The notes under the pieces were generated by a model. It was given only the letters and a program-made list of their open reading frames with translations. It made no database searches and was not told the origin of the DNA. The translations under genes and the position numbers were made by a program. Of a stretch of 64,000 nt of DNA, positions 1 through 64,000 are shown piece after piece. Origin of the DNA: Macrostomum lignano (Eukaryota). How positions within the stretch are numbered: the stretch's first letter is position 1; each line of letters starts with the position of its first letter. The DNA is taken from NCBI GenBank assembly GCA_002269645.1, contig NIVC01000292.1, positions 620,001-684,000 on the forward strand, in the 5' to 3' direction.

Positions 1-222
1 ATCTAGGATTAGAAATGGCGCTAGATCTAGGATTAGAAATGGCGCTAGATCTGGGATTAGAAATGGCGCTAGATCTAGGATTAGAAATGGCGCTAGATCT
101 AGGATTAGAAATGGCGCTAGATCTAGGATTAGAAATGGCGCTAGATCTAGGATTAGAAAGGGCGCTAAATCTAGGATTAGAAATGGCGCTAGATCTAGGA
201 TTAGAAATGCGCTAAATCTAGG
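1..222. repeat. 24-bp minisatellite (ATCTAGGATTAGAAATGGCGCTAG)n, ~9 copies
   Basis: Tandem units read directly; ORF 15..215 is the 8-aa periodic translation of the repeat. Confidence 0.95.
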
Positions 223-586
223 ATTAAAATTAACTAGCAGATCCCAGCGGCGGACCTCTCCGCAATCAATCCAAGACGGCACCCCACCAGAGGAAAAAGT
301 TCATCTCAGTTAATGGGAGCATTATAATCATAAACCGCAGGCAGTAAACCCGGAGCGCAGGCCGCTCTGAAGTGGATTTGTATACCAGCAGATAAAGTTA
401 TCCCGAATCTGGGATTTTCACTGCAGTTCTACCTGCAATTGCGGCTTTCTTCCCACGGGCCCAGCGGGTCGTACAAGACTTTTCAATCACAGCTGCCGCC
501 CCCTCTACCAGCACTGCGAATTTGCGGTTGCTAAGCAGTGCGGGGCTGCCTGGGAGCCGCCATAAATGCCTGCTCCGTACTGCAAT

Positions 587-1098
587 ATCTAGCCAATATC
601 TAGCCAGCATCTAGCCAATATCTAGCCAGCATCTAGCCAATATCTAGCCAATATCTAGCCAATATCTAGCCAATATCTAGCCAGCATATAGCCAATATCT
701 AGCAAATATCTAGCCAATATCTAGCCAGCACCTAGCCAATATCTAGCCAATATCTAGCCAATATCTAGCCAATATCTAGCAAATATCTACCAGCATATAG
801 CCAATATCTAGCCAATACCTAACCAATATCAAGCCAGCATCTAGCCAATATCTAGCCAATATCTAGCCAATATCTAGCCAGCACCTAGCCAATATCTAGC
901 CAGCATCTAGCCAATATCTAGCCAATATCTAGCCAGCATCTAGCCAATATCTAGCCAATATCTAGCCAGCACCTAGCCAATATCTAGCCAGCACCTAGCC
1001 AATATCTAGCCAGCATCTAGCCAATATCTAGCCAATATCTAGCCAGCATATAGCCAATATCTAGCCAATAACTAGGCAGCATCTAGCCAATATCTAGC
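587..1098. repeat. 11-bp minisatellite (ATCTAGCCAAT/ATCTAGCCAGC)n
   Basis: Tandem 11-mer variants. Confidence 0.95.
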
Positions 1099-1559
1099 TT
1101 ATAAGCCGCAAGTAGAAATTCTAGAAATTTTTTTTAAAAATGAGTAAAAACGCCATGCCACTGAAAGTAGTGATTTCATAAATAATTGCTAATTTTAAAC
1201 CAACAGAATACTTTGTTAAAAGCGTCAGTTCTCAATCACCGCAGGGTCTAAAGCTCTCTGCAAGCGACTCGGTGAACTGCTTGTATTTCAGATAAAACTG
1301 GCGTCAGCAGCAGCAGCGGAAGCAGCAGAAGGGCCGTCAGCAGAGTCGCAGGAGATTCGTGGGGGCCTGTCGCAGCTGCTAGCCAGCTGGGCTGCTGAGG
1401 GAGCCACTCCATCAATCCAACACTGCCGCGATACAAGAAAATTGAGCTGTATAAAAACTGCTTAAAAGCAAAGCTAATGCCGCCAGAGCTGACCTCCTGG
1501 CTGGGTTAAAATCCAAGGCCAAGGTGCTGCAGGCTGCGACTCAATATACTCGAAACTGT

Positions 1560-1940
1560 TACACACCTGTTCCACACACAGGCCATACCTGTTACACACA
1601 CAGGCCATACCTGTTACACAAGAGTTACATACCTGTTACACACACAGGCCATACCTGTTCCACACACAGGCCATACCTGTTCCACACACAGGCCATACCT
1701 GTTCCACACACAGGCCATACCTGTTCCACACATAGGCCATACCTGTTCCACACACAGGCCATACCTGTTCCACACACAGGCCATACCTGTTACATACACA
1801 GGCCATACCTGTTATACACACAGGCCATACCTGTTACACACAGGCCATACCTGTTACACACAGGCCATACCTGTTATACACACAGGCCATACCTGTTAAA
1901 CACAGGCCATACCTGTTACACACACAGGCCATACCTGCTA
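1560..1940. repeat. ~22-bp minisatellite (CCTGTTACACACACAGGCCATA)n
   Basis: Tandem units with internal CCTGT...ACAGG inverted repeat. Confidence 0.93.
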
Positions 1941-2519
1941 CAGGCTACCTGGCACCCAAATACAGAAGGCCGCCCTGTCAGCACCGGGCTCATAATTAAC
2001 ATGCAACAGTTATAATCTTCTAAATCAGTTGGAGAAGCACAGCAGGCAGAAAGTACAACCAGCCTCTGCTGCCTCACTAAAACGTACATTTAAAAAACAT
2101 GTAAGGCGCCCGATTTGCAGTCATCAATGCAAATACAAATGTATATAAAACAATTTGTCAGAGTAAAACTACTTGCATAATTAGAATACAGTTTAAAGTG
2201 GATTAAATCTGAATCCAAGTTGCACACTTCTGCAAGAAATTCTGGAAGCAGCACAATACGGTAAAGCAATTACCTGCAGAAAACGGATACAAACTATAAT
2301 TCGCTATCAATGCCGATCCATGATGAATAATAAAAATGTTGCTAATCAATTGCAAATCTGCTAATAAGGATTAGCATCTACCATAGAAAATTATTAGCAA
2401 ATGTAAAATGTAATAACAGGTGAGCCTTGAAACACTGACAATGGGGTTGAACTGGGTTCTTCACAGCTAACAGTGGCTGCGAGGGACTGGGGAGGCGAGA
2501 TATTCCTGACCTGTATGAG

Positions 2520-2915
2520 TAGAGGAGGAGTGGGTGGGTGCAATGGGGCAGAGGAGTGGGGTGGGTGCAATAGAGCAGAGAGGAGTGGGTGGGTGCAATG
2601 GGGCAGAGGATTGTGGTGGGTGCAATAGAGCAGAGAGGAGTGGGTGGGTGCAATGGGGCAGAGGAGTGGGGTGGGTGCAATAGAGCAGAGAGGAGTGGGT
2701 GGGTGCAATGGGGCAGAGGAGTGGGGTGGGTGCAATTGGGCAGAGAGGAGTGGGTGGGTGCAATGGAGCAGAGGAGGAGTGGGATGGGTGCAATGGGGAG
2801 TGGGTGGGTGCAATGGGGCAGAGGAGTGGGGTGGGTGCAATTGGGCAGAGGAGTGGGGTGGGTGCAATTGGGCAGAGGAGTGGGGTGGGTGCAATGGGGC
2901 AGAGAGGAGTGGGGT
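2520..2915. repeat. ~27-29-bp G-rich minisatellite (GGGGCAGAGGAGTGGGGTGGGTGCAAT)n, downstream of PHKA stop
   Basis: Tandem units; same family recurs at 8770-9180. Confidence 0.92.
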
Positions 2916-3081
2916 GGTTGCAGATATAAGAAATACATTAGGCAGGCAGAGGAGCCAAACAATACAGCAATACGCACAGCATTGTACATGCATAAGTATC
3001 CAAGTGAAGCAAAATTAAAATTGCTGACTCTGTGTGACAATGCAGGGCTATAATCAGAAAGCTACACGGGACGGCAGCAGG

Positions 3082-3744
3082 TCACTGAACAGCGCAGTCA
3101 ACGTCATCTGAGGGCAGCCCAATAAAGTCGGTGAGCGCCCTAAACAAGTAGGTGAGCGTCCCGAACCTGCCGCTAGGCGCCGAGTCGTAGAAATGCGCGC
3201 AGACTCCGTTGGCGCCGCCGCAGGCCAGGCGCTTGTCGTGGCTGCCGGCGCAGCAGGAGGTCGCGTCGCCGCCGTGAGCGGCCTGGTCGGCCAGGAAGAG
3301 GCGGTTGGCTTCGGTGACCAGCTGCTCCACATGCAGCACCCGTCGTAGGTCGATGCAGCGGTGCAGGTCCAGGTCGGGCAAGCGCACCAGCAGGCTGAGG
3401 GCCTCCACCAGCAGCTGGCGGTACTCCGGCTCCTGCACCGCCGTGATGGCCGCCTCCACCTGCAGGGCGAACTTCACCTCGCCGGCCGTCATCTCCCTGG
3501 TCAGGTGCTGCCCGATCACGTGACCATTGATGCTGAGGCCCTCCGTGCACTCTATCAGGCGCCAGACGCGGCGGTAGAAGTCGGCCGGCACGCGGTTGAG
3601 GGCGCCGTCGATTTTGCGGCGCCGCAGCCACTGGCCCTGTCGGTCGGAGCTGAGGCTCTGGCTGAGCCACGACTCCCCGGACACCGACGCCGACTGCGGG
3701 TCGCTCGGGTGCCGCCGGCGAGGGTCCAGCAGGTGCGAGTCCGC
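3082..3744 (-). CDS. PHKA: Phosphorylase b kinase regulatory subunit alpha, last exon (ends CAVQ*, CaaX)
   Basis: RQGQWLRRRKIDGALNRVPADFY, EPEYRQLLVEAL and the C-terminal CAVQ match PHKA family (human ends CAMQ); acceptor cccgcag at 3745-3747, phase 0. Confidence 0.93.
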   Translation of the reverse strand, partial: ADSHLLDPRRRHPSDPQSASVSGESWLSQSLSSDRQGQWLRRRKIDGALNRVPADFYRRVWRLIECTEGLSINGHVIGQHLTREMTAGEVKFALQVEAAITAVQEPEYRQLLVEALSLLVRLPDLDLHRCIDLRRVLHVEQLVTEANRLFLADQAAHGGDATSCCAGSHDKRLACGGANGVCAHFYDSAPSGRFGTLTYLFRALTDFIGLPSDDVDCAVQ

Positions 3745-3759
3745 CTGCGGGTGCGGGGC

Positions 3760-5243
3760 CGGAACTGGGGTGAGATGCGGGACCGGAACTGGGGTGAGAT
3801 GCGGGACCGGAACTGGGGTGAGATGCGGGACCGGAACTGGGGTGAGATGCGGGACCGGAACTGGGGTGAGATGCGGGACCGGAACTGGGGTGAGATGCGG
3901 GACCGGAACTGGGGTGAGATGCGGGACCGGAACTGGGGTGAAATGCGGGACTGGAACTGAGATGAGATGCGGGACTGGAATTGGGATGAGATGCGGGCCG
4001 GAACTGGTGTGAAATGCGGACTGGAACTGGTGTGAGATGTGGGAGAGGAAAATTGGGTGAGATGCGGGACCGGAACTGGGGTGAGATGCGGGACCGGAAC
4101 TGGGGTGAGATGCGGGACCGGAACTGGGGTGAGATGCGGGACCGGAACTGGGGTGAGATGCGGGACCGGAACTGGGGTGAGATGCGGGACCGGAACTGGG
4201 GTGAGATGCGGGACCGGAACTGGGGTGAAATGCAGGACTGGAACTGAGATGAGATGCGGGACTGGAATTGGGATGAGATGCGGGACAATAACTGGGGTGA
4301 GATGTGGGAGAGGAAAATTGGGTGAGATGCGGGACTGGAACTGGGGTGAGATGTGGGAGAGGAAAATTGGGTGAGATGCGGGACTGGAACTGGGGTGAGA
4401 TGTGGGAGAGGAAATGAGGTGAGATGCGGTAGAGGAAATGAGATGAGATGCGGGACCTAAACTGGGGTGAGATGCGGGACAGAAAATGTGCCTTTAAGAA
4501 GCCACTTTAGGTCGTCTAAAAAATCAAACGACTTTTCTATCTATTAAATAAAATTTAGACAGCCGATGCCCACACTCTACTACTACTAGTAAGAGAAAAG
4601 CAAAAAATTGGGCAGTAGAAAATATCACATGCTATTCAATCAGTAACAGAAGCAGCGTAAACAGAAGACAACAAGTTATTTTAAAGCGTGCCCTAGAGCT
4701 AGGGACGTTGAAAGAGAATTGCGGTGAGATGCGGACTGGAACTGTATGAGATGCGGGCCGGAACTGGTGTGAGATGCGGGCCGGAACTGGTGTGAGATGC
4801 GGGCCGGAACTGGTGTGAGATGCGGGCCGGAACTGGTGTGAGATGCGGACCGGAACTGGTGTGAGATGCGGACTGGAACTGGTGTGAGATGCGGGCCGGA
4901 ACTGGTGTGAAATGCGGACCGGAACTGGTGTGAGATGCGGACCGGAACTGGTGTGAGATGCGGGCCGGAACTGGTGTGAGATGCGGGCCGGAACTGGTGT
5001 GAGATGCGGACCGGAACTGGTGTGAGATGCGGACTGGAACTGGTGTGAAATGCGGGCCGGAACTGGTGTGAGATGCGGACCGGAACTGGTGTGAGATGCG
5101 GACCGGAACTGGTGTGAGATGCGGACCGGAACTGGTGTGAGATGCGGGCCGGAACTGGTGTGAGATGCGGACCGGAACTGGTGTGAGATGCGGACCGGAA
5201 CTGGTGTGAGATGCGGACCGGAACTGGTGTGAGATGCGGACCG
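3760..5243. repeat. 23-24-bp minisatellite (TGAGATGCGGGACCGGAACTGGGG)n in two blocks (3760-4480, 4723-5243), PHKA last intron
   Basis: Tandem units; the last unit grades into the exon acceptor. Confidence 0.95.
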
Positions 5244-6928
5244 GAAAAAATATTTTGAAGGCTTTCATTTTCCGGAAATTGAGACGACACAAAAAGCTGA
5301 ACGCTCGATCATCACGTCACAGAATTCGTGTTCCGAAAATGTGAATGTTTTTGAGAACGAACATCTTTAAAACCAGTTTTCCTAGAAACGAATCGCCTCG
5401 TGTGCACCACCAGCTAACCGTCGGATCCTTCAATACGACGAAAACACGGAGACTTCATATGAATACAAGAGGCAAAGTGCTAATGTTAAAGACAGGTACA
5501 AAGCACAATTGATTAGGGCACAGAGCAGTTGAAACAAAGTGTATTATTAGTGACAGGTGCAGTTGGCAACATGCGGGTAAGCTGTGGGCTTATAGCGTGA
5601 AAGCAAAGACTGCCTGATCAGCTCCCTGCTGAGCTGTCTCTCACCTCCACAACAATTTTTCGATTGCCAACTGAAGTGGAGAAATATGAAAGTGAAACTG
5701 CGGTGAGGTGTTGACAGACTTTTCCTAGCTAGCATATGATTCAGTGAATAATTGACAAAATGCTTCATTTACTGGCGAGTAGTAAGTAGCGAATGTGCGC
5801 ATTCGTTTTTTGTTTCACAAATTCATCATCAACTTAAATTATGAATTTTTCATTAGCGAGCATTGCTGCGCGACCTGCGTTGAAGGGGGTCGAATTCATG
5901 AAGCTGTGGGCGCTTGCAGGGGTGCCGCAGGGTCAGATAAGCTCACAATAAGGCAGAGGTCATTTCAGGTCACTTTAAAGATATAGGGTCAGTTTTGAGG
6001 CAGCTAGAGCCGTAGGGTTTAACAGGGGTCAGATAGAGACGGAGGCGTCAGCTGGGGTCAAATAGAGACTAGGGGTCAATTGGGGGTCAAATAGAGACTA
6101 GGGATCAGTTGGGGGTCAAATAGAGACGGAAGGGTCAGCTGGGGTCAAATAAAGACTAGGGGTCAGTTGGGGGTCAAATAGAGATGGAGGGGTCAGCTGG
6201 GGTCAAATAGAGACTGAGGGGTCAGTTAGGGGTCAGATAGAGACTGAGGGGACAGTTAGGGGTCAGATAGAGACAGAGGGGTCAGCTGGGGTCAAATATA
6301 GACTGAGGGGTCAGTTGGGGGTCAAATAGAGACTGAAGGGGTCAGTTAGGGGTCAAATAGAGACGGAGGGGTCCGTTGGGGTCAAATAGAGACGGAGGGG
6401 TCAGCTGGGGTCAAATAGAGACGGAGGGTTCAGCTGGGGTCAAATAGAGACTGAGGGGTCAGTTAGGGGTCAGATAGAGACTGAGGGGTCAGTTGTTGTT
6501 GTTGTTAAATGAGGTGGGTAGCCTAGGGGCTCCCGCGGATCAGCCCAGGGAAGGGCTCTGCCGCTGGAATATAGGGGCACATCTACCAGGGGCAGATAGC
6601 CCGAGCAGCCCAGATTAGGACCTGACGTCATGGCCAGGGAAAAAACCTTATTGGGGCTACTAGCTCAGCCTATGGACTAAGACACCGCTGACCAACAGTG
6701 GAATCAGGGACGGTGCTAGGACCGAGTCCACCCAAGCCACCACCCAGCAGACAAATCCCGGGAGTGCGCGAAAAAAGATAGGAAAAACTTCGAAATACTA
6801 CTGAAAGCGATCCGAGAGCGGGGAGACAAAGTCTACGGAAAGGGGCACAAGGAGCAAGAGGAACCCGGACTCAGCCGGTATTCCCCAGGACTCCAATCTA
6901 CTGTCAGTGATGAGAGCCGAGATACAAT

Positions 6929-7227
6929 CATACATGCGCAACAGTCGGCCGAGTCGGCCGATCCGGCCGACCGATTTGGCGGCCAACCAAGAAAGTCGCA
7001 AAAATGCCCACCCGAAAAAAATAATCAAGTAGTAGTACTAAGTAGCTGACGAGGCATTTTGGCTTAATAAGACAGTCATAGTTACTCCTGCCGTTTACCC
7101 AAAGTTGCGTTAATTTTGCTTTTGGGTTTTTTTACATGTAAGTCGCATTTTTGGCCAAAAACTACGTCGCATTTTTGTTAAAACTAAGTCGCATGGCCGA
7201 CCGAATTTCAGAGGTTGCGCATGTATG
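6929..7227. mobile_element. 299-bp hAT-type MITE
   Basis: Perfect 14-bp TIRs CATACATGCGCAAC (6929-6942) / GTTGCGCATGTATG (7214-7227); perfect 8-bp TSD GATACAAT (6921-6928, 7228-7235). Confidence 0.85.
7038..7100 (-). other. Diverged 28S rRNA fragment (H69-H71 region, R2 target site) inside the MITE
   Basis: Minus strand GGGTAAACGGCAGGAGTAACTATGACTGTCTTATTAAGCCAAAATGCCTCGTCAGCTACTTAGT vs conserved 28S GGGTAAACGGCGGGAGTAACTATGACTCTCTTAAGGTAGCCAAATGCCTCGTCATCTAATTAGT (recalled consensus). Confidence 0.8.
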
Positions 7228-8328
7228 GATACAATAAGCAGGGAGACAACCAGAGGAACCAGCAGATGAATCAAGGCAAAACACGAAGATAAAAGCATAA
7301 AAGCACAAAGGGATAAAACAAAAATGGGAGAAGCACCGGAACCCTAAACCCGGGGCTCAGCCTCAGAGCTGGCATCAACTGGGCTATACCGTACACTTTT
7401 GTGAATGGTCGTCTTTCCTGCAGGGCGGTTGCGACCGGGGGGCTCAAGTCCCGTTCTAGCCACACTGCAGTCAAGAATTCCAACTCACTCCAGGTACACC
7501 CACAGATACTAGAATAACTGTGGGTGTACCTGGTTACTCTAGGTTATTCTAGTATCTGTGGGTACACCCCCCTAACCCAAGGCCGATGGCCAAACAATTG
7601 GAATGAAAAAGTAGGGTTATTTTTAGATGTGTACATTGCCTCCGGCAAGGACACTTAGAGATTGGGCTATAGAACTATAGGCCAATTGGATTGCGCACAA
7701 CCCGAGAAATGCCGACAGAAAGGCAGCCAGGGTAAAAACAGTCAGAGACCGTCTTTACGTCAAAAGGGTCAGTTAGGGGTCAAATAAAGACTGAGAGATC
7801 AGTTGGGTTCAAATAGAGACTGGGGGTCAGTAGAGACGTAGAGGTCAATTGGGGTCATTTAAGGTCAAATAGGGGTAGGGGTCTGTTGAGTCGGAGGTCA
7901 GGGGTCATTTAGGGTCAGATAGAGAGAGGGGTCAGTTAAGGGTCAAATAGAGACGTAGAAGTCAATTAGGGTCATTTAAGGTCAAACAGGGGTAGGGGTC
8001 TGTTGAGTCGGAGGTCAGGGGTCATTTAGGGTCAGATAGAGAGAGGGGTCAGTTAAGGGTCAAATAGAGACGTAGAAGTCAATTAGGGTCATTTAAGGTC
8101 AAATAGGGGTAGGGGTCTGTTGAGTCGGAGGTCAGGGGTCATTTAGGGTCAGATAGAGAGAGGGGTCAGTTAAGGGTCAAATAGAGACGTAGAAGTCAAT
8201 TAGGGTCATTTAAGGTCAAACAGGGGTAGGGGTCTGTTGGGTTCAGTTGGTCAGATAGAGGTCAGGGGTCATTTCGGGTCAGAGAGAAGCAGCTGGGTCA
8301 CAAAGGACCAAAGCAAGGTGGCACTAAC

Positions 8329-8462
8329 TGTCTGCTTGGGCCCCACAGACTTGGAGCCGCTGGAGCCGAGGCGGCCCCGCTGGCCGTAGAAGCTGCGGCT
8401 GAGCTCGGTCTCGTTGGCGGACACGATGGTGATGTGGGAGGCGCCGCCCTGGGACAGCGGGA
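8329..8462 (-). CDS. PHKA: PHKA internal exon
   Basis: Acceptor ctttcag, donor gttagt; phases 1/0 link the flanking exons; sequence poorly conserved. Confidence 0.65.
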
Positions 8463-8634
8463 CTGAAAGTGAGCGATTGGTTGGACGGGGGCGACAGTGC
8501 AGTTAAAATCATCAGGTAAGATAAATGCAGGGTGCCTCCATTGCACGCGCGACTGAAACTTAAAATAGTGAGTTAATCTGCTTGGCAGGTAAAATCCTTG
8601 CTAACTGTTTAAGAGAATTCTGTCAGCAACTCAC

Positions 8635-8733
8635 CGTATTCGGCGTGGAACTCCTTGCCGCTGAGGATGTGGTGCAGCAGGGTCTTCATTTCGAATGGGC
8701 TCAGACTGAGCAAATGCTCGGTGGCGTCTTCGG
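8635..8733 (-). CDS. PHKA: PHKA internal exon
   Basis: [29 protein letters not shown] matches [20 protein letters not shown]; AG/GT boundaries. Confidence 0.93.
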
Positions 8734-8769
8734 CTGTGAAAACATAGGGGGGGGGTTTGAAGTAGCTGA

Positions 8770-9180
8770 GGAGTGGGGTGGGTGCAATGGGGCAGAGGAG
8801 GAGTGAGGTTGGTGCAGTGGGGCAGATGAGGAATGAGGTTGGTGCAGTGGGGCAGATGAGGAGTAGGGTGGGTGCTATGGGGCAGAGGAGGAATGGGGTG
8901 GGTGCTATGGGGCAGAGGAGGAATGGGGTGGGTGCTATGAGGCAGAGAAGGAATGGGGTGGGTGCTATGGGGCAGATAAGGAGTAGGGTGGGTGCAATGA
9001 CGCAGAGGAGGAGTGGGTGGGGTGCAATGGGGCAGAGAGGAGCGGTGGGGTGGGTGCAATGGGGCAGAGAGGAGCGGTGGGGTGGGTGCAATGGGGCAGA
9101 GGAGGAGTGGGGTGGGTGCAATGGGGCAGAGAGGAGCGGTGGGATGGGTGAAATGGGGCAGAGAGGAGTGGAATGAAGGG
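8770..9180. repeat. G-rich ~27-bp minisatellite filling a PHKA intron
   Basis: Same family as 2520-2915. Confidence 0.9.
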
Positions 9181-9242
9181 TAGAGGAGCAGAGAAGAGTG
9201 GTGTGAGGGCAGAGGGCAGAGTGGATACAGCCAAAGCCTCAC

Positions 9243-9691
9243 CGTTCAGCCGGAGCGAGCGGCCGATCTCAGTGCCCATGACGCGGATGATGAGGCCCAC
9301 CCGAATCCGGTACATGTTGGCGAAGAGCTGCGGCTCAGTCCTGGCGAGCATGCTCAGGTACACCAGCACCTCCTGCGTGAGAACGCCCAGCGTGAGGTCA
9401 TTGAAACTCGCCTGCTTGATGAGCTCCCTGAGCTGCTGTGAGGACTGCGGCGAAATGATGAGGCAGTTCTCGGGCTCCGGCGGCAGGCCGATGGTGACCT
9501 GCTTCTGGCGCACCAGCAGGTCCGTGATGCACACTGGCAGGTTCTCCACCGCCTTCTCCAGCATGCCCGCGGTGTACCGGACCAGCCACCACTGCTTGGT
9601 GGCGCCCGCCCGCTCGTACAGCTCCGCCACGAGGTCACGCAGGGTCACCGATCCGCTCTTCTCCTTCCAGCCGGTGTCATAGATCAGGCCT
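9243..9691 (-). CDS. PHKA: PHKA internal exon
   Basis: DLLVRQKQVTIGLPPEP, LTQEVLVYL, FANMYRIRVGLII match PHKA; AG/GT boundaries. Confidence 0.95.
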
Positions 9692-9822
9692 CTGCGGCGC
9701 GGGAGGTGCAGGGGACCCTCATCTTTGACCAGCTTCTTTAAGTACCGTTCCACTACCTAAACTTCCTTCTCTTCCCCTCTCTTATCTCCCCTCTCCCCTC
9801 CCCAGCCAGCCCAGCGCCTCAC

Positions 9823-10024
9823 TTGTCAATATAGAGCTGGTAGATGATCTCAAACTGCTCATAGAGGTGCTCAGACTGCTCAAGCCGCCTGAGCAGCTCC
9901 TTCTCAGCCAGCTCGGACAGGCGGCAGGCCGGCGAGTCCTGGCGCTCGATGTGCTTGCGTTTGAAGATCTTCATCAGGTCAGCGTTGTCCGCCTTCTCAA
10001 TTGAGTCCTTCAGGACGTACTTTG
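9823..10024 (-). CDS. PHKA: PHKA internal exon
   Basis: LLRRLEQSEHLYEQFEIIYQLYIDK; phases 1/2 consistent. Confidence 0.85.
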
Positions 10025-10216
10025 CTGGAGTTGGGGAGAGCGAGGGGGAAATTTGGCGGCATTCGGATTGGCTGCGGCAGTCACGTGACGGCTGAGTACA
10101 AGCACAAAGGGCGCTCTTCACACAGTATTGATTTATGGCCAATAATAGCAGGATTAATTATTTAATGGTTTGCTTAAAGATTAACAATTAATTGCAAGTA
10201 TCTATAATGTTAGACG

Positions 10217-12326
10217 GATTAGCAATCCATTCTATTCCTGCACCCATGATAGGCTAGATTAGCAATCCATTCTATTCCTGCACCCATGATAGGCTAGATT
10301 AGCAATCCATTCTATTCCTGCACCCATGATAGGCTAGATTAGCAATCCATTCTATTCCTGCACCCATGATAGGCTAGATTAGCAATCCATTCTATTCCTG
10401 CACCCATGATAGGCTAGATTAGCAATCCATTCTATTCCTGCACCCATGATAGGCTAGATTAGCAATCCATTCTATTCCTGCACCCATGATAGGCTAGATT
10501 AGCAATCCATTCTATTCCTGCACCCATGATAGGCTAGATTAGCAATCCATTCTGATCCTGCAGCCATGATAGGCTAGATTAGCAATCCATTCTGATCCTG
10601 CACACATGATAGGCTAGATTAGCAATCCATTCTATTCCTGCACACATGATAGGCTAGATTAGCAATCCATTCTATTCTTGCACCCATGATAGGCTAGATT
10701 AGCAATCCATTCTGATCCTGCACACATGATAGGCTAGATTAGCAATCCATTCTATTCCTGCACACATGATAGGCTAGATTAGCAATCCATTCTATTCTTG
10801 CAGCCATGATAGGCTAGATTAGCAATCCATTCTATTCTTGCACCCATGATAGGCTAGATTAGCAATCCATTCTGATCCTGCACCCATGATAGGCTAGATT
10901 AGCAATCCATTCTATTCCTGCACCCATGATAGGCTAGATTAGCAATCCATTCTGATCCTGCACACATGATAGGCTAGATTAGCAATCCATTCTGATCCTG
11001 CACACATGATAGGCTAGATTAGCAATCCATTCTGATCCTGCACACATGATAGGCTAGATTAGCAATCCATTCTGATCCTGCACACATGATAGGCTAGATT
11101 AGCAATCCATTCTGATCCTGCACCCATGATAGGCTAGATTAGCAATCCATTCTATTCCTGCATCCATGATAGGCTAGATTAGCAATCCATTCTGACCCTG
11201 CACCCATGATAGGCTAGATTAGCAATCCATTCTGATCCTGCACACATGATAGGCTAGATTAGCAATCCATTCTGACCCTGCACACATGATAGGCTAGATT
11301 AGCAATCCATTCTATTCCTGCACCCATGATAGGCTAGATTAGCAATCCATTCTATTCCTGCATCCATGATAGGCTAGATTAGCAATCCATTCTGATCCTG
11401 CACACATGATAGGCTAGATTAGCAATCCATTCTGACCCTGCACACATGATAGGCTAGATTAGCGATCCATTCTGATCCTGCACCCATGATAGGCTAGATT
11501 AGCAATCCATTCTGATCCTGCACCCATGATAGGCTAGATTAGCAATCCATTCTGATCCTGCACACATGATAGGCTAGATTAGCAATCCATTCTGATCCTG
11601 CACCCATGATAGGCTAGATTAGCAATCCATTCTGACCCTGCACCCATGATAGGCTAGATTAGCAATCCATTCTGATCCTGCACCCATGATAGGCTAGATT
11701 AGCAATCCATTCTATTCCTGCACACATGATAGGCTAGATTAGCAATCCATTCTGATCCTGCACACATGATAGGCTAGATTAGCAATCCATTCTGATCCTG
11801 CACCCATGATAGGCTAGATTAGCAATCCATTCTGACCCTGCACACATGATAGGCTAGATTAGCAATCCATTCTATTCCTGCATCCATGATAGGCTAGATT
11901 AGCAATCCATTCTATTCCTGCACACATGATAGGCTAGATTAGCAATCCATTCTGACCCTGCACACATGATAGGCTAGATTAGCAATCCATTCTGACCCTG
12001 CACACATGATAGGCTAGATTAGCAATCCATTCTGACCCTGCACACATGATAGGCTAGATTAGCAATCCATTCTGACCCTGCACACATGATAGGCTAGATT
12101 AGCAATCCATTCTGACCCTGCACACATGATAGGCTAGATTAGCAATCCATTCTGACCCTGCACACATGATAGGCTAGATTAGCAATCCATTCTGACCCTG
12201 CACACATGATAGGCTAGATTAGCAATCCATTCTGACCCTGCACACATGATAGGCTAGATTAGCAATCCATTCTGACCCTGCACACATGATAGGCTAGATT
12301 AGCAATCCATTCTGACCCTGCACACA
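10217..12326. repeat. 40-bp minisatellite (GATTAGCAATCCATTCTATTCCTGCACCCATGATAGGCTA)n, ~52 copies
   Basis: Strict 40-bp periodicity. Confidence 0.98.
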
Positions 12327-12561
12327 GTAGTAGTGAATATTATCGCAGAAAATTATTGTCAATCATATCATTACGTGAGCGGAAGCGGTGCAGTGAGTTA
12401 ATCGTGATAAATAAACAATTTAGTGAACAAAAATCAATGAATAATCAACTTCACTGCGAGTTAAACACAGAAGCTGCAGAAAGAATGCTTGAACAATTAA
12501 GTGACTAAAAGAAGAAACCGGTTATCGTGTCAGCCCGGTCAGCGGGCTCTCCGCCAGCTAC

Positions 12562-12712
12562 CTGAGGAGTCGCTGCTACGTCGGCTGCAGCTGACCGGCT
12601 TGCTGCTGCTTTTGGCGTCTTGCGCCCTGCGGACTGCCGCCTCTGCTGCTGCTGCCACTGCGGCAAGGAGTGGAGATGGGTGGACGGCTACTGCGGGGAC
12701 GCAGTCGGTGAT
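12562..12712 (-). CDS. PHKA: PHKA internal exon (low-complexity linker)
   Basis: gtcacag acceptor and gtagct donor; only the phase-0 frame is open, and it fits the chain. Confidence 0.6.
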
Positions 12713-12714
12713 CT

Positions 12715-13520
12715 GTGACTCACTGTCAGTGCCTCATTCTCAGTGCCTCACTCTCAGTGCCTCACTCTCAGTGCCTCATTCTCAGTGCCTCACTCTCAGT
12801 GCCTCACTCTCAGTGCCTCACTCTCAGTGCCTCACTCTCAGTGCCTCACTCTCAGTGCATCACTCTCAGTGCCTCATTCTCAGTGCCTCACTCTCAGTGC
12901 CTCACTCTCAGTGCCTCACTCTCAGTGCCTCACTCTCAGTGCCTCACTCTCAGTGCCTCACTCTCAGTGCCTCACTCTCAGTGCCTCACTCTCAGTGCCT
13001 CACTCTCAGTGCCTCACTCTGAGTGCCTCACTCTTAGTGCCTCACTCTCAGTGCCTCACTCTCAGTGCCTCACTCTTAGTGCCTCACTCTCAGTGCCTCA
13101 CTCTCAGTGCCTTACTGTCAGTGCCTCACTTTCAGTGTCACCATCTCTCAGTGCCTCACTTTCAGTGTCACCATCTCTCAGTGCCTCACTTTCAGTGTCA
13201 CCATCTCTCAGTGCCTCACTTTCAGTGTCACCATCTCTCAGTGCCTCACTTTCAGTGTCACTATCTCTCAGTGCCTCACTGTCAGTGTCACTATCTCACA
13301 GTGCATCACTTTCAGTGTCACTATCTCTCAGTGCCTCACTGTCAGTGTCACTATCTCTCAGTGCTTCACTGTCAGTGTCACTATCTCTCAGTGCCTCACT
13401 GTCAGTGTCACTATCTCTCAGTGCCTCACTGTCAGTGTCACTATCTCACAGTGCATCACTTTCAGTGTCACTATCTCTCAGTGCCTCACCGTCAGTGTCA
13501 CTATCTCTCAGTGCCTTACT
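12715..13520. repeat. 14-bp minisatellite (CAGTGCCTCACTCT)n grading into a 30-bp higher-order unit
   Basis: Tandem units. Confidence 0.95.
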
Positions 13521-13669
13521 CTGTGTCTCTCCCTACGTGTCCGTGCTTCACTCCCAGTGCCTCTATCTGTGACTGCTTACAGACATAACGATGCCAGTAA
13601 GCACAAAAGTTAAAGCACAAAATTGAAAAAAACAAAAGAACGAGAAACGACACGTGAAAAAGCGGCTAC

Positions 13670-13710
13670 CTGCAGTGAGGTGAGGCACAGAAGGCTACAA
13701 GGTGCGATGG
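13670..13710 (-). CDS. PHKA: PHKA putative 41-nt exon
   Basis: tttctctctag acceptor and gtagcc donor; converts phase 1 to phase 0 as the neighbouring exons require. Confidence 0.5.
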
Positions 13711-13904
13711 CTAGAGAGAAATAAGTAATAAAAAACTTAAATTGAGGAACTGCGGCAAAACGAACAGATTGGGAAAAAGGGAAACAAGTGCTGTTGCCAT
13801 GGAAATTCTCCAGATTGTTTTTACCTTCACCAGCGACTGCAAAAACGGGAAATGCGGAAAATTAACAGAATAGCTGGGTCAAGGAGGGCTGACACTGGGA
13901 ATAG

Positions 13905-14007
13905 CTGACATTGGGACTAGCTGATACTGGGACTAGCTGACACTGGGACTAGCTGACACTGGGACTAGCTGACACTGGGACTAGCTGACATTGGGACTAG
14001 CTGACAC
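13905..14007. repeat. 16-bp minisatellite (GGGACTAGCTGACACT)n
   Basis: ~6-7 tandem units. Confidence 0.9.
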
Positions 14008-14093
14008 TCCCCAGGGACATTGAAGAATTTAATAAAAAGCCAAAATAGTCAGAGTACCAAAACCATCTCAAACCGAAGGCCTCAGCTGCTCAC

Positions 14094-14360
14094 CCTCATC
14101 ATCCACCGGAGTCAGCGACGGCTCGAACCTGCCGAGGTCCTGGGAGACGGCGCTGGTCAGCGCAACGGATTTTTTGCGTCGCGCCAAAGCGGCAAAATCC
14201 GGCGCCCCGGACCCAGCACCGGGCGTGGGTGACGTCACGCGAGACGCGGCGCCGGAGGCGGACGGCGTGGCGGCGTTGGCGGAGTTCGAGCCCGAGCCCA
14301 GGCGGCTGCGGCCGCGCCTCGATGACCGGGAGGCGGCCTTGGCCTGGTCCAGCAGGGCGT
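14094..14360 (-). CDS. PHKA: PHKA internal exon (Ser/Arg-rich)
   Basis: cccgcag acceptor, gtgagc donor, GC-rich open frame DALLDQAKAAS...RRKKSVALTS. Confidence 0.75.
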
Positions 14361-14398
14361 CTGCGGGCGGGAGCGGCGAACAAAGACTCTTGATGATC

Positions 14399-14700
14399 GA
14401 TTGGGACAAAGAATACTGAGAATTGATTGGGACAAAGAATACTGAGAATTGATTGGGACAAAGAATACTGAGAATTGATTGGGACAAAGAATACTGAGGA
14501 TTGATTGGGACAAAGAATACTGAGAATTGATTGGGACAAAGACTACTGAGGATTGATTGGGACAAAGAATACTGAGAATTGATTGGGACAAAGAATACTG
14601 AGAATTGATTGGGACAAAGAATACTGAGAATTGATTGGGACAAAGAATACTGAGGATTGATTGGGACAAAGAATACTGAGGATTGATTGGGACAAAGACT
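14399..14700. repeat. 26-bp minisatellite (ATTGGGACAAAGAATACTGAGAATTG)n
   Basis: ~11 tandem units fill the intron. Confidence 0.95.
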
Positions 14701-14729
14701 AAAAAACAGCTTAAAAATCAAACACTGAC

Positions 14730-14809
14730 CTCCTTTGGCATGGTCCAAGAAGTTCATGCTGGTCACGCAGCTGGTGTCAACAAAGTCTGACAGCATTCCC
14801 AGCGTGACC
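14730..14809 (-). CDS. PHKA: PHKA internal exon
   Basis: RVTLGMLSDFVDTSCVTSMNFLD matches human [23 protein letters not shown]. Confidence 0.9.
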
Positions 14810-14841
14810 CTGCGGGCGATGACGGCAGATGGGAGAACTGA

Positions 14842-16084
<1,243 letters not shown>

Positions 16085-16416
16085 TGTAAAGACTTCACTT
16101 CGTTTGCGTGGCAGAAAGATGCTTATGCGATAACATGATAAAATCATTCCTATATGTATTTGTCGAAATATTATTTTAACCGATCAATAATTTGGGGACT
16201 GTAAAATAGACATATTAGTCACGTGCACGTACGCACAAAAGAACAAGCGAAGGAGAGAAGGGCACGATGGTAAAGTGTACGCAGCAATTCCCAGCACCCC
16301 ACACAACACAAACAAAGTCACTACACTCCTCCCCAACAACTGCAGAAGCAGGGAACAGGAATTAAAAGAAACTATTTAGTCCGCAACTCAAAGAGCACCA
16401 AATAACGGAATCACAG

Positions 16417-16944
16417 TCACTGGTAACACAGTCGATTAGGCTCAGTTCGGATCCTGGTCGAGCACCGCGGCAATGCCAAATCGCTCGCATTCGTGGCGTC
16501 GCAGGCGACCGCCAGGCCGGGGGCAACAGCTGCGCCGGCCGCTGCTGGAGGATCTTCCGGCGGATCAGCGACCGGCTCAGCCTCGGGAACTTTGCCAGCC
16601 GGTACAGCATCCGCGGGTCTGCGAACTTGGTCGATGTGCCGTTGGACCTCCCGGCCGTCATCAAAGTGGCACGAGAACGACGCTGCTCCAGAGCTGGCAG
16701 TCACCACCGCCGGCTTCCATCTGCCGTCATCAGCGAAGTCCCTGGCAACCACGGCATCGCCGACCTCAATGCGGCGATCGTGAGCGTTGGCGTCGTGATG
16801 CTGCTTTTGCATCGCTTGCTGCACTGCAACCCTGGCCGGCACGTCGGGACGCACTCGATCGAGCAGAGAGCGCAGTCGCCTTCCCATCAGCAGCTCGCAC
16901 GGCGGCGTGCCAGTCGTGGCATGTGGCGTCACGCGGTATGTCAG
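16417..16944 (-). pseudogene. Integrase C-terminal remnant
   Basis: LTYRVTPHATTGTPPCELLMGRRLRSLLD, W..G.V..., RHIDQVR motifs; HHCC and DDE core missing. Confidence 0.85.
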
Positions 16945-18218
16945 CCCCAGCGCCACTGGGCACCTTGGTTGAGCAGACGATGCAGCGGCGACAGCTCCGC
17001 GGACAAGTTGGGCATGAACTTCCCGTAATAGTTGACAAGTCCAAGAAAACTGCGAAGCTGTGTCACGTCTCGTGGTGCTGGAGCGTCGGCGATGGCACGA
17101 ACCTTGTCCGGTAGCGGATGCAGACCGTCAGCGTCTATCCGGTGGCCCAGATAGCTGACACTGTCCTGCATGAAGTCGCACTTGCTCAGGCCGCAGCGCA
17201 GTCCGCTTTGGTGCAATTTCTTGAGCACTGACTCTAGTGAGCGCAAGTGACTTTCGTCGTCAACACCGGTGATGATCAGATCGTCGATAAAACAGGCGAC
17301 ATGCGGAATCGACTGCAGCAGATTGTCCATGTGTCGTTGGAAAATACCGACGGCCGGAGCAACTCCAAAAGGCAGACGGGTGTAGCGCAGAAGGCCTTTG
17401 GACGTATTAATTGTACAAATCTCTTGGGCTGCTTCGTCCAGTGGCAGTTGAGAATAGGCTTGCGACAAGTCGAGCTTCGTAAATTTTTTTCCACCTGCCA
17501 GCTTAGCAAAAAGCTCTTCGATTCTCGGTAGCGGATATTTGTCAGGTTCAACACAGAGATTTACCATTTGTTTGAAGTCGGCACAGATGCGTATTGAACC
17601 GTCCGACTTGAGCACTGGCACAATCGGCGAGGCGTAGTCCGAGTTGTTGACTGGCCTGAGCACACCTTGCTCAATTTCCTTGTCGAGCTGAGCCTCCACC
17701 TTAGTCTTAAGAGCAAACGGGACGTTGCGTGCCTTGAAAAATCGAGGCCGGGCCCCGGCTTTCAGATGCAGCTGCACAGACGGTCCGTTGTACTTGCCGA
17801 GTCCCGGCTCGAAAACCTCGGCATACTGGTCCAGCAGGGCGCGGATTCCAGGGTGCTCACAGACTTTTCGCACCTGGTTGATGCTGCGCCAGTCCAGCGG
17901 CAAGCATGCCAGCCAGTCACGGCCGATCAGGTTCGAACCAGAGCCCTCGACTACGAGCAGTGGAAGCTCCTTGGCAGCTCCGGCAGCTTGCACTCGGACG
18001 GTAATTTTACCTAGCAGGGGGACCGGCTCTCCTGAGTAGGTGCGCAGCTTAGTGTTGGCAGGTTCTAGCTTTGGTCCTTCCCGCAGCTCTGAGCGAAATG
18101 TTTCTGAAGATATGAGCGAGACAGATGCACCCGTGTCGACCTCCATCCGAACTGGCGTGCCTTCGATGATGACCGTGGTCTCGATCGGTGGAATCTTCCC
18201 ACACCGTTCAGCCATCAC
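16941..18218 (-). CDS. pol: Pol (aspartic protease + reverse transcriptase), truncated before RNase H
   Basis: VDTGAS, YASPIVPV, LDLSQAY, FIDD motifs. Confidence 0.93.
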   Translation of the reverse strand: MMAERCGKIPPIETTVIIEGTPVRMEVDTGASVSLISSETFRSELREGPKLEPANTKLRTYSGEPVPLLGKITVRVQAAGAAKELPLLVVEGSGSNLIGRDWLACLPLDWRSINQVRKVCEHPGIRALLDQYAEVFEPGLGKYNGPSVQLHLKAGARPRFFKARNVPFALKTKVEAQLDKEIEQGVLRPVNNSDYASPIVPVLKSDGSIRICADFKQMVNLCVEPDKYPLPRIEELFAKLAGGKKFTKLDLSQAYSQLPLDEAAQEICTINTSKGLLRYTRLPFGVAPAVGIFQRHMDNLLQSIPHVACFIDDLIITGVDDESHLRSLESVLKKLHQSGLRCGLSKCDFMQDSVSYLGHRIDADGLHPLPDKVRAIADAPAPRDVTQLRSFLGLVNYYGKFMPNLSAELSPLHRLLNQGAQWRWG

Positions 18219-18249
18219 GTGCAGCGAATGTGCCTCTTCTTCATCGACC

Positions 18250-18978
18250 TCAACTTCTCACATCATGGTCCATGCGACGATTCGAACCTGCAGGAGACTT
18301 ACAGGCAACAGCCGTATGGCCCACCTTCGAACAGTTGAAGCACTTCTTGTCAGCAAACGGGCACTTCGCCGCGACGTGCCGCTGCGACCGGCAACGAAAG
18401 CAGCGTCTAGTGGACTGTGGCTGGTGGGCTATCTGAAAGGCGTCCTGACTCGCAGATTTCATCACGAGAATATTGCCCTCAGCGGCCGACGCTTGAGCTT
18501 GCGCCAGAGATATTGCGGTTTCGAGAGTCAGCTTCTTCTCCGAAAGAAGCCTTCGCTGGATGTTGTCGTCAGCGATGCCAAGCACGAGCCAGTCTCTGAT
18601 CATGTCATTCAGGCTGCCGCCGAAGTTGCAGTCCCGTGCCAGTCTGCGAAGATCCGCGAGAAAATCCGCAATCGATTCACCAACTTGGCGACTCCTGGAG
18701 TAGAAACGGTAACGTAGCACGATCTCAGGAGGCTCAGGGTCGAAATGCTCTTTCAGCTTAGCGCAGATCGCTGTGTAGCTGGACTGGGCAGGCGACTCTG
18801 GAGACAGCAGGCTGGCAAGCAACTGATCCGTCTTCTTGCCGCAGACGCTAAGGAGAACGGCACGCTTCTTCTCTTCTTTGATATCATTGGCCTCAAAATA
18901 CTGCTCCAGTCTTTCTTGGTACTGAATCCACTTTTCAGTGCCCTCTTCATAGGGTTCTATTGAGCCAACCAAGCTCAT
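18250..18978 (-). CDS. gag: Gag with two CCHC zinc knuckles
   Basis: ATG at 18978 one base after the PBS (MSLVGSIEPY...); CFRCRSQRHVAAKC and CFNCSKVGHTAVAC. Confidence 0.92.
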   Translation of the reverse strand: MSLVGSIEPYEEGTEKWIQYQERLEQYFEANDIKEEKKRAVLLSVCGKKTDQLLASLLSPESPAQSSYTAICAKLKEHFDPEPPEIVLRYRFYSRSRQVGESIADFLADLRRLARDCNFGGSLNDMIRDWLVLGIADDNIQRRLLSEKKLTLETAISLAQAQASAAEGNILVMKSASQDAFQIAHQPQSTRRCFRCRSQRHVAAKCPFADKKCFNCSKVGHTAVACKSPAGSNRRMDHDVRS

Positions 18979-19242
18979 GCCTCGTCGCCACTGTAAAGAC
19001 TTAGTTTGCGTGGCAGAAAGATGCTTATGCGATAACATGATAAAATCATTCATATATGTACTTGTCGAAATAGTATTTTAACCGATCAATAATTTGGGGA
19101 CTGTAAAATAGACATATTAGTCACGTGCACGTACGCACAAAAGAACAAGCGAAGGAGAGAAGGGCACGATGGTAAAGTGTACGCAGCAACCCCCAGCACC
19201 CCACACAACGCAAACAAAGTCACTACACTAACCAACACTCAC

Positions 19243-19721
19243 CGGGTCCCATGGATGTAGCCGCTCTGCAGCTTCTTCACAGTAGAGTACAGAGCCGGCT
19301 GCACGGGCTGGTCGGGGCTGAAGTACCAGTGATAGACCGGCATGATAAACAGCGGGCGACCCACGGCAGCCCAGGTGCGCCGCAGGTAGGCCACGTGAGT
19401 CCTGAACTGGTCCAGCAGGAAGTCCAAGTCCAGGCTGAGGTAGAAGGAGTGGTGGTCCAGGAACTGCGGCGTGAAGGCCAGCATCTGGGAGCCCACGTTG
19501 TACAGGCGGCTGGTGGCGAGCACCCCCGCCTCCGAGCTCTGCCTGCCGGACAGGCCGAGCTGCTGGCACTGGCCGAGGTGGCTGTAGAAGTGGCCGAGCA
19601 GCTTGGCCGGGAAGATGCACACCCCAGTGTCCGACTGCACCTCGTCAAAGTCCTGAACACGCAGGCCCATGTGCCGCTCCAGGGCCGCTTGGATCTTCGA
19701 GTCCTCGGCGATGACCACCAC
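19243..19721 (-). CDS. PHKA: PHKA internal exon
   Basis: GVLATSRLY, FTPQFLDHHSFYLSLD, KKLQSGYIHG match PHKA. Confidence 0.95.
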
Positions 19722-19749
19722 CTGTTAGGGTGTGGGGCGTAATGGCTCA

Positions 19750-20070
19750 GACCCCATTGTCAGCACACTCAGATCCCATTGTCAGCACACTCAGATCCCA
19801 TTGTCAGCACACTCAGATCCCATTGTCAGCACACTCAGATCCCATTGTCAGCACACTCAGATCCCATTGTCAGCACACTTCAGATCCTATTCTTAGCACA
19901 CTCAGATCCCATTGTCAGCACACTCAGATCCCATTCTTAGCACACTCAGATCCCATTGTCAGCACACTCAGATCCCATTGTCAGCACACTCAGATCCCAT
20001 TGTCAGCGCACTCAGACCAGACCCCACTAAATCGCACTCAGACCCCACCAAATCGCACTCAGACCCCAGC
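19750..20070. repeat. 22-bp minisatellite (ACTCAGATCCCATTGTCAGCAC)n
   Basis: Fills the intron. Confidence 0.93.
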
Positions 20071-20076
20071 ACCCAC

Positions 20077-20530
20077 CTGCACCACCAAGTCGGGCTTGGC
20101 CTCCAGCGCCAGCCGCCGGCCCAGCGGGTCAATCTCCTGCGGGCGCAGGAAGCCGTCCAGCAGCAGCAGGCAGATGGTGTACACCGACTGGGACCACAGG
20201 TGCGGCAGGGCTCCCACCGGGTGCCGCTCCTGACTGCCGGGATTCGCCCGCTCCTCGGCCACCAGATCCGCTGGCACGGCGTACGACTCCGGCATGAGCG
20301 GCCGGCCGTGCCGGTCGGGCTGGGCGAGCCGCTCCAGCAGTGCGGCGTAGCGGCGGCTGCGGTCCTCGTCCTCATGGAACAGCGAGTCCAGCAGCAGGTA
20401 GCAGAAGAACAGAGGCCACTCGCATTCGATGTTCTCGAACTGCTTGAGCTCGCAGGGTTCATAGTGCAGGCGGGTCGGGTCCTCCACGGCTGTGCGGTAG
20501 CCGTCTCTGAGGAACCGGCAGCAGCCGTAC
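20077..20530 (-). CDS. PHKA: PHKA internal exon
   Basis: YGCCRFLRDGY...EDPTRLHYEPCELKQFENIECEWPLF nearly identical to PHKA. Confidence 0.97.
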
Positions 20531-20868
20531 CTGGCGGGGACGGCAAATTTGGCGCAAGGAATTTTCTAATATTTCTACTGGCAGTAGAGTAGCGAGGATA
20601 TGCGCACAAAAAATCGGAGTTTTGCAAAAATAATAATCTGACAAATTTGCATGGAGCATCAGCTGATCAGGCAGAATTATTTGATTAAATCTGTAGAGTT
20701 GATGATTGAGTGACACTGCATAAAAGCGTGTGGGGGCAGAGGGGCAGGATAGAGAATGCACTGGGTCTGTTACTTAGGCCACAGGAGGAGCTGAACTAGA
20801 TTAGGCAAATCTGATAAAATTATTGCACATTTATAATTATTGTAATTAGGCTGGCAAGGAGACGGAAG

Positions 20869-22625
<1,757 letters not shown>

Positions 22626-22638
22626 ATGCGGCACAGAC

Positions 22639-23492
22639 CTGCCCTCCAGCACGGACACGATGCAGTCCCTGGTGCTGTTCACCACATCCTCATTATCGAT
22701 GGCGAAGGCCGGGTAGCTGATGACGGACAGCAGGCCGGCGTCAGTCTCCTTGGAGCAGCTCTCCCTGGGCAGCATGCTCTCCAGCACCGCGGCGCAGCTC
22801 TGCGGATCGTCGGCCATGACGTGCACGAAGGAGCGGGTACCGCCGGAGCTGCCGAAGAGGTCGAGCTCGGCCAGGGCCTCCAGCGCGGCCTTCGCCATGC
22901 CGATGGAGGTGGAGTTGAGCTCGGGCAGGCCGTGGTTGGTTTTGTCCCCGCGCTCCCAGATGCCGTAGTCGGACACGGTGTAGGCGGACTCCAGGTAGAA
23001 CACCAGGTTCTGCACGAAGGCCACCTCCTCGGGCGTGTAGATGAGCACCAGGCCGGAGGCGGTCATCTGTGCCAGCGCCAGCAGGTACAGGGACACGGCG
23101 TCCAGCTGCAGGTGGCCGTACTCGCCGTCTCCAGTCACCGGGCCGAGGTCGCTAGCCGAGAATTTGCAGTGCAGCGCGTCCAGCGGCTGCCGGCTGGTCT
23201 TGAAGCGCTCGAGCTTGTCGGACTGGCGCATCATGCAGTGCAGCAGGCTGCGCATGCACTTCACCGCCCGGCCTTCCAGGTCCTTCAGGCGGGCGCGGTC
23301 CTCGTCAGCTTCGGCCACCTTCTTGTAGGCGAGGGCGAGAGCCCACACGCACATGGCCGCATAGGTGTTGTCCCGGATGTAGGCGTGGTCCTGCTGCTCC
23401 GAGGTGGCCACCAGGCCTGTCACCGGGTTCTGGCGGTGCAGCACCGTGTCCAGCACCAGGCCGTGGTAGAACTCCAGCTGACGACGGGACGC
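22639..23492 (-). CDS. PHKA: PHKA large 5' coding exon (glucoamylase-like domain); start exon not identified
   Basis: QNPVTGL, DHAYIRDN, GHLQLDA, DYGIWERGDKTN, SIGMAKAALEAL, YPAFA motifs. The 12-exon chain sums to 3873 nt in frame. Confidence 0.97.
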
Positions 23493-23579
23493 CTGCGGGT
23501 TTTTAATAAGAGAGCTCGAAGTCTGCGGCTCTTTGGATTGGAACTTCTTTCTTGTCTTTTTCTCAGTTTTCTTGGAAAT

Positions 23580-24095
23580 TGAGATTCTAGGGATTGGGAT
23601 TCTAGGAATTGAGATTCTAGGAATTGGGATTCTAGGAATTGGGATTCTAGGAATTGGGATTCTAGGAATTGGGATTCTAGGAATTGGGATTCTAGGAATT
23701 GGGATTCTAGGAATTGGGATTCTAGGAATTGAGATTCTAGGAATTGGGATTCTAGGAATTGGGATTCTAGGAATTGGGATTCTAGGAATTGGGATTCTAG
23801 GAATTGGGATTCTAGGACTTGGGATTCTAGGAATTGGGATTCTAGGAATTGGGATTCTAGGGATTGGGATTCTAGGGATTGGGATTCTAGGAATTGGGAT
23901 TCTAGGAATTGGGATTCTAGGAATTGGGATTCTAGGAATTGGGATTCTAGGAATTGGGATTCTAGGAATTGGGATTCTAGAAATTGGGATTCTAGGAATT
24001 GGGATTCTAGGAATTGGGATTCTAGGAATTGGGATTCTAGGGATTGGGATTCTAAGGTTTGGGATTCTAGGAGAACTGGGAATCTGGGAGAGTTA
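23580..24095. repeat. 15-bp minisatellite (GGGATTCTAGGAATT)n, ~33 copies
   Basis: Direct. Confidence 0.96.
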
Positions 24096-24480
24096 GGATT
24101 CCAAGAATTGGGATTTTGTTAATAGGGATTTTAATAACAAAGATTTTAAATATAAAAAATTATCATAGAAAATATACTTTAATTTAAAAAAGTTCATTTA
24201 ATTATTTCTCTACTTTTAATAAGACATTCATATTAGCATAAAATAGAAAAATGGTTATATATTTTGCATAAACTCAAACCAAGATTCCTATTTAGCCCCA
24301 GATTAATTAATATGACTATACTTGGAATTTAGTCAAAGCTGTTAGAATACTGGGTGCATAAATTAAAACATTACACTTACAAAAATATTTTTATATACAG
24401 TGACCAAATGACTTCTTACAATTACATTAAAATGTACACTATGTTAGTTCTCTTATATCTATATATATATCTATATCTAT

Positions 24481-24712
24481 CCGGGCCGAAGCCTACTGCC
24501 CAGAGCCACTGCAGGACGTCCTGCTGTGGACCCCGCAGGGACCACGCAGGCGTGGTCAGGGACGATCAGCCCGCTACGTTGACCGCCTTTTTGAAGATGC
24601 GCGAGCACCCAGCCAGACGGCCGGTGTGAAGCACATTAGAGACCTGGCTCTGAAACGCGCGATTTGACACTCCCCCCTCTTGGCCACTCCCGTGGCTGGC
24701 GTGGGGCGTAAC

Positions 24713-24738
<26 letters not shown>
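24481..24738 (+). mobile_element. 5'-truncated non-LTR retrotransposon (RTE-like) 3' end
   Basis: Frame ...QDVLLWTPQGPRRRGQGRSARYVDRLFED...* resembles the RTE-type RT C-terminus (LLW.P.G.R.RGRP...Y.D.L); (TTA)n tail; TATATCTAT on both sides. Confidence 0.7.
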
Positions 24739-24743
<5 letters not shown>

Positions 24744-24914
24744 CTATATATCATTATCAGCAAAACTAGAAAGTTATTCAATAAATTCTCTACTAGCTTC
24801 TAGGACTCTCTAGAGCTCTACAGCTCTAGCAACCTCCTTGTTTGGAATTTTCTCCCATGCCCTACAGATAGTAGCACATAGATCTGCCACACTCCTATGT
24901 TAAATTTGACAGGC

Positions 24915-25172
24915 CTCCTTCTTTGCACATACCCAAAAATAGAAGTATGAGAAGATATACACATGTCTCCTTCTCTGCACATACCCAAGAATAGAAGTCT
25001 GAGAAGATATACACATGTCTCCTTCTCTGCACATACCCAAAAATAGAAGTCTGAGAAGATATACACATGTCTCCTTCTCTGCACATACCCAAAAATAGAA
25101 GTCTGAGAAGATATACACATGTCTCCTTCTCTGCACATACCCAGAAATAGAAGTCTGAGAAGATATACACAT
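24915..25172. repeat. 52-bp minisatellite, ~5 copies
   Basis: CTCCTTCTCTGCACATACCCAAAAATAGAAGTCTGAGAAGATATACACATGT units. Confidence 0.92.
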
Positions 25173-27179
25173 GTTTATCATAGGACTTCAGCCACTTTAG
25201 CAGACCCCTAGTCTGTTGCACAAAAATACTTCTAGTTGGCAAACACTATGACAGGTAACAATAGTCTTGCTATGCTATACAAGGCTAGATCTTCTTTGAA
25301 TCTTTGATGAGTTTCCATATTATGGAGTTAGCCATATTAAAGTCACATGCTAGCTGCTAGATGCTCCTCCTAGGATTTCAACAAATCTGTTGTTTTATAA
25401 CAGAGTAAGATATATAGAAGCATCTATTACCATGCTAAGCTTTCATGTCCTTAGTCTTATTAAAGAGCTTTTTAGTTTGATAGACTTTGTCTTAAGATAC
25501 CAAATGGTCTTAAAATTGATACTAGCTTCTTATCCATATAAAGCTTTTTCAACAATCTTTTTTCAAACCTCCTGTACTGTACTTGGTCATTTGAAAAGCA
25601 AATGGAATCAAATTTTGTATATAAGCTTTAAACCTTTAATATCACTTGTTTATATATTTAGGCCCCTATAGCCCCCAGAAAATGAAAAACAAAAACAAAA
25701 ACAAGAGGTTCAAGTGTAAAATTTTAATATGTGCACTCAATATTACTAGAGCACTACACAAGAGTAGTAGTAATAGGTTAGGTTATGGCCTACTAGTCAA
25801 GTATTCAAATGAGTTAAAAATAATAATTTATCAAAAAAGATATTTTGATTTTTTAATTTTTTTAATTCTAGCTAGATTAAAGTAAGCCAATAAGCCCATG
25901 GGCAATTCTAGACTTAAATTAGAGGATTATCTTATTTTTTCTACTATCTTCAAAATAAAATAGGATTGCTATATACTTGATTTTTTATTAAAAGTAAAAA
26001 CTTTAAACTTGACTCAAATAACTTGATTTATCAAAAATACTTGACCACATACTCAACAAATTCTAAATCTATGGCTATGCTTAATTGGATGCTAAGAGTA
26101 ATATCTTAACTTAAATTTAGGCCCTATAAATACTTTAAAGAAAATATTGGATATTATTTTTAATGATGATTTTTGTTTGTTAGGCCTACTTAAAATTTTA
26201 AGAAAAAATATTTTTAAGTTTGTAAAATCATTTTAGTTTTATAGTTTTTTTTTCTTTTAAACTTTTCAAACAATATTTTTTAATTGAAAATGTTATAATA
26301 TGTTCGCAGGTATCAAGATTCAAGATTCAAGGTTTGGATCGAAATGAAAGAAAACATTTTGAAAGCGAAGAGAAGCAAAACTCCGAATTTATGGTCTTAA
26401 TATCCTTCCAAAGATGTTCTAATAAAACTATGATAAGCCTATTTGGCTTGACTAAAACAATTCATCTTCAATGACCTTAATTAAACCTGCATTCATTTCT
26501 ATGTAAATTTCTCATTCAAAAAACCGCCACTGTCGTACTTTTCTGAAAATTTTCGTGACTGTTCCGGAATCTTTTCACATTGCTAATCCGTGCTTTGCTT
26601 CTGTTTCGATATCGAACCAAGCCGTCGGGAACGGGTGTGGTGGTATAGAAGAGCAGTCATGAAAAGAGTTTGACAGCTCTAATCCACCAGTCTGGGCCAG
26701 GCGTCAGTCGGGGGCGGTTTTGCTGGCTTGGCACGAAATCGTGCCATCAGTCTCATCGTGGTTAAAGCAAATTTGATTTGTCACAATCGCCTCCATGAGA
26801 TATTTATTTATCCAATATTATATTTTTCTTTCATCCTTTTACTATAGGTTGCTTTTGTTTTCTGGGTATTGAAATGTGGACGCAGTTGGCTCAAAGGCCA
26901 CAGTTGGATACCCTGGCCGTGATGTTGTTGTAAATTATGTCATTATGTCAGTTATTCATGAAGTAATAAATCTTTGAAACTAGTTCATAAGGATGAAAAA
27001 GACCTTTACAGCGGAATTTCACTGACCCAGAGACTCAAGCGGCTCTCCCATGAATTTTCACATTCTGCTGTGTTAGCAGGCACTTTTCCTTCCCACTTTG
27101 CTCCGCCCAATTCCTTTCCATTTCATTGTTCCCGCTTCCCCTAGCAACGCTTTTCATCGCAGCTTAAGCGCGGAAGGCG

Positions 27180-27293
27180 ATGAGTTCTTGCGCCTCCTCA
27201 GCCAACCAGCTCAAGCAGAGAGATGGGGAGAAGCTGCTGAACCTCATCTACTTTGTGTTGGATCCGGTTTTGCTAACAATGCCTGGGCTAAAG
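27180..27293 (+). CDS. GLUL: Glutamine synthetase, putative first coding exon
   Basis: ATG after ttttcatcgcag; MSSCASSANQLKQ resembles the GS N-terminus (MATSASSHLNK); AAG|gtaaac donor, phase 0 fits the next exon. Confidence 0.6.
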
Positions 27294-27894
27294 GTAAACC
27301 CTCATCCCCACCCCACTGCCAAGGCCTTCTTATCATCAAGGAAGTCTGTAAAGCTTTGAGAGTAAAACCGTTCAGCTACAGGGGAGCTCATCCTATAGCG
27401 ATTCAACACGGAAGCGAACCAACCCAGCAGAACTCCAGCACTCGAAGGCTGAGGGATTATCCGCAGTTATTGTTTATCCAGTCATAAAAACGGCCACAGC
27501 TATGCTTGGAATAAACGTCACGAACAAGACCTCCCTAATGGTGAGTCATCAGTGAGACTGGATCCTCATTGATAATAAATGATATTTTCTATTGAAAGGC
27601 CATAAATTCCTAAGTTAATTGCTTCACCTGTCAGCGATTAACAAAAAAGGATAAGGTGCTTCTGATACGCCTCTGATAGTAAGGCAGGTTCGCTTAACCT
27701 CAGCTCTTATTTATTGATTTCCACGGTCAAGTTGCATTGCCGCCAGCGCTGCAAGTTAAGCAGAGCCGGTTGTGGTTAGTACGCAGATGAATAGGCTTGC
27801 TTCAGGCAGCTGAGCTCCAGTTGAGGCTCGCATTCCTATTCCATAATCCCATATGGTTGCTATGCTGGTTACTGTGCTGCCACCTCACCGACAG

Positions 27895-28018
27895 AGGTAC
27901 CTGGCCCTGCCGCAGCCCGAGGACAAGGTGCAGTGCATGTACATCTGGATTGACGGCTCCGGGGAGAACCTGCGGGCCAAGACTCGAACTGTTGAAACCG
28001 TGCCGAAAGATCCCAAAA
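27895..28018 (+). CDS. GLUL: Glutamine synthetase exon 2
   Basis: [32 protein letters not shown]. Confidence 0.95.
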
Positions 28019-28169
28019 GTGAGCAGTTGAGACTGAGTTGATGAGGCACTCAGGGCTAAAGTACAAAGCTCTTAATTGCTTAGCACGCTTTTTCAGGTGG
28101 CATCGGGCGCTCGGGACTCAGTGAGTTCTCTGATTTCTGTGGCATTGATGAGGCTGGGAGACTGGGGAT

Positions 28170-28725
28170 GGGCAGTGAGTAGAGTGGACATAGGGCAGTG
28201 AGTAGAGTGGGGATGGGGCAGTGAGTAGAGTGGGGATGGGGCAGTGAGTAGAGTGGGGATGGGGCAGTGAGTGGAGTGGGGATGGGCAGTGAGTAGAGTG
28301 GGGATGGGGCAGTGAGTAGAGTGGGGATGGGCAGTGAGTAGAGTGGGGATGGGGCAGTGAGTAGAGTGGGGATGGGGCAGTGAGTAGAGTGGACATGGGG
28401 CAGTGAGTAGAGTGGGGATGGGGCAGTGAGTGGAGTGGGCATGGGGCAGTGAGTGGAGTGGGCATGGGGCAGTGAGTAGAGTGGGGATGGGGCAGTGAGT
28501 AGAGTGGGGATGGGGCAGTGAGTAGAGTGGGGATGGGGCAGTGAGTAGAGTGGGCATGGGGCAGTGAGTGGAGTGGGGATGGGGCAGTGAGTGGAGTGGG
28601 CATGGGGCAGTGAGTGGAGTGGGCATGGGGCAGTGAGTGGAGTGGGCATGGGGCAGTGAGTGGAGTGGGCATGGGGCAGTGAGTGGAGTGGGCATGGGGC
28701 AGTGAGTAGAGTGGGGATGGGGCAG
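28170..28725. repeat. 23-bp G-rich minisatellite (GGGGCAGTGAGTAGAGTGGGGAT)n
   Basis: Direct. Confidence 0.94.
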
Positions 28726-29344
28726 TGCAGAAAGCCAGCCACTCCAGCCAGCCCACAGAAACTGGGTGCCCCCACAAGCCAAGCCAGACTGCAGGCTGAG
28801 TCGGCCTGAGCAGCGGCTCACAAAGGCTGCATCGATCTGTGGGAGCTCACCTGGCAGAGGCTGTGAGAATTCAGAGAGCCCTGCCGCCGGGCTCCTCTGC
28901 ATGAATTGTGCAGGACCGGCGTCTCTCCCACCGCCCTGCCGTCAGGCAGCTCAGCTTGCAGCTCAGTACACTTCAAAGACAGGCGAACTCAGAGACTGAG
29001 ATGCTGTTCCATTCTCACCTTATGATTTTCTCAGATACTTTTGCATTCCACCCAGTGGATTGTGTTTCACACCCAAGTTTTCCCTTTCAGCCTCTCAGCT
29101 TGTATTTGCACTTTTGTTGCTAGGATACCAGTGAGACTGAGACTCAACAGGTGATGCGTGGAAAATGATTCAAAATATGATACTACTTATAAGGAATCTA
29201 AGAAAAGTAGTATACTGGGTAATTCAAGTAGGCCAGCCGACTTGCCTGCCATAAATCATAAGAACAATTAGTAATATGAGAATATTATACATTTAGTATT
29301 GGTGAAATAGCCCACAGCCCCCCTTAGGGGTTCATAAAGTTATC

Positions 29345-30100
29345 TCTACCTATAAAAATCAAAACTCTGTCTGTCTGTGGACAAATTACTTCGCTATGGA
29401 CTCCCAAACCGCTCAACCAAATGACACCAAACTTTACACCCACCCTAAACTTACTACGGAGAATGTCTTAGCCTCTTAGGCTACCTTAAAATTTCCTAAA
29501 TTTGAGTCTTCCCACCTAAAAGTGCAAAAACTGCTCAAAATGCGAGACTTTTTCACTTAATCCTCCATAGCGCCGCTCCACTTCTACCGATCCTCTTCAA
29601 ATTTGACACAGATAATCTTGAACTATTTTGACACAATCGTGTAAAATTTCGATTCTCAAAGTTAATTGCACTTTTAAAGTTAGGCTGTTTTTTTGTCAGC
29701 GAGGCAGCCACCCCAACCCCCCAACCTCCGCCCGCCTGCCTTTCTTTCCCGATCCTGATCTGGGCCCAGATGTGTAAAAGGGGTTTCAAAATTGACTAAC
29801 TTTTGGCTGCCATAAGTTTGCTCCACGTGAAGCCATTAACTTGAAACTTGACACAATTCTTCTTTGACTAATTGTCTGTCTAAATGTAAAGTTTCAACTC
29901 TGTAACTCATTCAGAACAGAAACTGTAAGCATGTGAAGTTTGTCTGCTTTTTCTGTTGTTTGTGCCGCTCACTCACTCATTCCCCCAGCTCAGACGAAGG
30001 GTCAGGCGATAGGGCTCAATGTACATAGCGAGTGTACAGTGTTTTGGAATAACTTTTTAATAACCTTCTCTGTACCCCGCGACCGCGATTAGAGAGGCGT
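29345..30100 (+). mobile_element. Possible non-autonomous Helitron/DINE-like element
   Basis: Starts TCTACCTATAAAA...CTGTCTGTCTGT...CCAAACTTT, reminiscent of DINE-1/HINE 5' ends; 3' end not defined. Confidence 0.3.
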
Positions 30101-30589
30101 GGAGAGGAGAGACAGTTTAGCGAGAGATTCAAACCACTGTCCTCTGTATAGACAAGTCTGCAGCAGTTTAACTGTGGATGGCAAATCAAGAGTCAAGACA
30201 ATGTGGGATGGTTTGTAAAAATAGCGAAAAATAAATGAATAACGACTGATTACAATGCAATTCTACTAAATCAGTTAGTTACAGCATGAAGCTTTTAACA
30301 TTAAAATTCGCGTAAGGTAACTTTAAAATTTAAATGGCCTCCTAAGAAATGCGTATTTCCATGGTTGTTAGACTGCTGCAGACTGTGGTGGTGGAGCTGG
30401 AGATATACAAATTTCTCTCAGGGCTGCTAATTGACCAGAAAGATGACGTGATTAAAGCATGAGAAATGATAACAACCATGATAGTACTACGTCCCACAAA
30501 CTGGCTTTCGAAGCAGGGATCGGCAGATTTTTATCTCAAAGGCCAGATAAAGAATCAAGCTCATGGCTGCGGGCCATATGAGAGTGAAA

Positions 30590-32095
30590 AGGAGAAGGAA
30601 TAAACTATTAGAAAGGGAGGAGGGGCGAGAGGGGATAAAAGAAAAGATAGAAGATAACAGGAGAGACGTACGAGGAGGTTGAGGAGAGAGCAGAGAATAT
30701 GGGACGAAGAAGCGAGAGGAGGGGAGAGAGAAGGGAGAGGAAATAGTAGAGGTGAGAAGATGGCGAGAGAAGAGGGGAGAGATGAGACAGAGGATCGATG
30801 AGAGAGGAGAGTGGAGAAGAGTGAGATGAGAGAACAAAGAGGAGATGAGAGTATCGAGAGGGGGGATTAGAAAGGATAGAGGGGAGGAGATAAGAGGGGG
30901 AGAGACGAGTGAGAAGAGAGAAGATAGAGATGAGAGAGAGAGTTGAGAAAGAAGAGAGGACAAAGGAGAGATGATAGAGTAAAGGGAAGAGGAGGAGAGA
31001 GGAAAGAGATGAGATTGTAGAGATGAGTGAGATGAAAGGAAATATGAGAGAGTAGAGTAGAGATGAGAGATGAAGGTAGAGAGAGCAGAGTGCGGAGAGA
31101 CGAGAAAAGAGAATAGAGGGGAGGGAGTATAGAAGAGGGAAGAGAGAGGAGTAAGGAAAGAGAGGAGTCAGAAGAGGGGAAAGAGAAGAGTACACAATAG
31201 AGAGGAGAGTAGAGATGACAGAAGAGAGAGGGGAATGAGAGAGCAAAGATGAGAGTGAACAGACGATATAAGAGAGGAGAGAGGAGAGTGAGAGAGAAGA
31301 GAGAAGACAAGAGAGGGAGAGAGTATAGAAGAGAGAAGATAAGAGACGAGAAGAAAGAAGAAAGGATCGAGTCCTCCTGAGTCAAAAAGGGGAAAGAGAG
31401 GAGTACAAGGGGAGAGAGGTGAGAGAACATATGAGAGTAAAGATGACTGATAAGAGAGGGGAGATGAGAGAGCAGAAACGAGAGTGAACAGACGAGAGAT
31501 GGGAGAGTAGAGAGAAAAAAGGAGAGATAAGAAATAAGGGATGAGAGGTGTAGACAAGGGAGAGATGAGAAGTGAGTGAGGAGAGAGGAGGGGAAGGGAG
31601 AGAATCGACAGGACAGGGGAAATTGGTGAAAAGGACGAGGGAGGAGAGGAAAGAGGGGAGAGAAGAGAGAGAAGAGAGATAGGATAGGAGAGAGCAGAGA
31701 GATGAGAGGAGAGAGTGGACAGAGGAGAGGAAAGAGTTGAGAGAAGAGAGGAAAAAGGAGAGAGTAGAGATAAGGAACGTGTTGAGAGGGTAGAGTAAGG
31801 AGTGAGAAGAGAGGTGAGGGAAGAGAGAGCAGAGAGCAGAGGGAAGAGAGAGTAGAGAGCAGAGAGAAATGAGAAAAGATAAAACAGGAGAAAGGAGATA
31901 TGAGAGACCAGAGACCAGAGCGAAGAGAGGAGAAGAGAGAGAAAAGAATAGAGGGGAGAGGGAAGAGATGAGAGAAGAGACGAGAAAGGAGAGAAGAAAG
32001 AAGAGATAAGAGGGGAGAGAGAGAAGAGACGAGAGAGAAGATAGGAAACAGAAAAGAAGATGGAAGTTTCAAAGGATGCAAAGGACATAGGGAGA
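30590..32095. repeat. 1.5-kb polypurine (GA-rich) low-complexity tract in GS intron 2
   Basis: Plus strand almost exclusively A/G; minus-strand S/L/P/F ORFs are compositional artefacts. Confidence 0.95.
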
Positions 32096-32461
32096 GGCAG
32101 AGGTACGTAGAGGCCAGAGTTTGCCTGACATTCTGCGCAGCACCCCAGCCAACAATATCAATGTTTGCCTCAAATCCTAATTTTACATGAATGTACACTA
32201 TTTTATGTTTAACTCTATCCTATAACAAGGGAACAAGTTTTTGTTTAAGTTTTACCTCGATTTTAGAATACATGCAAAAATAATTCCGGGGAATGGAGTT
32301 CCCCGGGTTCAAAATCCGCGGGTTTCAACAGCTTGTATATAATAATTTCTGCACCTTGTTACAGAATGGAAATGATACTAAATATGTGTAGACATACATC
32401 AACTTCCCAAATTATCCCATGAGTGCACTCGCACCTAAATTCACTCCCCGAGCTCCCGCAG

Positions 32462-32910
32462 ACCTGCCCATCTGGAACTTCGATGGCTCCAGCACGGGCC
32501 AGGCGGAGGGCCAGAACTCTGACGTCATGCTGCACCCCGTGGCGCTGTTCAGCGACCCGTTCCGCGGCGGCTCCAACAAGCTGGTGCTGTGCGAGACCTG
32601 CGGCCACGACGGCGAGCCGCTGCCCAGCAACAAGCGGCGCACCTGCCAGCAGGTGATGGAGCAGGCCAAGGAGTTCAAGCCCTGGTTCGGCATCGAGCAG
32701 GAGTACACCATGCTGGACACCGACGGGCACCCGTTCGGCTGGCCCAAGAACGGCTTTCCCGGGCCGCAGGGTCCCTACTACACCGGGGTCGGGGCCCGCA
32801 ATGTCTACGGCAGGGATGTGGTGGAGTCTCACTACCGGGCCTGCATGTACGCTGGGGTGAAGATTGCCGGCACCAATGCTGAGGTCATGCCGGCTCAGTG
32901 GGAGTTTCAG
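32462..32910 (+). CDS. GLUL: Glutamine synthetase exon 3
   Basis: [41 protein letters not shown]. Confidence 0.98.
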
Positions 32911-32944
32911 GTGAGCTGCTGTGGCATTTTGCTTGATTTTCTGA

Positions 32945-33207
32945 CATTTTTCTTGATTGTCTGACATTCTGCTTGATTGTCTGACACCCTGCTTGATTGT
33001 CTGACATTCTGCTTGATTGTCTAACATTCTGCTTGATTGTCTGACACCCTGCTTGATTGTCTGACACCCTGCTTGATTGTCTAACATTCTACTTGATTGT
33101 CTAACATTCTGCTTGATTGTCTGACAACCTGCTTGATTGTCTAACATTCTGCTTGATTGTCTGACAACCTGCTTGATTGTCTGACACCTTGCTTGATTGT
33201 CTGACAC
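32945..33207. repeat. 20-bp minisatellite (TGCTTGATTGTCTGACATTC)n
   Basis: ~13 units. Confidence 0.93.
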
Positions 33208-33354
33208 CCTCCTGGTCCCTGAAACACATTGGCGATTTCCAGTTAGAGTGAACTGCAAGAGAAATGAAAATCCCTTCTGCCCTACTCAAACAGTGGCGGG
33301 CAGTAGTTCGTACCGCACACTCACACAGACAGCCGACCCAAACCCCGCCGCCAG

Positions 33355-33682
33355 GTCGGTCCCTGCGAAGGCATCGACATGGGCGACCACCTGTGGCTCG
33401 GCCGCTTCCTGCTGCACCGGGTCGCCGAGGACTTCGGCGTCGCCGTCTCCTTCGACCCGAAGCCGATGCCGGGCGACTGGAACGGCGCCGGGGCGCACAC
33501 GAACTTCAGCACGCTGCAGATGCGCCAGCCCGAGGGCATGAAGGCCATCATCGAGGGCATCGAGAGGCTCGGCAAGCGGCACGCCGCCCACATCCGCGCC
33601 TACGACCCGCACGGAGGCGCCGACAACAAGAGGCGGCTCACGGGGCTGCACGAGACCTCCAGCATCGACGACTTCAGCTACG
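33355..33682 (+). CDS. GLUL: Glutamine synthetase exon 4
   Basis: [47 protein letters not shown]. Confidence 0.98.
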
Positions 33683-33685
33683 GTG

Positions 33686-34610
33686 TGGGATCTGGATCTG
33701 GGATCTGGGATCGGGATCTGGGATCGGGATCTGGGATCGGGATCTGGGATCGGGATCTGGGATCGGGATCTGGGATCGGGATCTGGGATCGGGATCTGGG
33801 ATCGGGATCTGGGATCGGGATCTGGGATCGGGATCTGGGATCGGGATCTGGGATCGGGATCTGGGATCGGGATCTGGGATCGGGATCTGGGATCGGGATC
33901 TGGGATCGGGATCTGGGATCGGGATCTGGGATCGGGATCTGGGATCGGGATCTGGGATCGGGATCTGGGATCGGGATCTGGGATCGGGATCTGGGATCGG
34001 GATCTGGGATCGGGATCTGGGATCGGGATCTGGGATCGGGATCTGGGATCGGGATCTGGGATCGGGATCTGGGATCGGGATCTGGGATCGGGATCTGGGA
34101 TCGGGATCTGGGATCGGGATCTGGGATCGGGATCTGGGATCGGGATCTGGGATCGGGATCTGGGATCGGGATCTGGGATCGGGATCTGGGATCGGGATCT
34201 GGGATCGGGATCTGGGATCGGGATCTGGGATCGGGATCTGGGATCGGGATCTGGGATCGGGATCTGGGATCGGGATCTGGGATCGGGATCTGGGATCGGG
34301 ATCTGGGATCGGGATCTGGGATCGGGATCTGGGATCGGGATCTGGGATCGGGATCTGGGATCGGGATCTGGGATCGGGATCTGGGATCGGGATCTGGGAT
34401 CGGGATCTGGGATCGGGATCTGGGATCGGGATCTGGGATCGGGATCTGGGATCGGGATCTGGGATCGGGATCTGGGATCGGGATCTGGGATCGGGATCTG
34501 GGATCGGGATCTGGGATCGGGATCTGGGATCGGGATCTGGGATCGGGATCTGGGATCGGGATCTGGGATCGGGATCTGGGATCGGGATCTGGGATCGGGA
34601 TCTGGGATCT
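33686..34610. repeat. 13-bp minisatellite (GGGATCTGGGATC)n, ~70 copies, fills GS intron 4
   Basis: Direct; gives the 13-aa [13 protein letters not shown] periodicity. Confidence 0.98.
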
Positions 34611-34638
34611 GAAGTCCGCATCCTCAAAACCCCCACAG

Positions 34639-34793
34639 GCGTGGCGCACCGCGGCTGCTCCATCCGCATCCCGCGGCAGTGCAGTGATGACGGCTGCGGC
34701 TACCTGGAGGACCGGCGGCCGGCCTCCAACTGCGACCCCTACTGCGTCACCGAGATGCTGGTGCGCACCGTCTGCCTGAACGAGTCCGGCTGA
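34639..34793 (+). CDS. GLUL: Glutamine synthetase last exon
   Basis: [28 protein letters not shown]; the 5-exon CDS sums to 1170 nt (389 aa). Confidence 0.97.
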
Positions 34794-35065
34794 CACGCCA
34801 GGGACAACAGAGCTGCTGTTTTGCGGACAAAAGTGAACAGAAAGAATTCTCGTCTTATAAAACTGAGCACAATTCACTCAATGTAGATCCGAGCTTGCAG
34901 AACTTTGCACTTTCCCTGTCAATCTACGCTTGTATGAGCAATCAATCGATCAGGTTCCGTTGATTCAACTAAAATCAGTTGATATCAAGATACTTTAATA
35001 AATACACCGCACTTAATAGAACTATCTAGCAACTAACTAACTAACTACGTGTAACTAACATGTAG

Positions 35066-35650
35066 TTAGCACTTGATGCTGAAGTCGTAGGCCATCAGCC
35101 TGTCTGCTCTGTGCCCGGTGCCGGGGCTGCTCAGCAGAGCAGCCAACGCCCGGTGGTCCGTCTGGAGCTCGAACTTTCGGCCGAATAGGCTGAAATTCCA
35201 TCGTTCGCACGCGAAGATGCACACCAGAGCTTCGCGCTTGGAGGCGGAGTGCTTGCGTTCTGCCGCGCTCAGCGTTCTTGAAGCGAAGGCCACGGGGCGG
35301 CAGTTGCCGAGCTCCTCTTCTTGGGCGAGGACTGCACCGGCTGCTGTGGCTGAGCTGTCACAAGAACTTCAGGCATGGGGGCGACACGATCAGCGACTTC
35401 AGAGCCTCAAATGCTTGCGAACGCGAAGGCGCGTCCTTCCGCAGAAGCTGCAGCAGAGACTCCGCCACCGTCGACAGAATGTCCAGAAAGTGGCCACAGA
35501 ACTGCACCATGCCGACAAACGAGGCGACCTCCTTCTGGCACTTTGGACTCTTGATGCTCGTGATGGCGTCCACGTTGAATGTGATCGATCGGAGCCCTCA
35601 CTGCTGAGAATAGCCGAGGAACTCCACGCGGTCTCTGGCCCTCTGGCAAT
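35066..35650 (-). pseudogene. Degenerate Ty3/Gypsy pol relic (RT connection + RNase H)
   Basis: FVGMVQFCGHF, AFASRTLS, REALVCIFACERW, FELQTDHRAL, broken across frames. Confidence 0.85.
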
Positions 35651-36245
35651 TCTCTGTTTAGTCAAATCGCTGCTCCAAGAATTGCACGGAAACCCCAAAC
35701 CAGCTACTGACAGTAGAAACGAAAGCAAAAGCTTGTCAACCGTGCAGACTCAGTCAGAAATTGCACAAAATGTCATCAGAAACTCGGTGACAAAAACATC
35801 ACGCGCTGCCCCGGTGCCCAGAGCTGGGGTGGCTGCTCGCACAGACAGGCAGGCGGGTGGCCTTCAATCTCTCTCTGCAGTCTCTCACAGTGCCTGCGAA
35901 CTTCTGTTTTGCACCACGCCACCTGAGTGCATCGCCCCACCTCTGTGCTCGAGCCCTCCGAGTCTCCGAGCCCAGACTGCAGCCCCAGAACAATGGGGCT
36001 CTCCGGCCCCCTCACCGCCCCCGCCCTGCGGCTCTAAGGTGGGCGGCAGCTCGAGTCTCAACTGTTGCCATGGTGACCGGGCAGATGGGGCAGGTGAGGC
36101 TTTACTAATTGCTGCTGCAGGTGCAGCTGGGCTGGGGAGGGCAGCTGCGCTTTTATGACTGTTTTGTAAATTCTCAGCTGCTGCGACCTGCCTGCTCAGA
36201 AAGTGCAAAGTAAAGAGTTGGACTGCTTTGTGGCATCAGCCTGCC

Positions 36246-37020
36246 TGTGCTGTCTCCCTCTGCTGTCTCCCTCTGCTGTCTCCCTCTGCTATCTCCCTCT
36301 GCTGTCTCCCTCTGCTGTCTCCCTCTGCTGTCTCCCTCTGCTGTCTCCCTCTGCTGTCTCCCTCTGCTGTCTCCCTCCGCTGTCTCCCTCTGCTGTCTCC
36401 CTCTGCTGTCTCCCTCTGCTGTCTCCCTCTGCTGTCTCCCTCTGCTGTCTCCCTCTGCTGTCTCCCTCTGCTGTCTCCCTCTGCTGTCTCCCTCTGCTGT
36501 CTCCCTCCGCTGTCTCCCTCTGCTGTCTCCCTCTGCTGTCTCCCTCTGCTGTCTCCCTCCGCTGTCTCCCTCCGCTGTCTCCCTCTGCTGTCTCCCTCTG
36601 CTGTCTCCCTCCGCTGTCTCCCTCTGCTGTCTCCCTCCGCTGTCTCCCTCTGCTGTCTCCCTCCGCTGTCTCCCTCTGCTGTCTCCCTCTGCTGTCTCCC
36701 TCTGCTGTCTCCCTCTGCTGTCTCCCTCTGCTGTCTCCCTCTGCTGTCTCCCTCTGCTGTCTCCCTCTGCTGTCTCCCTCTGCTGTCTCCCTCTGCTGTC
36801 TCCCTCTGCTGTCTCCCTCTGCTGTCTCCCTCTGCTGTCTCCCTCTGCTGTCTCCCTCTGCTGTCTCCCTCTGCTGTCTCCCTCTGCTGTCTCCCTCTGC
36901 TGTCTCCCTCTGCTGTCTCCCTCCGCTGTCTCCCTCTGCTGTCTCCCTCTGCTGTCTCCCTCTGCTGTCTCCCTCTGCTGTCTCCCTCTGCTGTCTCCCT
37001 CTACTGTCTCCCTCTACTTT
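36246..37020. repeat. 13-bp minisatellite (TGCTGTCTCCCTC)n, ~59 copies
   Basis: Direct. Confidence 0.97.
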
Positions 37021-37506
37021 CCGCTCGTGTCTGTGCCTGCAGTTGCCATGGACAGAAGGGGATAAAAGAATAAATATATGAGGCGAGATAAAACCAAATG
37101 GAAAGTTTCAAACATAAAAATATATTTCAAATCGGTGCCAAACAGGTTGAATATAAAAATTTTCCTCATCTTCATCATTTGGAAATGAAATCGGGGAATT
37201 CGGCAGACCGGGGCAGCGGGAAAATCCAAGGCTCTGGAGAAGCAGCCGAGAGTTTTGCTGAGCTCTGCTCAGGCATTCTGGGATAAATTGGTTGCTTATG
37301 GAACTGGGATTTGCATGCAAACTTTATAGCTCAGTCGGGTGCACAAGAAGTACTGAAGATTGCATAAAGGTTTAATGGGGTTAGCGATCTGCATCTGAAT
37401 ATTAAATAAATAATTGTGTTAATTTAAGCCACTGTATGGGAGCCCAGCTCAGTGAGTGGCACACTTTGGATACACGGCAACATGAGGGCTTATCTTAGAG
37501 TACTTC

Positions 37507-37996
37507 TGTCACTGACTCATGCCAATCTGTCACTGACTCATGCCAATCTGTCACTGACTCATGCCAATCTGTCACTGACTCATGCCAATCTGTCACTGAC
37601 TCATGCCAATCTGTCACTGACTCATGCCAATCTGTCACTGACTCATGCCAATCTGTCACTGACTCATGCCAATCTGTCACTCACTCATGCCAATCTGTCA
37701 CTCACTCATGCCAATCTGTCACTGACTCATGCCAGTCTGTCACTGACTCATGCCAATCTGTCACTGACTCATGCCAATCTGTCACTCACTCATGCCAATC
37801 TGTCACTCACTCATGCCAATCTGTCACTGACTCATGCCAATCTGTCACTGACTCATGCCAATCTGTCACTGACTCATGCCAATCTGTCACTCACTCATGC
37901 CAATCTGTCACTGACTCATGCCAATCTGTCACTGACTCATGCCAAACTGTCACTGACTCATGCCAGTCTGTCACTGACTCATGCCAATCTGTCACT
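37507..37996. repeat. 21-bp minisatellite (CACTGACTCATGCCAATCTGT)n, left part (continues at 48569-48697)
   Basis: Array split by the LTR element at CACT. Confidence 0.96.
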
Positions 37997-38853
37997 TGTA
38001 GAGTGTTCTACCTCCCGTTAAAAAAAGGAAAAAAGAAGATAATCGTATAATACTACTATAAGTAAGTAAGTACACGCATGTGCGCCTAAGCTTTGAATGA
38101 ATCACGCTACCAGAAAAAGATGTTACCAGAATAATACGCCATGAGCCATTTTCCCCTTTTAGCGCAACACGTGAATTGTCATGATACTATTTTGGATCAA
38201 AAACTTGTCTATAAATACAAGCGATCTGAAGCGGTACCGGAGCCATTCTCCCCACGGAAGAGGAGCGCTCCGAAGAGGAAGCCTTAGGAGGACTTCCTGA
38301 TATACCAAGTCAATCGAGACTCGGTCGAGTTGTTGCGGTAAGCCTTCCTTATTTGCGCCGTTGTGTTAGAGACGTCTCGCTCAAGTCTATTGAGACTTGA
38401 GTCTATTTGAGTCTGTTGAGACTCTTGAGTCTGTTTAGACTCCATTGGTTGCAGTCTCCAGAAGGACTGCCCCTGATAGATCTTAGAGGACTATCAGTGG
38501 TTTCCGGAGCTATACCTAGAGTGCATAGAGGCACTGCTCGAAGAAGGAGGCTTAATTTAGACCGCAGTTTGGCGCAGGGATCCCTTTGTTAATTCGGAAG
38601 CTTCCCATTGGTCCGAGCGACAGAATCCGGCCGGAACTATTTGAAGAAGAAAGAAGAATCGGACCCGATCTACAAACGAAAGTCAGAAGTGACTATACGA
38701 GAGCAACTGAAGACAATCGAGAACTACTCCGAGAGATCTCCAAAGGACTCAAGGTAATTGAATACCTTCTGTTGACTTACTGGGTTGCCTAGCTGCTGAG
38801 CTAGAAGTGATTGTTCCTTGATTATCGAAAGTCGGGTAATAAGGAACACATCA
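37997..38853 (+). repeat. 5' LTR (857 bp), TATAAAT at 38210
   Basis: Matches 47713-48568 except one A in a homopolymer, as far as can be seen by eye. Confidence 0.97.
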
Positions 38854-39567
38854 ATTGGTGATCTCGCCCTCTCGGCACTACTCAAACTTTGAGCAATAGC
38901 CCTGATCAAGCTATTGTAAAGTGACGACAGAGCGACTTCATTAATTTTGCGCGCACGTGTTAGAGTTAACACTTTTCAAGTCCGTACGTTTTGAAACTCG
39001 AGTAAAAAATTTTGGTGTACAGGTTTGAGCACCTGTCAAATTTGAGTACTGTTTGAGCACGCGTGTTAAAATTTTGTTTTGACGAGCTCGAGCAAGTGTG
39101 AGTTAAAATAAAACCGAAATTAAATTCATCGGTACACTGAAAACAAACCGAAAATAAAAGAATCGTCGACGCAAAACAAACAAAAAAATAACGGAAACAT
39201 TTTGCCGGCACAAAAAACTAAAACTGAAATTAATTGAAACTTCGTGGAGAGCGGAGTTAATTGACAAAAGAGAGAGAGTCAAAGAAGAGAAAAAGACTTT
39301 GCAAAACAAGAAGACAAAGCCCACTTCAACTTGAAGATACACTTTGCGGGACGCCGCATAAGTGCGAAATCAGCAAGCGAACAGAACAAGTTCATTTGAG
39401 GACAACCAGTGGCAGCAAGCCACACCGCATCCGAGGCCAGCGAATAACAAATCGACACCACAAGACAATTCGTTACAGTCGAGGTTTATTCCGAGGCAAA
39501 CACCACACTGGACGATCCGTTACAAATCGATCCAGATCTTAAACTACCGTTCTATCCTATCAACAAC

Positions 39568-41868
39568 ATGGCGCGGCGCAATCCAACGGTACACAGAGAC
39601 ATCAAAGAAACGGTCGGTACCTTCTCGATGGAGAAAGATTTTAACACATTTGTCGACCACTTTGACCTGGTATGTAGGGAATACAACCTACAAAATCCAG
39701 AGAAGGCACAGCTGCTGCCACCTCTTCTCCAAGGTACTGCGCGAGAAATTTACGGCAAGCTGGATGCAGCAACACAGCAAAATTATCCAGCACTAATCAT
39801 TCAACTGCGCGCGCATTTCAACCGTTGCGGCACAAACAGATCAGTGCTGCTGCACAAGTTGCATAACAGAAGGATGCAAGCAACAGAATCCTTCCTCGCC
39901 TTTGTGGACGATATCCGCCAGATAATTAAGGCACTGCATCAGCCACCGCTGCAAGCGGCGGACCAACCGCCACTGGGAGCGGCAGAATTGGCCGCCAGAG
40001 AAAGACAACGATTGATGGATCGCGAACAAAACCTCATCCTGCACGTAATAAACAACGCACAGCCGTCACTTCGGGATAGACTTTTGCGTGAAAATATCGA
40101 AACCGAAGAAGACCTTTTGCGGTGCGGAATGCAATGGGAAGCCAGTGCCCCATTAATGACGACAGGCAACAATGAAGTGCAGAAACTGACGCAGCAATTA
40201 AACAAATTAATGCAGCACCAGACAGCTGCTATCGCCGAACAAAAAAGACGAAATGAACGAGCCTCAGCCAGATGTTACTACTGCGGACGAGAAGGACATT
40301 ATCAGATTAATTGTCCCCATTGGTCGACAAGATACGACAAGCCACGACAGACATTCAGCAATCAAAAGCCGCAGAAACCATGGCAGCAATATCAAAATCG
40401 CCAACAAGACATGAGACGCTTCGGAAAGGATGGCCGCTTCGGAAATGATGGCCGCTACGGAAATGACGGCCGCTTCAGAAATGATGGCTACAGGCCACGC
40501 AATGCCAGGTACGCACAAAGACAGCCAACGCAAGCAATGCCACGATACGCGAATGCCATCACGTACACACCGGAAAATGAGCAGCAGGAACAGCAAGTGT
40601 TCACAATTGACGACTTGGAAATGGACTTCACAGTCCCGGAACTTGACATCAGCTTGATCGAAAAGAAGACGACGCACGAGGACAACACTGACAACACAGA
40701 AGAGGCGAATGAAACCGAAATGATCGAATTAAAAGAGACCACCGGAGACAGCAGAGAAAACAGGAAGAAAGTAAATCACAAAAAAAGGGAGGAGGCGGAG
40801 AGCGACACCGGCAACGAAGAAAAGATGAAGACTGGCAGACAAAACAACTATGAATCGACAACAGTGGATGACAACAAAACAAGCACGAAAGACAAAGAAA
40901 TGAGGGAAGAAGAAGAATGTATAAGTTACGGCAACGATCACGACTGCGAGGTGCATGATGGCACGAGCGGATACCGAGCCGAAGAAGGAATACAGGAAGA
41001 ACTGAGAGCGGAAAATCTAAGCTCCGACAGCGATCAAGGCTACGAAATACAATGGAAAGATGAAGAAATGGAAAAAGAACAAATGAAAGAAAAGCCGAGT
41101 TCCGACAGCGACGAATGCTACGAGATCCGATACAAACGAAATGGTGAAGCCTATATTCAAACGGTCGACTACAAGGCAGAGAAAAGATACCAAACGCAAT
41201 GGAGTGAAACAACGGAAACATCGGAAGAAGCTACAGACGAAGATACTGAAATAACCAAAGAGCAAAGCAAATCAGAAGCCTTCCGCCTGAATCAGCCAAT
41301 GGAACAACCGAAAGAATACGATGCGGACATGGAGGATAACGAATGGCAATCGCAGCCAATGCCAGCAAAGACAACGGCAAGGTCCAAGAAGTGGAAAAAC
41401 TGGCTGCTCTGGATCATCGTGATACTACTGATAGCAGTAGTCGCCAAAGCAACGGCAATGGAGAAACCAATGATATGTCCAACGGATGCGCATATCCAAC
41501 CAATGATCTACAAGATACCAACCGACATCAAATGCAGCTACTTCAAGACAAACCAGACGAAGCCAAAGAAGATCACAATTGATCTCTACAAAGCTAACAT
41601 CAAGAAGCATCGACAACTCGGAATAGTGTGCTTTAGAGACAAGCACCTAGTGGAAAAAGTTTGGCGAGGACAGTGGAACAGAATTCGATTTTGGCAACAC
41701 GAACTACATGTGTCGCACGCTGAATGTCTACAATGGAACCAAACACTGTTCTCAAAGGATGGTCAGCTAGAACCGGATGAGAAAGTGGGGAGGCACAACT
41801 TTACCGAACGAAGAACTCAGCAAACGGACGATATGTACACTTTTCGGAAGCATGGACTAACTACATGA
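39568..41868 (+). CDS. gag: Gag (capsid, one CCHC knuckle, acidic linker) fused in frame to a signal/TM segment and the envelope N-terminus
   Basis: CYYCGREGHYQINC (40273-40314); hydrophobic WLLWIIVILLIAVVAKATA (41401-41457) followed by a Cys-containing ectodomain with NQT sequons. Confidence 0.9.
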   Translation: MARRNPTVHRDIKETVGTFSMEKDFNTFVDHFDLVCREYNLQNPEKAQLLPPLLQGTAREIYGKLDAATQQNYPALIIQLRAHFNRCGTNRSVLLHKLHNRRMQATESFLAFVDDIRQIIKALHQPPLQAADQPPLGAAELAARERQRLMDREQNLILHVINNAQPSLRDRLLRENIETEEDLLRCGMQWEASAPLMTTGNNEVQKLTQQLNKLMQHQTAAIAEQKRRNERASARCYYCGREGHYQINCPHWSTRYDKPRQTFSNQKPQKPWQQYQNRQQDMRRFGKDGRFGNDGRYGNDGRFRNDGYRPRNARYAQRQPTQAMPRYANAITYTPENEQQEQQVFTIDDLEMDFTVPELDISLIEKKTTHEDNTDNTEEANETEMIELKETTGDSRENRKKVNHKKREEAESDTGNEEKMKTGRQNNYESTTVDDNKTSTKDKEMREEEECISYGNDHDCEVHDGTSGYRAEEGIQEELRAENLSSDSDQGYEIQWKDEEMEKEQMKEKPSSDSDECYEIRYKRNGEAYIQTVDYKAEKRYQTQWSETTETSEEATDEDTEITKEQSKSEAFRLNQPMEQPKEYDADMEDNEWQSQPMPAKTTARSKKWKNWLLWIIVILLIAVVAKATAMEKPMICPTDAHIQPMIYKIPTDIKCSYFKTNQTKPKKITIDLYKANIKKHRQLGIVCFRDKHLVEKVWRGQWNRIRFWQHELHVSHAECLQWNQTLFSKDGQLEPDEKVGRHNFTERRTQQTDDMYTFRKHGLTT

Positions 41869-43346
41869 CACGAAACAGTTACCTAATCAGGAATATTCCA
41901 TTCTATCACAATCCTTTTGAAAAAATGGAGTCGCTACAACTGCAATTAAGCGACTGCCGATACAGCAAAGGATGGTGTCCAACGCCGATACTGCGGAATG
42001 AGGAACTATACAGCTTACCGTTGAGTCCAACATATCATCAAGACTATCGATGGCAAATTATACGCAGAGGCGACTCACGATATGAAGAACCATCTAAGTC
42101 ACGACAATACTTCTTCGCGTGGGAAGTTGAGCCGGAAATTGACTGCAAGCTTCAAAAGTATCACACAGTTGAAGGAGGACTACTGTCAAATACGTTTTTG
42201 GCAAAGTCAGGAGACTTGGCACTGACGTTTCAAAAGAAACCAGTCGAGCAAAAACTGAAATGCAAGGATACAGACAAGACACTATTCATCTCGGAACAAG
42301 AGATACCAGTCTACGTAAAAGATGACGACAAACAAACCTTTCTGGCGATCATCAACGGAACGTATCAACAGCAGGAACAACAGAACAGACGACGACGTGA
42401 CATCGAACGTCCCAAACTGGTGTCAAACCGACTACTGTCAGCAAAGATAACGGCTTTGGATCACAATCTACACAACCAGTTAAACCACTTGCATCGAACA
42501 CTGGTCCAGCTAACTTGCAAAATGCACGCAATCAACTTAAATTATGCCAGACAAAACTACTATGTCAACCCTACGATGACTTTTCGTAAAATCACCGGAA
42601 TGACGAACGTTTTGGCAGTTCCAATATACGAGCATCTGTTAATATACAAGTGCACGCCGATACAGCACTTTAACATCTTGCCGTCGAACACGTCAACAAC
42701 CTGCTACGACAAGCCAAGGATTGAAGCGTTCTACGAAGGAAAACGAATTCAGGGATTCTTGGACACGGTACACAACATCATCGTTGGCACCGCAATACCG
42801 AGACCTTGCACCACGGCAGCAAACTACTATCAACTGGACAATGCACTACACGTCATCAAAACAACTGGAACGACAGCAAACGTCACAGAACCGGAAGTAA
42901 TCGTCGACGAAAACTACGACATGGAGGATTTGAAAATCCGATTCAACAGAACGAAGTATACGCCATTCGCCGATATCCAACTTGACGAGATAACACCAGG
43001 ATGGACGATCAACGACTTCTTGCAAGCGTTCATCACCCAACGCAAGATGATTCACCAGCTGTTCACAAGAAAGGACAAAGGAACCGGGACAGGAAGATTT
43101 CCCGTCCTTGTTTCAATGGACAGCGCCATCAAATCATTTTGGACAAATAGCTTCTGGGAGCTGCTCAATGGAAGAGGCAGTCTCTATCAAGGATTCATCT
43201 TCTACGGTGCTTGCATTGTGTGGATTGTCACGGCAATCTTCATCATTTCATCGATCGTACGGTGCTTCAGTCAAACTTGTCCAAGAGCTAAGAAGACAGT
43301 GAATGCCATAATGCAAAGAACGACAACGGAAGCGACAACAGTTTAG
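41781..43346 (+). CDS. env: Envelope glycoprotein, class III (gB/chuvirus-like), central and C-terminal part
   Basis: Frame open from 41781; DCRYSKGWC, furin-type RRRR (42387-42398), long helix then NPT..RK..G...V.A......L.I.KC (gB domain III/IV-like), CYDKP...GFLD, several N-X-S/T, TM FIFYGACIVWIVTAIFIISSIV. Confidence 0.8.
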   Translation, partial: ESGEAQLYRTKNSANGRYVHFSEAWTNYMTRNSYLIRNIPFYHNPFEKMESLQLQLSDCRYSKGWCPTPILRNEELYSLPLSPTYHQDYRWQIIRRGDSRYEEPSKSRQYFFAWEVEPEIDCKLQKYHTVEGGLLSNTFLAKSGDLALTFQKKPVEQKLKCKDTDKTLFISEQEIPVYVKDDDKQTFLAIINGTYQQQEQQNRRRRDIERPKLVSNRLLSAKITALDHNLHNQLNHLHRTLVQLTCKMHAINLNYARQNYYVNPTMTFRKITGMTNVLAVPIYEHLLIYKCTPIQHFNILPSNTSTTCYDKPRIEAFYEGKRIQGFLDTVHNIIVGTAIPRPCTTAANYYQLDNALHVIKTTGTTANVTEPEVIVDENYDMEDLKIRFNRTKYTPFADIQLDEITPGWTINDFLQAFITQRKMIHQLFTRKDKGTGTGRFPVLVSMDSAIKSFWTNSFWELLNGRGSLYQGFIFYGACIVWIVTAIFIISSIVRCFSQTCPRAKKTVNAIMQRTTTEATTV

Positions 43347-46300
43347 AACTAACAGAAACTGCACATTGTGAGGTTCAAGGGCAACCGACACTAGCAACGC
43401 GGCTATATCCATCGATTCCGACAACACCAACGGCACCAAGGATACAACCACCCAACTATCAAGCAGAACAGCACGAGCCAAAATGGCCGGAAAACTACGT
43501 CTGTACGCTACACGCCGAGATTGGCAAAGCAATGGCTCAGGTCATTGTCAACAACTTGCCATGTCGAGCACTACTGGATTCAGGCAGCTCGATCACAGTC
43601 ATCTCGCAACAATTATGCAACAAGCTACGACTCGCGGTACGACCAGCAGCAATCGCAGTTGCAGGAGCAGGAGGACATTCACTCAACATCCTAGGAAAAG
43701 CAGATATCGACTTGAAAATTGCTAATAAACAGCTGACGGTCCCGACGTACATCATCGACAGACTACCAAACCAAGACGTCATCGTTGGAATCGACACGTT
43801 CAAGCAGCTTCAACTACCATTGACCTTCGACTTCAACAAGCAAACGTTTAGGATCGACACGGTGGAGCAACCGCTGATCAACCAGATTCGAGTACTACCG
43901 AAAGTAACTCTGCAGCAAGATGTCATTATCCAGCCTGAAAGCGCATGCTGGGTCAGAGCGAAAACGACCAGCGCGGCAGATGAAGCAATGATATTTGATC
44001 CACACAGGAGAGTCACGGCAAAACATCAAATCATGATGCCTACGGCACTAGTGCTGGTTGCAAAGGATAAGCAACTGCCAGTACAAATCTTCAACCCGAA
44101 CACAGAAACGGTTCATCTACGACAAGGAATGTGCATCGGTCATCTCAACACCCAAGCATCGGTTATGCTGATTGAACAAGCGACTCCACGACTAACAGAG
44201 GAAGAATTTCAAAAGAAGATCAATTTGGATGACAGCCCGATTACGGAACAGCAAAAGAGGAAAGTTCGACAGCTGTTGTGGAAGTACAACGAAGCCTTCT
44301 GCCATCATGATTACGACATCGGACGAGCCAAGGACATCAAACAGGAAATCAAACTTCTGCCGCACACGGAACCAATTCAGTGCAAGCCGTACCCGATCGC
44401 CAAGCATCTGCAACAACACTTTGACGAAATCATCGATAAAATGCTAAAGCACGGCATCATCAGCAAAGCTATTTCGGCTTACTCCTCACCGTGCCTACTG
44501 GTACAAAGAAGGAGACAAACGAAAGACGACTCGTATGCGACTTCAGACTGTTGAACAAGTACATACCGACGGATCAGCAAAGCCTACCGAAGATCTCCGA
44601 ACTACTAGCAAAGCTCAACACGGCAAAATTGTTCACGGTGTTCGACCTACGTCATGGATTTTGGCAAATTGAAATCGAGAAAGAGTCACGACAGTACACG
44701 GCTTTCAAAACCTACAATGGACAAGTATACGAGTACAATCGATCGCCGATGGGACTCAGCAACAGCCCAGCAACGATGAGCCGACTAACAGCATACATGC
44801 TTGCAGGATGCACGAACCTGTTGCACTATGTTGACGACATCTTGGCCCACGGAGAAGACTTCGAACGACTCTATGAAGCGACGGAGAAGGCCCTCGCGCT
44901 TATACAACGTCAAGGTCTGAAGCTACAACCACTAAATGCAAATTCTTCCGAGACAACGTGCGTTACCTGGACATCAGGTGACAGCCAAAGGAATCTCACC
45001 GGACCCAGACAACGTGGAAAAGGTGAAGAAGTTTCCTACGCCAACCAGTATAACGAAGGTCCAATCATTCCTTGGACTTGCGCAATACTTCAGGAAGTTC
45101 TTACCTAACTTCGCAAAGACAGCAAAGCCACTGTACGACCTGCTCAAGTTCGACAAATGGAAGCAAGACAACTGGACACAGAGACAACAGGAAAGTTTCG
45201 ACGAAATCAAACGACAGCTGACATCAGACGCACTGCTACAGCATCCGGACTTCGACAAGCCCTTCATCATCGAGACAGACGCCTCAGGAACGGGACTCGG
45301 AGCAGTCCTACTACAGGAAACCGAGGACAAGAAGGAACGACCTATTGCTTACGTCAGTCGAGCACTCAAACCAAATGAGACAAAGTGGTCAGCTACGGAA
45401 CGAGAGCTACTAGGAGTCTTGTTCGCCCTGCGACAGTTTCATTACTACATCTATGGTTCTCCAATACAGACGATAGTACGCACGGATCATGCACCATTGA
45501 CCTACGTCGTAACTACAAAAGGACAGACCAACAACCGACTCATCAGGATGACACTCAAGATCCAGGATTACAACTACAAACTCGTCTACAAACCAGGAAT
45601 TACCAACAAAGCCGCGGACGCCCTGTCAAGAGCCTATGAAGTCAACGCCATTCATCCAATCCCTAACATCAAGGAGTTGGTGGATGAAACCGAGCGCGAC
45701 AACTTCTACCAAGCGGTTAAAGACGACGACAAGAACATCAAACTTAGCCCCATGGAACGAAAGTTCCTACGCAAGCAACGACAACACCTAACAATCAATA
45801 AGTCACGGCTCTACTGGATGAGCGACAATAAACCCAAGATCTACATACCATATTCGTTTCGGCAAGCAATTCTCAACGAGCTACACGACAACCCACTCGC
45901 TGGACACCTGTCGGCAGCAAAGACCATCGCGAGAGTGGAACAATACTACTTTTGGCCAACTATGTACGGCGACATCAAGCAGTATTGCAACAACTGCCAT
46001 TCATGTGCTGCATCAAAGACAGGACGACGACAGAAACCGCAGCTACAGTCCATTCCGAAGTCGACTACAATGGACTGTCTAAGCATCGACATCACCGGAC
46101 CACTGCCACCGAGCTGTCTCCAGGGCATCGCCTACACCTACATTCTAACCGCCTTGGATATCTTCTCGAAGTTTGCTATCGCCATACCGATACCGGACAT
46201 CACAGCTCAGACAGTGGCAATGAGTTTCTTCAACGAAATCATTTGCAAGTACGGCACGCCGAAGAACCTCACATCGGACAACGGATCGCAGTTTACATCG

Positions 46301-47038
46301 CAACTGTTTCAGCAAGTCGTAAGGATTCTCAACATTACGCAGATCTACACATCGACCTACAATCCGAAGGCAAACATGGTTGAACGGTTTCACCGCAACC
46401 TGCACGAGATGATTACACATTTCGCGCACCAACAGCCGGAAGACTGGATCATCTACCTGCAATCTGTAACAATGGCCTACAACAGCGCTATTCATCGATC
46501 AACGGACAATACGCCATTCTTCCTAATGTTTGGACGAGACTTCCAACCGCCGAATCTGCTCGCACAGCAATTGCTACCATCGCAGTACGTGGAAGTACCG
46601 ACTTCCATTCAGAAATTCGTCACGCAACTACACCTCGCATGGAAGATCGCCAAGCACAACATTGACAACCAGGTGGCTCTGACCACCGGCAACGACGCGA
46701 GATCGACAACCCTGACGGCCGGCGACATCGTTTACCTACACTACCCGCCGCAGCAGACGCATAAACATGCACAGAAGTATAAAGGACCCTATCGAGTGGT
46801 CCAACTAACGTCACCGACAACGGCACGCCTGGCTAATGTACAAGATCCACATCAGCACCAGTTCTACGTACACATTCATCGACTAAAGAAGATCAACACT
46901 GACACCGCGACGTTTCTACCGACATTAGACAACGCTGATCGCACGCGTTCAACGAACCGCCACATCGCGACGAAGCACGAGGAGACTCAAACGACAGATG
47001 TGAGCCAGCCACATGGCTACAACCTACGACCACGCTAG
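43292..47038 (+). CDS. pol: Pol (PR, RT, RNase H, integrase) broken by three single-base frameshifts
   Basis: LDSGSS; YSSPCLLV; FDLRHGFWQI; YVDD; ETDASG, TERELLG, TDHAPL, ADALSR; H-x6-H...C-x2-C; IDITGP, SDNGSQF, VERFH; GPY/F motif KGPYRV. Confidence 0.95.
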
Positions 47039-47158
47039 AGTTTAGAGAACAACCCCGTGTAGTGACCGGGATAAAGAATAGCACTACAGCTTCGCAAGCT
47101 TGTCGTAAAAGGCGACTAATCCGAGCGACACAAAGACAGCGACAAATTGACAACAATT

Positions 47159-47533
47159 ATGGGCAACGCACTGTCGAAACAGGCGCCCCAGCCTCAGCAG
47201 CTATATGACTGCCCGATATGTTTAACTGATGACTTGGCTGTCAAGCCACCGACTATTTGCATCAACGAACATAAAGTTTGCGGACAATGTTTAAGCGATT
47301 CACATTATATTCAGCCATGGCAGAATTGTCCCCTCTGTAGAGATAGTTTGCGACAATGTGCCTATTGTTATTCTTGGCGCACGTTTCAATATTGTAACCA
47401 CCAACATTTTATTTGCATGCACTGTTTGAAGCAAACCGCTAGTAGGGGCGTTATAGGATGCCCCTTATGTAATAGTATGCCGCGAGACTGCACGTTTCGA
47501 AAGTGGTGTCGGATCAAACCTGATGCCACTTGA
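47159..47533 (+). CDS. 124-aa N-myristoylation-motif, tandem-RING protein inside the LTR element
   Basis: MGNALS; CPIC-x12-C-x3-H-x2-C-x2-C-x12-CPLC then CAYC-x8-C-x3-H-x2-C-x2-C-x11-CPLC. Confidence 0.8.
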   Translation: MGNALSKQAPQPQQLYDCPICLTDDLAVKPPTICINEHKVCGQCLSDSHYIQPWQNCPLCRDSLRQCAYCYSWRTFQYCNHQHFICMHCLKQTASRGVIGCPLCNSMPRDCTFRKWCRIKPDAT

Positions 47534-47712
47534 TGTCTACGCGATATTCGAGTTTTGACCGCAATATGTACTGAAAAGTTTTTAGAGTTTTGACCAAACC
47601 CTCGCTTCACTAGACGCGCACAAAATCAATTGTTTATTTCCTATATTAACTGATCACCACAGAATTTTATTGTTAAAACTCGGGACGAGTTTTTTCGTAA
47701 AAAGGGAGATTT

Positions 47713-48568
47713 TGTAGAGTGTTCTACCTCCCGTTAAAAAAGGAAAAAAGAAGATAATCGTATAATACTACTATAAGTAAGTAAGTACACGCATGTGCGC
47801 CTAAGCTTTGAATGAATCACGCTACCAGAAAAAGATGTTACCAGAATAATACGCCATGAGCCATTTTCCCCTTTTAGCGCAACACGTGAATTGTCATGAT
47901 ACTATTTTGGATCAAAAACTTGTCTATAAATACAAGCGATCTGAAGCGGTACCGGAGCCATTCTCCCCACGGAAGAGGAGCGCTCCGAAGAGGAAGCCTT
48001 AGGAGGACTTCCTGATATACCAAGTCAATCGAGACTCGGTCGAGTTGTTGCGGTAAGCCTTCCTTATTTGCGCCGTTGTGTTAGAGACGTCTCGCTCAAG
48101 TCTATTGAGACTTGAGTCTATTTGAGTCTGTTGAGACTCTTGAGTCTGTTTAGACTCCATTGGTTGCAGTCTCCAGAAGGACTGCCCCTGATAGATCTTA
48201 GAGGACTATCAGTGGTTTCCGGAGCTATACCTAGAGTGCATAGAGGCACTGCTCGAAGAAGGAGGCTTAATTTAGACCGCAGTTTGGCGCAGGGATCCCT
48301 TTGTTAATTCGGAAGCTTCCCATTGGTCCGAGCGACAGAATCCGGCCGGAACTATTTGAAGAAGAAAGAAGAATCGGACCCGATCTACAAACGAAAGTCA
48401 GAAGTGACTATACGAGAGCAACTGAAGACAATCGAGAACTACTCCGAGAGATCTCCAAAGGACTCAAGGTAATTGAATACCTTCTGTTGACTTACTGGGT
48501 TGCCTAGCTGCTGAGCTAGAAGTGATTGTTCCTTGATTATCGAAAGTCGGGTAATAAGGAACACATCA
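47713..48568 (+). repeat. 3' LTR (856 bp)
   Basis: See 5' LTR. Confidence 0.97.
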
Positions 48569-48693
48569 CACTGACTCATGCCAATCTGTCACTCACTCAT
48601 GCCAATCTGCCACTCACTCATGCCAATCTGTCACTGACTCATGCCAATCTGTCACTGACTCATGCCAGTCTGTCACTGACTCATGCCAGTCTG

Positions 48694-49155
48694 TCACTGC
48701 AGAAATTTGTGCTCCAGCAGCTCCGCGGTGGCCGCTCGCCTCCTCGGCTCCCTCTGGACGCACCGTCCGTAGAAGTCCCTCAGCAGGGCGGAGGTCCCGG
48801 CCGGCAGCTGCGGCATGTCGTGGTTTCGAATCCTCAGCGGGATCTGCTGCCACATGAGCTGCCCATTCGGAGGCTTTATCTCCAGCATCTCGAACACGGA
48901 GCAGCCGAAAGCCCACACGTCAGTCTTGCGTGAGTACACGATTCTTCCGTCCTCACTGAACAGCTCAGGAGCCATGAAGTAGGGGGTGCCGCAATCCCTC
49001 TTGGTGCTGCGCATCGTGGCGAAGACCTCCTTGGCGAGACCGAAGTCGATCAGCTTGATGAGGCCCTCGTTGGTGAGCATCAAGTTGGAGCACTTGATGT
49101 CACGGTGCAGGGTGACGGGACTGCGGCTGTGCAGGAAGTGGAGCGCTGAGCAGAT
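48694..49155 (-). CDS. Ankyrin-kinase A, last exon (MAP3K/STE11-like Ser/Thr kinase C-lobe)
   Basis: [28 protein letters not shown]; acceptor actcacag. Confidence 0.93.
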
Positions 49156-49176
49156 CTGTGAGTTGGGGAGCGAGTG

Positions 49177-49420
49177 AGCAGGGGTAGTGTGGGATCTGAG
49201 CTGCTTGGAGAAGTTTCTCACTGCTGCATGGGGTGGTGTGGGATCTGAGCTGCTTGGAGAAGTCCCTCACTGCTGCATGGGGTGGTGTGGGATCTGAGCT
49301 GCTTGGAGAAGTCCCTCACTGCTGCATGGGGTGGTGTGAGATCTGAGCTGCTTGGAGAAGTCCCTCACTGCTGCATGGGGTGGTGTGGGATCTCACTTGC
49401 TTGGAGAAGTCCCTCACTGC
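49177..49420. repeat. 49-bp exon/intron-junction minisatellite, 4 copies plus the original
   Basis: Unit = last ~24 nt of the exon plus the start of the intron. Confidence 0.92.
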
Positions 49421-49787
49421 TTCCTCATCGAAGGGCCGTCGCTGCAGCTGCATCAGCTCAGAGAGGCTGTGGCCGGAGATCAGCTCGGTGAAGATGCACA
49501 GCTTGCCCTTCTTGATGCGCTCAGACTTGAGGAACTGCACGATGTTCGGGTGCCGGATGGCCTTCAGGACGGAGATCTCCGCATTCTCCTTCTCGATGGC
49601 CTCGTCCATCAGCCTGGCGCTGCTGGCACCTTCCAGCCTGACGATCTTGACAGCCACAGTCTGGCGCTTATCGGTGAACGCCTTGTACACCTGGCCGAAG
49701 CCACCTGCTCCGAGCAGCTGCTTGTTGCCGTCACCATCGAGAAGGAAGTCCCAGCTGGAGAAGGCGGGGTCCAGAGACGGCCTCGCA
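49397..49787 (-). CDS. Ankyrin-kinase A, kinase N-lobe exon
   Basis: LGAGGFGQVY, VAVK, NAEISVLKAIRHPNIVQF. Confidence 0.92.
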
Positions 49788-49942
49788 CTGAAAGAGGAGA
49801 GGGTTGGGAGACTGAAGCACTGCGGGATTGCTGCAGAAATGGGGAACTGAGCAGGCAGGGAGAGTCTGTCAGGTGATCATTGTGAGCCACTCTTAGCTGA
49901 ACCAAATGCAATTTCTCAAGTGAAAAGTGGAAGACGGCCTGC

Positions 49943-51522
49943 CTTGCTGACGGAGTCTCCTCGGACTGCGCGTCCACCGCCCGCCGCAGCTGCAAGCCCG
50001 ACATCGCCTGGCCCAGCCTCCGCTCTTCTCCATCAGGCTGCTGCCGCCGCTGCTCTGCGATCCACTCCCGAATCCGAGCTCCGTGCTGAGAGTTCCGCTC
50101 TGCGTAGTCGGCCACCGACTTGCCACCGGAATCGAGAAAGTCAAATACGGCGAGGCCGAGAGAGTCCGCGATGAGGCGGAGCGAGTCCAGGTCGTGATCC
50201 TGAGCAGCCAGGTGAGCAGGTGTGGCTCCGTTTGAGTCTTTTTCCAACAGACAGGCCGGACCGAGCTCAGAGATGAGCCACTTGAGACAGGAGTTGGTCT
50301 CATTCATAGCAGCTTTGTGAATGGCAGTTTGTTGTAAGTAGCCAGGCTGATGGAAGCAGTCGGATCCGAGGACTGATTTGAAGAACTGCATGGAATCGGC
50401 GCCCTGAAACTTAGCAGCGAGATGGACGGGAGTGTTTCCTTGTTGGTCTCGAACGGAGAGACAGTCGGTTCCGCACTCGTTCACCAGCCACTTGAGACAG
50501 GAGTTAGTAGCTTCATTCCTAGCGGCCCAGTGAATGGCAGTGCCTTGTAAGTAGCCAGGCTGATGGAAGCAGTCGGATCCGAGGACTGATTTGAAGAACT
50601 GCATGGAATCGGCGCCCTGAAACTTAGCAGCGAGATAGACGGGAGTGTTTCCTTGTTGGTCTCGAACGGAGAGACAGTCGGTTCCGCACTCGTTCACCAG
50701 CCACTTGAGACAGGAGTTGGTCGCTCCATTCACAGCGGCCCAGTGAATGGCAGTTTCTTGTGAGTAGCCAGGCTGATGGAAGCAGTCGGATCCGAGGACT
50801 GATTTGAAGAACTGCATGGAATCGGCGCCCTGCTTCCAAGCAGCGAGATGGACGGGAGTGTTTCCTTGTTGGTCTCGAACGGAGAGACAGTCGGTTCCGC
50901 ACTCGTTCACCAGCCACTTGAGACAGGAGTTGGTCGCTCCATTCACAGCGGCCCAGTGAATGGCAGTTTCTTGTGAGTAGCCAGGCTGATGGAAGCAGTC
51001 GGATCCGAGGACTGATTTGAAGAACTGCATGGAATCGGCGCCCTGCTTCCAAGCAGCGAGATGGACGGGAGTGTTTCCTTGTTGGTCTCGAACGGAGAGA
51101 CAGTCGGTTCCGCACTCGGTCACCAGCCACTTGAGACAGGAGTTAGTAGCCCCATTCTCAGCGGCAAAGTGAATGGCAGTGCGTTGGAGTCGGCCAGGCT
51201 GATGGAAGCAGTCGGATCCGAGGCTGCGGTGAATGAGCTCCATCCATGACACATCTCGAAACAAGGCAGCCAGGTGCACAGGAGTGTTGCCTCTTTCGTT
51301 GGTGCAGGTGAGGCAGTCGGGTCCGAGTTTCTTAATAAGAGCCTCGAAGCAGCGGAGACCGTCGGATAGATAGGTCACGTGATGAGCAATGGACTGATTC
51401 AACTGGTTGATGTTGACTGCGAAGTTGGCGTCGAGCTGCCGGCAGAGGGGGAGCAGGCGGCCTGCGTCCTTGGCACGGAGGGCTGCAGCGACTTCTTCGC
51501 GCACTGAGGCTTGCTGGGCCAT
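49943..51522 (-). CDS. Ankyrin-kinase A, exon 1: ankyrin-repeat array with 213-bp (71-aa) tandem units
   Basis: Repeated GNTPVHLAA / TAIHWAA motifs; ATG preceded by ctgcagac; 3' end inferred at a GC donor matching the phase-2 intron of paralog B. Confidence 0.85.
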
Positions 51523-51719
51523 GTCTGCAGAGTGGCGCGGACTGCGAGCGCGCTGGGCTGCTCTGTGCCGCTTTTTAAATGGACGGTGCGGCGAGGCGGG
51601 CTGAGCGGCACCCGAGCCAAACTACTGTGAGTAGGCAAAGCAGAGTAAACTGCAGATGCTGTGCTGAGTCTGTCAGTTCTCAGCTCGGAACTCAGCGAGA
51701 CCGACTGCTGGCCGCAGGT

Positions 51720-51845
51720 GCGCGACACGGGAAGGTGAGCGACACGGGAAGGTGAGCGACACGGGAAGGTGAGCGACACGGGAAGGTGAGCGACACGGGA
51801 AGGTGAGCGACACGAGAAGGTGAGCGACACAGGAAGGTGAGCCCT
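51720..51845. repeat. 17-bp minisatellite (GCGACACGGGAAGGTGA)n
   Basis: ~7 units. Confidence 0.9.
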
Positions 51846-52344
51846 GCATAAAGGGAAGGGCGAAACTAAAATTTGGGGTACAGGAGAATGGGGACAAATT
51901 GGAGAACAAAATGAGCACAAGATATATATCCAGCGCTCCGAATACCGACTCGAACTCAATCCAGCACCTGAATACTCGAATGAGCAGGTCACGGGCAGCG
52001 GCTGGTGAGCATCAGTGAGCACTGTTGCACAGGAACTCTTGACAGCGCCGTCATTGCAGAGCAGCATCAGTGAGCAGGTGAGCACAGCGCAACTCTCAGA
52101 GGAATATTTTATTATCGATTGCAGCTCATAAATCAGACAAGCTGAAGTCGACACTCAGAGCGCAGCCTTCTCAGCAACTGCTTGAGCACCTTTGTTTTGC
52201 ATCAGCCAGCAGGTGGACAGCGGCTTGGAGTGGAGCCACCGATTTTGAGCACTCTACTTGCTGAGTAATGTACATTACATTACTTAATGTATTTAATGTA
52301 CTGATGTGCTTAGTGCTGTACTTTTGCAATAAACCGTTATGTTT

Positions 52345-52596
52345 TAGAGTGCTCCATCACCGGTACAGAGTGCTCCATCACCGGTACAGAGTGCTCCATC
52401 ACCGGTACAGAGTGCTCCATCACCGGTACAGAGTGCTCCATCACCGGTACAGAGTGCTCCATCACCGGTACAGAGTGCTCCATCACCGGTACAGAGTGCT
52501 CCATCACCGGTACAGAGTACTCCATCACCGGTACAGAGTGCTCCATCACCGGTACAGAGTGCTCCATCACCGGTACAGAGTGCTCCATCACCGGTG
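52345..52596. repeat. 21-bp minisatellite (AGAGTGCTCCATCACCGGTAC)n, ~12 copies
   Basis: Direct. Confidence 0.95.
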
Positions 52597-53029
52597 CTCA
52601 ATAATTAACAAAACACGCAATTCCGTGACTTCAGTTTCTGCAGAAGCAGCAACGATGCTCTCCAGACTCTGTCGAGTCCAACAAATTTCTCCAAAGTGCA
52701 GAATCCTCAGAGCCTCATCAAATATATTTAGTCATCAGGCAGGGCGGCAGGGAGACGTCAAGCGCTCAGGAAGCTGGCAGTTCTGGCACCAGACTCTGCT
52801 CAGAGCTGCTCACAAATCTGCACTCAGCGGGCTGGCTGAGGCCTCGCAGCTCTGATGGGATTTGAGAAGCTGCTGGAGTTGAGCACTGCGGGACCTGAGC
52901 GACTGGAGCAGGGAGGGACTTAAGCTGATGAGGCTGTGCGAGAGACTATAAATGCAATGCTCTGGGAGACTGGGGAGAGGGAGAGGGGAAGGGATGGAGA
53001 AGGGAGGAGAGGAGGGATGGAGATGCAGC

Positions 53030-53285
53030 ATGGGTGCAGCAGTGGGAGATGCAGTGTGCGGGCACAGCACGGGTGCAGCAGTGGGAGATGCAGTGTGCGG
53101 GTACAGCACGGGTGCAGCAGTGGGGAGATGCAGTGTGCGGGCACAGCACGGGTGCAGCAGTGGGAGATGCAGTGTGCGGGCACAGCACGGGTGCAGCAGT
53201 GGGAGACGCAGTGTGCGGGCACAGCACGGGTGCAGCAGTGGGGAGATGCAGTGTGCGGGCACAGCACGGGTGCAGCAGTGGGAGG
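53030..53285. repeat. 39-bp minisatellite, ~6 copies
   Basis: GCAGTGGGAGATGCAGTGTGCGGGCACAGCACGGGTGCA units. Confidence 0.92.
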
Positions 53286-53962
53286 CGGTGGGTTCGCACC
53301 TGACAGACTCAATAAAAATTCAATTAACGCACAATGAGCAGCGAATGTACATCAGTGTAAATTACAGATCAGTCTGGGAAAGGATTGCTAGCCCAGCTCC
53401 CTACTCTATTGGGATAAATCCTCAGCTTAAATCCCAAAGCATCCCAAAGCTCAGGGTCAGACTAGCAATCCACTCCCCGACTCCGCTGGGCCCAGCAGCT
53501 CACAGCGGGTGCACACAGCAATTTCAGCTTGCGGATTCGGCAGGGACAACAAAGAGTCACAACAAAGAGCTGATAGGGACAAGCGGCAGGTGCAGCGGAT
53601 CACAGAGAGCGGTGCACTGGCGGTGCCAAGAGGTGCATTCTGAAGTGCAGGAGGACTTCAGTGAATTGCCAGTTGCAGAAATTTGCACACAGAAATATTT
53701 TTTACAGTGCGAACTGATCGAATTCGGCAAAGCTGGGCAGAGGGCGCGGCAGCCGCGGCTCTGCGGCATCTCCGTGTGAGCCGCCCCGGATCTGCCGCTC
53801 CTTGGCTAGACTAGCAATCCACTCTGTTTGTGGAATCCAGCAAACCAGGCCCGGGAGCGCCAAGGTCAAGTCAGTAAAAGTACATCCTGTCACATCCAGG
53901 GCATTGCTGATTGACAGTTCAGTCCAGCTGCATGGGGCCGGGGCTCGAGCCCCGCACCTCCT

Positions 53963-54187
53963 CTAGGAGGCCAGCGGCAGCTGCAGCAGGCTGCCGTCCC
54001 GTGGCGAGAAGCCGGCGTTGTGGCGCTGCAGGAACAGGTGCACCTCCCGGAACCGCGGCCTGCAGGCTTCGTCCCGCTGCCAGCACTCGCTCATCAGGTC
54101 GAAGAGCTCGCGGGGGCACCGCGGGGGGCGGGGCAGCGCCTGAGCAGCGCCGTTGCAGAGCATGACGTGCTGGCAGTTGGCGACCAC
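53963..54187 (-). CDS. DDR: Discoidin domain receptor tyrosine kinase, last exon
   Basis: LPRPPRCPRELFDLMSECW...RPRFREVHLFLQRHNAGF, typical of the DDR C-terminus. Confidence 0.88.
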   Translation of the reverse strand: MVANCQHVMLCNGAAQALPRPPRCPRELFDLMSECWQRDEACRPRFREVHLFLQRHNAGFSPRDGSLLQLPLAS

Positions 54188-54235
54188 CTGGCAGTGATGG
54201 GGAGCGGGAGGCTGCGTCAGGACACAGGTCAGAGT

Positions 54236-54460
54236 GGATTGCTAATCTAGCCTACACAAATGGGTTGCTAATCTAGCCTACACAAATGGATTGCTAATCT
54301 AGCCTGCACAGCTGCACAAATGGATTGCTAATCTAGCCTACACGAATGGATTGCTAATCTAGCCTACACAGCTGCACAAATGGATTGCTAGTCTAGCCTA
54401 CACAGCTGCACAAATGGATTGCTAATCTAGCCTACACAGCTGCACAATTGGATTGCTAGT
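54236..54460. repeat. 26-36-bp minisatellite with core GGATTGCTAATCTAGCCTA
   Basis: Tandem units in a DDR intron. Confidence 0.9.
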
Positions 54461-54570
54461 CTCGCAGATCTCGCAGGCAATCCAATGCTACTCAGTTATG
54501 CTACTCTACTGCCTACTTCCAGTAGTGCAAGCGCAGCCAGTCAGACAAACACCGAGCAGCAGCCGCTCAC

Positions 54571-55385
54571 CTGCTGGTCGGTGAGGTGAGCAAACGGCTG
54601 CTCCCTGCAGAAGGTGAGCATCTCCCAGAGCGTCACGGCGAAGCTCCAGACGTCGCTGCGGCAGGAGAAGCGGCCGTGCAGGACGGCCTCCCAGGCCATC
54701 CAGCGGATCGGCAGCGAGGCGCCGCGACCTCCGTCCAGCCTGCAGTAGTCAGCAGAGTAGAGAGGCTGAGACATGCCAAAGTCGCAGATCTTTACCTGGT
54801 AGTCTTCACCCAGCAGGCAGTTGCGGCAGGCCAGGTCTCGGTGCACCAGCTGCAGGGACTCCAGGTACTTCATGCCGCTGGCAATCTGAGCTGCCAGGTA
54901 GATGAGGCAGCCGTGAGAAAGCGGCGGCTCAGGTGATGCTGCAGCGGCCGCCCTGGAGCGCAGGAACTGGTGCAGGTCCCCATGCTGCATGAACTCCACC
55001 AGGATGCACTGCTGCGCCGCTGCGTCCTTGGTTGCCACGCCCAGCACCCTGACGATGTTCGGGTTTTGCAGGCGCGCCAACAGCCGCATCTCGCGCCGGA
55101 AGTCGCGGCGCGCCTGCGGCCCCGCGCCAAGCCGGAGAGTCTTGGCCGCCACCAGCAGCAGCCGGCCGCCAGGAGCGGCCCACTCGGCCAGGCGGACCTC
55201 GCCGAACTGGCCGGCACCAAGGCGCTCTTTCAGCGCCACGGAGCCCGGCGCCACCTCGAGAGCGGCGACCGCGTCGGAGTCGGCGCCGCCGTCCAGATCG
55301 TCAGGGACTCCAGCGACACCGCCGCAGTCCATGGCGGAGGCGAGGTCCGCGTCCGGACAGGCGTAGACTGTGTTGCCCGAGCAGC
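54571..55385 (-). CDS. DDR: DDR-like receptor tyrosine kinase, juxtamembrane + kinase exon
   Basis: GCSGNTVYACP (DDR juxtamembrane), LGAGQFGEV, HRDLACRNCL, DFGMSQPLYSADY, LPIRWMAWE, SDVWSFAVTLWE. Confidence 0.9.
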
Positions 55386-55970
55386 CTTCGGATTAGGGGA
55401 GTAGGGGAGTGGATTTAGAGGGGATTATTGGAATTTGGAAGGCCAGCTGCAGCTGGTGATGGGGAATGGCGCTCGCTCAGATTCCGGGAAACTCAGACAC
55501 CAGCAGCTCAGAAATCAGGTGCTCCATCAGCTCAGGACTCAGAGCCTGCCTTCGCTGCTGCCGCTCGCTCACGCCTCAGGAGTTCAGCGCAGACTGACAG
55601 CTCGAAGAGGCTGAGCTGGCTGCATCATCTCAGAGGTGCCGGTGAGGCAAAGTCATCGAGAGGCTGGCCAAGTGGCCTCATCAGCGGCTGCCCCATCAGT
55701 GACGGTTACGCAATGAGCTCTGCTCCCCAGCAGAATTCCCTCCCCTCTGCTGTCTGCCTCACCGGCAGGAAGTGGCTGAGCTGCCTCATCTCTCTCCCAG
55801 CCTTTCAGCTGCTCAGTTGATCACTTTCCACTTGATGCGGCTGAGATGCTGGGACAAAGAGCTGCTCGCATGGCTGATAAGTGTTTGATGCTGGGGGCTT
55901 CATCAGTGGGGATCTGAGCAGGAATGCGGACTGAGAAGACTCAGGTGTCACCTGATGGCACTGATAGAGC

Positions 55971-58134
55971 TCAGTGGGAAATATGAGATGTTGAGGCAAT
56001 AGGGTAATCCCCTAATCCTCGTAACAGGTGAGTCAGGCCACCTGTTGATGTGCATGCCGTGAGCCTATGAACATGCTGACGTTGCAAGCGACTTTCTGCC
56101 ACAGGCGGCACTGGTCTCTTGGAATCGAAAATTGCTAGAAGCGGTTTGTGGCCAGTGACCAGGATGAAATTTCGACCAAACAGGTACTTATGGAACTTCT
56201 TAAGTCCAAATATAATTACCAATGCTTCATTTTCAATTTGGGCATAGTTATTTTCAGCAGCTGACAGTTTTCTAGAAGCGTAGGCGATTGGCCTGTCTCC
56301 GGTCTTTGTTTCATGAGAAATGACCGCACCAAAACCGTAAGGTGAAGCGTCATATTCTAGCTTCAGCTTCTTGGACAGATCATAGTGAGTCAGCACCTTT
56401 CTTGAAGTAAGTTGATCTTTGACGTGCTTGAACGCGGATTCGAACTCGGCTGGCCAGTCGAAATCCTTTTCTTTTCGAAGTCGCAAGTAAAAGGGGTGCA
56501 TCCGAGTTGCCAGATTCTGGATGAATTTTCCATAGTAATTTACCAGTCCAATTCAAGCCCTCAGCTCGGACACATTTCGTGGGCGTGGAGCCTCATGGAT
56601 AGCTCTGATCTTGTCCTCAGTTGGGTGAATTCCCTTTTCATCCATCCTGTATCCAAGGAAAGTGATAGACGTCTGCTCGAATTTGCACTTCGACTTCTTT
56701 AGTCTGACACCTCGCTCTCGAAAGCGTTGCAAAACCTTCTTCAGATTTTGCAAGTGTTCCTCGGAATTCTTGCCAACTACTAAAACATCGTCAATGAAGC
56801 AGATGACTCCGCTCAGTCCTTGCAGCATCTTGTCCATGGCCATCTGGAAAACTACCGGTCCACTGGCTAGTCCGTATTGCAGCCGCTGGCACTGAAACAA
56901 TCCCTTGTGCGTATTGAGCACAATGTACTGTTTGGAGTCTTCGTCCAATTATAGCTGCAGAAATGCTTGAGTAGCGTCCAACTTAGGGATATACTTGCCT
57001 CCATTTAGAGAACTAAACAGATCTTCCTGCCTGGACAATGGGTACTGGTCGACAATCAGAACCTTGTTCAGTGTCGTCTTGAAATCCGCAAATTCTCACT
57101 GATCAAAGCGAACAGGCTTTTTGGTTATCAAAATTTCTACGAAGTAAGCAGGGTTACCTCTGTCAAATACCCGATTAATGCTTGGTGGTGATACTCTGGC
57201 TTCTTGGCCACACGGTTCATTCGCGAAGTACTCCGTAACTTGCTTGTTGCGAAATCCTTTCAGAGCCACGGTAGACTTACATGCAACTCCCAGGTGTCCT
57301 TCTTTTCCACACTTGTTGCACTTTTTATTACGATGTGGGCAAGCATTTGCCAAGTGATCTGGGCCAGAGCAACGGTAGCACCTGCGAGTAAATGTAGGCT
57401 TCTCCTTGTTTCCTTCCCTGATTTGGCGGGTCACAGTAGCGCGTCGAAAAGCTGGCTTCCGCTTCTGGAGCTGGTTGCTTCGAGTGCCAACTCTGTTCAC
57501 TGCTGGAGCAGATCCTTGGATGCTGCGAGCGTTCTTGAATGCATTCTCAATGACCTGGGCCTCCTCAACTGCGACCTTGAATGTCGAGTCGTCTTTTAGA
57601 GTGGTCAACAGTTTGTTCAACATATGCTCGTCTCTGAGGCCGAAGTCAAAAGCATCGCGGAGCGCTTGATCCAGGAATGCATCAAACTTGCAGCTGGCAC
57701 TGAGGCTTCGAAGACTTACAACGAAGTCGGCTATGGTCTCGCCATCCTTCTGCTTCCTTTGAGCGAATACGAATCGTTGAGCAATAGAGCTCAATTCCGG
57801 TGTAAACTGGTGCCGGAGTGCAGTCAGTAGCTCCTCGTAGGACTTGTCCTCGCACTTCGCTGGCGCAATTGCGTTCCTCAGAATTGAGTAAGCCTCTTCT
57901 CCGATCAGGGTCAGCAGGTTCGCCTTTTCTCAGCTTCATCAGTGACTTTCTTGGCCACATGAAAATACTCCAGCCGCTCCTCGTACTCCTCCCAGTTCCG
58001 AGGGTTGCTGCAGTTGAATGGTTCGATAACCGGCCTCGTCGCCATTGTTGTGTTTGTATCGTATTTCCTAAAAGCCGTTTATTATAAAAGCAAGCACGCA
58101 GGCTCGAAGCCTAAGGAACGCAGCTTTCACAACA
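55971..58134 (-). mobile_element. Degenerate Mag-like Ty3/Gypsy element (5' LTR, gag, partial RT/RNase H)
   Basis: Candidate 89-bp LTR TGTTGTG...CACAACA (58046-58134); PBS TGGCGACGAGG overlapping the gag ATG at 58045; gag with two CCHC; FIDD RT; RNase H IAYASRKL; frameshifts, stops and PR deletion; no 3' LTR seen. Confidence 0.88.
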
Positions 58135-59244
58135 GGCTCATGGCTGCTGCCAGTGTCATGCTGTTTCTGGAACAATCGATCAGCAGTGTCTGTCCAACTG
58201 AAGTCGGAGGTCGCGAACTGCTGCAGAGGCGCCTCTTGCAGGTGAAGAATTTATTATTATTTGCAGCTCTTTGCTCTCTGTTAAACAAAAGTACAAAGCC
58301 AGAAGCAGTACCTAAATGCTCGCATCTCACTGCAATGAGCGCCACGGAGCCCGGCGCCACCTCGAGAGCGGCGACCGCGCCAGAGTCCGCGCCGTCCAGT
58401 CTGACTTTCGAGCGCCATCTGTCTGCAGGCGTCACCGCAGGCGCCGGAATTTCTCAGTCAGCCCATAGACAGCAATAACTTGGTAAACAAAATTCCGCAG
58501 TTGCTATGGAGACAACCCGATTTTGTGAATCGGAAATTTTGATGCTTTTGAATCTGCATAAAATATTCTCCATTTATTTATTCCAAAAAATCAGGGTAAT
58601 TATAATTATTGCAATCAGGGGATAAATATTGCAGTCAGAGGGATAAATATTGCAATTAAGGAATAATTATTGCAATTAAGGGATAAGTAGTATAATCAGG
58701 GGATAAATAAACTTTCGCACACACGAACACTGATTCAAATTCGCTCATTGCTACTTGTCAGTAGTTGATCTCTCACATCTGGCCATCACAAGCAGTCCCT
58801 CAGGTGCATAAAAAGTAACTCAGCGTGTGAGCTGTGAAAGCTCCAATTAAAACGCCTTTCTGTCGATAAGAGCTGCAAGAATGCCTGCAGGGCATGCAGA
58901 GCCAGCAGCTGAGCCATAGGGGGCTCACAGATAAGGCCGCCTGTTCACCGCAGCTGAGCACACGTGAGGCATTCTAGCGGTGAAATGCTTGGCGTACTGT
59001 TCTGCTCTGACAAAATCAGCAGTGCATTTTATATAATCATTATTTTGGTGCCATGGCTCAGTGACTCGGCACAGACTTTTCATTTTAGCACTTTTATATT
59101 AGCTCACAGCGAATTTGACTTGGCCTCGAAGTATGCTTAACGGGAGAATATGTTTATGTCTTTGAGGGAGATGATTTCCACTGTTGACAGTTCTCAGAGA
59201 GACAGCGGAACAACAGCACTGAAATCACAGCTTCTGATTGACCA

Positions 59245-59315
59245 TCTGTCACTGACTCATGCCAGTCTGTCACTGACTCATGCCAATCTGTCACTGACTC
59301 ATGCCAGTCTGTCAC
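59245..59315. repeat. 21-bp minisatellite (same unit as 37507-37996), ~3 copies
   Basis: Begins at the stop codon of kinase B. Confidence 0.9.
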
Positions 59316-59773
59316 TGCAGAAATTTGTGCTCCAGCAGCTCCGCGGTGGCCGCTCGCCTCCTCGGCTCCCTCTGGACGCACCGTCCGTAGAAGTCCCTCA
59401 GCAGGGCGGAGGTCCCGGCCGGCAGCTGCGGCATGTCGTGGTTTCGAATCCTCAGCGGGATCTGCTGCCACATGAGCTGCCCATTCGGAGGCTTTATCTC
59501 CAGCATCTCGAACACGGAGCAGCCGAAAGCCCACACGTCAGTCTTGGGTGAGTACACGATTCTTCCGTCCTCACTGAACAGCTCTGGAGCCATGTAGTAG
59601 AAGGTGCCGCACTCCGTCTTGGTGCTGCGCATCGTGGCGAAGACCTCCTTGGCGAGACCGAAGTCGATCAGCTTGATGAGGCCCTCATTGGTGAGCATCA
59701 AGTTGGAGCACTTGATGTCACGGTGCAGGGTGACGGGACTGCGGCTGTGCAGGAAGTTGAGCGCTGAGCAGAT
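59312..59773 (-). CDS. Ankyrin-kinase B, last exon (kinase C-lobe)
   Basis: Near-identical to 48694-49155; [16 protein letters not shown]. Confidence 0.92.
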
Positions 59774-59794
59774 CTGTGAGTTGGGGAGCGAGTG

Positions 59795-60285
59795 AGCAGG
59801 GGTGGTGTGGGATCTGAGCTGCTTGGAGAAGTCCCTTACTGCTGCATGGGGTGGTGTGGGATCTGAGCTGCTTGGAGAAGTCCCTCACTGCTGCATGGGA
59901 TGGTGTGGGATCTGAGCTGCTTGGAGAAGTCCCTCACTGCTGCATGGGGTGGTGTGGGATCTGAGCTGCTTGGAGAGTCCCTCACTGCTGCATGGGGTGG
60001 TGTGGGATCTGAGCTGCTTGGAGAAGTCCCTCACTGCTGCATGGGGTGGTGTGGGATCTGAGCTGCTTGGAGAAGTCCCTCACTGCTGCATGGGGTGGTG
60101 TGGGATCTGAGCTGCTTGGAGAAGTCCCTCACTGCTGCATGGGGTGGTGTGGGATCTGAGCTGCTTGGAGAAGTCCCTCACTGCTGCATGGGGTGGTGTG
60201 GGATCTGAGCTGCTTGGAGAAGTCCCACACTGCTGCATGGGGTGGTGTGGGATCTCACCTGCTTGGAGAAGTCCCTCACTGCTGC
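59795..60285. repeat. 49-bp junction minisatellite, 9 copies plus the original
   Basis: Same unit as 49177-49420. Confidence 0.93.
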
Positions 60286-60580
60286 CTCATCGAAGGGCCG
60301 TCGCTGCAGCTGCATCAGCTCAGAGAGGCTGTGGCCGGAGATCAGCTCGGTGAAGATGCACAGCTTGCCCTTCTTGATGCGCTCAGACTTGAGGAACTGC
60401 ACGATGTTCGGGTGCCGGATGGCCTTCAGCCTGACGATCTTGAAAGCCACAGTCTGGCGCTTATCGGTGAACGCCTTGTACACCTGGCCGAAGCCACCTA
60501 CTCCGAGCAGCTGCTTGTTGCCGTCACCATCGAGAAGGAAGTGCCAGCTGGAGAAGGCGGGGTCCAGAGGCGGCCTTGTA
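60259..60580 (-). CDS. Ankyrin-kinase B, N-lobe exon with a 69-nt in-frame deletion
   Basis: 322 nt vs 391 nt in A; KIVRL fused directly to KAIRHP. Confidence 0.88.
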
Positions 60581-60939
60581 CTGAAAGATGTTGAAAGACT
60601 GAATGAAGCAAAGCGAGATGGCTGCAGAAATGGGGAACTGAGCAGGCAGGGAGAGTCTGTCAAGTGATGATGTCATGGGACAGTGTACGGCTGACTAGTT
60701 CTATCTCTCTCTCCGTCATCACTGTCCCATTGAAATAGGTACAGCCAACAACTCTGTTTAATCAAGTCTAGAAGTAATAAGCAATAGCACAACCAAATAT
60801 ATAAAAACAAGCCCTGCTCAGTGGAAGTAAAATCTTAAAGGCTTCGTGTCAGAAATAGAGCGAAATTTGAATTTTCTACATTGGCATTGCAAACTATCGA
60901 ACAAACAAGCGCAGTGGCTAATATTATCTCTGTCGCCAC

Positions 60940-61305
60940 GAGTGCCATTCAATCCATCCAGCTACTCAGTCACGCAGTGGGCGGCCTGGTCAATTAGATT
61001 TGACTATTTCATTGCAGCGTCTGGAGTCTCAGAAGAAAACAGAATAAGTGCCATTAAATCTGGCCCAGTAAGTGTGGCATCTACTGCTCTCTGGAGATCT
61101 CCAGAGAAGTGCAAGCCAATCGCACAGACTCAAGAGAATCGCTGGAGAAGCTTTTGCCTCAACTGACCAAAACCTGGTCTTCGCACGGTATCAGTTTCGG
61201 CAGTGCACACAACAGCTGGGAGAGACCATAGACAGCCTGGCAGGCTTACGGTAGTGCGCGCATCTCGGTTTGGCATTCCGAAGACGGTTAAGCAGGGTGA
61301 CGAGG
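60940..61305 (+). pseudogene. Mag-like gag relic in intron 1 of kinase B
   Basis: PFNPSSYSVTQWAAWSIRFDYFIAASGV and NLVFARYQFRQCTQQLGETIDSL in broken frames. Confidence 0.7.
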
Positions 61306-61935
61306 GCGCCAGCACCAAGGGCGCCAGCACCAAGGGCGCCAGCACCAAGGGCGCCAGCACCAAGGGCGCCAGCACCAAGGGCGCCAGCACCAAGGGCGCC
61401 AGCACCAAGGGCGCCAGCACCAAGGGCGCCAGCACCAAGGGCGCCAGCACCAAGGGCGCCAGCACCAAGGGCGCCAGCACCAAGGGCGCCAGCACCAAGG
61501 GCGCCAGCACCAAGGGCGCCAGCACCAAGGGCGCCAGCACCAAGGGCGCCAGCACCAAGGGCGCCAGCACCAAGGGCGCCAGCACCAAGGGCGCCAGCAC
61601 CAAGGGCGCCAGCACCAAGGGCGCCAGCACCAAGGGCGCCAGCACCAAGGGCGCCAGCACCAAGGGCGCCAGCACCAAGGGCGCCAGCACCAAGGGCGCC
61701 AGCACCAAGGGCGCCAGCACCAAGGGCGCCAGCACCAAGGGCGCCAGCACCAAGGGCGCCAGCACCAAGGGCGCCAGCACCAAGGGCGCCAGCACCAAGG
61801 GCGCCAGCACCAAGGGCGCCAGCACCAAGGGCGCCAGCACCAAGGGCGCCAGCACAAAGACGCACCAGCACCAAGGGCGCCAGCACAAAGACGCACCAGC
61901 ACCAAGGGCGCCAGCACAAAGACGCACCAGCACCA
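61305..61935. repeat. 15-bp minisatellite (GGCGCCAGCACCAAG)n, ~37 perfect copies plus variants
   Basis: Direct. Confidence 0.97.
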
Positions 61936-62357
61936 AGAGTACCAAACAGACGCAAGCACCAACACAGATGCGGCGCCAAAAAGGGCCGGCTGATTTCTCA
62001 ACAGGCTGAGGTAAAATTCCAGAGTGCGTAGCTTCCGCTTTTGTTGTCATCATTGCGGTTTTTATTATCGTTGACATTGATATTTTCCTTATTGCTGCTG
62101 TTCGGACTAACTGAAGGTGAACAGGAACACTAATCCCGCTAACGGGGACGCTAACGAGAACTGAACTGTTGTGCTGTTCAAGTTCAATTAATCTAAGACT
62201 CATTTAGTCGAAAAACCAGTTAATCAATGACTTCAGATTCTTGCCGTCTAATCTGCTGTATAAACTGCATACGAAGACATTATCTACGAGGGTGCTGCGA
62301 TACCAGCTATTACTCTAGCCGCAACGCTAATATTGTCCCTTTAAGCAGGCGGCTCAC

Positions 62358-64000
62358 GCATCATGTTGTCCCTCAGCAGAACTACTCTGCAGACGGCTGT
62401 CCTCCATCGCCTCACGCAGCCTCTCCTCCTCCCGCAGCTCGGCGATGCAGCCCAGCATCCGCTCCGACCGGCTGTTCTTCTTTGCGTAGTCCGCCACCGA
62501 CTGTCCCTGCCGGTCCTGCAAGTCAAAGGCGGCGACGCCCAGCGAGTCCCTGACGAGCCGCAGCGAGTCCTCGCCTTGGTGCTGAGCTGCCAGGTGCGCA
62601 GCCGCGATGCCCTCGGCGTCCCTCAGCTTCAGACAGTCGGCTCCCAGCTGACCGACAATCCACCTTAGCGCAGAGACGCTGTTGGTGTTGATGGCCGCGA
62701 AGTGAACTGCTGTTCGCTGCTTGTCACCTGGCAGCTTGAGACAGTCCGGTCCGAGTGAGCTCACCGCCAGCTGCATCGACTTCTCATCTTGATGCTGAGC
62801 GGCACAGTGAACTGGAGTGTCACCATCTCTGTCTACTTGAGTCAGGCACTGGGAGCCCAGTTCTCTGACACACCAGGCCAGTGTCGCATTGCTGCCTGTA
62901 TTTTGTGCAGCAAAATGAGCTGCAGTTCGGTCAAAGCGATCGCGAAAATGGAAAATTTCGATTCCGAGCAGGCCCTTCATCAAGTCCATTGAGTATTCAC
63001 CCTGGTAAACTGCCACCAAGTGACAGACCGTCAATCTGATGTCATCCTTCTTCATGAGAGCCTCCAAACCGAGCTCATTGATCAGCCACTGGAGCGACGA
63101 GTTTGAGACCTTGTTGCAAGCAGCACAGTGAACTGTGGTGCGACCTTGCCACCCGCGCTGACGGAAGCAGTCGGTACCGAGTTTAGATTTAATAAACTGC
63201 ATCGAATCTGAGTTCTGAAACTGGGCGGTCATATGAACGACTGTCAATCGAATGTCATCCTTCTCCCTCAGAGAGTCCGAGCCGAGTTCACCGACCAGCC
63301 ACTTGAGCGACGAGTTTGAGACCTCGTCGCAAGCCGCCCTGTGAACTGCGGTGTGTCCTTTGAATCCACGCTGACGGAAGCAGTCGGAACCGAGCTTCGA
63401 TTTAATAAACTGCATTGAATCTGAGCTCTGAAACTCGGCGGCCAGATGAACGACTGTCGAGCCATCGTCATCCTTCTCGGTGAGAGAGTCTGAGCCGAGC
63501 TCATCAATCAGCCACTTGAGCGACGAATTTGAAACCTCGTTATAAGCAGCATAGTGAACTGTGGTGCGACCAAGCCACCCGCGCTGACGGAAGCAGTCGG
63601 AACCGAGCTTCGATTTAACAAACTGCATCGAATCTGAGCTTTGACACTCGGCAGCCAGATGAACGACTATCGAGCCATCGTCATCCTTCTCGGTGAGAGA
63701 GTCTGAGCCGAGCTCATCAATCAGCCACTTGAGCGACGAATTTGAAACCTCGTTACAAGCAGCCCTGTGAACTGCGGTGCGACCAAGCCACCCGCGCTTA
63801 CGGAAGCAGTCGGAACCGAGCTTCGATTTAATAAACTGCATCGAATCTGCGTTTTGAAACTGGGCGGCCAAATGAACGACTGTCGAGCCATCGTCATCCT
63901 TCTCCATTAGAGATTCTGACCCGAACTCTCTGATCAGCCACTTCAGCGACTTGTTGCTATGCTCATTCATGGCAGCATAGTGAAACACTGAGCGACCAAA
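62358..64000 (-). CDS. Ankyrin-kinase B, exon 1 (5' end beyond window): ankyrin array with 213-bp units
   Basis: GSTVVHLAA / TAVHRAA repeats; C-terminal LRLVRDSLG..AFD..D..GQSVADYA homologous to A; GC|gtgagc donor, phase 2. Confidence 0.9.

Follow-up and report, generated by a model that had tools for sequence, protein, structure and literature searches.

A young Ty3/gypsy element of Macrostomum lignano with a gB-like envelope between gag and pol and double-RING accessory ORFs

Ty3/gypsy elements of the GAG-ENV-POL type with a gB-type env are known in flatworms, nematodes and bryozoans; they were classified by GyDB profiles and are not a single clade (Chary and Hayashi 2026, PMC13524379). The gB-type members, called 'ancient errantiviruses' there, share a Ty3/gypsy pol and an env between gag and pol, and their ectodomain may lie between two transmembrane segments (TMs). 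The nematode endogenous retroviruses (NERVs), as described in the same paper, also have env before pol. This placement is common to NERVs and the element reported here, but the hosts are nematodes in one case and a flatworm in the other. In work of 2022, Sacco et al. reportedly found in NERVs a continuous gag-env-pro-pol ORF, a glycoprotein likened to those of Nyamiviridae and Chuviridae, and extra ORFs, which are said to encode a small hypothetical protein or a helicase and not RING pairs. Insect errantiviruses (gypsy, ZAM) and Retroviridae are likewise LTR-bearing and have all three of gag, pol and env, but their env follows pol as an ORF of its own and encodes a class I F-type or retroviral Env; neither applies to the present element. 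Tas is a BEL/Pao element with a gB/chuvirus-like env. Mosquito BEL/Pao elements with such an env are also on record (Dezordi et al. 2020, as cited in PMC13524379), and one homolog found here (P0046) is a BEL/Pao element with the same env type. BEL/Pao elements with a gB-like env have a Peptidase_A17 and place env after the integrase, whereas in the present element the protease is of the gypsy type and env precedes pol. Troyka was considered and rejected, having a 3-bp target-site duplication and CG ends.

The window analysed here is a stretch of 64,000 nucleotides of M. lignano (contig NIVC01000292.1), in which an earlier note had proposed a young Ty3/gypsy element with its envelope between gag and pol. 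Both points were borne out. The element occupies 37997-48568 on the (+) strand in the order gag-env-PR-RT-RH-IN (Table 1), its boundaries were confirmed, and the two LTRs of the window copy, aligned with each other, are 99.88% identical, with 0 substitutions and a single 1-base gap. The structural features of Ty3/gypsy elements are all present, namely TG...CA LTRs, a 4-bp target-site duplication (4-6 bp in this group), a primer-binding site (PBS) and a polypurine tract. Additionally, Pol has the PR-RT-RH-IN order, a gypsy-type protease, an H2C2 integrase and a GPY/F motif, and the pairwise identity of the element to homolog polyproteins was 30-43%. The element is almost certainly a Ty3/gypsy GAG-ENV-POL element with a gB-type env, and the window copy probably inserted recently, as a member of an actively spreading family (Metaviridae) of the published kind with an HSV-gB-type envelope.

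For the tRNA-Val primer, 8 of 29 pattern matches were one tRNA-like sequence, and in 7 of these the anticodon, as judged by eye, was AAC. The 12-nt core of the PBS was present in all 24 scanned loci. The insertion site is a 21-bp tandem array (37505-37996 and 48569-48699), and both copies of the target-site duplication lie inside it. Insertion into an intron was rejected because the frame of the neighbouring kinase ends at 48694, short of the repeat array. Splicing was rejected for a contig joint that links the LTR end with 42219, since its ends are not those of a splice and the joint also occurred in run X17.

Table 1 Features of the element (positions in the window)
Feature	Position	Strand	Details
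Target-site duplication, 4 bp	left 37993..37996, right 48569-48572	+	sequence
5' LTR	37997..38853	+	857 bp, TG...CA ends
Primer-binding site	38856..38869	+	14 nt, pairs with the 3' end of host tRNA-Val
Gag core	39568..40329	+	PF00098 E 4e-4; DUF1759 E 0.002
Gag CCHC zinc knuckle	40273-40314	+	motif
Fast-evolving, mostly acidic linker, Gag to internal signal	40330..41400	+	
Predicted internal signal / first TM	41380..41457	+	basic n-region, h-region 41401-41442
Env ectodomain, class III (gB-like)	41458..43193	+	profile, fold and selection evidence
Env-internal frame break	41781-41868	+	
Furin-type site RRRR	42387-42398	+	sequence
NPT motif	42567-42575	+	sequence
Second TM and predicted cytosolic tail	43194..43346	+	TM ~43194-43265; env frame ends at 43346 here
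Env-tail/PR frame break	43292-43346	+	
Aspartic protease (LLDSGS)	43520..43828	+	PF13650 E 2e-10
Reverse transcriptase (YVDD)	44440..45108	+	PF00078 E 5e-21; frame breaks at both ends
PR/RT frame break	44440-44554	+	
RT/RH frame break	44900-45108	+	
RNase H	45152..45640	+	PF17919 E 2e-37
Integrase	45845..47038	+	H2C2 zinc domain, DDE core, GPY motif 46784-46792
RING ORF, two tandem RING-like zinc motifs	47120-47533 (first Met 47159)	+	124 aa from first Met
Polypurine tract	47699..47709	+	sequence
3' LTR	47713..48568	+	856 bp

The earlier note knew of no described element with this layout, and here it was overtaken by the literature: the gag-env-pol order with a gB-type env has been published for flatworms (PMC13524379), so the layout is not a discovery, and the RING ORFs and the single-chain topology are modest additions. 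That paper lists Platyhelminthes_Rhabditophora_Mlig_errantivirus_2 with an 863-bp LTR, LTR starts 9,727 apart and 16 copies. In the window family, LTRs measure 857-864 bp and are spaced 9,706-9,758 (15 loci with both LTRs seen), and the 12-nt PBS given for Mlig_errantivirus_2 is identical to that of the window. In PBS, LTR length and LTR spacing, the three features compared, the window family thus matches Mlig_errantivirus_2. It also shows the features of the gB-type errantiviruses, with env in the same position, a TM-flanked gB-type ectodomain and many near-identical copies. The paper assigns the primer tRNA to 'others' as against tRNA-Val here, and its main text presents three ORFs as against one polyprotein in the sister copies. 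That main text makes no mention of a polyprotein, a fused or single ORF, RING proteins or accessory genes. A discussion of the single-polyprotein topology was not found in the open-access literature covered.

The envelope was characterised by profile, fold and selection. An Env profile matched EBV gB in the PDB with an E value of 3e-15; the single-sequence search of the PDB gave no match (best E 0.25). Foldseek placed the AlphaFold model among class III proteins (E 1.6e-21), with Nyavirus G as the top viral match. Compared with HSV-1 gB, the model gave a Z of 11.4 and an rmsd of 7.7 over 408 aligned residues, nearly the whole ectodomain, the model being a monomer with a pTM of 0.52 and whole-chain TM-scores to gB of 0.40-0.47. 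The gB/G architecture of PH-like domains, central helix and crown is present in the model, and the long central helix lies downstream of a disordered furin loop. The proposal of a class III fusogen and not a baculovirus-F-type envelope is supported by profile, Foldseek and structure comparison, and Env is gB-like, with the fold of gB and of chu- and nyamivirus G. Env shares its fold with the class III fusogens of viruses (herpesvirus gB, nyamivirus, chuvirus, xinmovirus and rhabdovirus G, GP64) at an identity of 10-15%. Unlike these, the present Env would derive from a retroelement polyprotein via an internal signal, and no gH/gL partners are encoded. The RRRR site, the NPT motif and the C-terminal TM named in the note were confirmed, and the furin-type site was kept in all five long frames examined. 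The ectodomain has 6 N-glycosylation sequons and 12 Cys in 574 residues, so that its description as Cys-rich was overstated. An Atlas match for Env (0.89) is a lead only.

It is hardly credible that an ordinary gypsy element has picked up the glycoprotein as a piece of a host gene, the case that the note had named as fatal to its reading, or carries it as a passenger in decay. Such an origin would fit the weak direct Pfam match (PF24664, E 1e-5, under the cut-off) and the lack of a homolog of the env piece by word-based search, which is limited in sensitivity. However, the fold is that of a viral class III protein, Env keeps the same position in distant elements, and its dN/dS was 0.05-0.09 in all four pairs, like that of Pol, indicating purifying selection. 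In the same analysis, dS was saturated in several between-family regions and in all RING pairs.

All 20 scored DNA matches among 153 candidates were close copies, at 94-100% identity. With 83 of 233 candidates scored, there were 86 Env matches, of which 12 had stop-free frames of 2,370-2,538 aa. In their DNA frames, sister copies encode one Gag-Env-PR-RT-RH-IN chain of ~2,500 aa. By locus, the frame was continuous from Gag through the internal signal in 11 of 19, from the second TM through PR in 13 of 20 and across all domains in 4 of 20. Env is therefore fused to Gag, as proposed, and in most sister copies to Pol too. A diverged family (Env identity 61-64%) retains the single Gag-Env-Pol frame, and a scan of 24 long homologs found a protease after Env on the same chain in 12 and a Gag marker before Env in 7. 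Among the homologs is an Env-PR-RT-IN chain from Panagrolaimus.

In the window copy, the coding region consists of five overlapping frames with four breaks. The claim of a continuous frame thus holds only in part here: one frame (39448-41868) runs from Gag through the acidic linker and the hydrophobic segment into the start of the ectodomain, and the env-internal break interrupts it thereafter. As assembled, this copy is unable to make the polyprotein. The PR/RT and RT/RH breaks were missing from all 21 sister copies compared, and the env-internal break was shared by 1 of the 20 copies covering that interval. Moreover, of the four break intervals, three read differently in short-read contigs from 4 of 4 runs than in the window. 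Because they are rare or absent in the sisters and the short-read contigs differ, most of the breaks probably arose as errors of assembly or as mutations private to this copy.

The env-tail/PR break is the most common, occurring in 5 of 21 sister copies (6 of 22 including the window) with no other difference nearby. It raises the quite improbable alternative that Pol is regulated: a variant or a recoding event at this junction would make Gag-Env the major and Gag-Env-Pol the minor product, as in retroviruses. In all six copies, which cover two Env subtypes, the env frame stops at one common position and PR lies in the -1 frame, and there is no substitution relative to read-through copies in 43000-43700. 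However, the window is unlike 16 of 21 copies at this junction, and the diverged family reads through it. There is no X-XXY-YYZ slippery heptamer near the junction, the nearest of the four in the whole coding region being at 42411. Two short-read contigs spanning the junction each have one gap relative to the window somewhere along their length. A recurring long-read error accounts equally well for the break.

The unbroken sister frames fit the flavivirus-like membrane topology that had been proposed. In all five long frames examined, no hydrophobic region occurs other than one on each side of Env. An A-x-A motif precedes the predicted Env start at 41458, where signal cleavage would take place. 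Between close copies, the dN of Gag is ~0; the linker has a dN/dS of 0.36-0.61 and an identity between families of 27%. From hydropathy and motifs, a polyprotein that passes the membrane twice is likely. Gag and the linker would be synthesised in the cytosol, and the internal hydrophobic segment would act as a signal that leads Env through the ER membrane. Cleavage by signal peptidase would release the N-terminus of Env, leaving Gag tethered to the membrane, and the second TM would halt transfer, keeping PR-RT-RH-IN in the cytosol on the Env tail until the element's protease cuts. Env would be glycosylated, trimerise and be cut by furin in the loop ahead of the central helix. Since a single chain is threaded through it, Gag, Env and Pol would lie on the same membrane at 1:1:1 and give enveloped particles, which may carry the element from cell to cell, for instance out of the soma into the germline or stem cells. 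tRNA-Val would prime reverse transcription, and integration would yield the 4-bp duplication.

We lean toward enveloped cell-to-cell transfer. An unlikely variant keeps the element and the topology but has no free particles: Env would fuse adjacent cells or membranes within the cell, or serve only to anchor capsid assembly at the ER, and spread would be directly from cell to cell. In its favour, Env is covalently linked to Gag and Pol, which binds assembly to the membrane where the chain is made, and the Discussion of PMC13524379 states that it is not known how gB-type elements enter cells. Against it, a class III ectodomain of full length, a conserved furin-type site and purifying selection are the equipment of an enveloped virus, although they are compatible with cell-cell fusion too.

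One or two double-RING ORFs lie between pol and the 3' LTR; the ORF in the window was absent from the earlier note. It is a shortened form, other copies having an ORF of ~220 aa followed by a paralog. Each RING has eight ligands in C3HC4 order, and the 16 ligand positions are the same in 4 of 4 proteins, although these are only 21-40% identical, with a Cys-to-His spacing of x3 as against the usual x1. Pfam RING families matched three of the four proteins, one above the cut-off. The best RING match of a low-confidence model (pLDDT 62.6) had a Z of 4.4 and an rmsd of 2.0 over 44 aligned residues; the model gave no viral match in Foldseek at E <= 0.001 and nothing in the PDB at Z >= 8, which does not imply a new fold. 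Word-based searches, limited in sensitivity, found no homologs of the ORF or of the RING alignment, and none in viral contigs. An Atlas match for the RING (0.91) is a lead only. These ORFs are unmentioned in the passages covered of PMC13524379, its preprint, PMC12801592 and PMC5408684, literature searches for them led only to unrelated work, and they seem to be the unreported part of the element.

The double-RING ORFs would be optional, fast-changing accessory genes. That they are ubiquitin-ligase-type antagonists of host defence is a tentative suggestion. Somewhat more doubtful is the broader reading of the family as complex retrovirus-like agents, in which a polyprotein threaded twice through the ER in flavivirus fashion is joined by a variable double-RING cassette of ubiquitin ligases acting against host defence or in budding, like herpesvirus ICP0 or baculovirus RING proteins. 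The same doubtful reading would make the cassette an undescribed Ty3/gypsy accessory family with an unclassified helical C-terminal domain and, in some members, a possible N-terminal myristoylation signal.

The window family is young and multi-copy, its host is probably a flatworm kept in laboratories, and it is a useful model for gB-type retroelement envelopes, the working of which is open according to the authors of PMC13524379. Its single-chain design predicts Gag, Env and Pol in equal amounts and membrane-tethered assembly. If the double-RING ORFs are ligases, they would be a pointer to the factors by which flatworm hosts restrict retroelements.

The element bears out the order that the earlier note had described: Pfam matches ran from a zinc knuckle through a Monjiviricetes fusion match, protease (PR), RT and RNase H to integrase, after which came a RING-like ORF that the note had missed. 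A single frame held Gag, an acidic linker, a hydrophobic segment and the beginning of the ectodomain. A continuous env, however, was not present in the window copy, whose coding region is spread over five overlapping frames with one break within env, an env frame ending at 43346 and two breaks in pol. The LTR pair showed zero substitutions and a single 1-base gap; therefore, the insertion is very young, as had been proposed. It is flanked by a 4-bp target duplication and embedded in a 21-bp tandem array. The assignment of the primer site to tRNA-Val relied on 8 of 29 pattern matches that were one tRNA-like sequence, with the anticodon read by eye. Elsewhere in the window, the minus strand carries LTR-element remnants (PR-RT, 16941-19077; an RNase H piece, 35066-35368; a gag piece, 57096-57929), as well as phosphorylase-kinase-regulatory-subunit-like exons (PF19292 and PF00723) and a tyrosine-kinase exon (3082-4506, 8965-9756, 22575-24092 and 54541-55392).

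Coordinates of the element, its parts and related features (window positions unless a locus of the searched contig set G000 is named)
Feature	Position	Strand	Remark
Element	37997-48568		LTR pair comparison
5' LTR	37997-38853		LTR comparison
Primer site	38856-38869		14 nt matching the 3' end of host tRNA-Val
ORF with two tandem RING-like motifs	47159-47533		single, shortened; between pol and 3' LTR
3' LTR	47713-48568		LTR comparison
Host ankyrin-repeat and protein-kinase gene	48694-51621	minus	ends just ahead of the 21-bp array holding the insertion
Paired RING ORFs in other copies	L027:200-1523; L028:198-1569

The direct Pfam match of env to the Monjiviricetes fusion family was weak (E 1e-5). 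We used as Env query an unbroken natural stretch of a sister copy, its C-terminal piece identical to the window; its 574 residues include an RRRR site, 12 Cys and 6 sequons. A full phmmer scan found 51 homologs, of which 40 (leaving aside the longest chains and a single short fragment) were combined with 4 sequences from the same genome into a 44-sequence profile. This profile matched EBV gB with E 3e-15, and herpesvirus gB made up 26 of the 27 matches listed. The AlphaFold model (pLDDT 77.5, pTM 0.52) matched KSHV gB (E 1.6e-21), Nyavirus G (E 4e-24) and HSV-1 gB (Z 11.4, rmsd 7.7, 408 aligned), whereas Chandipura G, GP64 and Thogoto G scored lower, confirming the class III, gB-like envelope that the earlier note had anticipated. 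In this model, the RRRR site sits in a disordered loop ahead of a 47-residue central helix; herpes gB is cut by furin in the loop ahead of its central helix. The alternative that the glycoprotein is a host gene fragment within an ordinary gypsy element was rejected on the basis of the viral gB-like fold and an Env dN/dS of 0.05-0.09 in 4/4 pairs of natural copies, low like that of pol.

The proposed novelty of the layout was not supported, because GAG-ENV-POL with a gB-type env is already known: according to the main text of Chary and Hayashi (PMC13524379), errantiviruses of Nematoda, Bryozoa and Platyhelminthes have only gB-type env in this arrangement, the ectodomains may have a TM domain on both sides, and the flipped order was first reported for nematodes by Sacco et al. 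2022. Their tabulated Macrostomum lignano element has an 863-bp LTR, its LTRs are spaced by 9,727 bp and its 12-nt primer site is exactly that of the window element; the LTRs of the window family measured 857-864 bp with a spacing of 9,706-9,758 (15 of 24 loci with both LTRs seen). Given this agreement, and because the closest outside Env homolog that carries pol, P0005, is also from Macrostomum, the element was taken as the catalogued family or a near sister. P0005 represents a second family (2,852 aa, Env before Pol) that is 29% identical in Env and has ~230 aa inserted midway through the ectodomain match; it was absent among the rows examined of the published table. Among homologs P0039, P0024 and P0046, two chains had two protease matches each; P0046, a BEL/Pao homolog, carries the same env type 3' of integrase. 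Two sister copies (L004 and L005, G000 contig C2447) are separated by 9,730 bp, which is also the LTR spacing, and are thus probably a tandem with one common LTR.

Among sister copies (20 loci fetched and scored of 153 candidates), Gag shared a frame with the internal signal in 11/19 and the second TM with PR in 13/20, and 4/20 had all domains in a single frame. Additionally, 12 of 86 Env search matches (83 of 233 candidates scored) fell within stop-free frames of 2,370-2,538 aa. A diverged family, 61-64% identical in Env, was among them; 4 of the 6 regions used here were picked because of long frames. Both pol breaks were private to the window (21/21 sister copies differ), and the env-internal break recurred in 1/20. 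The env-tail/PR break (43292-43346) was common to the window and 5/21 sister copies. These 6/22 copies belong to two Env subtypes and do not differ in the sequence around the break, which is either a recurring error or a real variant. At three of the break intervals, short-read contigs from 4/4 runs disagreed with the window, and two contigs spanning the env-tail/PR junction had one gap each, its place unlisted. From these frames, the mostly private breaks and the short-read contigs, we infer that the normal family product is one Gag-Env-Pol polyprotein; the window copy is either misassembled or defective. Sacco et al. reportedly described a continuous gag-env-pro-pol ORF. We found no discussion of a polyprotein in the main text of PMC13524379, whose figures or authors' repository may already show the fusion. 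The copies are mosaics in which blocks with 0 and >80 substitutions per 500 bp alternate. This pattern, most marked in the N-terminal env block, suggests that subtypes present side by side have recombined. In sequencing runs X1 and X17, a low-depth contig joins the LTR end (38853) to env (42219); the joint has non-splice ends and was rejected as a splice, a nested insertion or a copy with a deletion being the probable source. Four 18-bp gag repeats 3' of the zinc knuckle (40417-40488) encode an Arg/Gly/Asn/Asp-rich repeat, and a conserved 224-aa stretch between PR and RT (43829-44500; dN/dS 0.03-0.06) had no match in a Pfam search; we liken it to the degenerate dUTPase-like insert that some gypsy clades carry.

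In 5/5 long frames, the sole hydrophobic regions (19-residue windows, Kyte-Doolittle at least 1.6) were the two flanking Env, the first with basic residues on its N-side and A-x-A on its C-side. In 12 of 24 long homologs a protease follows Env within one predicted chain, and in 7 a Gag marker precedes Env; all these chains come from gene prediction, and among the 12 there is one chimeric model of the window's family. Under established ER-insertion rules, these two regions would leave Gag cytosolic, Env luminal and Pol cytosolic, and the chain would be cut by signal peptidase, by furin and by the protease that the element encodes. Since no slippery heptamer was found near the env/pol junction, translation would yield Gag, Env and Pol in equal proportions.

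A search of G000 with the RING ORF gave 211 candidates, and the 150 of them that were scored yielded at least 146 matches. Two tandem ~210-250-aa paralogs occurred in 2/2 fetched regions, one from a close copy and one from the diverged family; in the window subtype the first is shortened and the second missing. All 16 zinc ligands and a W-P-x-P motif were invariant in 4/4 RING proteins at 21-40% identity, and one of the four had an N-terminal Gly motif that, going by the consensus, suggests myristoylation. The C-terminal helical domain could not be classified from the weak structure model, and word-based searches of limited sensitivity, including viral contigs, revealed no outside homolog. Clusters of many same-strand RING paralogs were seen on contigs C1130, C2121, C87, C272, C4009, C1063 and C1064, the first three also holding several Env matches; such clusters may represent elements arranged in tandem or nested in one another, RING cassettes of greater size, or loci akin to small-RNA clusters. 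No description of double-RING ORFs was found in the literature searched, and the figures or repository of PMC13524379 may already show them. Because invertebrate gypsy elements are already known to carry extra ORFs 3' of pol (PMC5408684), the double-RING ORFs may be new cargo, not a new kind.

As judged from sequence, the element likely transfers by enveloped particles, the main rival being that Env acts instead by cell-cell fusion. Our best guess for the RING proteins, a tentative one, is that they act as ubiquitin ligases against host defence. That a two-pass polyprotein and a functional RING accessory cassette hold jointly is somewhat more doubtful, and the family may combine both.

Follow-up and report, generated by a model that had tools for sequence, protein, structure and literature searches.

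A single gag-env-pro-pol reading frame and RING-like accessory genes in a Ty3/gypsy retrotransposon family of the flatworm Macrostomum lignano

The window analyzed here, a stretch of 64,000 nt from Macrostomum lignano (GCA_002269645.1 NIVC01000292.1:620001-684000), contains an LTR retrotransposon that extends from 37997 to 48568 and is inserted in a 21-nt host minisatellite. All of its features lie on the plus strand. Its 5' LTR (37997-38853, 857 nt, TG...CA) and 3' LTR (47713-48568, 856 nt), which were located by BLAST, differ by one run length and by no substitution, in line with the near-identity that the original prediction had assumed. The element is flanked by a 4-bp target-site duplication (37993-37996 and 48569-48572), as are seven of the eight single copies in the genome with both flanks visible, the window copy included. 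A PBS-like 12-mer (38856-38867, 2 nt past the LTR) and a polypurine tract (47699-47709) occupy the positions expected for Ty3/gypsy elements; searching with a single guessed pattern gave no convincing match between the 12-mer and a priming tRNA gene. A repeat search over the whole window was dominated by microsatellites.

The coding span begins with a gag region (39568-41388) comprising a putative capsid part, assigned by its position, a CCHC knuckle at about 40273-40320 (zf-CCHC, E = 0.0014, below the cut-off), and a long acidic low-complexity spacer. Exactly two hydrophobic segments occur in the whole span, a candidate internal signal sequence (41389-41475) and the Env transmembrane anchor, a putative stop-transfer segment (43182-43280), and they flank an Env ectodomain of class III, herpesvirus gB type (41476-43181), with a furin-type site at 42387. 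Downstream lie an aspartyl protease (43538-43795; profile E = 2e-10), a reverse transcriptase (RT) starting at about 44300 and ending at 45108 (RVT_1, E = 5e-21), an RNase H (45173-45571; E = 2e-37), and the zinc-binding and core domains of an integrase up to the end of the frame (45845-47038; E = 6e-21 and 2e-14). They are followed by an open reading frame (ORF) of 124 codons (47159-47533) encoding a double-RING-like protein. As the protease-RT-RNase H-integrase order is that of Ty3/gypsy (Metaviridae), the element is, on its sequence features, a Ty3/gypsy LTR retrotransposon with a gB-type envelope placed between gag and protease.

Between 39448 and 47038, coding potential is distributed over six overlapping frames in the order 1>0>2>1>0>2, and frame mapping thereby confirmed the five successive -1 steps that had been predicted. 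Successive frames end at stops at 41866, 43344, 44552, 45106, and 47036, with a short fifth frame near 44901-44980, and the distance from the ATG at 39568 to the stop at 47038 is 7471 nt. Break 1 falls within env (frame overlap 41781-41868), break 2 falls between env and pol (overlap 43292-43346), and breaks 3 to 5 fall within the RT. The prediction had also proposed that each of the three RT breaks could be repaired by one base in a short run. Of the five breaks, four lie in base runs (of 2, 3, 3, and 5); the remaining break has a run length of 1, and the base proposed for it was contradicted by short-read contigs.

Searching the same genome at the DNA level, we scored 19 copies (the best 19 of 162 candidates), of which one of the 18 other than the window copy is partial. 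Three of these 18 contain a single unbroken frame of 2538 codons from stop to stop; as two of them share a host flank, the three represent two insertion sites. If the 40 codons that precede the first Met are subtracted, together with an in-frame difference of 21 nt found in the window copy and one other, the 2538 codons come down to 2491 residues, matching the predicted continuous product of about 2,490 aa. At the protein level, the RNase H-integrase piece had at least 65 matches (64 scored of 6147 candidates), and frames of 2461 to 2538 codons hold 11 of the 65 pol matches listed, two of which belong to a sister family whose pol is 73% identical. All four long-frame matches checked (from the 11; six stretches were fetched) encode gag, env, protease, RT, and RNase H-integrase within a single frame. 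Given these natural unbroken copies and the sister family, the single frame is a property of the lineage and requires no reconstruction. We conclude from these sequence comparisons that one gag-env-pro-pol reading frame is native to the family, so that the predicted Gag-Env-Pol frame is established at the family level. Substitutions between copies favor silent over replacing changes in env (136 versus 40, 36 versus 15, and 13 versus 6) and also in pol, and the gag span is near even.

Alignment of the other genomic copies, which had been suggested as a check, thus recovered unbroken siblings, and it also showed that the short forms are in the minority at break 1 (2 of 18 assembly copies) and at break 2. 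A reading in which some members of the family have env and pol in separate frames, with programmed -1 frameshifting lowering Pol output, would find its best ground at break 2, which is the most shared of the five (6 of 19 assembly copies, spread over different subfamilies) and lies where regulation would make sense. However, 13 of the 19 copies are in frame through env/pol, the sister family is continuous there, all depth of the short-read contigs described below belongs to the other length in at least three of four runs, leaving the short form with none, and the four overlap regions scanned contain no canonical X XXY YYZ slippery heptamer, as had been predicted. On these grounds we rejected programmed frameshifting as the main reading and consider it very improbable.

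The choice is then between errors of the assembly and real deletions, and the pattern across copies bears on both. Among the 19 copies we counted 50 frame-shifting length differences, all of them shorter than the commonest length and 44 of them present in a single copy, compared with four in-frame length differences and two stop codons arising from substitution. Of 45 one-base sites, 2 were unclear; among the 43 clear ones, 35 lie in runs of at least 2 (42.5% expected) and 19 in runs of at least 3 (11.9% expected), both well in excess of chance (p of about 1e-7). In two pairs of copies with a common host flank, the numbers of breaks are 1 versus 15 and 3 versus 1, with none in common. The host flanks of these pairs show no substitution over 500 nt, and we read each pair as one insertion assembled twice; as the copies differ by 13 and 23 substitutions, the pairs may instead be true duplicated loci.

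Short-read contigs from four of 24 listed runs, representing at most four studies, one of which may be the source of the assembly itself, disagree with the window length at all five breaks. At break 1, all depth belongs to the other length in four of four runs, with contigs one letter off the window over 449 to 509 nt. At each of breaks 3 to 5 in the RT, there is one contig per run, with a length other than that of the window. Because these contigs merge all copies and lose rare variants, the three RT breaks, which are private to the window copy among the copies compared, cannot be cleared with them at this locus.

It is here that real deletions, made by the reverse transcriptase or after insertion, have to be weighed: the family would have a single frame, and the window copy, with some or all of its breaks real, would have been dead on arrival. 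Besides its three private breaks, the window copy carries 15 private substitutions, a variant of a single locus would be invisible to the contigs, and the neighboring host DNA, of which about 2 kb was set against five paralogous copies, shows no consistent shortening particular to the window and hence no raised error rate (at the rate of the element about 1.3 would be expected, making the comparison a weak one). Real slippage and RT errors are likewise biased toward runs and deletions. A second assembly of the insertion site was not found, and paralogous sites were among the top matches, with no element joined to the flank. However, real deletions would have to account for five frameshifts within 7.5 kb next to substitution-free LTRs, for one polarity in 50 of 50 events across copies that show just 2 nonsense changes, and for the same site being struck in unrelated subfamilies and yet differing between near-identical copies. 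We therefore regard real deletions as an improbable account, and we suggest, with a probability of about 0.8, that the five -1 steps of the window copy are one-base assembly under-calls, the contig evidence for this being pooled over copies. The homopolymer under-calling that the original prediction preferred to mutation or programmed frameshifting is thus well supported by the copy statistics and the contigs, with the qualification that one break lies outside any run and that the contigs pool copies. The window copy is best explained as a young, recent insertion of an already catalogued flatworm family. That it may be intact, as was also proposed, applies at most to the polyprotein, because some of the accessory region that follows pol has been lost from its subfamily.

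The Env fold was analyzed on the natural Env of a sibling copy. With it, a full HMMER scan identified 62 relatives, which apart from three close ones are 22 to 30% identical to it, compared with one relative in a word-index search. A 24-sequence profile hit gB chains of herpesviruses (best E = 4e-15), and Foldseek matched a model of the sibling Env (pLDDT 75.6, pTM 0.47) to herpesvirus gB (E = 3e-21, TM of about 0.4). Together, the profile and the predicted structure show a class III fold of the gB type.

An envelope placed between Gag and Pol in one chain would force a route through the membrane. Based on the order of the domains and the two hydrophobic segments, we hypothesize that Gag is made in the cytosol, that the first segment serves as an internal signal at which signal peptidase cuts, and that Env is threaded into the ER lumen, to be glycosylated there and cleaved by furin. 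At the second segment, transfer would stop and the chain would return to the cytosol; here the protease would release itself, RT-RNase H, and integrase. The likely mechanism, a polyprotein threaded through the membrane and processed by signal peptidase, furin, and the protease of the element, would yield equimolar Gag, Env, and Pol, with neither a frameshift nor a spliced env message, unlike retroviruses.

The less expected part of the family is the set of small zinc-finger genes that it carries after its enzymes. ORF 47159-47533 has matches at a minimum of 145 genomic places (150 of 212 candidates scored). It corresponds to the N-terminal part of a gene that has 222 codons in longer copies, where it is followed by a paralogue of 210 codons; the sister family has both. 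The window diverges from the long form near 47523, does not contain the second gene, and keeps only the truncated first one. Among eight aligned proteins 21 to 73% identical to each other, the 16 Cys/His ligands of two C3HC4-like modules are invariant in all eight, as is an Arg after the first module. In three divergent pairs, dN/dS is 0.09, 0.22, and 0.20, the first at a dS of 2.2 and hence near saturation; a near-identical pair gave 1.34 on 11 changes, which are too few to weigh, and for a saturated pair the ratio is undefined. We report these RING-like accessory genes as conserved, variable in number, and, to judge from these ratios, under purifying selection. Their number also varies among five loci chosen because hits cluster there. 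At one of them, three paralogues of intact length follow each other; at two, arrays of about 8 kb, with many of their units decayed, adjoin an integrase end; and the other two consist of nested fragments of elements.

A confident model of the RING-like protein (pLDDT 82) has two zinc modules and a helical domain. RING matches are weak (Pfam, E = 0.003, below the cut-off; top Foldseek rows RINGs, E = 0.03 or weaker), VIA gave a Z of about 5 for residues 16 to 64, and matches to the helical domain at the C-terminus of the 222-residue protein are all unspecific (Z of 6.2 or less). No relatives were found outside the genome of M. lignano at E = 0.001, and an Atlas search with the RING-like proteins led only to viral RING clusters of a generic kind, for which recognition stayed below threshold, and gave no sign of origin. 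A literature search found no account of such RING accessory genes in retroelements, which is weak evidence of novelty, and the available part of PMC12801592 contains nothing on them.

The genes must be expressed separately from the polyprotein, and their predicted products most likely act on the host as modulators of the ubiquitin-ligase type. More tentatively, the double-RING cassette, usually of two paralogues, in some cases of three, and elsewhere in longer, partly decayed arrays, could be expandable and encode ubiquitin ligases that the element directs against silencing or antiviral proteins of the host. One RING-like protein starts with MGxxxS, which we take to be a myristoylation-like motif, and this member could instead supply membrane targeting, as the Z protein of arenaviruses does; the Gag of the window element seems to have no apparent membrane targeting of its own. 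If the cassette is truly a counter-defense, the family would rank among the rare invertebrate retroelements with expanding and contracting host-antagonist genes.

Overall, the predicted frame structure most likely comes down to an assembly artifact in a family that is already catalogued and whose gene order is published; what remains of interest is the single polyprotein, with its proposed threading, and the RING-like cassette. The main value of the five frameshifts is as a warning: in this assembly the majority of copies in a young, multicopy family appear broken, probably for technical reasons, and counts of intact elements would consequently be too low.

The GAG-ENV-POL order with a gB-type Env is described in PMC13524379 from Nematoda, Bryozoa, and Platyhelminthes, in elements that were classed by GyDB profiles and are not monophyletic. 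Row 1445 of its Supplementary file 1, Platyhelminthes_Rhabditophora_Mlig_errantivirus_2, is very probably the family studied here: it has an HSV/gB-type Env, the same PBS 12-mer (tRNA type "others"), an LTR of 863 nt, where most of the sibling copies have 863 to 864 nt, and 16 copies, compared with the 19 scored here. Unlike this commoner form, the subfamily of the window has an LTR of 857 nt, about 92% identical to it, and a shortened 3' region. The family shows sequence traits of HSV/gB-type GAG-ENV-POL errantiviruses, namely a gB-like ectodomain, hydrophobic flanks, env between gag and pol, and multiple near-identical recent copies in its own genome. The main text of PMC13524379 makes no mention of a single ORF, polyprotein, frameshift, fusion, or RING, and it cites nematode endogenous retroviruses as having Env before pol.

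A literature search for single-frame gag-env-pro-pol elements found none. Of 19 long Env relatives scanned (picked from the 62), 11 are predicted proteins in which the Env match precedes RT, and two of these 11 carry the names of nematodes. Their Env identity is just 22 to 30%, and, being predicted proteins, they may be spliced models. These relatives agree with what Sacco et al. (2022) reportedly found in nematodes, endogenous retroviruses with a continuous gag-env-pro-pol frame, which would thus resemble the present family both in this and in having Env before pol, while differing in host phylum.

Atlas virus of hookworm has a stop-free polyprotein of 2828 residues containing Gag, Pol, and Env (PMC9094657); unlike the present family, it is a Belpaovirus, its Env is last, and its fusogen is of class II, phlebovirus type. 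Non-envelope accessory genes after pol of Ty3/gypsy elements are likewise found in the ORF3 genes of bdelloid rotifers (PMC5408684, which mentions neither RING nor zinc fingers) and in the CERV of Cer1 (PMC10309623). Those described there are esterases, exonucleases, or an RNA-export factor, whereas the family in M. lignano carries tandem zinc-finger paralogues in variable number.

The window element, a Ty3/gypsy LTR retrotransposon (37997-48568, forward strand), carries downstream of pol a double-RING-like accessory open reading frame (47159-47533). Genes of this kind also lie at five genome loci chosen for their clustered matches to this frame (L080 to L084), and the number of intact-length units in an element ranges from one to three. 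The gene is truncated in the subfamily to which the window element belongs, and two of the five loci contain longer, decayed arrays. In the 3′ region of two other copies, L066 and L069, the RING-like genes differ with a dS of 1.5 to 2.2, far above the dS of 0.45 for the adjacent RNase H-integrase stretch; this disparity between neighboring sequences suggests that the cassette is exchanged between subfamilies.

Copies also vary within gag, where an imperfect short peptide repeat following the zinc knuckle (40405-40500) shows in-frame variation between copies (a 21-nt difference).

The window element resides in a 21-nt minisatellite of approximately 29 units (37505-37996 and 48573-48699). As the flanks of other copies are unrelated, they give no sign of targeted insertion. 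A neighboring host unit on the reverse strand (48694-51621), with ankyrin-like repeats and kinase-like exons recognized by eye, is tandemly repeated on several contigs, and long simple-repeat arrays at 20770-21350 and 36159-37100 generate spurious open frames.

Elsewhere in the genome, two copies (L004 and L005) form a tandem pair sharing one middle LTR (G000:C2447:181702-203300). On the outside, the flanking DNA matches that of two further, distinct insertions, and the two outer LTRs belong to different subtypes; the pair is either a recombinant or an assembly chimera. The 5′ and 3′ LTRs of another copy, L003, share only 94% identity, and this copy lacks a clean target duplication.

Among the long Env relatives scanned, the predicted protein P0003, annotated in a flatworm, represents another, distantly related family with Env and Pol in a single chain, approximately 2,850 residues long and with 29% identity in Env.

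Follow-up and report, generated by a model that had tools for sequence, protein, structure and literature searches.

Putative ESCRT late domains on the envelope tail of a gag-env-pol Ty3/gypsy element family in Macrostomum lignano

The window analysed here is a stretch of 64,000 nucleotides from Macrostomum lignano (assembly GCA_002269645.1, contig NIVC01000292.1, positions 620,001 to 684,000 of the forward strand). It contains an LTR retrotransposon with the following features, given in window coordinates:

37997-38853, plus strand: 5' LTR (TG...CA); a 4-base target duplication, CACT, flanks the element
38856-38867, plus strand: primer binding site, read from the sequence; same 12 bases as in the catalogued element discussed below
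39568-41391, plus strand: Gag and acidic spacer, with a zinc knuckle at 40273-40314 (zf-CCHC, E 0.0016)
41392-41457, plus strand: internal signal or signal-anchor, with basic residues before it and Ala-x-Ala at its end
41458-43190, plus strand: gB-type (class III) envelope ectodomain (PF24664, E 1e-5, below the cut-off of that model; structure match)
42387, plus strand: furin-like RRRR in the ectodomain, read from the sequence
43191-43259, plus strand: Env transmembrane anchor (hydropathy scan and sequence)
43260-43486, plus strand: predicted cytosolic Env tail of about 76 residues, inside which the window copy shifts frame near 43.3 kb
43403-43417, plus strand: LYPSI, ALIX-type YPx(L/I) motif, direct reading of the frame
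43427-43438, plus strand: PTAP, TSG101-type motif, direct reading of the frame
43448-43459, plus strand: PPNY, NEDD4/WW-type PPxY motif, direct reading of the frame
43484-43489, plus strand: Trp-Pro pair, at which the protease might sever its own N-terminus from the Env tail (candidate site)
43487-47038, plus strand: Pol (Pfam matches above cut-off)
43538-43807, plus strand: protease (Pfam, above cut-off)
44506-44931, plus strand: reverse transcriptase (Pfam, above cut-off)
45173-45571, plus strand: RNase H (Pfam, above cut-off)
45845-46366, plus strand: integrase (Pfam, above cut-off)
47159-47533, plus strand: stand-alone ORF of 124 residues containing RING-like clusters of Cys and His (zf-RING_2 match with an E of 0.002, under the cut-off)
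47699-47709, plus strand: polypurine tract, read from the sequence ahead of the 3' LTR
47713-48568, plus strand: 3' LTR, pairing with the 5' LTR

Because the two LTRs are identical over all 856 aligned bases (856/856, with one 1-base gap), the insertion is very young. Its two LTRs, primer binding site and polypurine tract are those of Metaviridae (Ty3/gypsy), a family which, like the genus Errantivirus, is defined here according to PMC7879559. The pol domains follow in the order protease, reverse transcriptase, RNase H and integrase (PF13975, PF00078, PF17919/PF17917, PF17921 and PF00665, all above cut-off), and no BEL/Pao peptidase was found in the element by Pfam. Canonical errantiviruses (ICTV) carry env downstream of integrase, whereas here it lies between gag and protease; this position between gag and pol is that of the GAG-ENV-POL HSV/gB-type errantiviruses, an operational class described in PMC13524379. 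In the presumed envelope, a signal or anchor on one side and a transmembrane segment on the other enclose a gB-like class III ectodomain, which matches PF24664 weakly. In a Foldseek search with a model of a natural copy (pLDDT 59), all 31 rows among the matches listed were herpesvirus gB, the best with an E of 1.8e-19 and TM-scores of only about 0.23. A signal-like segment was also present in nine further-examined loci, and the first methionine of Gag is not followed by Gly2, so that Gag has no myristoyl site. The window element is a young Ty3/gypsy element with the order gag-env-pol and a herpes gB-like envelope.

Both the family and its gene order are already in print (PMC13524379). Platyhelminthes_Rhabditophora_Mlig_errantivirus_2 (Chary and Hayashi, PMC13524379) has the same 12-base primer site, a gB-type Env, an LTR of about 860 bases and an LTR spacing of 9727 (9716 in the window), with 16 copies listed; the match was made on this catalogue description (primer site, LTR length and spacing) and not on sequence. 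The same survey, which placed this element by Pol, reports elements with the GAG-ENV-POL order and a gB-type Env from nematodes, bryozoans and flatworms (PMC13524379). At least seven distinct gag-env-pol families occur in the genome, compared to one element in the published table for the matching host row set.

The element sits in a 21-base satellite (37500-37996 and 48569-48700). Each LTR contains a 78-codon open frame (38556-38792 in the 5' copy) without a Pfam match, and a long acidic low-complexity spacer (40600-41390) separates the zinc knuckle from the internal signal. Beside the 3' LTR, a kinase-like exon was recognized on the minus strand (48694-49266) by its sequence.

The frame 43292-44554, which translates as TRLYPSIPTTPTAPRIQPPNYQ, contains the three motifs within 57 bases (19 residues), and all of them match their consensus, P(S/T)AP, YPx(L/I) and PPxY; the fifth residue of LYPSI is I, not L. 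The cluster starts 48 codons past the anchor, and the protease DSG (43577-43585) follows about 40 codons further on. The original prediction, which had proposed ALIX-, TSG101- and NEDD4-type motifs within 19 residues at this place, was confirmed by these coordinates and by composition-keeping shuffles of the 77-residue window tail, in which the three classes never occurred together (0/100,000) and the single classes had frequencies of 0.015, 0.025 and 0.024. The triple is beyond chance. For comparison, translation of the window in all six frames (122,435 residues) yields only 10 P(S/T)AP, 24 YPx(L/I) and 4 PPxY, and the Gag of the window copy is without P(S/T)AP or PPxY and has a single YPAL, in the capsid region.

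In the window copy itself, a stop codon at 43344-43346 closes the envelope frame, and a different frame contains the motifs. This copy is split into five frames, with breaks near 41.8, 43.3, 44.5 and 44.9-45.0 kb, differs at 7 indel sites from nearly all of 15 compared copies, and is defective as assembled. A genome search yielded 40 matches to the element, 30 of them returned as loci. Anchor, motifs and protease share one frame in 24 of these 30 loci, and the frame change between anchor and motifs is common to the other six, the window included, which represent either a defective subfamily or an assembly error. Among 20 copies fetched at length from the 40 matches, with the six shifted copies left out, six keep every marker, Gag through integrase, in a common frame, and three other families have an uninterrupted frame of 2458-2866 residues in which the parts follow each other in the same order. 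As judged from these open frames, the family encodes gag, env and pol as one polyprotein in a single frame. The polyprotein model of the original prediction thus holds for the family, and the tail position that it gave the motifs, between Env anchor and protease, holds for the 24 loci but not for the window copy as assembled, whose motifs are out of the envelope frame. Translation of the motif frame, on which the prediction had also depended, can be expected in those 24 loci, where it is open together with the anchor.

Two contigs from separate sequencing runs cross the shift site with one gap relative to the window, the place of which is not given. Private indels of the other copies are not enriched at homopolymers (11/37, background 0.28). 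A programmed frameshift in the tail was considered and rejected, since no slippery heptamer was seen by eye in 43292-43346 and 24 of the 30 loci need none. Of the sequencing runs listed, 20 out of 24 contain at least half of the sampled element words, none being on record as RNA; contigs of four runs cover all 30 bins of the element, a result that cannot show transcription, strand or splicing. In one run, a contig joint with 30 letters on its shorter side skips 4877 bases. At G000:C2447 and at G000:C669, a single contig bears two copies, at distances of about 9.7 kb and 10.8 kb; these may be tandem elements, the first pair perhaps sharing an LTR.

A protein search of the genome returned 131 matches with identities down to 21%, and 20 stretches from diverged groups were fetched. 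Eight representatives of seven envelope-bearing families were compared, the tail being taken from the anchor to the Trp-Pro pair, which all eight have in their linkers at a distance of 31-40 residues from the catalytic Asp downstream. Seven of the eight tails contain P(S/T)AP (0.24 expected from shuffles) and six contain hydrophobic-YPx(L/I) (0.03 expected); no tail is without a motif, and the rest of those frames, outside the tails, contains one P(S/T)AP and no hydrophobic-YPx(L/I). Tail PPxY is found in the window's family only and is not enriched (1/8 compared to 0.32 expected). Conservation in relatives, whose absence would have spoken against the original prediction, is seen for P(S/T)AP and YPx(L/I) across families but not for PPxY. 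The protease regions of the families that kept the first two motifs are only 22-61% alike. Motif order varies: YPSI precedes PTAP in the window's family, PTAP precedes IYPKI in the 57% family, and in other families PSAP is followed by LYPTL or IYPTI. Such order swaps in a poorly alignable tail would fit the behaviour of short linear motifs under selection. Among eight distinct variants of the window's family, the PTAP codons change silently only, YPSI is invariant behind a first residue L or M, and the P, P and Y of PPxY are fixed, with N or T as x.

Some other families have PPxY or PSAP in the Gag-side region before the internal signal. Furthermore, in three families (L085, L088 and L090) a mucin-like stretch of 200-300 residues, rich in Thr, is inserted immediately ahead of the furin site of the gB-like ectodomain, reminiscent of the mucin domains that occur in filovirus glycoproteins.

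More distant envelopes were collected by an ectodomain profile search, which returned 381 proteins. Among the best 150 of these, 141 reach the C-terminal half and 83 have a callable anchor; after removal of two belonging to this genome's families and three with tails shorter than 30 residues, 78 tails remained. In these tails (from the best 150 of 381 matches) P(S/T)AP was found in 10 (0.68 expected), PPxY in 11 (1.52 expected) and YPx(L/I) in 8 (2.07 expected), at a motif density about ten times that outside the tails. Two or more classes occur together in six tails, once as an overlapping PTAPPTY, compared to 0.13 expected. Conservation beyond chance is thus seen for P(S/T)AP and YPx(L/I) in the genome and for all three classes in distant tails; as the families are kin, the shuffle figures overstate independence and are no true probabilities. 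All three motifs are absent from 55 of the 78 distant tails, some of whose records may be incomplete or have a miscalled anchor, and so many relatives manage without tail motifs. When 86 rows were placed on a quick tree, those with motifs clustered (17 changes, 25.7 when shuffled), the starred branches of the Env tree force at least nine motif changes, and this genome's families form, together with P0005 and P0006, a supported group in which each of the 10 rows has motifs.

These data bear on whether the motifs arose by chance in a disordered linker rich in Pro and Thr, or are PxxP sites of the generic SH3 type. Such an origin would suit a finding picked out of a whole window, the proline content of the tails (12-22% in the family representatives) and the mild enrichment of PxxP in the distant tails (47/78, 36.2 expected). 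It is, however, largely refuted by the shuffles of the window tail, by nine permuted control motifs that occur at chance in the independent set of 78 tails, and by the silent changes of the PTAP codons, and we regard it as very improbable.

A further explanation is that the motifs are the relic of a p6-like Gag end, upstream of which env was inserted, and reside on a free or protease-linked peptide instead of an Env tail. Their place just before the protease is indeed that of p6 in HIV-1 Gag, and the Trp-Pro pair recalls the aromatic-Pro cut at the start of the HIV protease. As a control, we inspected envelope-less protease loci of this genome at their listed positions (34 of 51 loci, in 11 groups, one of which lacks a zinc knuckle and may be a host protease). 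None of the 11 groups, of which none was identified as a true sister outgroup, has such a motif in any frame within 150 residues upstream. Moreover, among 33 distant proteins in which no protease was found and for which the record stops shortly behind the tail, 10 have motifs. Both results argue against a p6 relic, which appears improbable.

We favour, with a probability of about 0.62, the reading that the motifs are working ESCRT late domains on the cytosolic Env tail that serve the release of enveloped particles. A single frame runs from Gag through the spacer, signal, gB-like ectodomain, anchor and motif-bearing tail to protease, reverse transcriptase, RNase H and integrase, and the signal, the anchor and the in-frame protease suggest that the tail is exposed to the cytosol. 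The polyprotein would thread the ER membrane twice, leaving the ectodomain luminal and both Gag and the tail-Pol part cytosolic, and Gag, having no myristoyl site, would be held at the membrane via the internal signal of the polyprotein. The protease might then cut at the Trp-Pro pair, which also occurs in 9 of 36 distant Env-protease proteins (background 0.04 per 35 residues), so that the motifs would stay on Env. Many tails at one assembly site could recruit TSG101 through PTAP and ALIX through YPSI, as well as, in the window's family only, a NEDD4-type ligase through PPxY, and ESCRT-III would finally cut the neck, either at the plasma membrane or into multivesicular bodies.

Conservation of the motifs would indicate selection for ESCRT binding, but not which step is served. 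The main rival, accordingly, is that they bind ESCRT or NEDD4-type proteins to sort Env or the polyprotein to endosomes, exosomes or lysosomes and not to bud particles, for instance in trafficking or in limiting a fusogen at the cell surface. The tail of a membrane protein is the usual place of sorting signals, YPSI also fits the YxxΦ pattern, and all conservation results agree equally well with sorting or decay. Particles of the Drosophila errantivirus ZAM, too, use endosomal and exosomal routes (PMC3383448). However, plain Y-nonP-x-hydrophobic is not enriched in the 78 distant tails (30 seen, 29.3 expected) whereas the proline form is, which weakens the sorting alternative; a plain YxxΦ signal was accordingly rejected as the cause of the enrichment. 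In addition, clusters of two to three classes (the six tails above) are the pattern of viral budding proteins, and the Gag of the window copy lacks both P(S/T)AP and PPxY, having only its one YPAL. Sorting without budding is therefore considered rather unlikely, and release of particles remains the preferred reading.

The host genome encodes two of the proteins that such a release would employ, with three strong matches to the TSG101 UEV domain (E 1e-44 to human) and ALIX-type V domains. As a point against, two aromatic positions of the host UEV, which presumably line the PTAP pocket, differ in an alignment with human TSG101. Complex prediction for host UEV and tail gave a weak signal in favour (0.42, compared to 0.01 for the best control; at least 80% of contacts shared between runs, partner pLDDT at least 48), which may derive from a solved complex of the same kind. 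Of the solved pairs, 51 of 78 pass the mark applied, as do 2 of 108 mismatched pairs; passes at 0.60 or under comprise only five of the 78 solved pairs but all four passing mismatches, so that a pass at the level of the UEV-tail pair is more likely to be false than true unless the pair was probable in advance. As to the I of the window's YPSI, ALIX-family proteins accept YPxI (PMC10532540).

Roles of late domains are established for retroviruses and filoviruses, where the same three classes, combined and exchangeable, are known from retroviral proteins and Ebola VP40: PTAP and YPXnL in HIV-1 p6, PPPY and PTAP in HTLV-1, and PSAP, LYPAL and PPPY in MLV (PMC8402826). In retroviruses and Ebola virus these motifs reside on Gag or matrix, whereas in the window element they follow the Env anchor within a Ty3/gypsy polyprotein. 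A precedent for late domains on a membrane protein is Bluetongue virus NS3, a membrane glycoprotein whose PSAP and PPRY bind TSG101 and NEDD4 and which drives egress (PMC7409164). NS3 is non-structural and no fusogen, whereas the presumed carrier here is a fusion protein in one chain with Gag and Pol. The Drosophila errantiviruses gypsy and ZAM are also Env-bearing Metaviridae with unmyristoylated Gag, and a YXXL-like motif has been proposed for gypsy Gag (PMC3383448). They differ in their F-type Env, which is encoded in a separate frame after pol. ESCRT use by errantiviruses was not known according to that 2012 review (PMC3383448), and a 2026 survey calls the transmission mechanism of these elements elusive (PMC13524379).

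The main text of this survey, as accessible, discusses neither the single frame nor tail motifs and contains no match for late domain, ESCRT, budding, polyprotein, cytoplasmic or tail (PMC13524379). In its supplements PTAP had no match either, a result of little weight since cells of more than 400 characters were searched in part only. In the literature searched, which covers few subscription papers, late domains were not found to be described for the Env tail of any retrotransposon. Sacco et al. 2022 reportedly describe nematode gag-env-pol elements, and their work may bear on novelty. The element, its gene order and the motif classes are hence known, and what is apparently unreported is that the motifs lie on the Env tail of a single-frame polyprotein and have been kept in diverged families.

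Selection on budding motifs would bear on the question whether envelope-bearing retrotransposons produce and release particles outside Drosophila, as sequence evidence for cell exit that is independent of the ectodomain; the motifs also name three candidate host proteins. If the favoured reading is true, late domains on the tail of a fusion protein that shares its chain with Gag and Pol would represent a solution unlike the Gag-centred budding of retroviruses. More tentatively, and with somewhat less than even confidence, we propose that GAG-ENV-POL errantiviruses across invertebrates follow an assembly plan undescribed for reverse-transcribing viruses, in which Env anchors the matrix-less Gag and Pol to the membrane via the polyprotein, and the tail of the fusion protein, instead of Gag, bears late domains that were gained and exchanged repeatedly; true enveloped ESCRT budding would then occur in lineages far from vertebrate retroviruses.

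Downstream of integrase, the ORF at 47159-47533 has two RING-like clusters and an MGxxxS start, and could possibly encode a ubiquitin ligase of the element. A role like that of arenavirus Z was not adopted for it, the lead being only 0.87 and the Gly2 start being limited to the window's family. At the corresponding place, the nearest other family has two RING ORFs in tandem, and more distant families have unrelated ORFs of 250-320 residues.

Follow-up and report, generated by a model that had tools for sequence, protein, structure and literature searches.

A cassette of tandem double-RING genes downstream of pol in a gB-type env-bearing errantivirus of Macrostomum lignano

Errantiviruses with the gene order GAG-ENV-POL and a gB-type env have been published for flatworms, nematodes and bryozoans (PMC13524379). 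The supplement of that study lists one of them, Mlig_errantivirus_2, from Macrostomum lignano, with an LTR of 863 bp, 16 copies and the same 12-nt primer-binding site as the element described here. Extra open reading frames are also on record for other invertebrate LTR elements, namely ORF3 of rotifer elements (PMC5408684), CERV of Cer1 (PMC10309623) and sORF1/2 of the MDG1 group (PMC11952523). Like the genes reported below, these are lineage-specific accessory genes beyond gag, pol and env, partly spliced or myristoylated; in the parts of these sources that were covered, however, none is reported as a RING protein, whereas here tandem paralogues lie beside a true env. The main text of PMC13524379 does not contain the words “RING”, “accessory”, “zinc” or “splic”, and “RING” does not occur in the main texts of PMC12801592 and PMC5408684.

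We found no published description of the gene cassette reported here, in a search that covered supplements in part (Repbase and the earlier LTR classification of this host could mention such ORFs), and none in the literature of a RING ligase for an animal LTR retrotransposon. To our knowledge, hardly any countermeasure to host control that is encoded by the element itself is known among animal LTR retrotransposons. Large DNA viruses encode RING E3 ligases with a possible role in counter-defence.

The locus lies in a 64,000-nt stretch of M. lignano DNA, referred to here as the window. The window contains a recently inserted Ty3/gypsy errantivirus whose own gB-type env lies between gag and pol (Table 1). 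The element measures ∼10.6 kb from LTR to LTR, is inserted within a 21-bp minisatellite and is delimited by TG...CA LTRs with a primer-binding site, a polypurine tract and a 4-bp target-site duplication; the Pfam domain order of its pol, PR-RT-RH-IN, is that expected for Ty3/gypsy errantiviruses. It is young because its two LTRs are identical at 857 of 858 positions. Gene order, env type, primer-binding site (GCGAGATCACCA), an LTR of ∼860 bp, a span of ∼10.6 kb and the multi-copy state are all shared with Mlig_errantivirus_2 (PMC13524379). Matched by features, not by sequences, the window element is most likely a short form of that family; the type of element is already known, and this family probably is as well. 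What differs from Mlig_errantivirus_2, in the parts of its published description that were covered, is a 3′ cassette with its paralogues and an RNA pseudoknot, all absent from that description.

Table 1. Features of the errantivirus copy in the window
Feature	Position	Strand	Basis or remark
Target-site duplication CACT	37993..37996, partner 48569-48572	+	sequence comparison
5′ LTR, TG...CA	37997..38853	+	857/858 identity to 3′ LTR
TATA box in 5′ LTR	38210-38217	+	
Splice-donor-like G/GTAAGC in 5′ LTR (slash, splice point)	38338	+	no ATG between TATA box and donor
Primer-binding site TGGTGATCTCGC	38856..38867	+	12-mer shared with a catalogued Macrostomum errantivirus row (PMC13524379, supplement)
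gag with zinc knuckle, in frame via internal signal/TM segment (41389-41469) into N-part of env	39568..41868	+	
env C-part, gB/chuvirus-type fusion glycoprotein; TM 43182-43274	41865..43346	+	Pfam PF24664, E 9.5e-6
Furin-like RRRR site in env	near 42387	+	
pol: protease, RT, RNase H, integrase	43532..47038	+	Pfam, ORF frames
Conserved non-coding element with pseudoknot	47054..47117	+	15 nt past pol stop
Truncated ORF-A, 124/222 codons, MGxxxS start	47159..47533	+	
RING1	47210-47341	+	
RING2	47357-47470	+	
ORF-A helical-domain coding remnant and deletion junction	47534..47663	+	homology to about 47631
Polypurine tract	47699..47709	+	
3′ LTR	47713..48568	+	

The env matches the PF24664 fusion glycoprotein at 24.3 bits, just under the curated cut-off of 27, and is flanked by signal and TM segments as judged by hydropathy; a sequence search of the PDB gave no match for it. 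The window copy contains four frame breaks, near 41790, 43335, 44510-44550 and 44935-44970, of which those in pol are either real or assembly indels. Several sister copies have a single open gag-env-pol frame of ∼2,500 codons. In this arrangement Gag would be cytosolic and tethered by the Env signal, with Env lumenal and Pol cytosolic, such that membrane targeting would be possible without a matrix protein. Two further stretches of the element stand out. The long acidic low-complexity spacer that separates the Gag zinc knuckle from the Env signal (window 40600-41380) is the most variable part of the polyprotein, and a short stretch of inverted-repeat character ahead of the polypurine tract (window 47664-47710) is 80-97% conserved across all subfamilies.

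Between the integrase stop at 47038 and the polypurine tract lies the ORF that a sequence-only reading of this DNA had singled out. Its site, its length of 124 aa, its MGNALS start and its two tandem RINGs with C-x3-H spacing, 6 residues apart, are borne out, as is the remark that Gag starts MARR and has no myristoylation motif, Gag being devoid of Gly2. That reading had also taken the ORF to be intact and to occupy the position of env. Instead, a separate env lies between gag and pol (PF24664, signal/TM segments, RRRR site), so the RING ORF is no stand-in for env; and sister copies read through to 222 aa, followed by a second paralogue in ∼1.2 kb of sequence absent from the window copy. The ORF is more than a chance reading frame, because its protein has at least 151 matches in the M. 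lignano genome (a lower bound, as 150 of 212 candidates were scored) and its family is under purifying selection. The MGxxxS motif is uncommon, following 9 of the 1236 ATGs in the window (0.7%), and by itself is weak evidence.

Among the best 30 of the at least 151 matches, 23 have a short 3′ end like that of the window copy, six carry ∼1.2 kb of extra sequence before the LTR and one is divergent. In the long copies ORF-A, of 222 aa, is followed by a paralogue of ∼210 aa, ORF-B, and distant subfamilies (pol ∼70-75% identical) have two or three tandem paralogues. The cassette lies between integrase and the 3′ LTR, with ORF-A the first of its two to three genes. Full ORF-A proteins comprise 216-222 aa, and full paralogues overall ∼198-222 aa, built from RING1, RING2 and a five-helix domain. 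The window ORF is a 3′-truncated copy of ORF-A: homology runs beyond the stop at codon 125 to ∼47631 and then skips to the region before the polypurine tract, the remainder of ORF-A and the whole of ORF-B being absent. Codons 1-107 resemble the long form and the remainder an older short-form copy, which suggests recombination onto an earlier deletion.

Public assemblies beyond the Macrostomum genome searched yielded four homologues (P0001, P0003, P0006 and P0007). The family extends past that genome, since P0006 is at most ∼36% identical to anything in it. P0002, a shorter and weaker double-RING match, stands outside the alignment. No host donor gene was found among the best 150 matches listed per single-protein genome search, and no cellular full-length homologue in protein searches; word-indexed protein searches gave nothing among 12 candidates and none at E≤1e-5 among 624. 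Family matches without pol nearby occur at three loci (L057, L058 and L083).

RING1 has the ligand pattern C-x2-C-x12-C-x3-H-x2-C-x2-C-x12-C-x2-C and RING2 the pattern C-x2-C-x8-C-x3-H-x2-C-x2-C-x11-C-x2-C, and the zinc ligands of both are present in 26-27 of the 27 aligned members at each position. In RING1, Pro58 and a basic residue at position 61 (R in 26, K in one) are found in all 27 members, giving the ligase-type motif CPxC[R/K]; RING2 has the proline in 18 of 27 and a basic linchpin in none. The linchpin favours the closed E2~Ub state, with exceptions among known cases, and RINGs that look ligase-like can be pseudoligases (PMC11992055, in the part covered). Compared with solved structures, the family profile matches the SIAH1 RING best (E 8.4e-6), followed by the RINGs of TRIM5 and TRIM21. 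This match and the linchpin (R/K in 27/27) lend sequence support to the E3 ligase that the earlier reading had offered as an alternative. Of the 27 members, 22 match Sina_RING (the one displayed score falls short of the curated cut-off), and the Pfam matches of the window ORF itself are weak and under the cut-off (zf-RING_2, E 0.003; Sina_RING, E 0.02). SIAH/TRIM-type C3HC4 E3 ligases share the ligand pattern of RING1, with C-x3-H and CPxCR. In contrast to them, a second RING follows 6 residues on, and the five-helix C terminus is unrelated by Pfam to the SIAH substrate domain or the TRIM B-box; the Sina substrate-binding domain is absent by Pfam and the C-terminal part is all-helical.

AlphaFold2, run on the 27 aligned members, returned a confident model (pLDDT 88.7, pTM 0.81) in which 11 disordered residues at the N terminus precede the two RINGs and a C-terminal domain made of helices. 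The helical domain contains a near-invariant W-P and is predicted to fold alone (pLDDT 81). Searched on its own, it gave a best Z of 6.8 (rmsd 3.7, 86 aligned), within background, a best BFVD E of 0.73 and no ESM hit. Fold searches with the full model, a check that the sequence-only reading had proposed, gave RING-level matches, none of them significant: there was no match at E≤0.001 in the PDB or BFVD, and arenavirus Z and retroviral matrix were absent among the matches listed. Weak single-RING matches to RINGs of large DNA viruses reached E 3.9e-3. The RING E3 ligases of such viruses (ICP0, giant-virus RING proteins) resemble the cassette proteins by single-RING similarity alone, with no match of the whole architecture.

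Pairwise Nei-Gojobori dN/dS could be computed for 9 of 10 ORF-A pairs, at 0.12-0.24, and for 10 of 11 pairs of downstream paralogues, at 0.17-0.28 (one pair per set was saturated). It is 0.10-0.37 for the helical domain alone, and 0.10-0.36 for codons 1-107 of the window ORF against 7 of 12 ORF-A types (five saturated); all values are approximate, as pairs share ancestry and several have dS >1. Neutrality of the cassette family is excluded, a result that holds for the family and says nothing about the truncated form. The earlier reading had named neutral dN/dS, or an ORF disrupted or absent in most related copies, as grounds for its refutation. dN/dS is far from neutral, in its favour, but most recent copies are truncated.

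Two recently amplified lineages have lost most of the cassette, which can therefore be dispensed with in cis over short periods. In addition to the lineage of the window copy, a second young family, with at least ∼20 matches, retains an ORF-A of just 70 codons, in which RING1 is broken, and lacks ORF-B; its LTR pairs are 99.8-100% identical in the three of three checked. In a non-autonomous family from which most of env and pol has gone, the two RING genes are both complete, and the one copy that was fully checked has identical LTRs. This young family (L039, L054, L102; G000 C301, C1192 and others) consists of gag, the N-part of env and two RING genes, has lost nearly all of pol and occurs in at least eight near-identical places. 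Counted by eye, at least 65 of 71 env-bearing contigs also carry a match to ORF-A; of the other six, three end before the cassette position, one is broken in the protease and two have env near the contig end. Clade-bound, under long-term selection and dispensable in cis, the cassette thus has the profile of accessory genes and not that of a core structural protein. Elsewhere in the genome, nested and broken-up copies from several subfamilies, with many 3′ ends and LTRs among them, lie densely on G000 C2121, C1130, C87, C272 and C4009 (L031-L036, L038, L045), in clusters that perhaps resemble piRNA-cluster-like traps.

The non-coding element that follows pol is composed of an H-type pseudoknot, an optional hairpin and a second hairpin. 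It is 59-64 nt long, starts 10-18 nt past the pol stop in 23 of 29 parsed places and is found in all subfamilies, with 94-95% identity between window and subfamilies against 58-59% for the adjacent end of pol. Base pairing between the hairpin loop and a segment further downstream is present in 19 of the 20 distinct sequences (6/6 pairs in 13, 5/6 in six; one unparsed), and the three sequence versions of this pairing are linked by compensatory change. The element also holds a conserved ACAG, a possible 3′ splice site. The three matches from an Rfam search (E 6-10) all lie off the pseudoknot, and the pseudoknot pattern was found 0 times in metagenome contigs. Pistol and HDV-like ribozyme folds were considered and dropped, as a required stem is missing. 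The element may shield the long-3′-UTR genomic RNA from decay, control the ORF-A splice site or block a 5′ exonuclease.

Signals in the sequence suggest that the cassette genes are expressed from spliced subgenomic mRNAs. A splice donor, G/GTRAGC, is present in the LTR in 8 of 11 rows (8 LTR types), the other three being incomplete LTR promoters, and sits 109-128 nt past the TATA box with no ATG between. At the other end, 21 of the 27 distinct contexts, all of second-position genes, have a CAG 0-2 nt ahead of the start codon; the six without it are of the third-position type. One UniRef gene model (P0004), itself a prediction, joins LTR exon sequence to a cassette-type ATG. LTR and paralogue sequence of this element also occurs in a UniRef entry assigned to M. 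lignano. Trans-splicing is common in flatworms and is an alternative user of the CAG acceptors. The earlier reading had suggested looking for a spliced or subgenomic transcript. Contigs of four presumed-RNA runs were compared with a copy of the long form. Among the 15 joints listed, none linked the LTR donor to ORF-A or ORF-B, and the comparison also left 114 loose ends; one 1271-nt contig spans ORF-A/ORF-B unbroken, and a joint matching the short form is found in three of the four runs. This comparison covers 4 of 24 runs and neither supports nor excludes splicing or expression; splicing is something we infer. Contigs of two of the four runs have a joint from 2450 to 7332 of L066, which leaps over 4881 nt between env and the post-pol element, has non-canonical ends and is probably an internally deleted copy. 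Readthrough of the pol stop codon into ORF-A was rejected, given that all three frame offsets occur across the 23 parsed places and that the window has in-frame stops.

Considered together, the sequence evidence leads us to favour, by a modest degree, a reading in which the cassette encodes accessory E3-ligase-like proteins that act on host factors. The genes would be expressed via subgenomic RNAs spliced from the LTR donor; RING1 would bind E2~ubiquitin, RING2 would serve as a structural or partner RING, and the divergent helical domain would pick the substrate, with different paralogues directed at different targets. That these are most likely host restriction or silencing factors is purely inferred. 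One ORF-A lineage may have acquired an N-myristoylation signal that would place this paralogue on membranes, whereas the 124-aa product of the window, devoid of the helical domain, is probably a partly functional or non-functional remnant, the window lineage either copying without a cassette or being complemented in trans. Selection on the whole genes is purifying and not visibly positive, which is atypical of an arms race and counts against a role on host factors. Any benefit of the cassette must be conditional, because most recent copies (23 of the best 30) are without an intact one. The more elaborate proposal is tentative, and we hold it possible rather than probable: a family of ligases, each with two RINGs and a helical substrate domain of no earlier assignment, would have been duplicated into two to three specificities and be expressed from spliced subgenomic RNAs, with a new pseudoknot ahead of the genes. 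It would serve to degrade factors by which the host silences or restricts the element, and would be shared in trans between autonomous copies without the cassette and pol-less copies that retain it. An unlikely competitor, drawn by analogy with CERV, is that the proteins regulate the RNA of the element itself without catalysis, acting on its export, its splicing balance, its translation or its escape from NMD, with the RINGs as interaction scaffolds and the pseudoknot perhaps as their cis site. It would account for an element that has splice signals and yet must export unspliced RNA, and for a conserved RNA structure directly upstream of the cassette; Cer1, reported as sister to a flatworm gB-type errantivirus (PMC13524379, in the part covered), requires its spliced, cysteine-rich CERV for export (PMC10309623, likewise). 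However, the H, M and G domains of CERV are unlike a RING-RING-helical protein, the RING1 linchpin is kept in 27/27 members and lineages with truncated cassettes still amplified.

The remaining explanations place the protein at the membrane. The sequence-only reading had proposed a myristoylated RING matrix in env's place that links Gag cores to the membrane, as arenavirus Z does, a protein with Gly2, a single RING at its centre and a late domain at its C terminus (PMC3497041, in the part covered). The MGxxxS start, the compact RING2 (38 residues from first to last ligand), a Gag without Gly2 and an ESM-feature search in which the Z cluster ranked 17 (score 0.87, a lead only) agree with it, and the proteins are likewise small viral RING proteins with a Gly2 motif, in one ORF-A lineage only. 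Yet Gly2 is confined to the window protein and 7 of 12 ORF-A types, and is found in 0 of 11 downstream paralogues and 0 of 4 outside homologues. Late domains (PT/SAP, PPxY, YPxnL) are missing from the window protein and all 12 ORF-A, although 1 of the 11 downstream paralogues contains a YPxnL, and no YxxL was spotted by eye in the window protein; these two gaps make a Z-like matrix unlikely. In addition, PF03854 (zf-P11) is absent at E≤1 for the window protein and at E≤0.01 for the 27 members, the Z cluster has a length of 95 aa against 198-222 aa for the cassette proteins with their two RINGs and helical domain, the frame that Gag shares with the Env signal segment would allow tethering without a matrix, and the cassette is dispensable in cis, young lineages having amplified without an intact one. 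At the level of the family this proposal is largely refuted, and we regard it as very improbable. Myristoylation of the one ORF-A lineage is nonetheless plausible, because MGNAxS[K/R] is kept across ORF-A types at dS up to ∼1.8, with a synonymous change at Ser6. The same conservation speaks for an E3 ligase devoted to the element's own particles, which would ubiquitinate Gag/Env tails or membrane proteins for ESCRT or receptor clearance, with the myristoylated paralogue at the budding membrane. Every env-bearing copy followed to its 3′ end has at least a cassette remnant, and a function needed only for spread between cells would disappear from lineages that multiply solely within the genome; but most paralogues have no membrane anchor and the truncated-cassette families include copies with long open gag-env-pol frames, and we judge such a role improbable. 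A separate question from that of the full cassette is whether selection acts on the 124-aa form as such, which, bound to membranes, could serve as a RING-RING decoy or a sink for E2. Exactly 124 aa are found in 15 of the best 30 copies (11 identical), the switch from long-form to older short-form sequence falls at codon ∼108, just past RING2, and the window ORF differs from a 144-aa sister type by six synonymous and three non-synonymous changes. Such changes can come by recombination from the long form, however, single copies lose Gly2 (two copies) or zinc ligands, and the parallel family with a broken RING1 amplified to at least ∼20 copies; we consider selection on the short form doubtful.

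If the more elaborate proposal is true, the cassette would be a retrotransposon counterpart of Vif/Vpu/ICP0 that carries its own RING. It offers concrete candidates for countermeasures in an apparent laboratory flatworm open to RNAi and proteomics on natural copies. Copies with three, two, truncated or almost no accessory genes coexist in one genome, and their comparison bears on what such genes are worth to an enveloped retrotransposon. Neither the helical domain nor the pseudoknot matches a family.

On the minus strand, two similar genes that we take, by recognition, to encode ankyrin repeats and a protein kinase lie at window 48694-51522 and 59312-63970. Exons at 3082-23354 (minus) presumably belong to a phosphorylase-kinase regulatory subunit, those at 32419-34779 (plus) to a glutamine synthetase and those at 54541-55332 (minus) to a DDR-like tyrosine kinase, judging by resemblance. 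Two other fragments, at window 16417-19053 and 55971-57623 (minus), are by recognition presumably Ty3/gypsy-like and env-less. Near 59150-59318 there is another occurrence of the 21-bp minisatellite into which the element is inserted.
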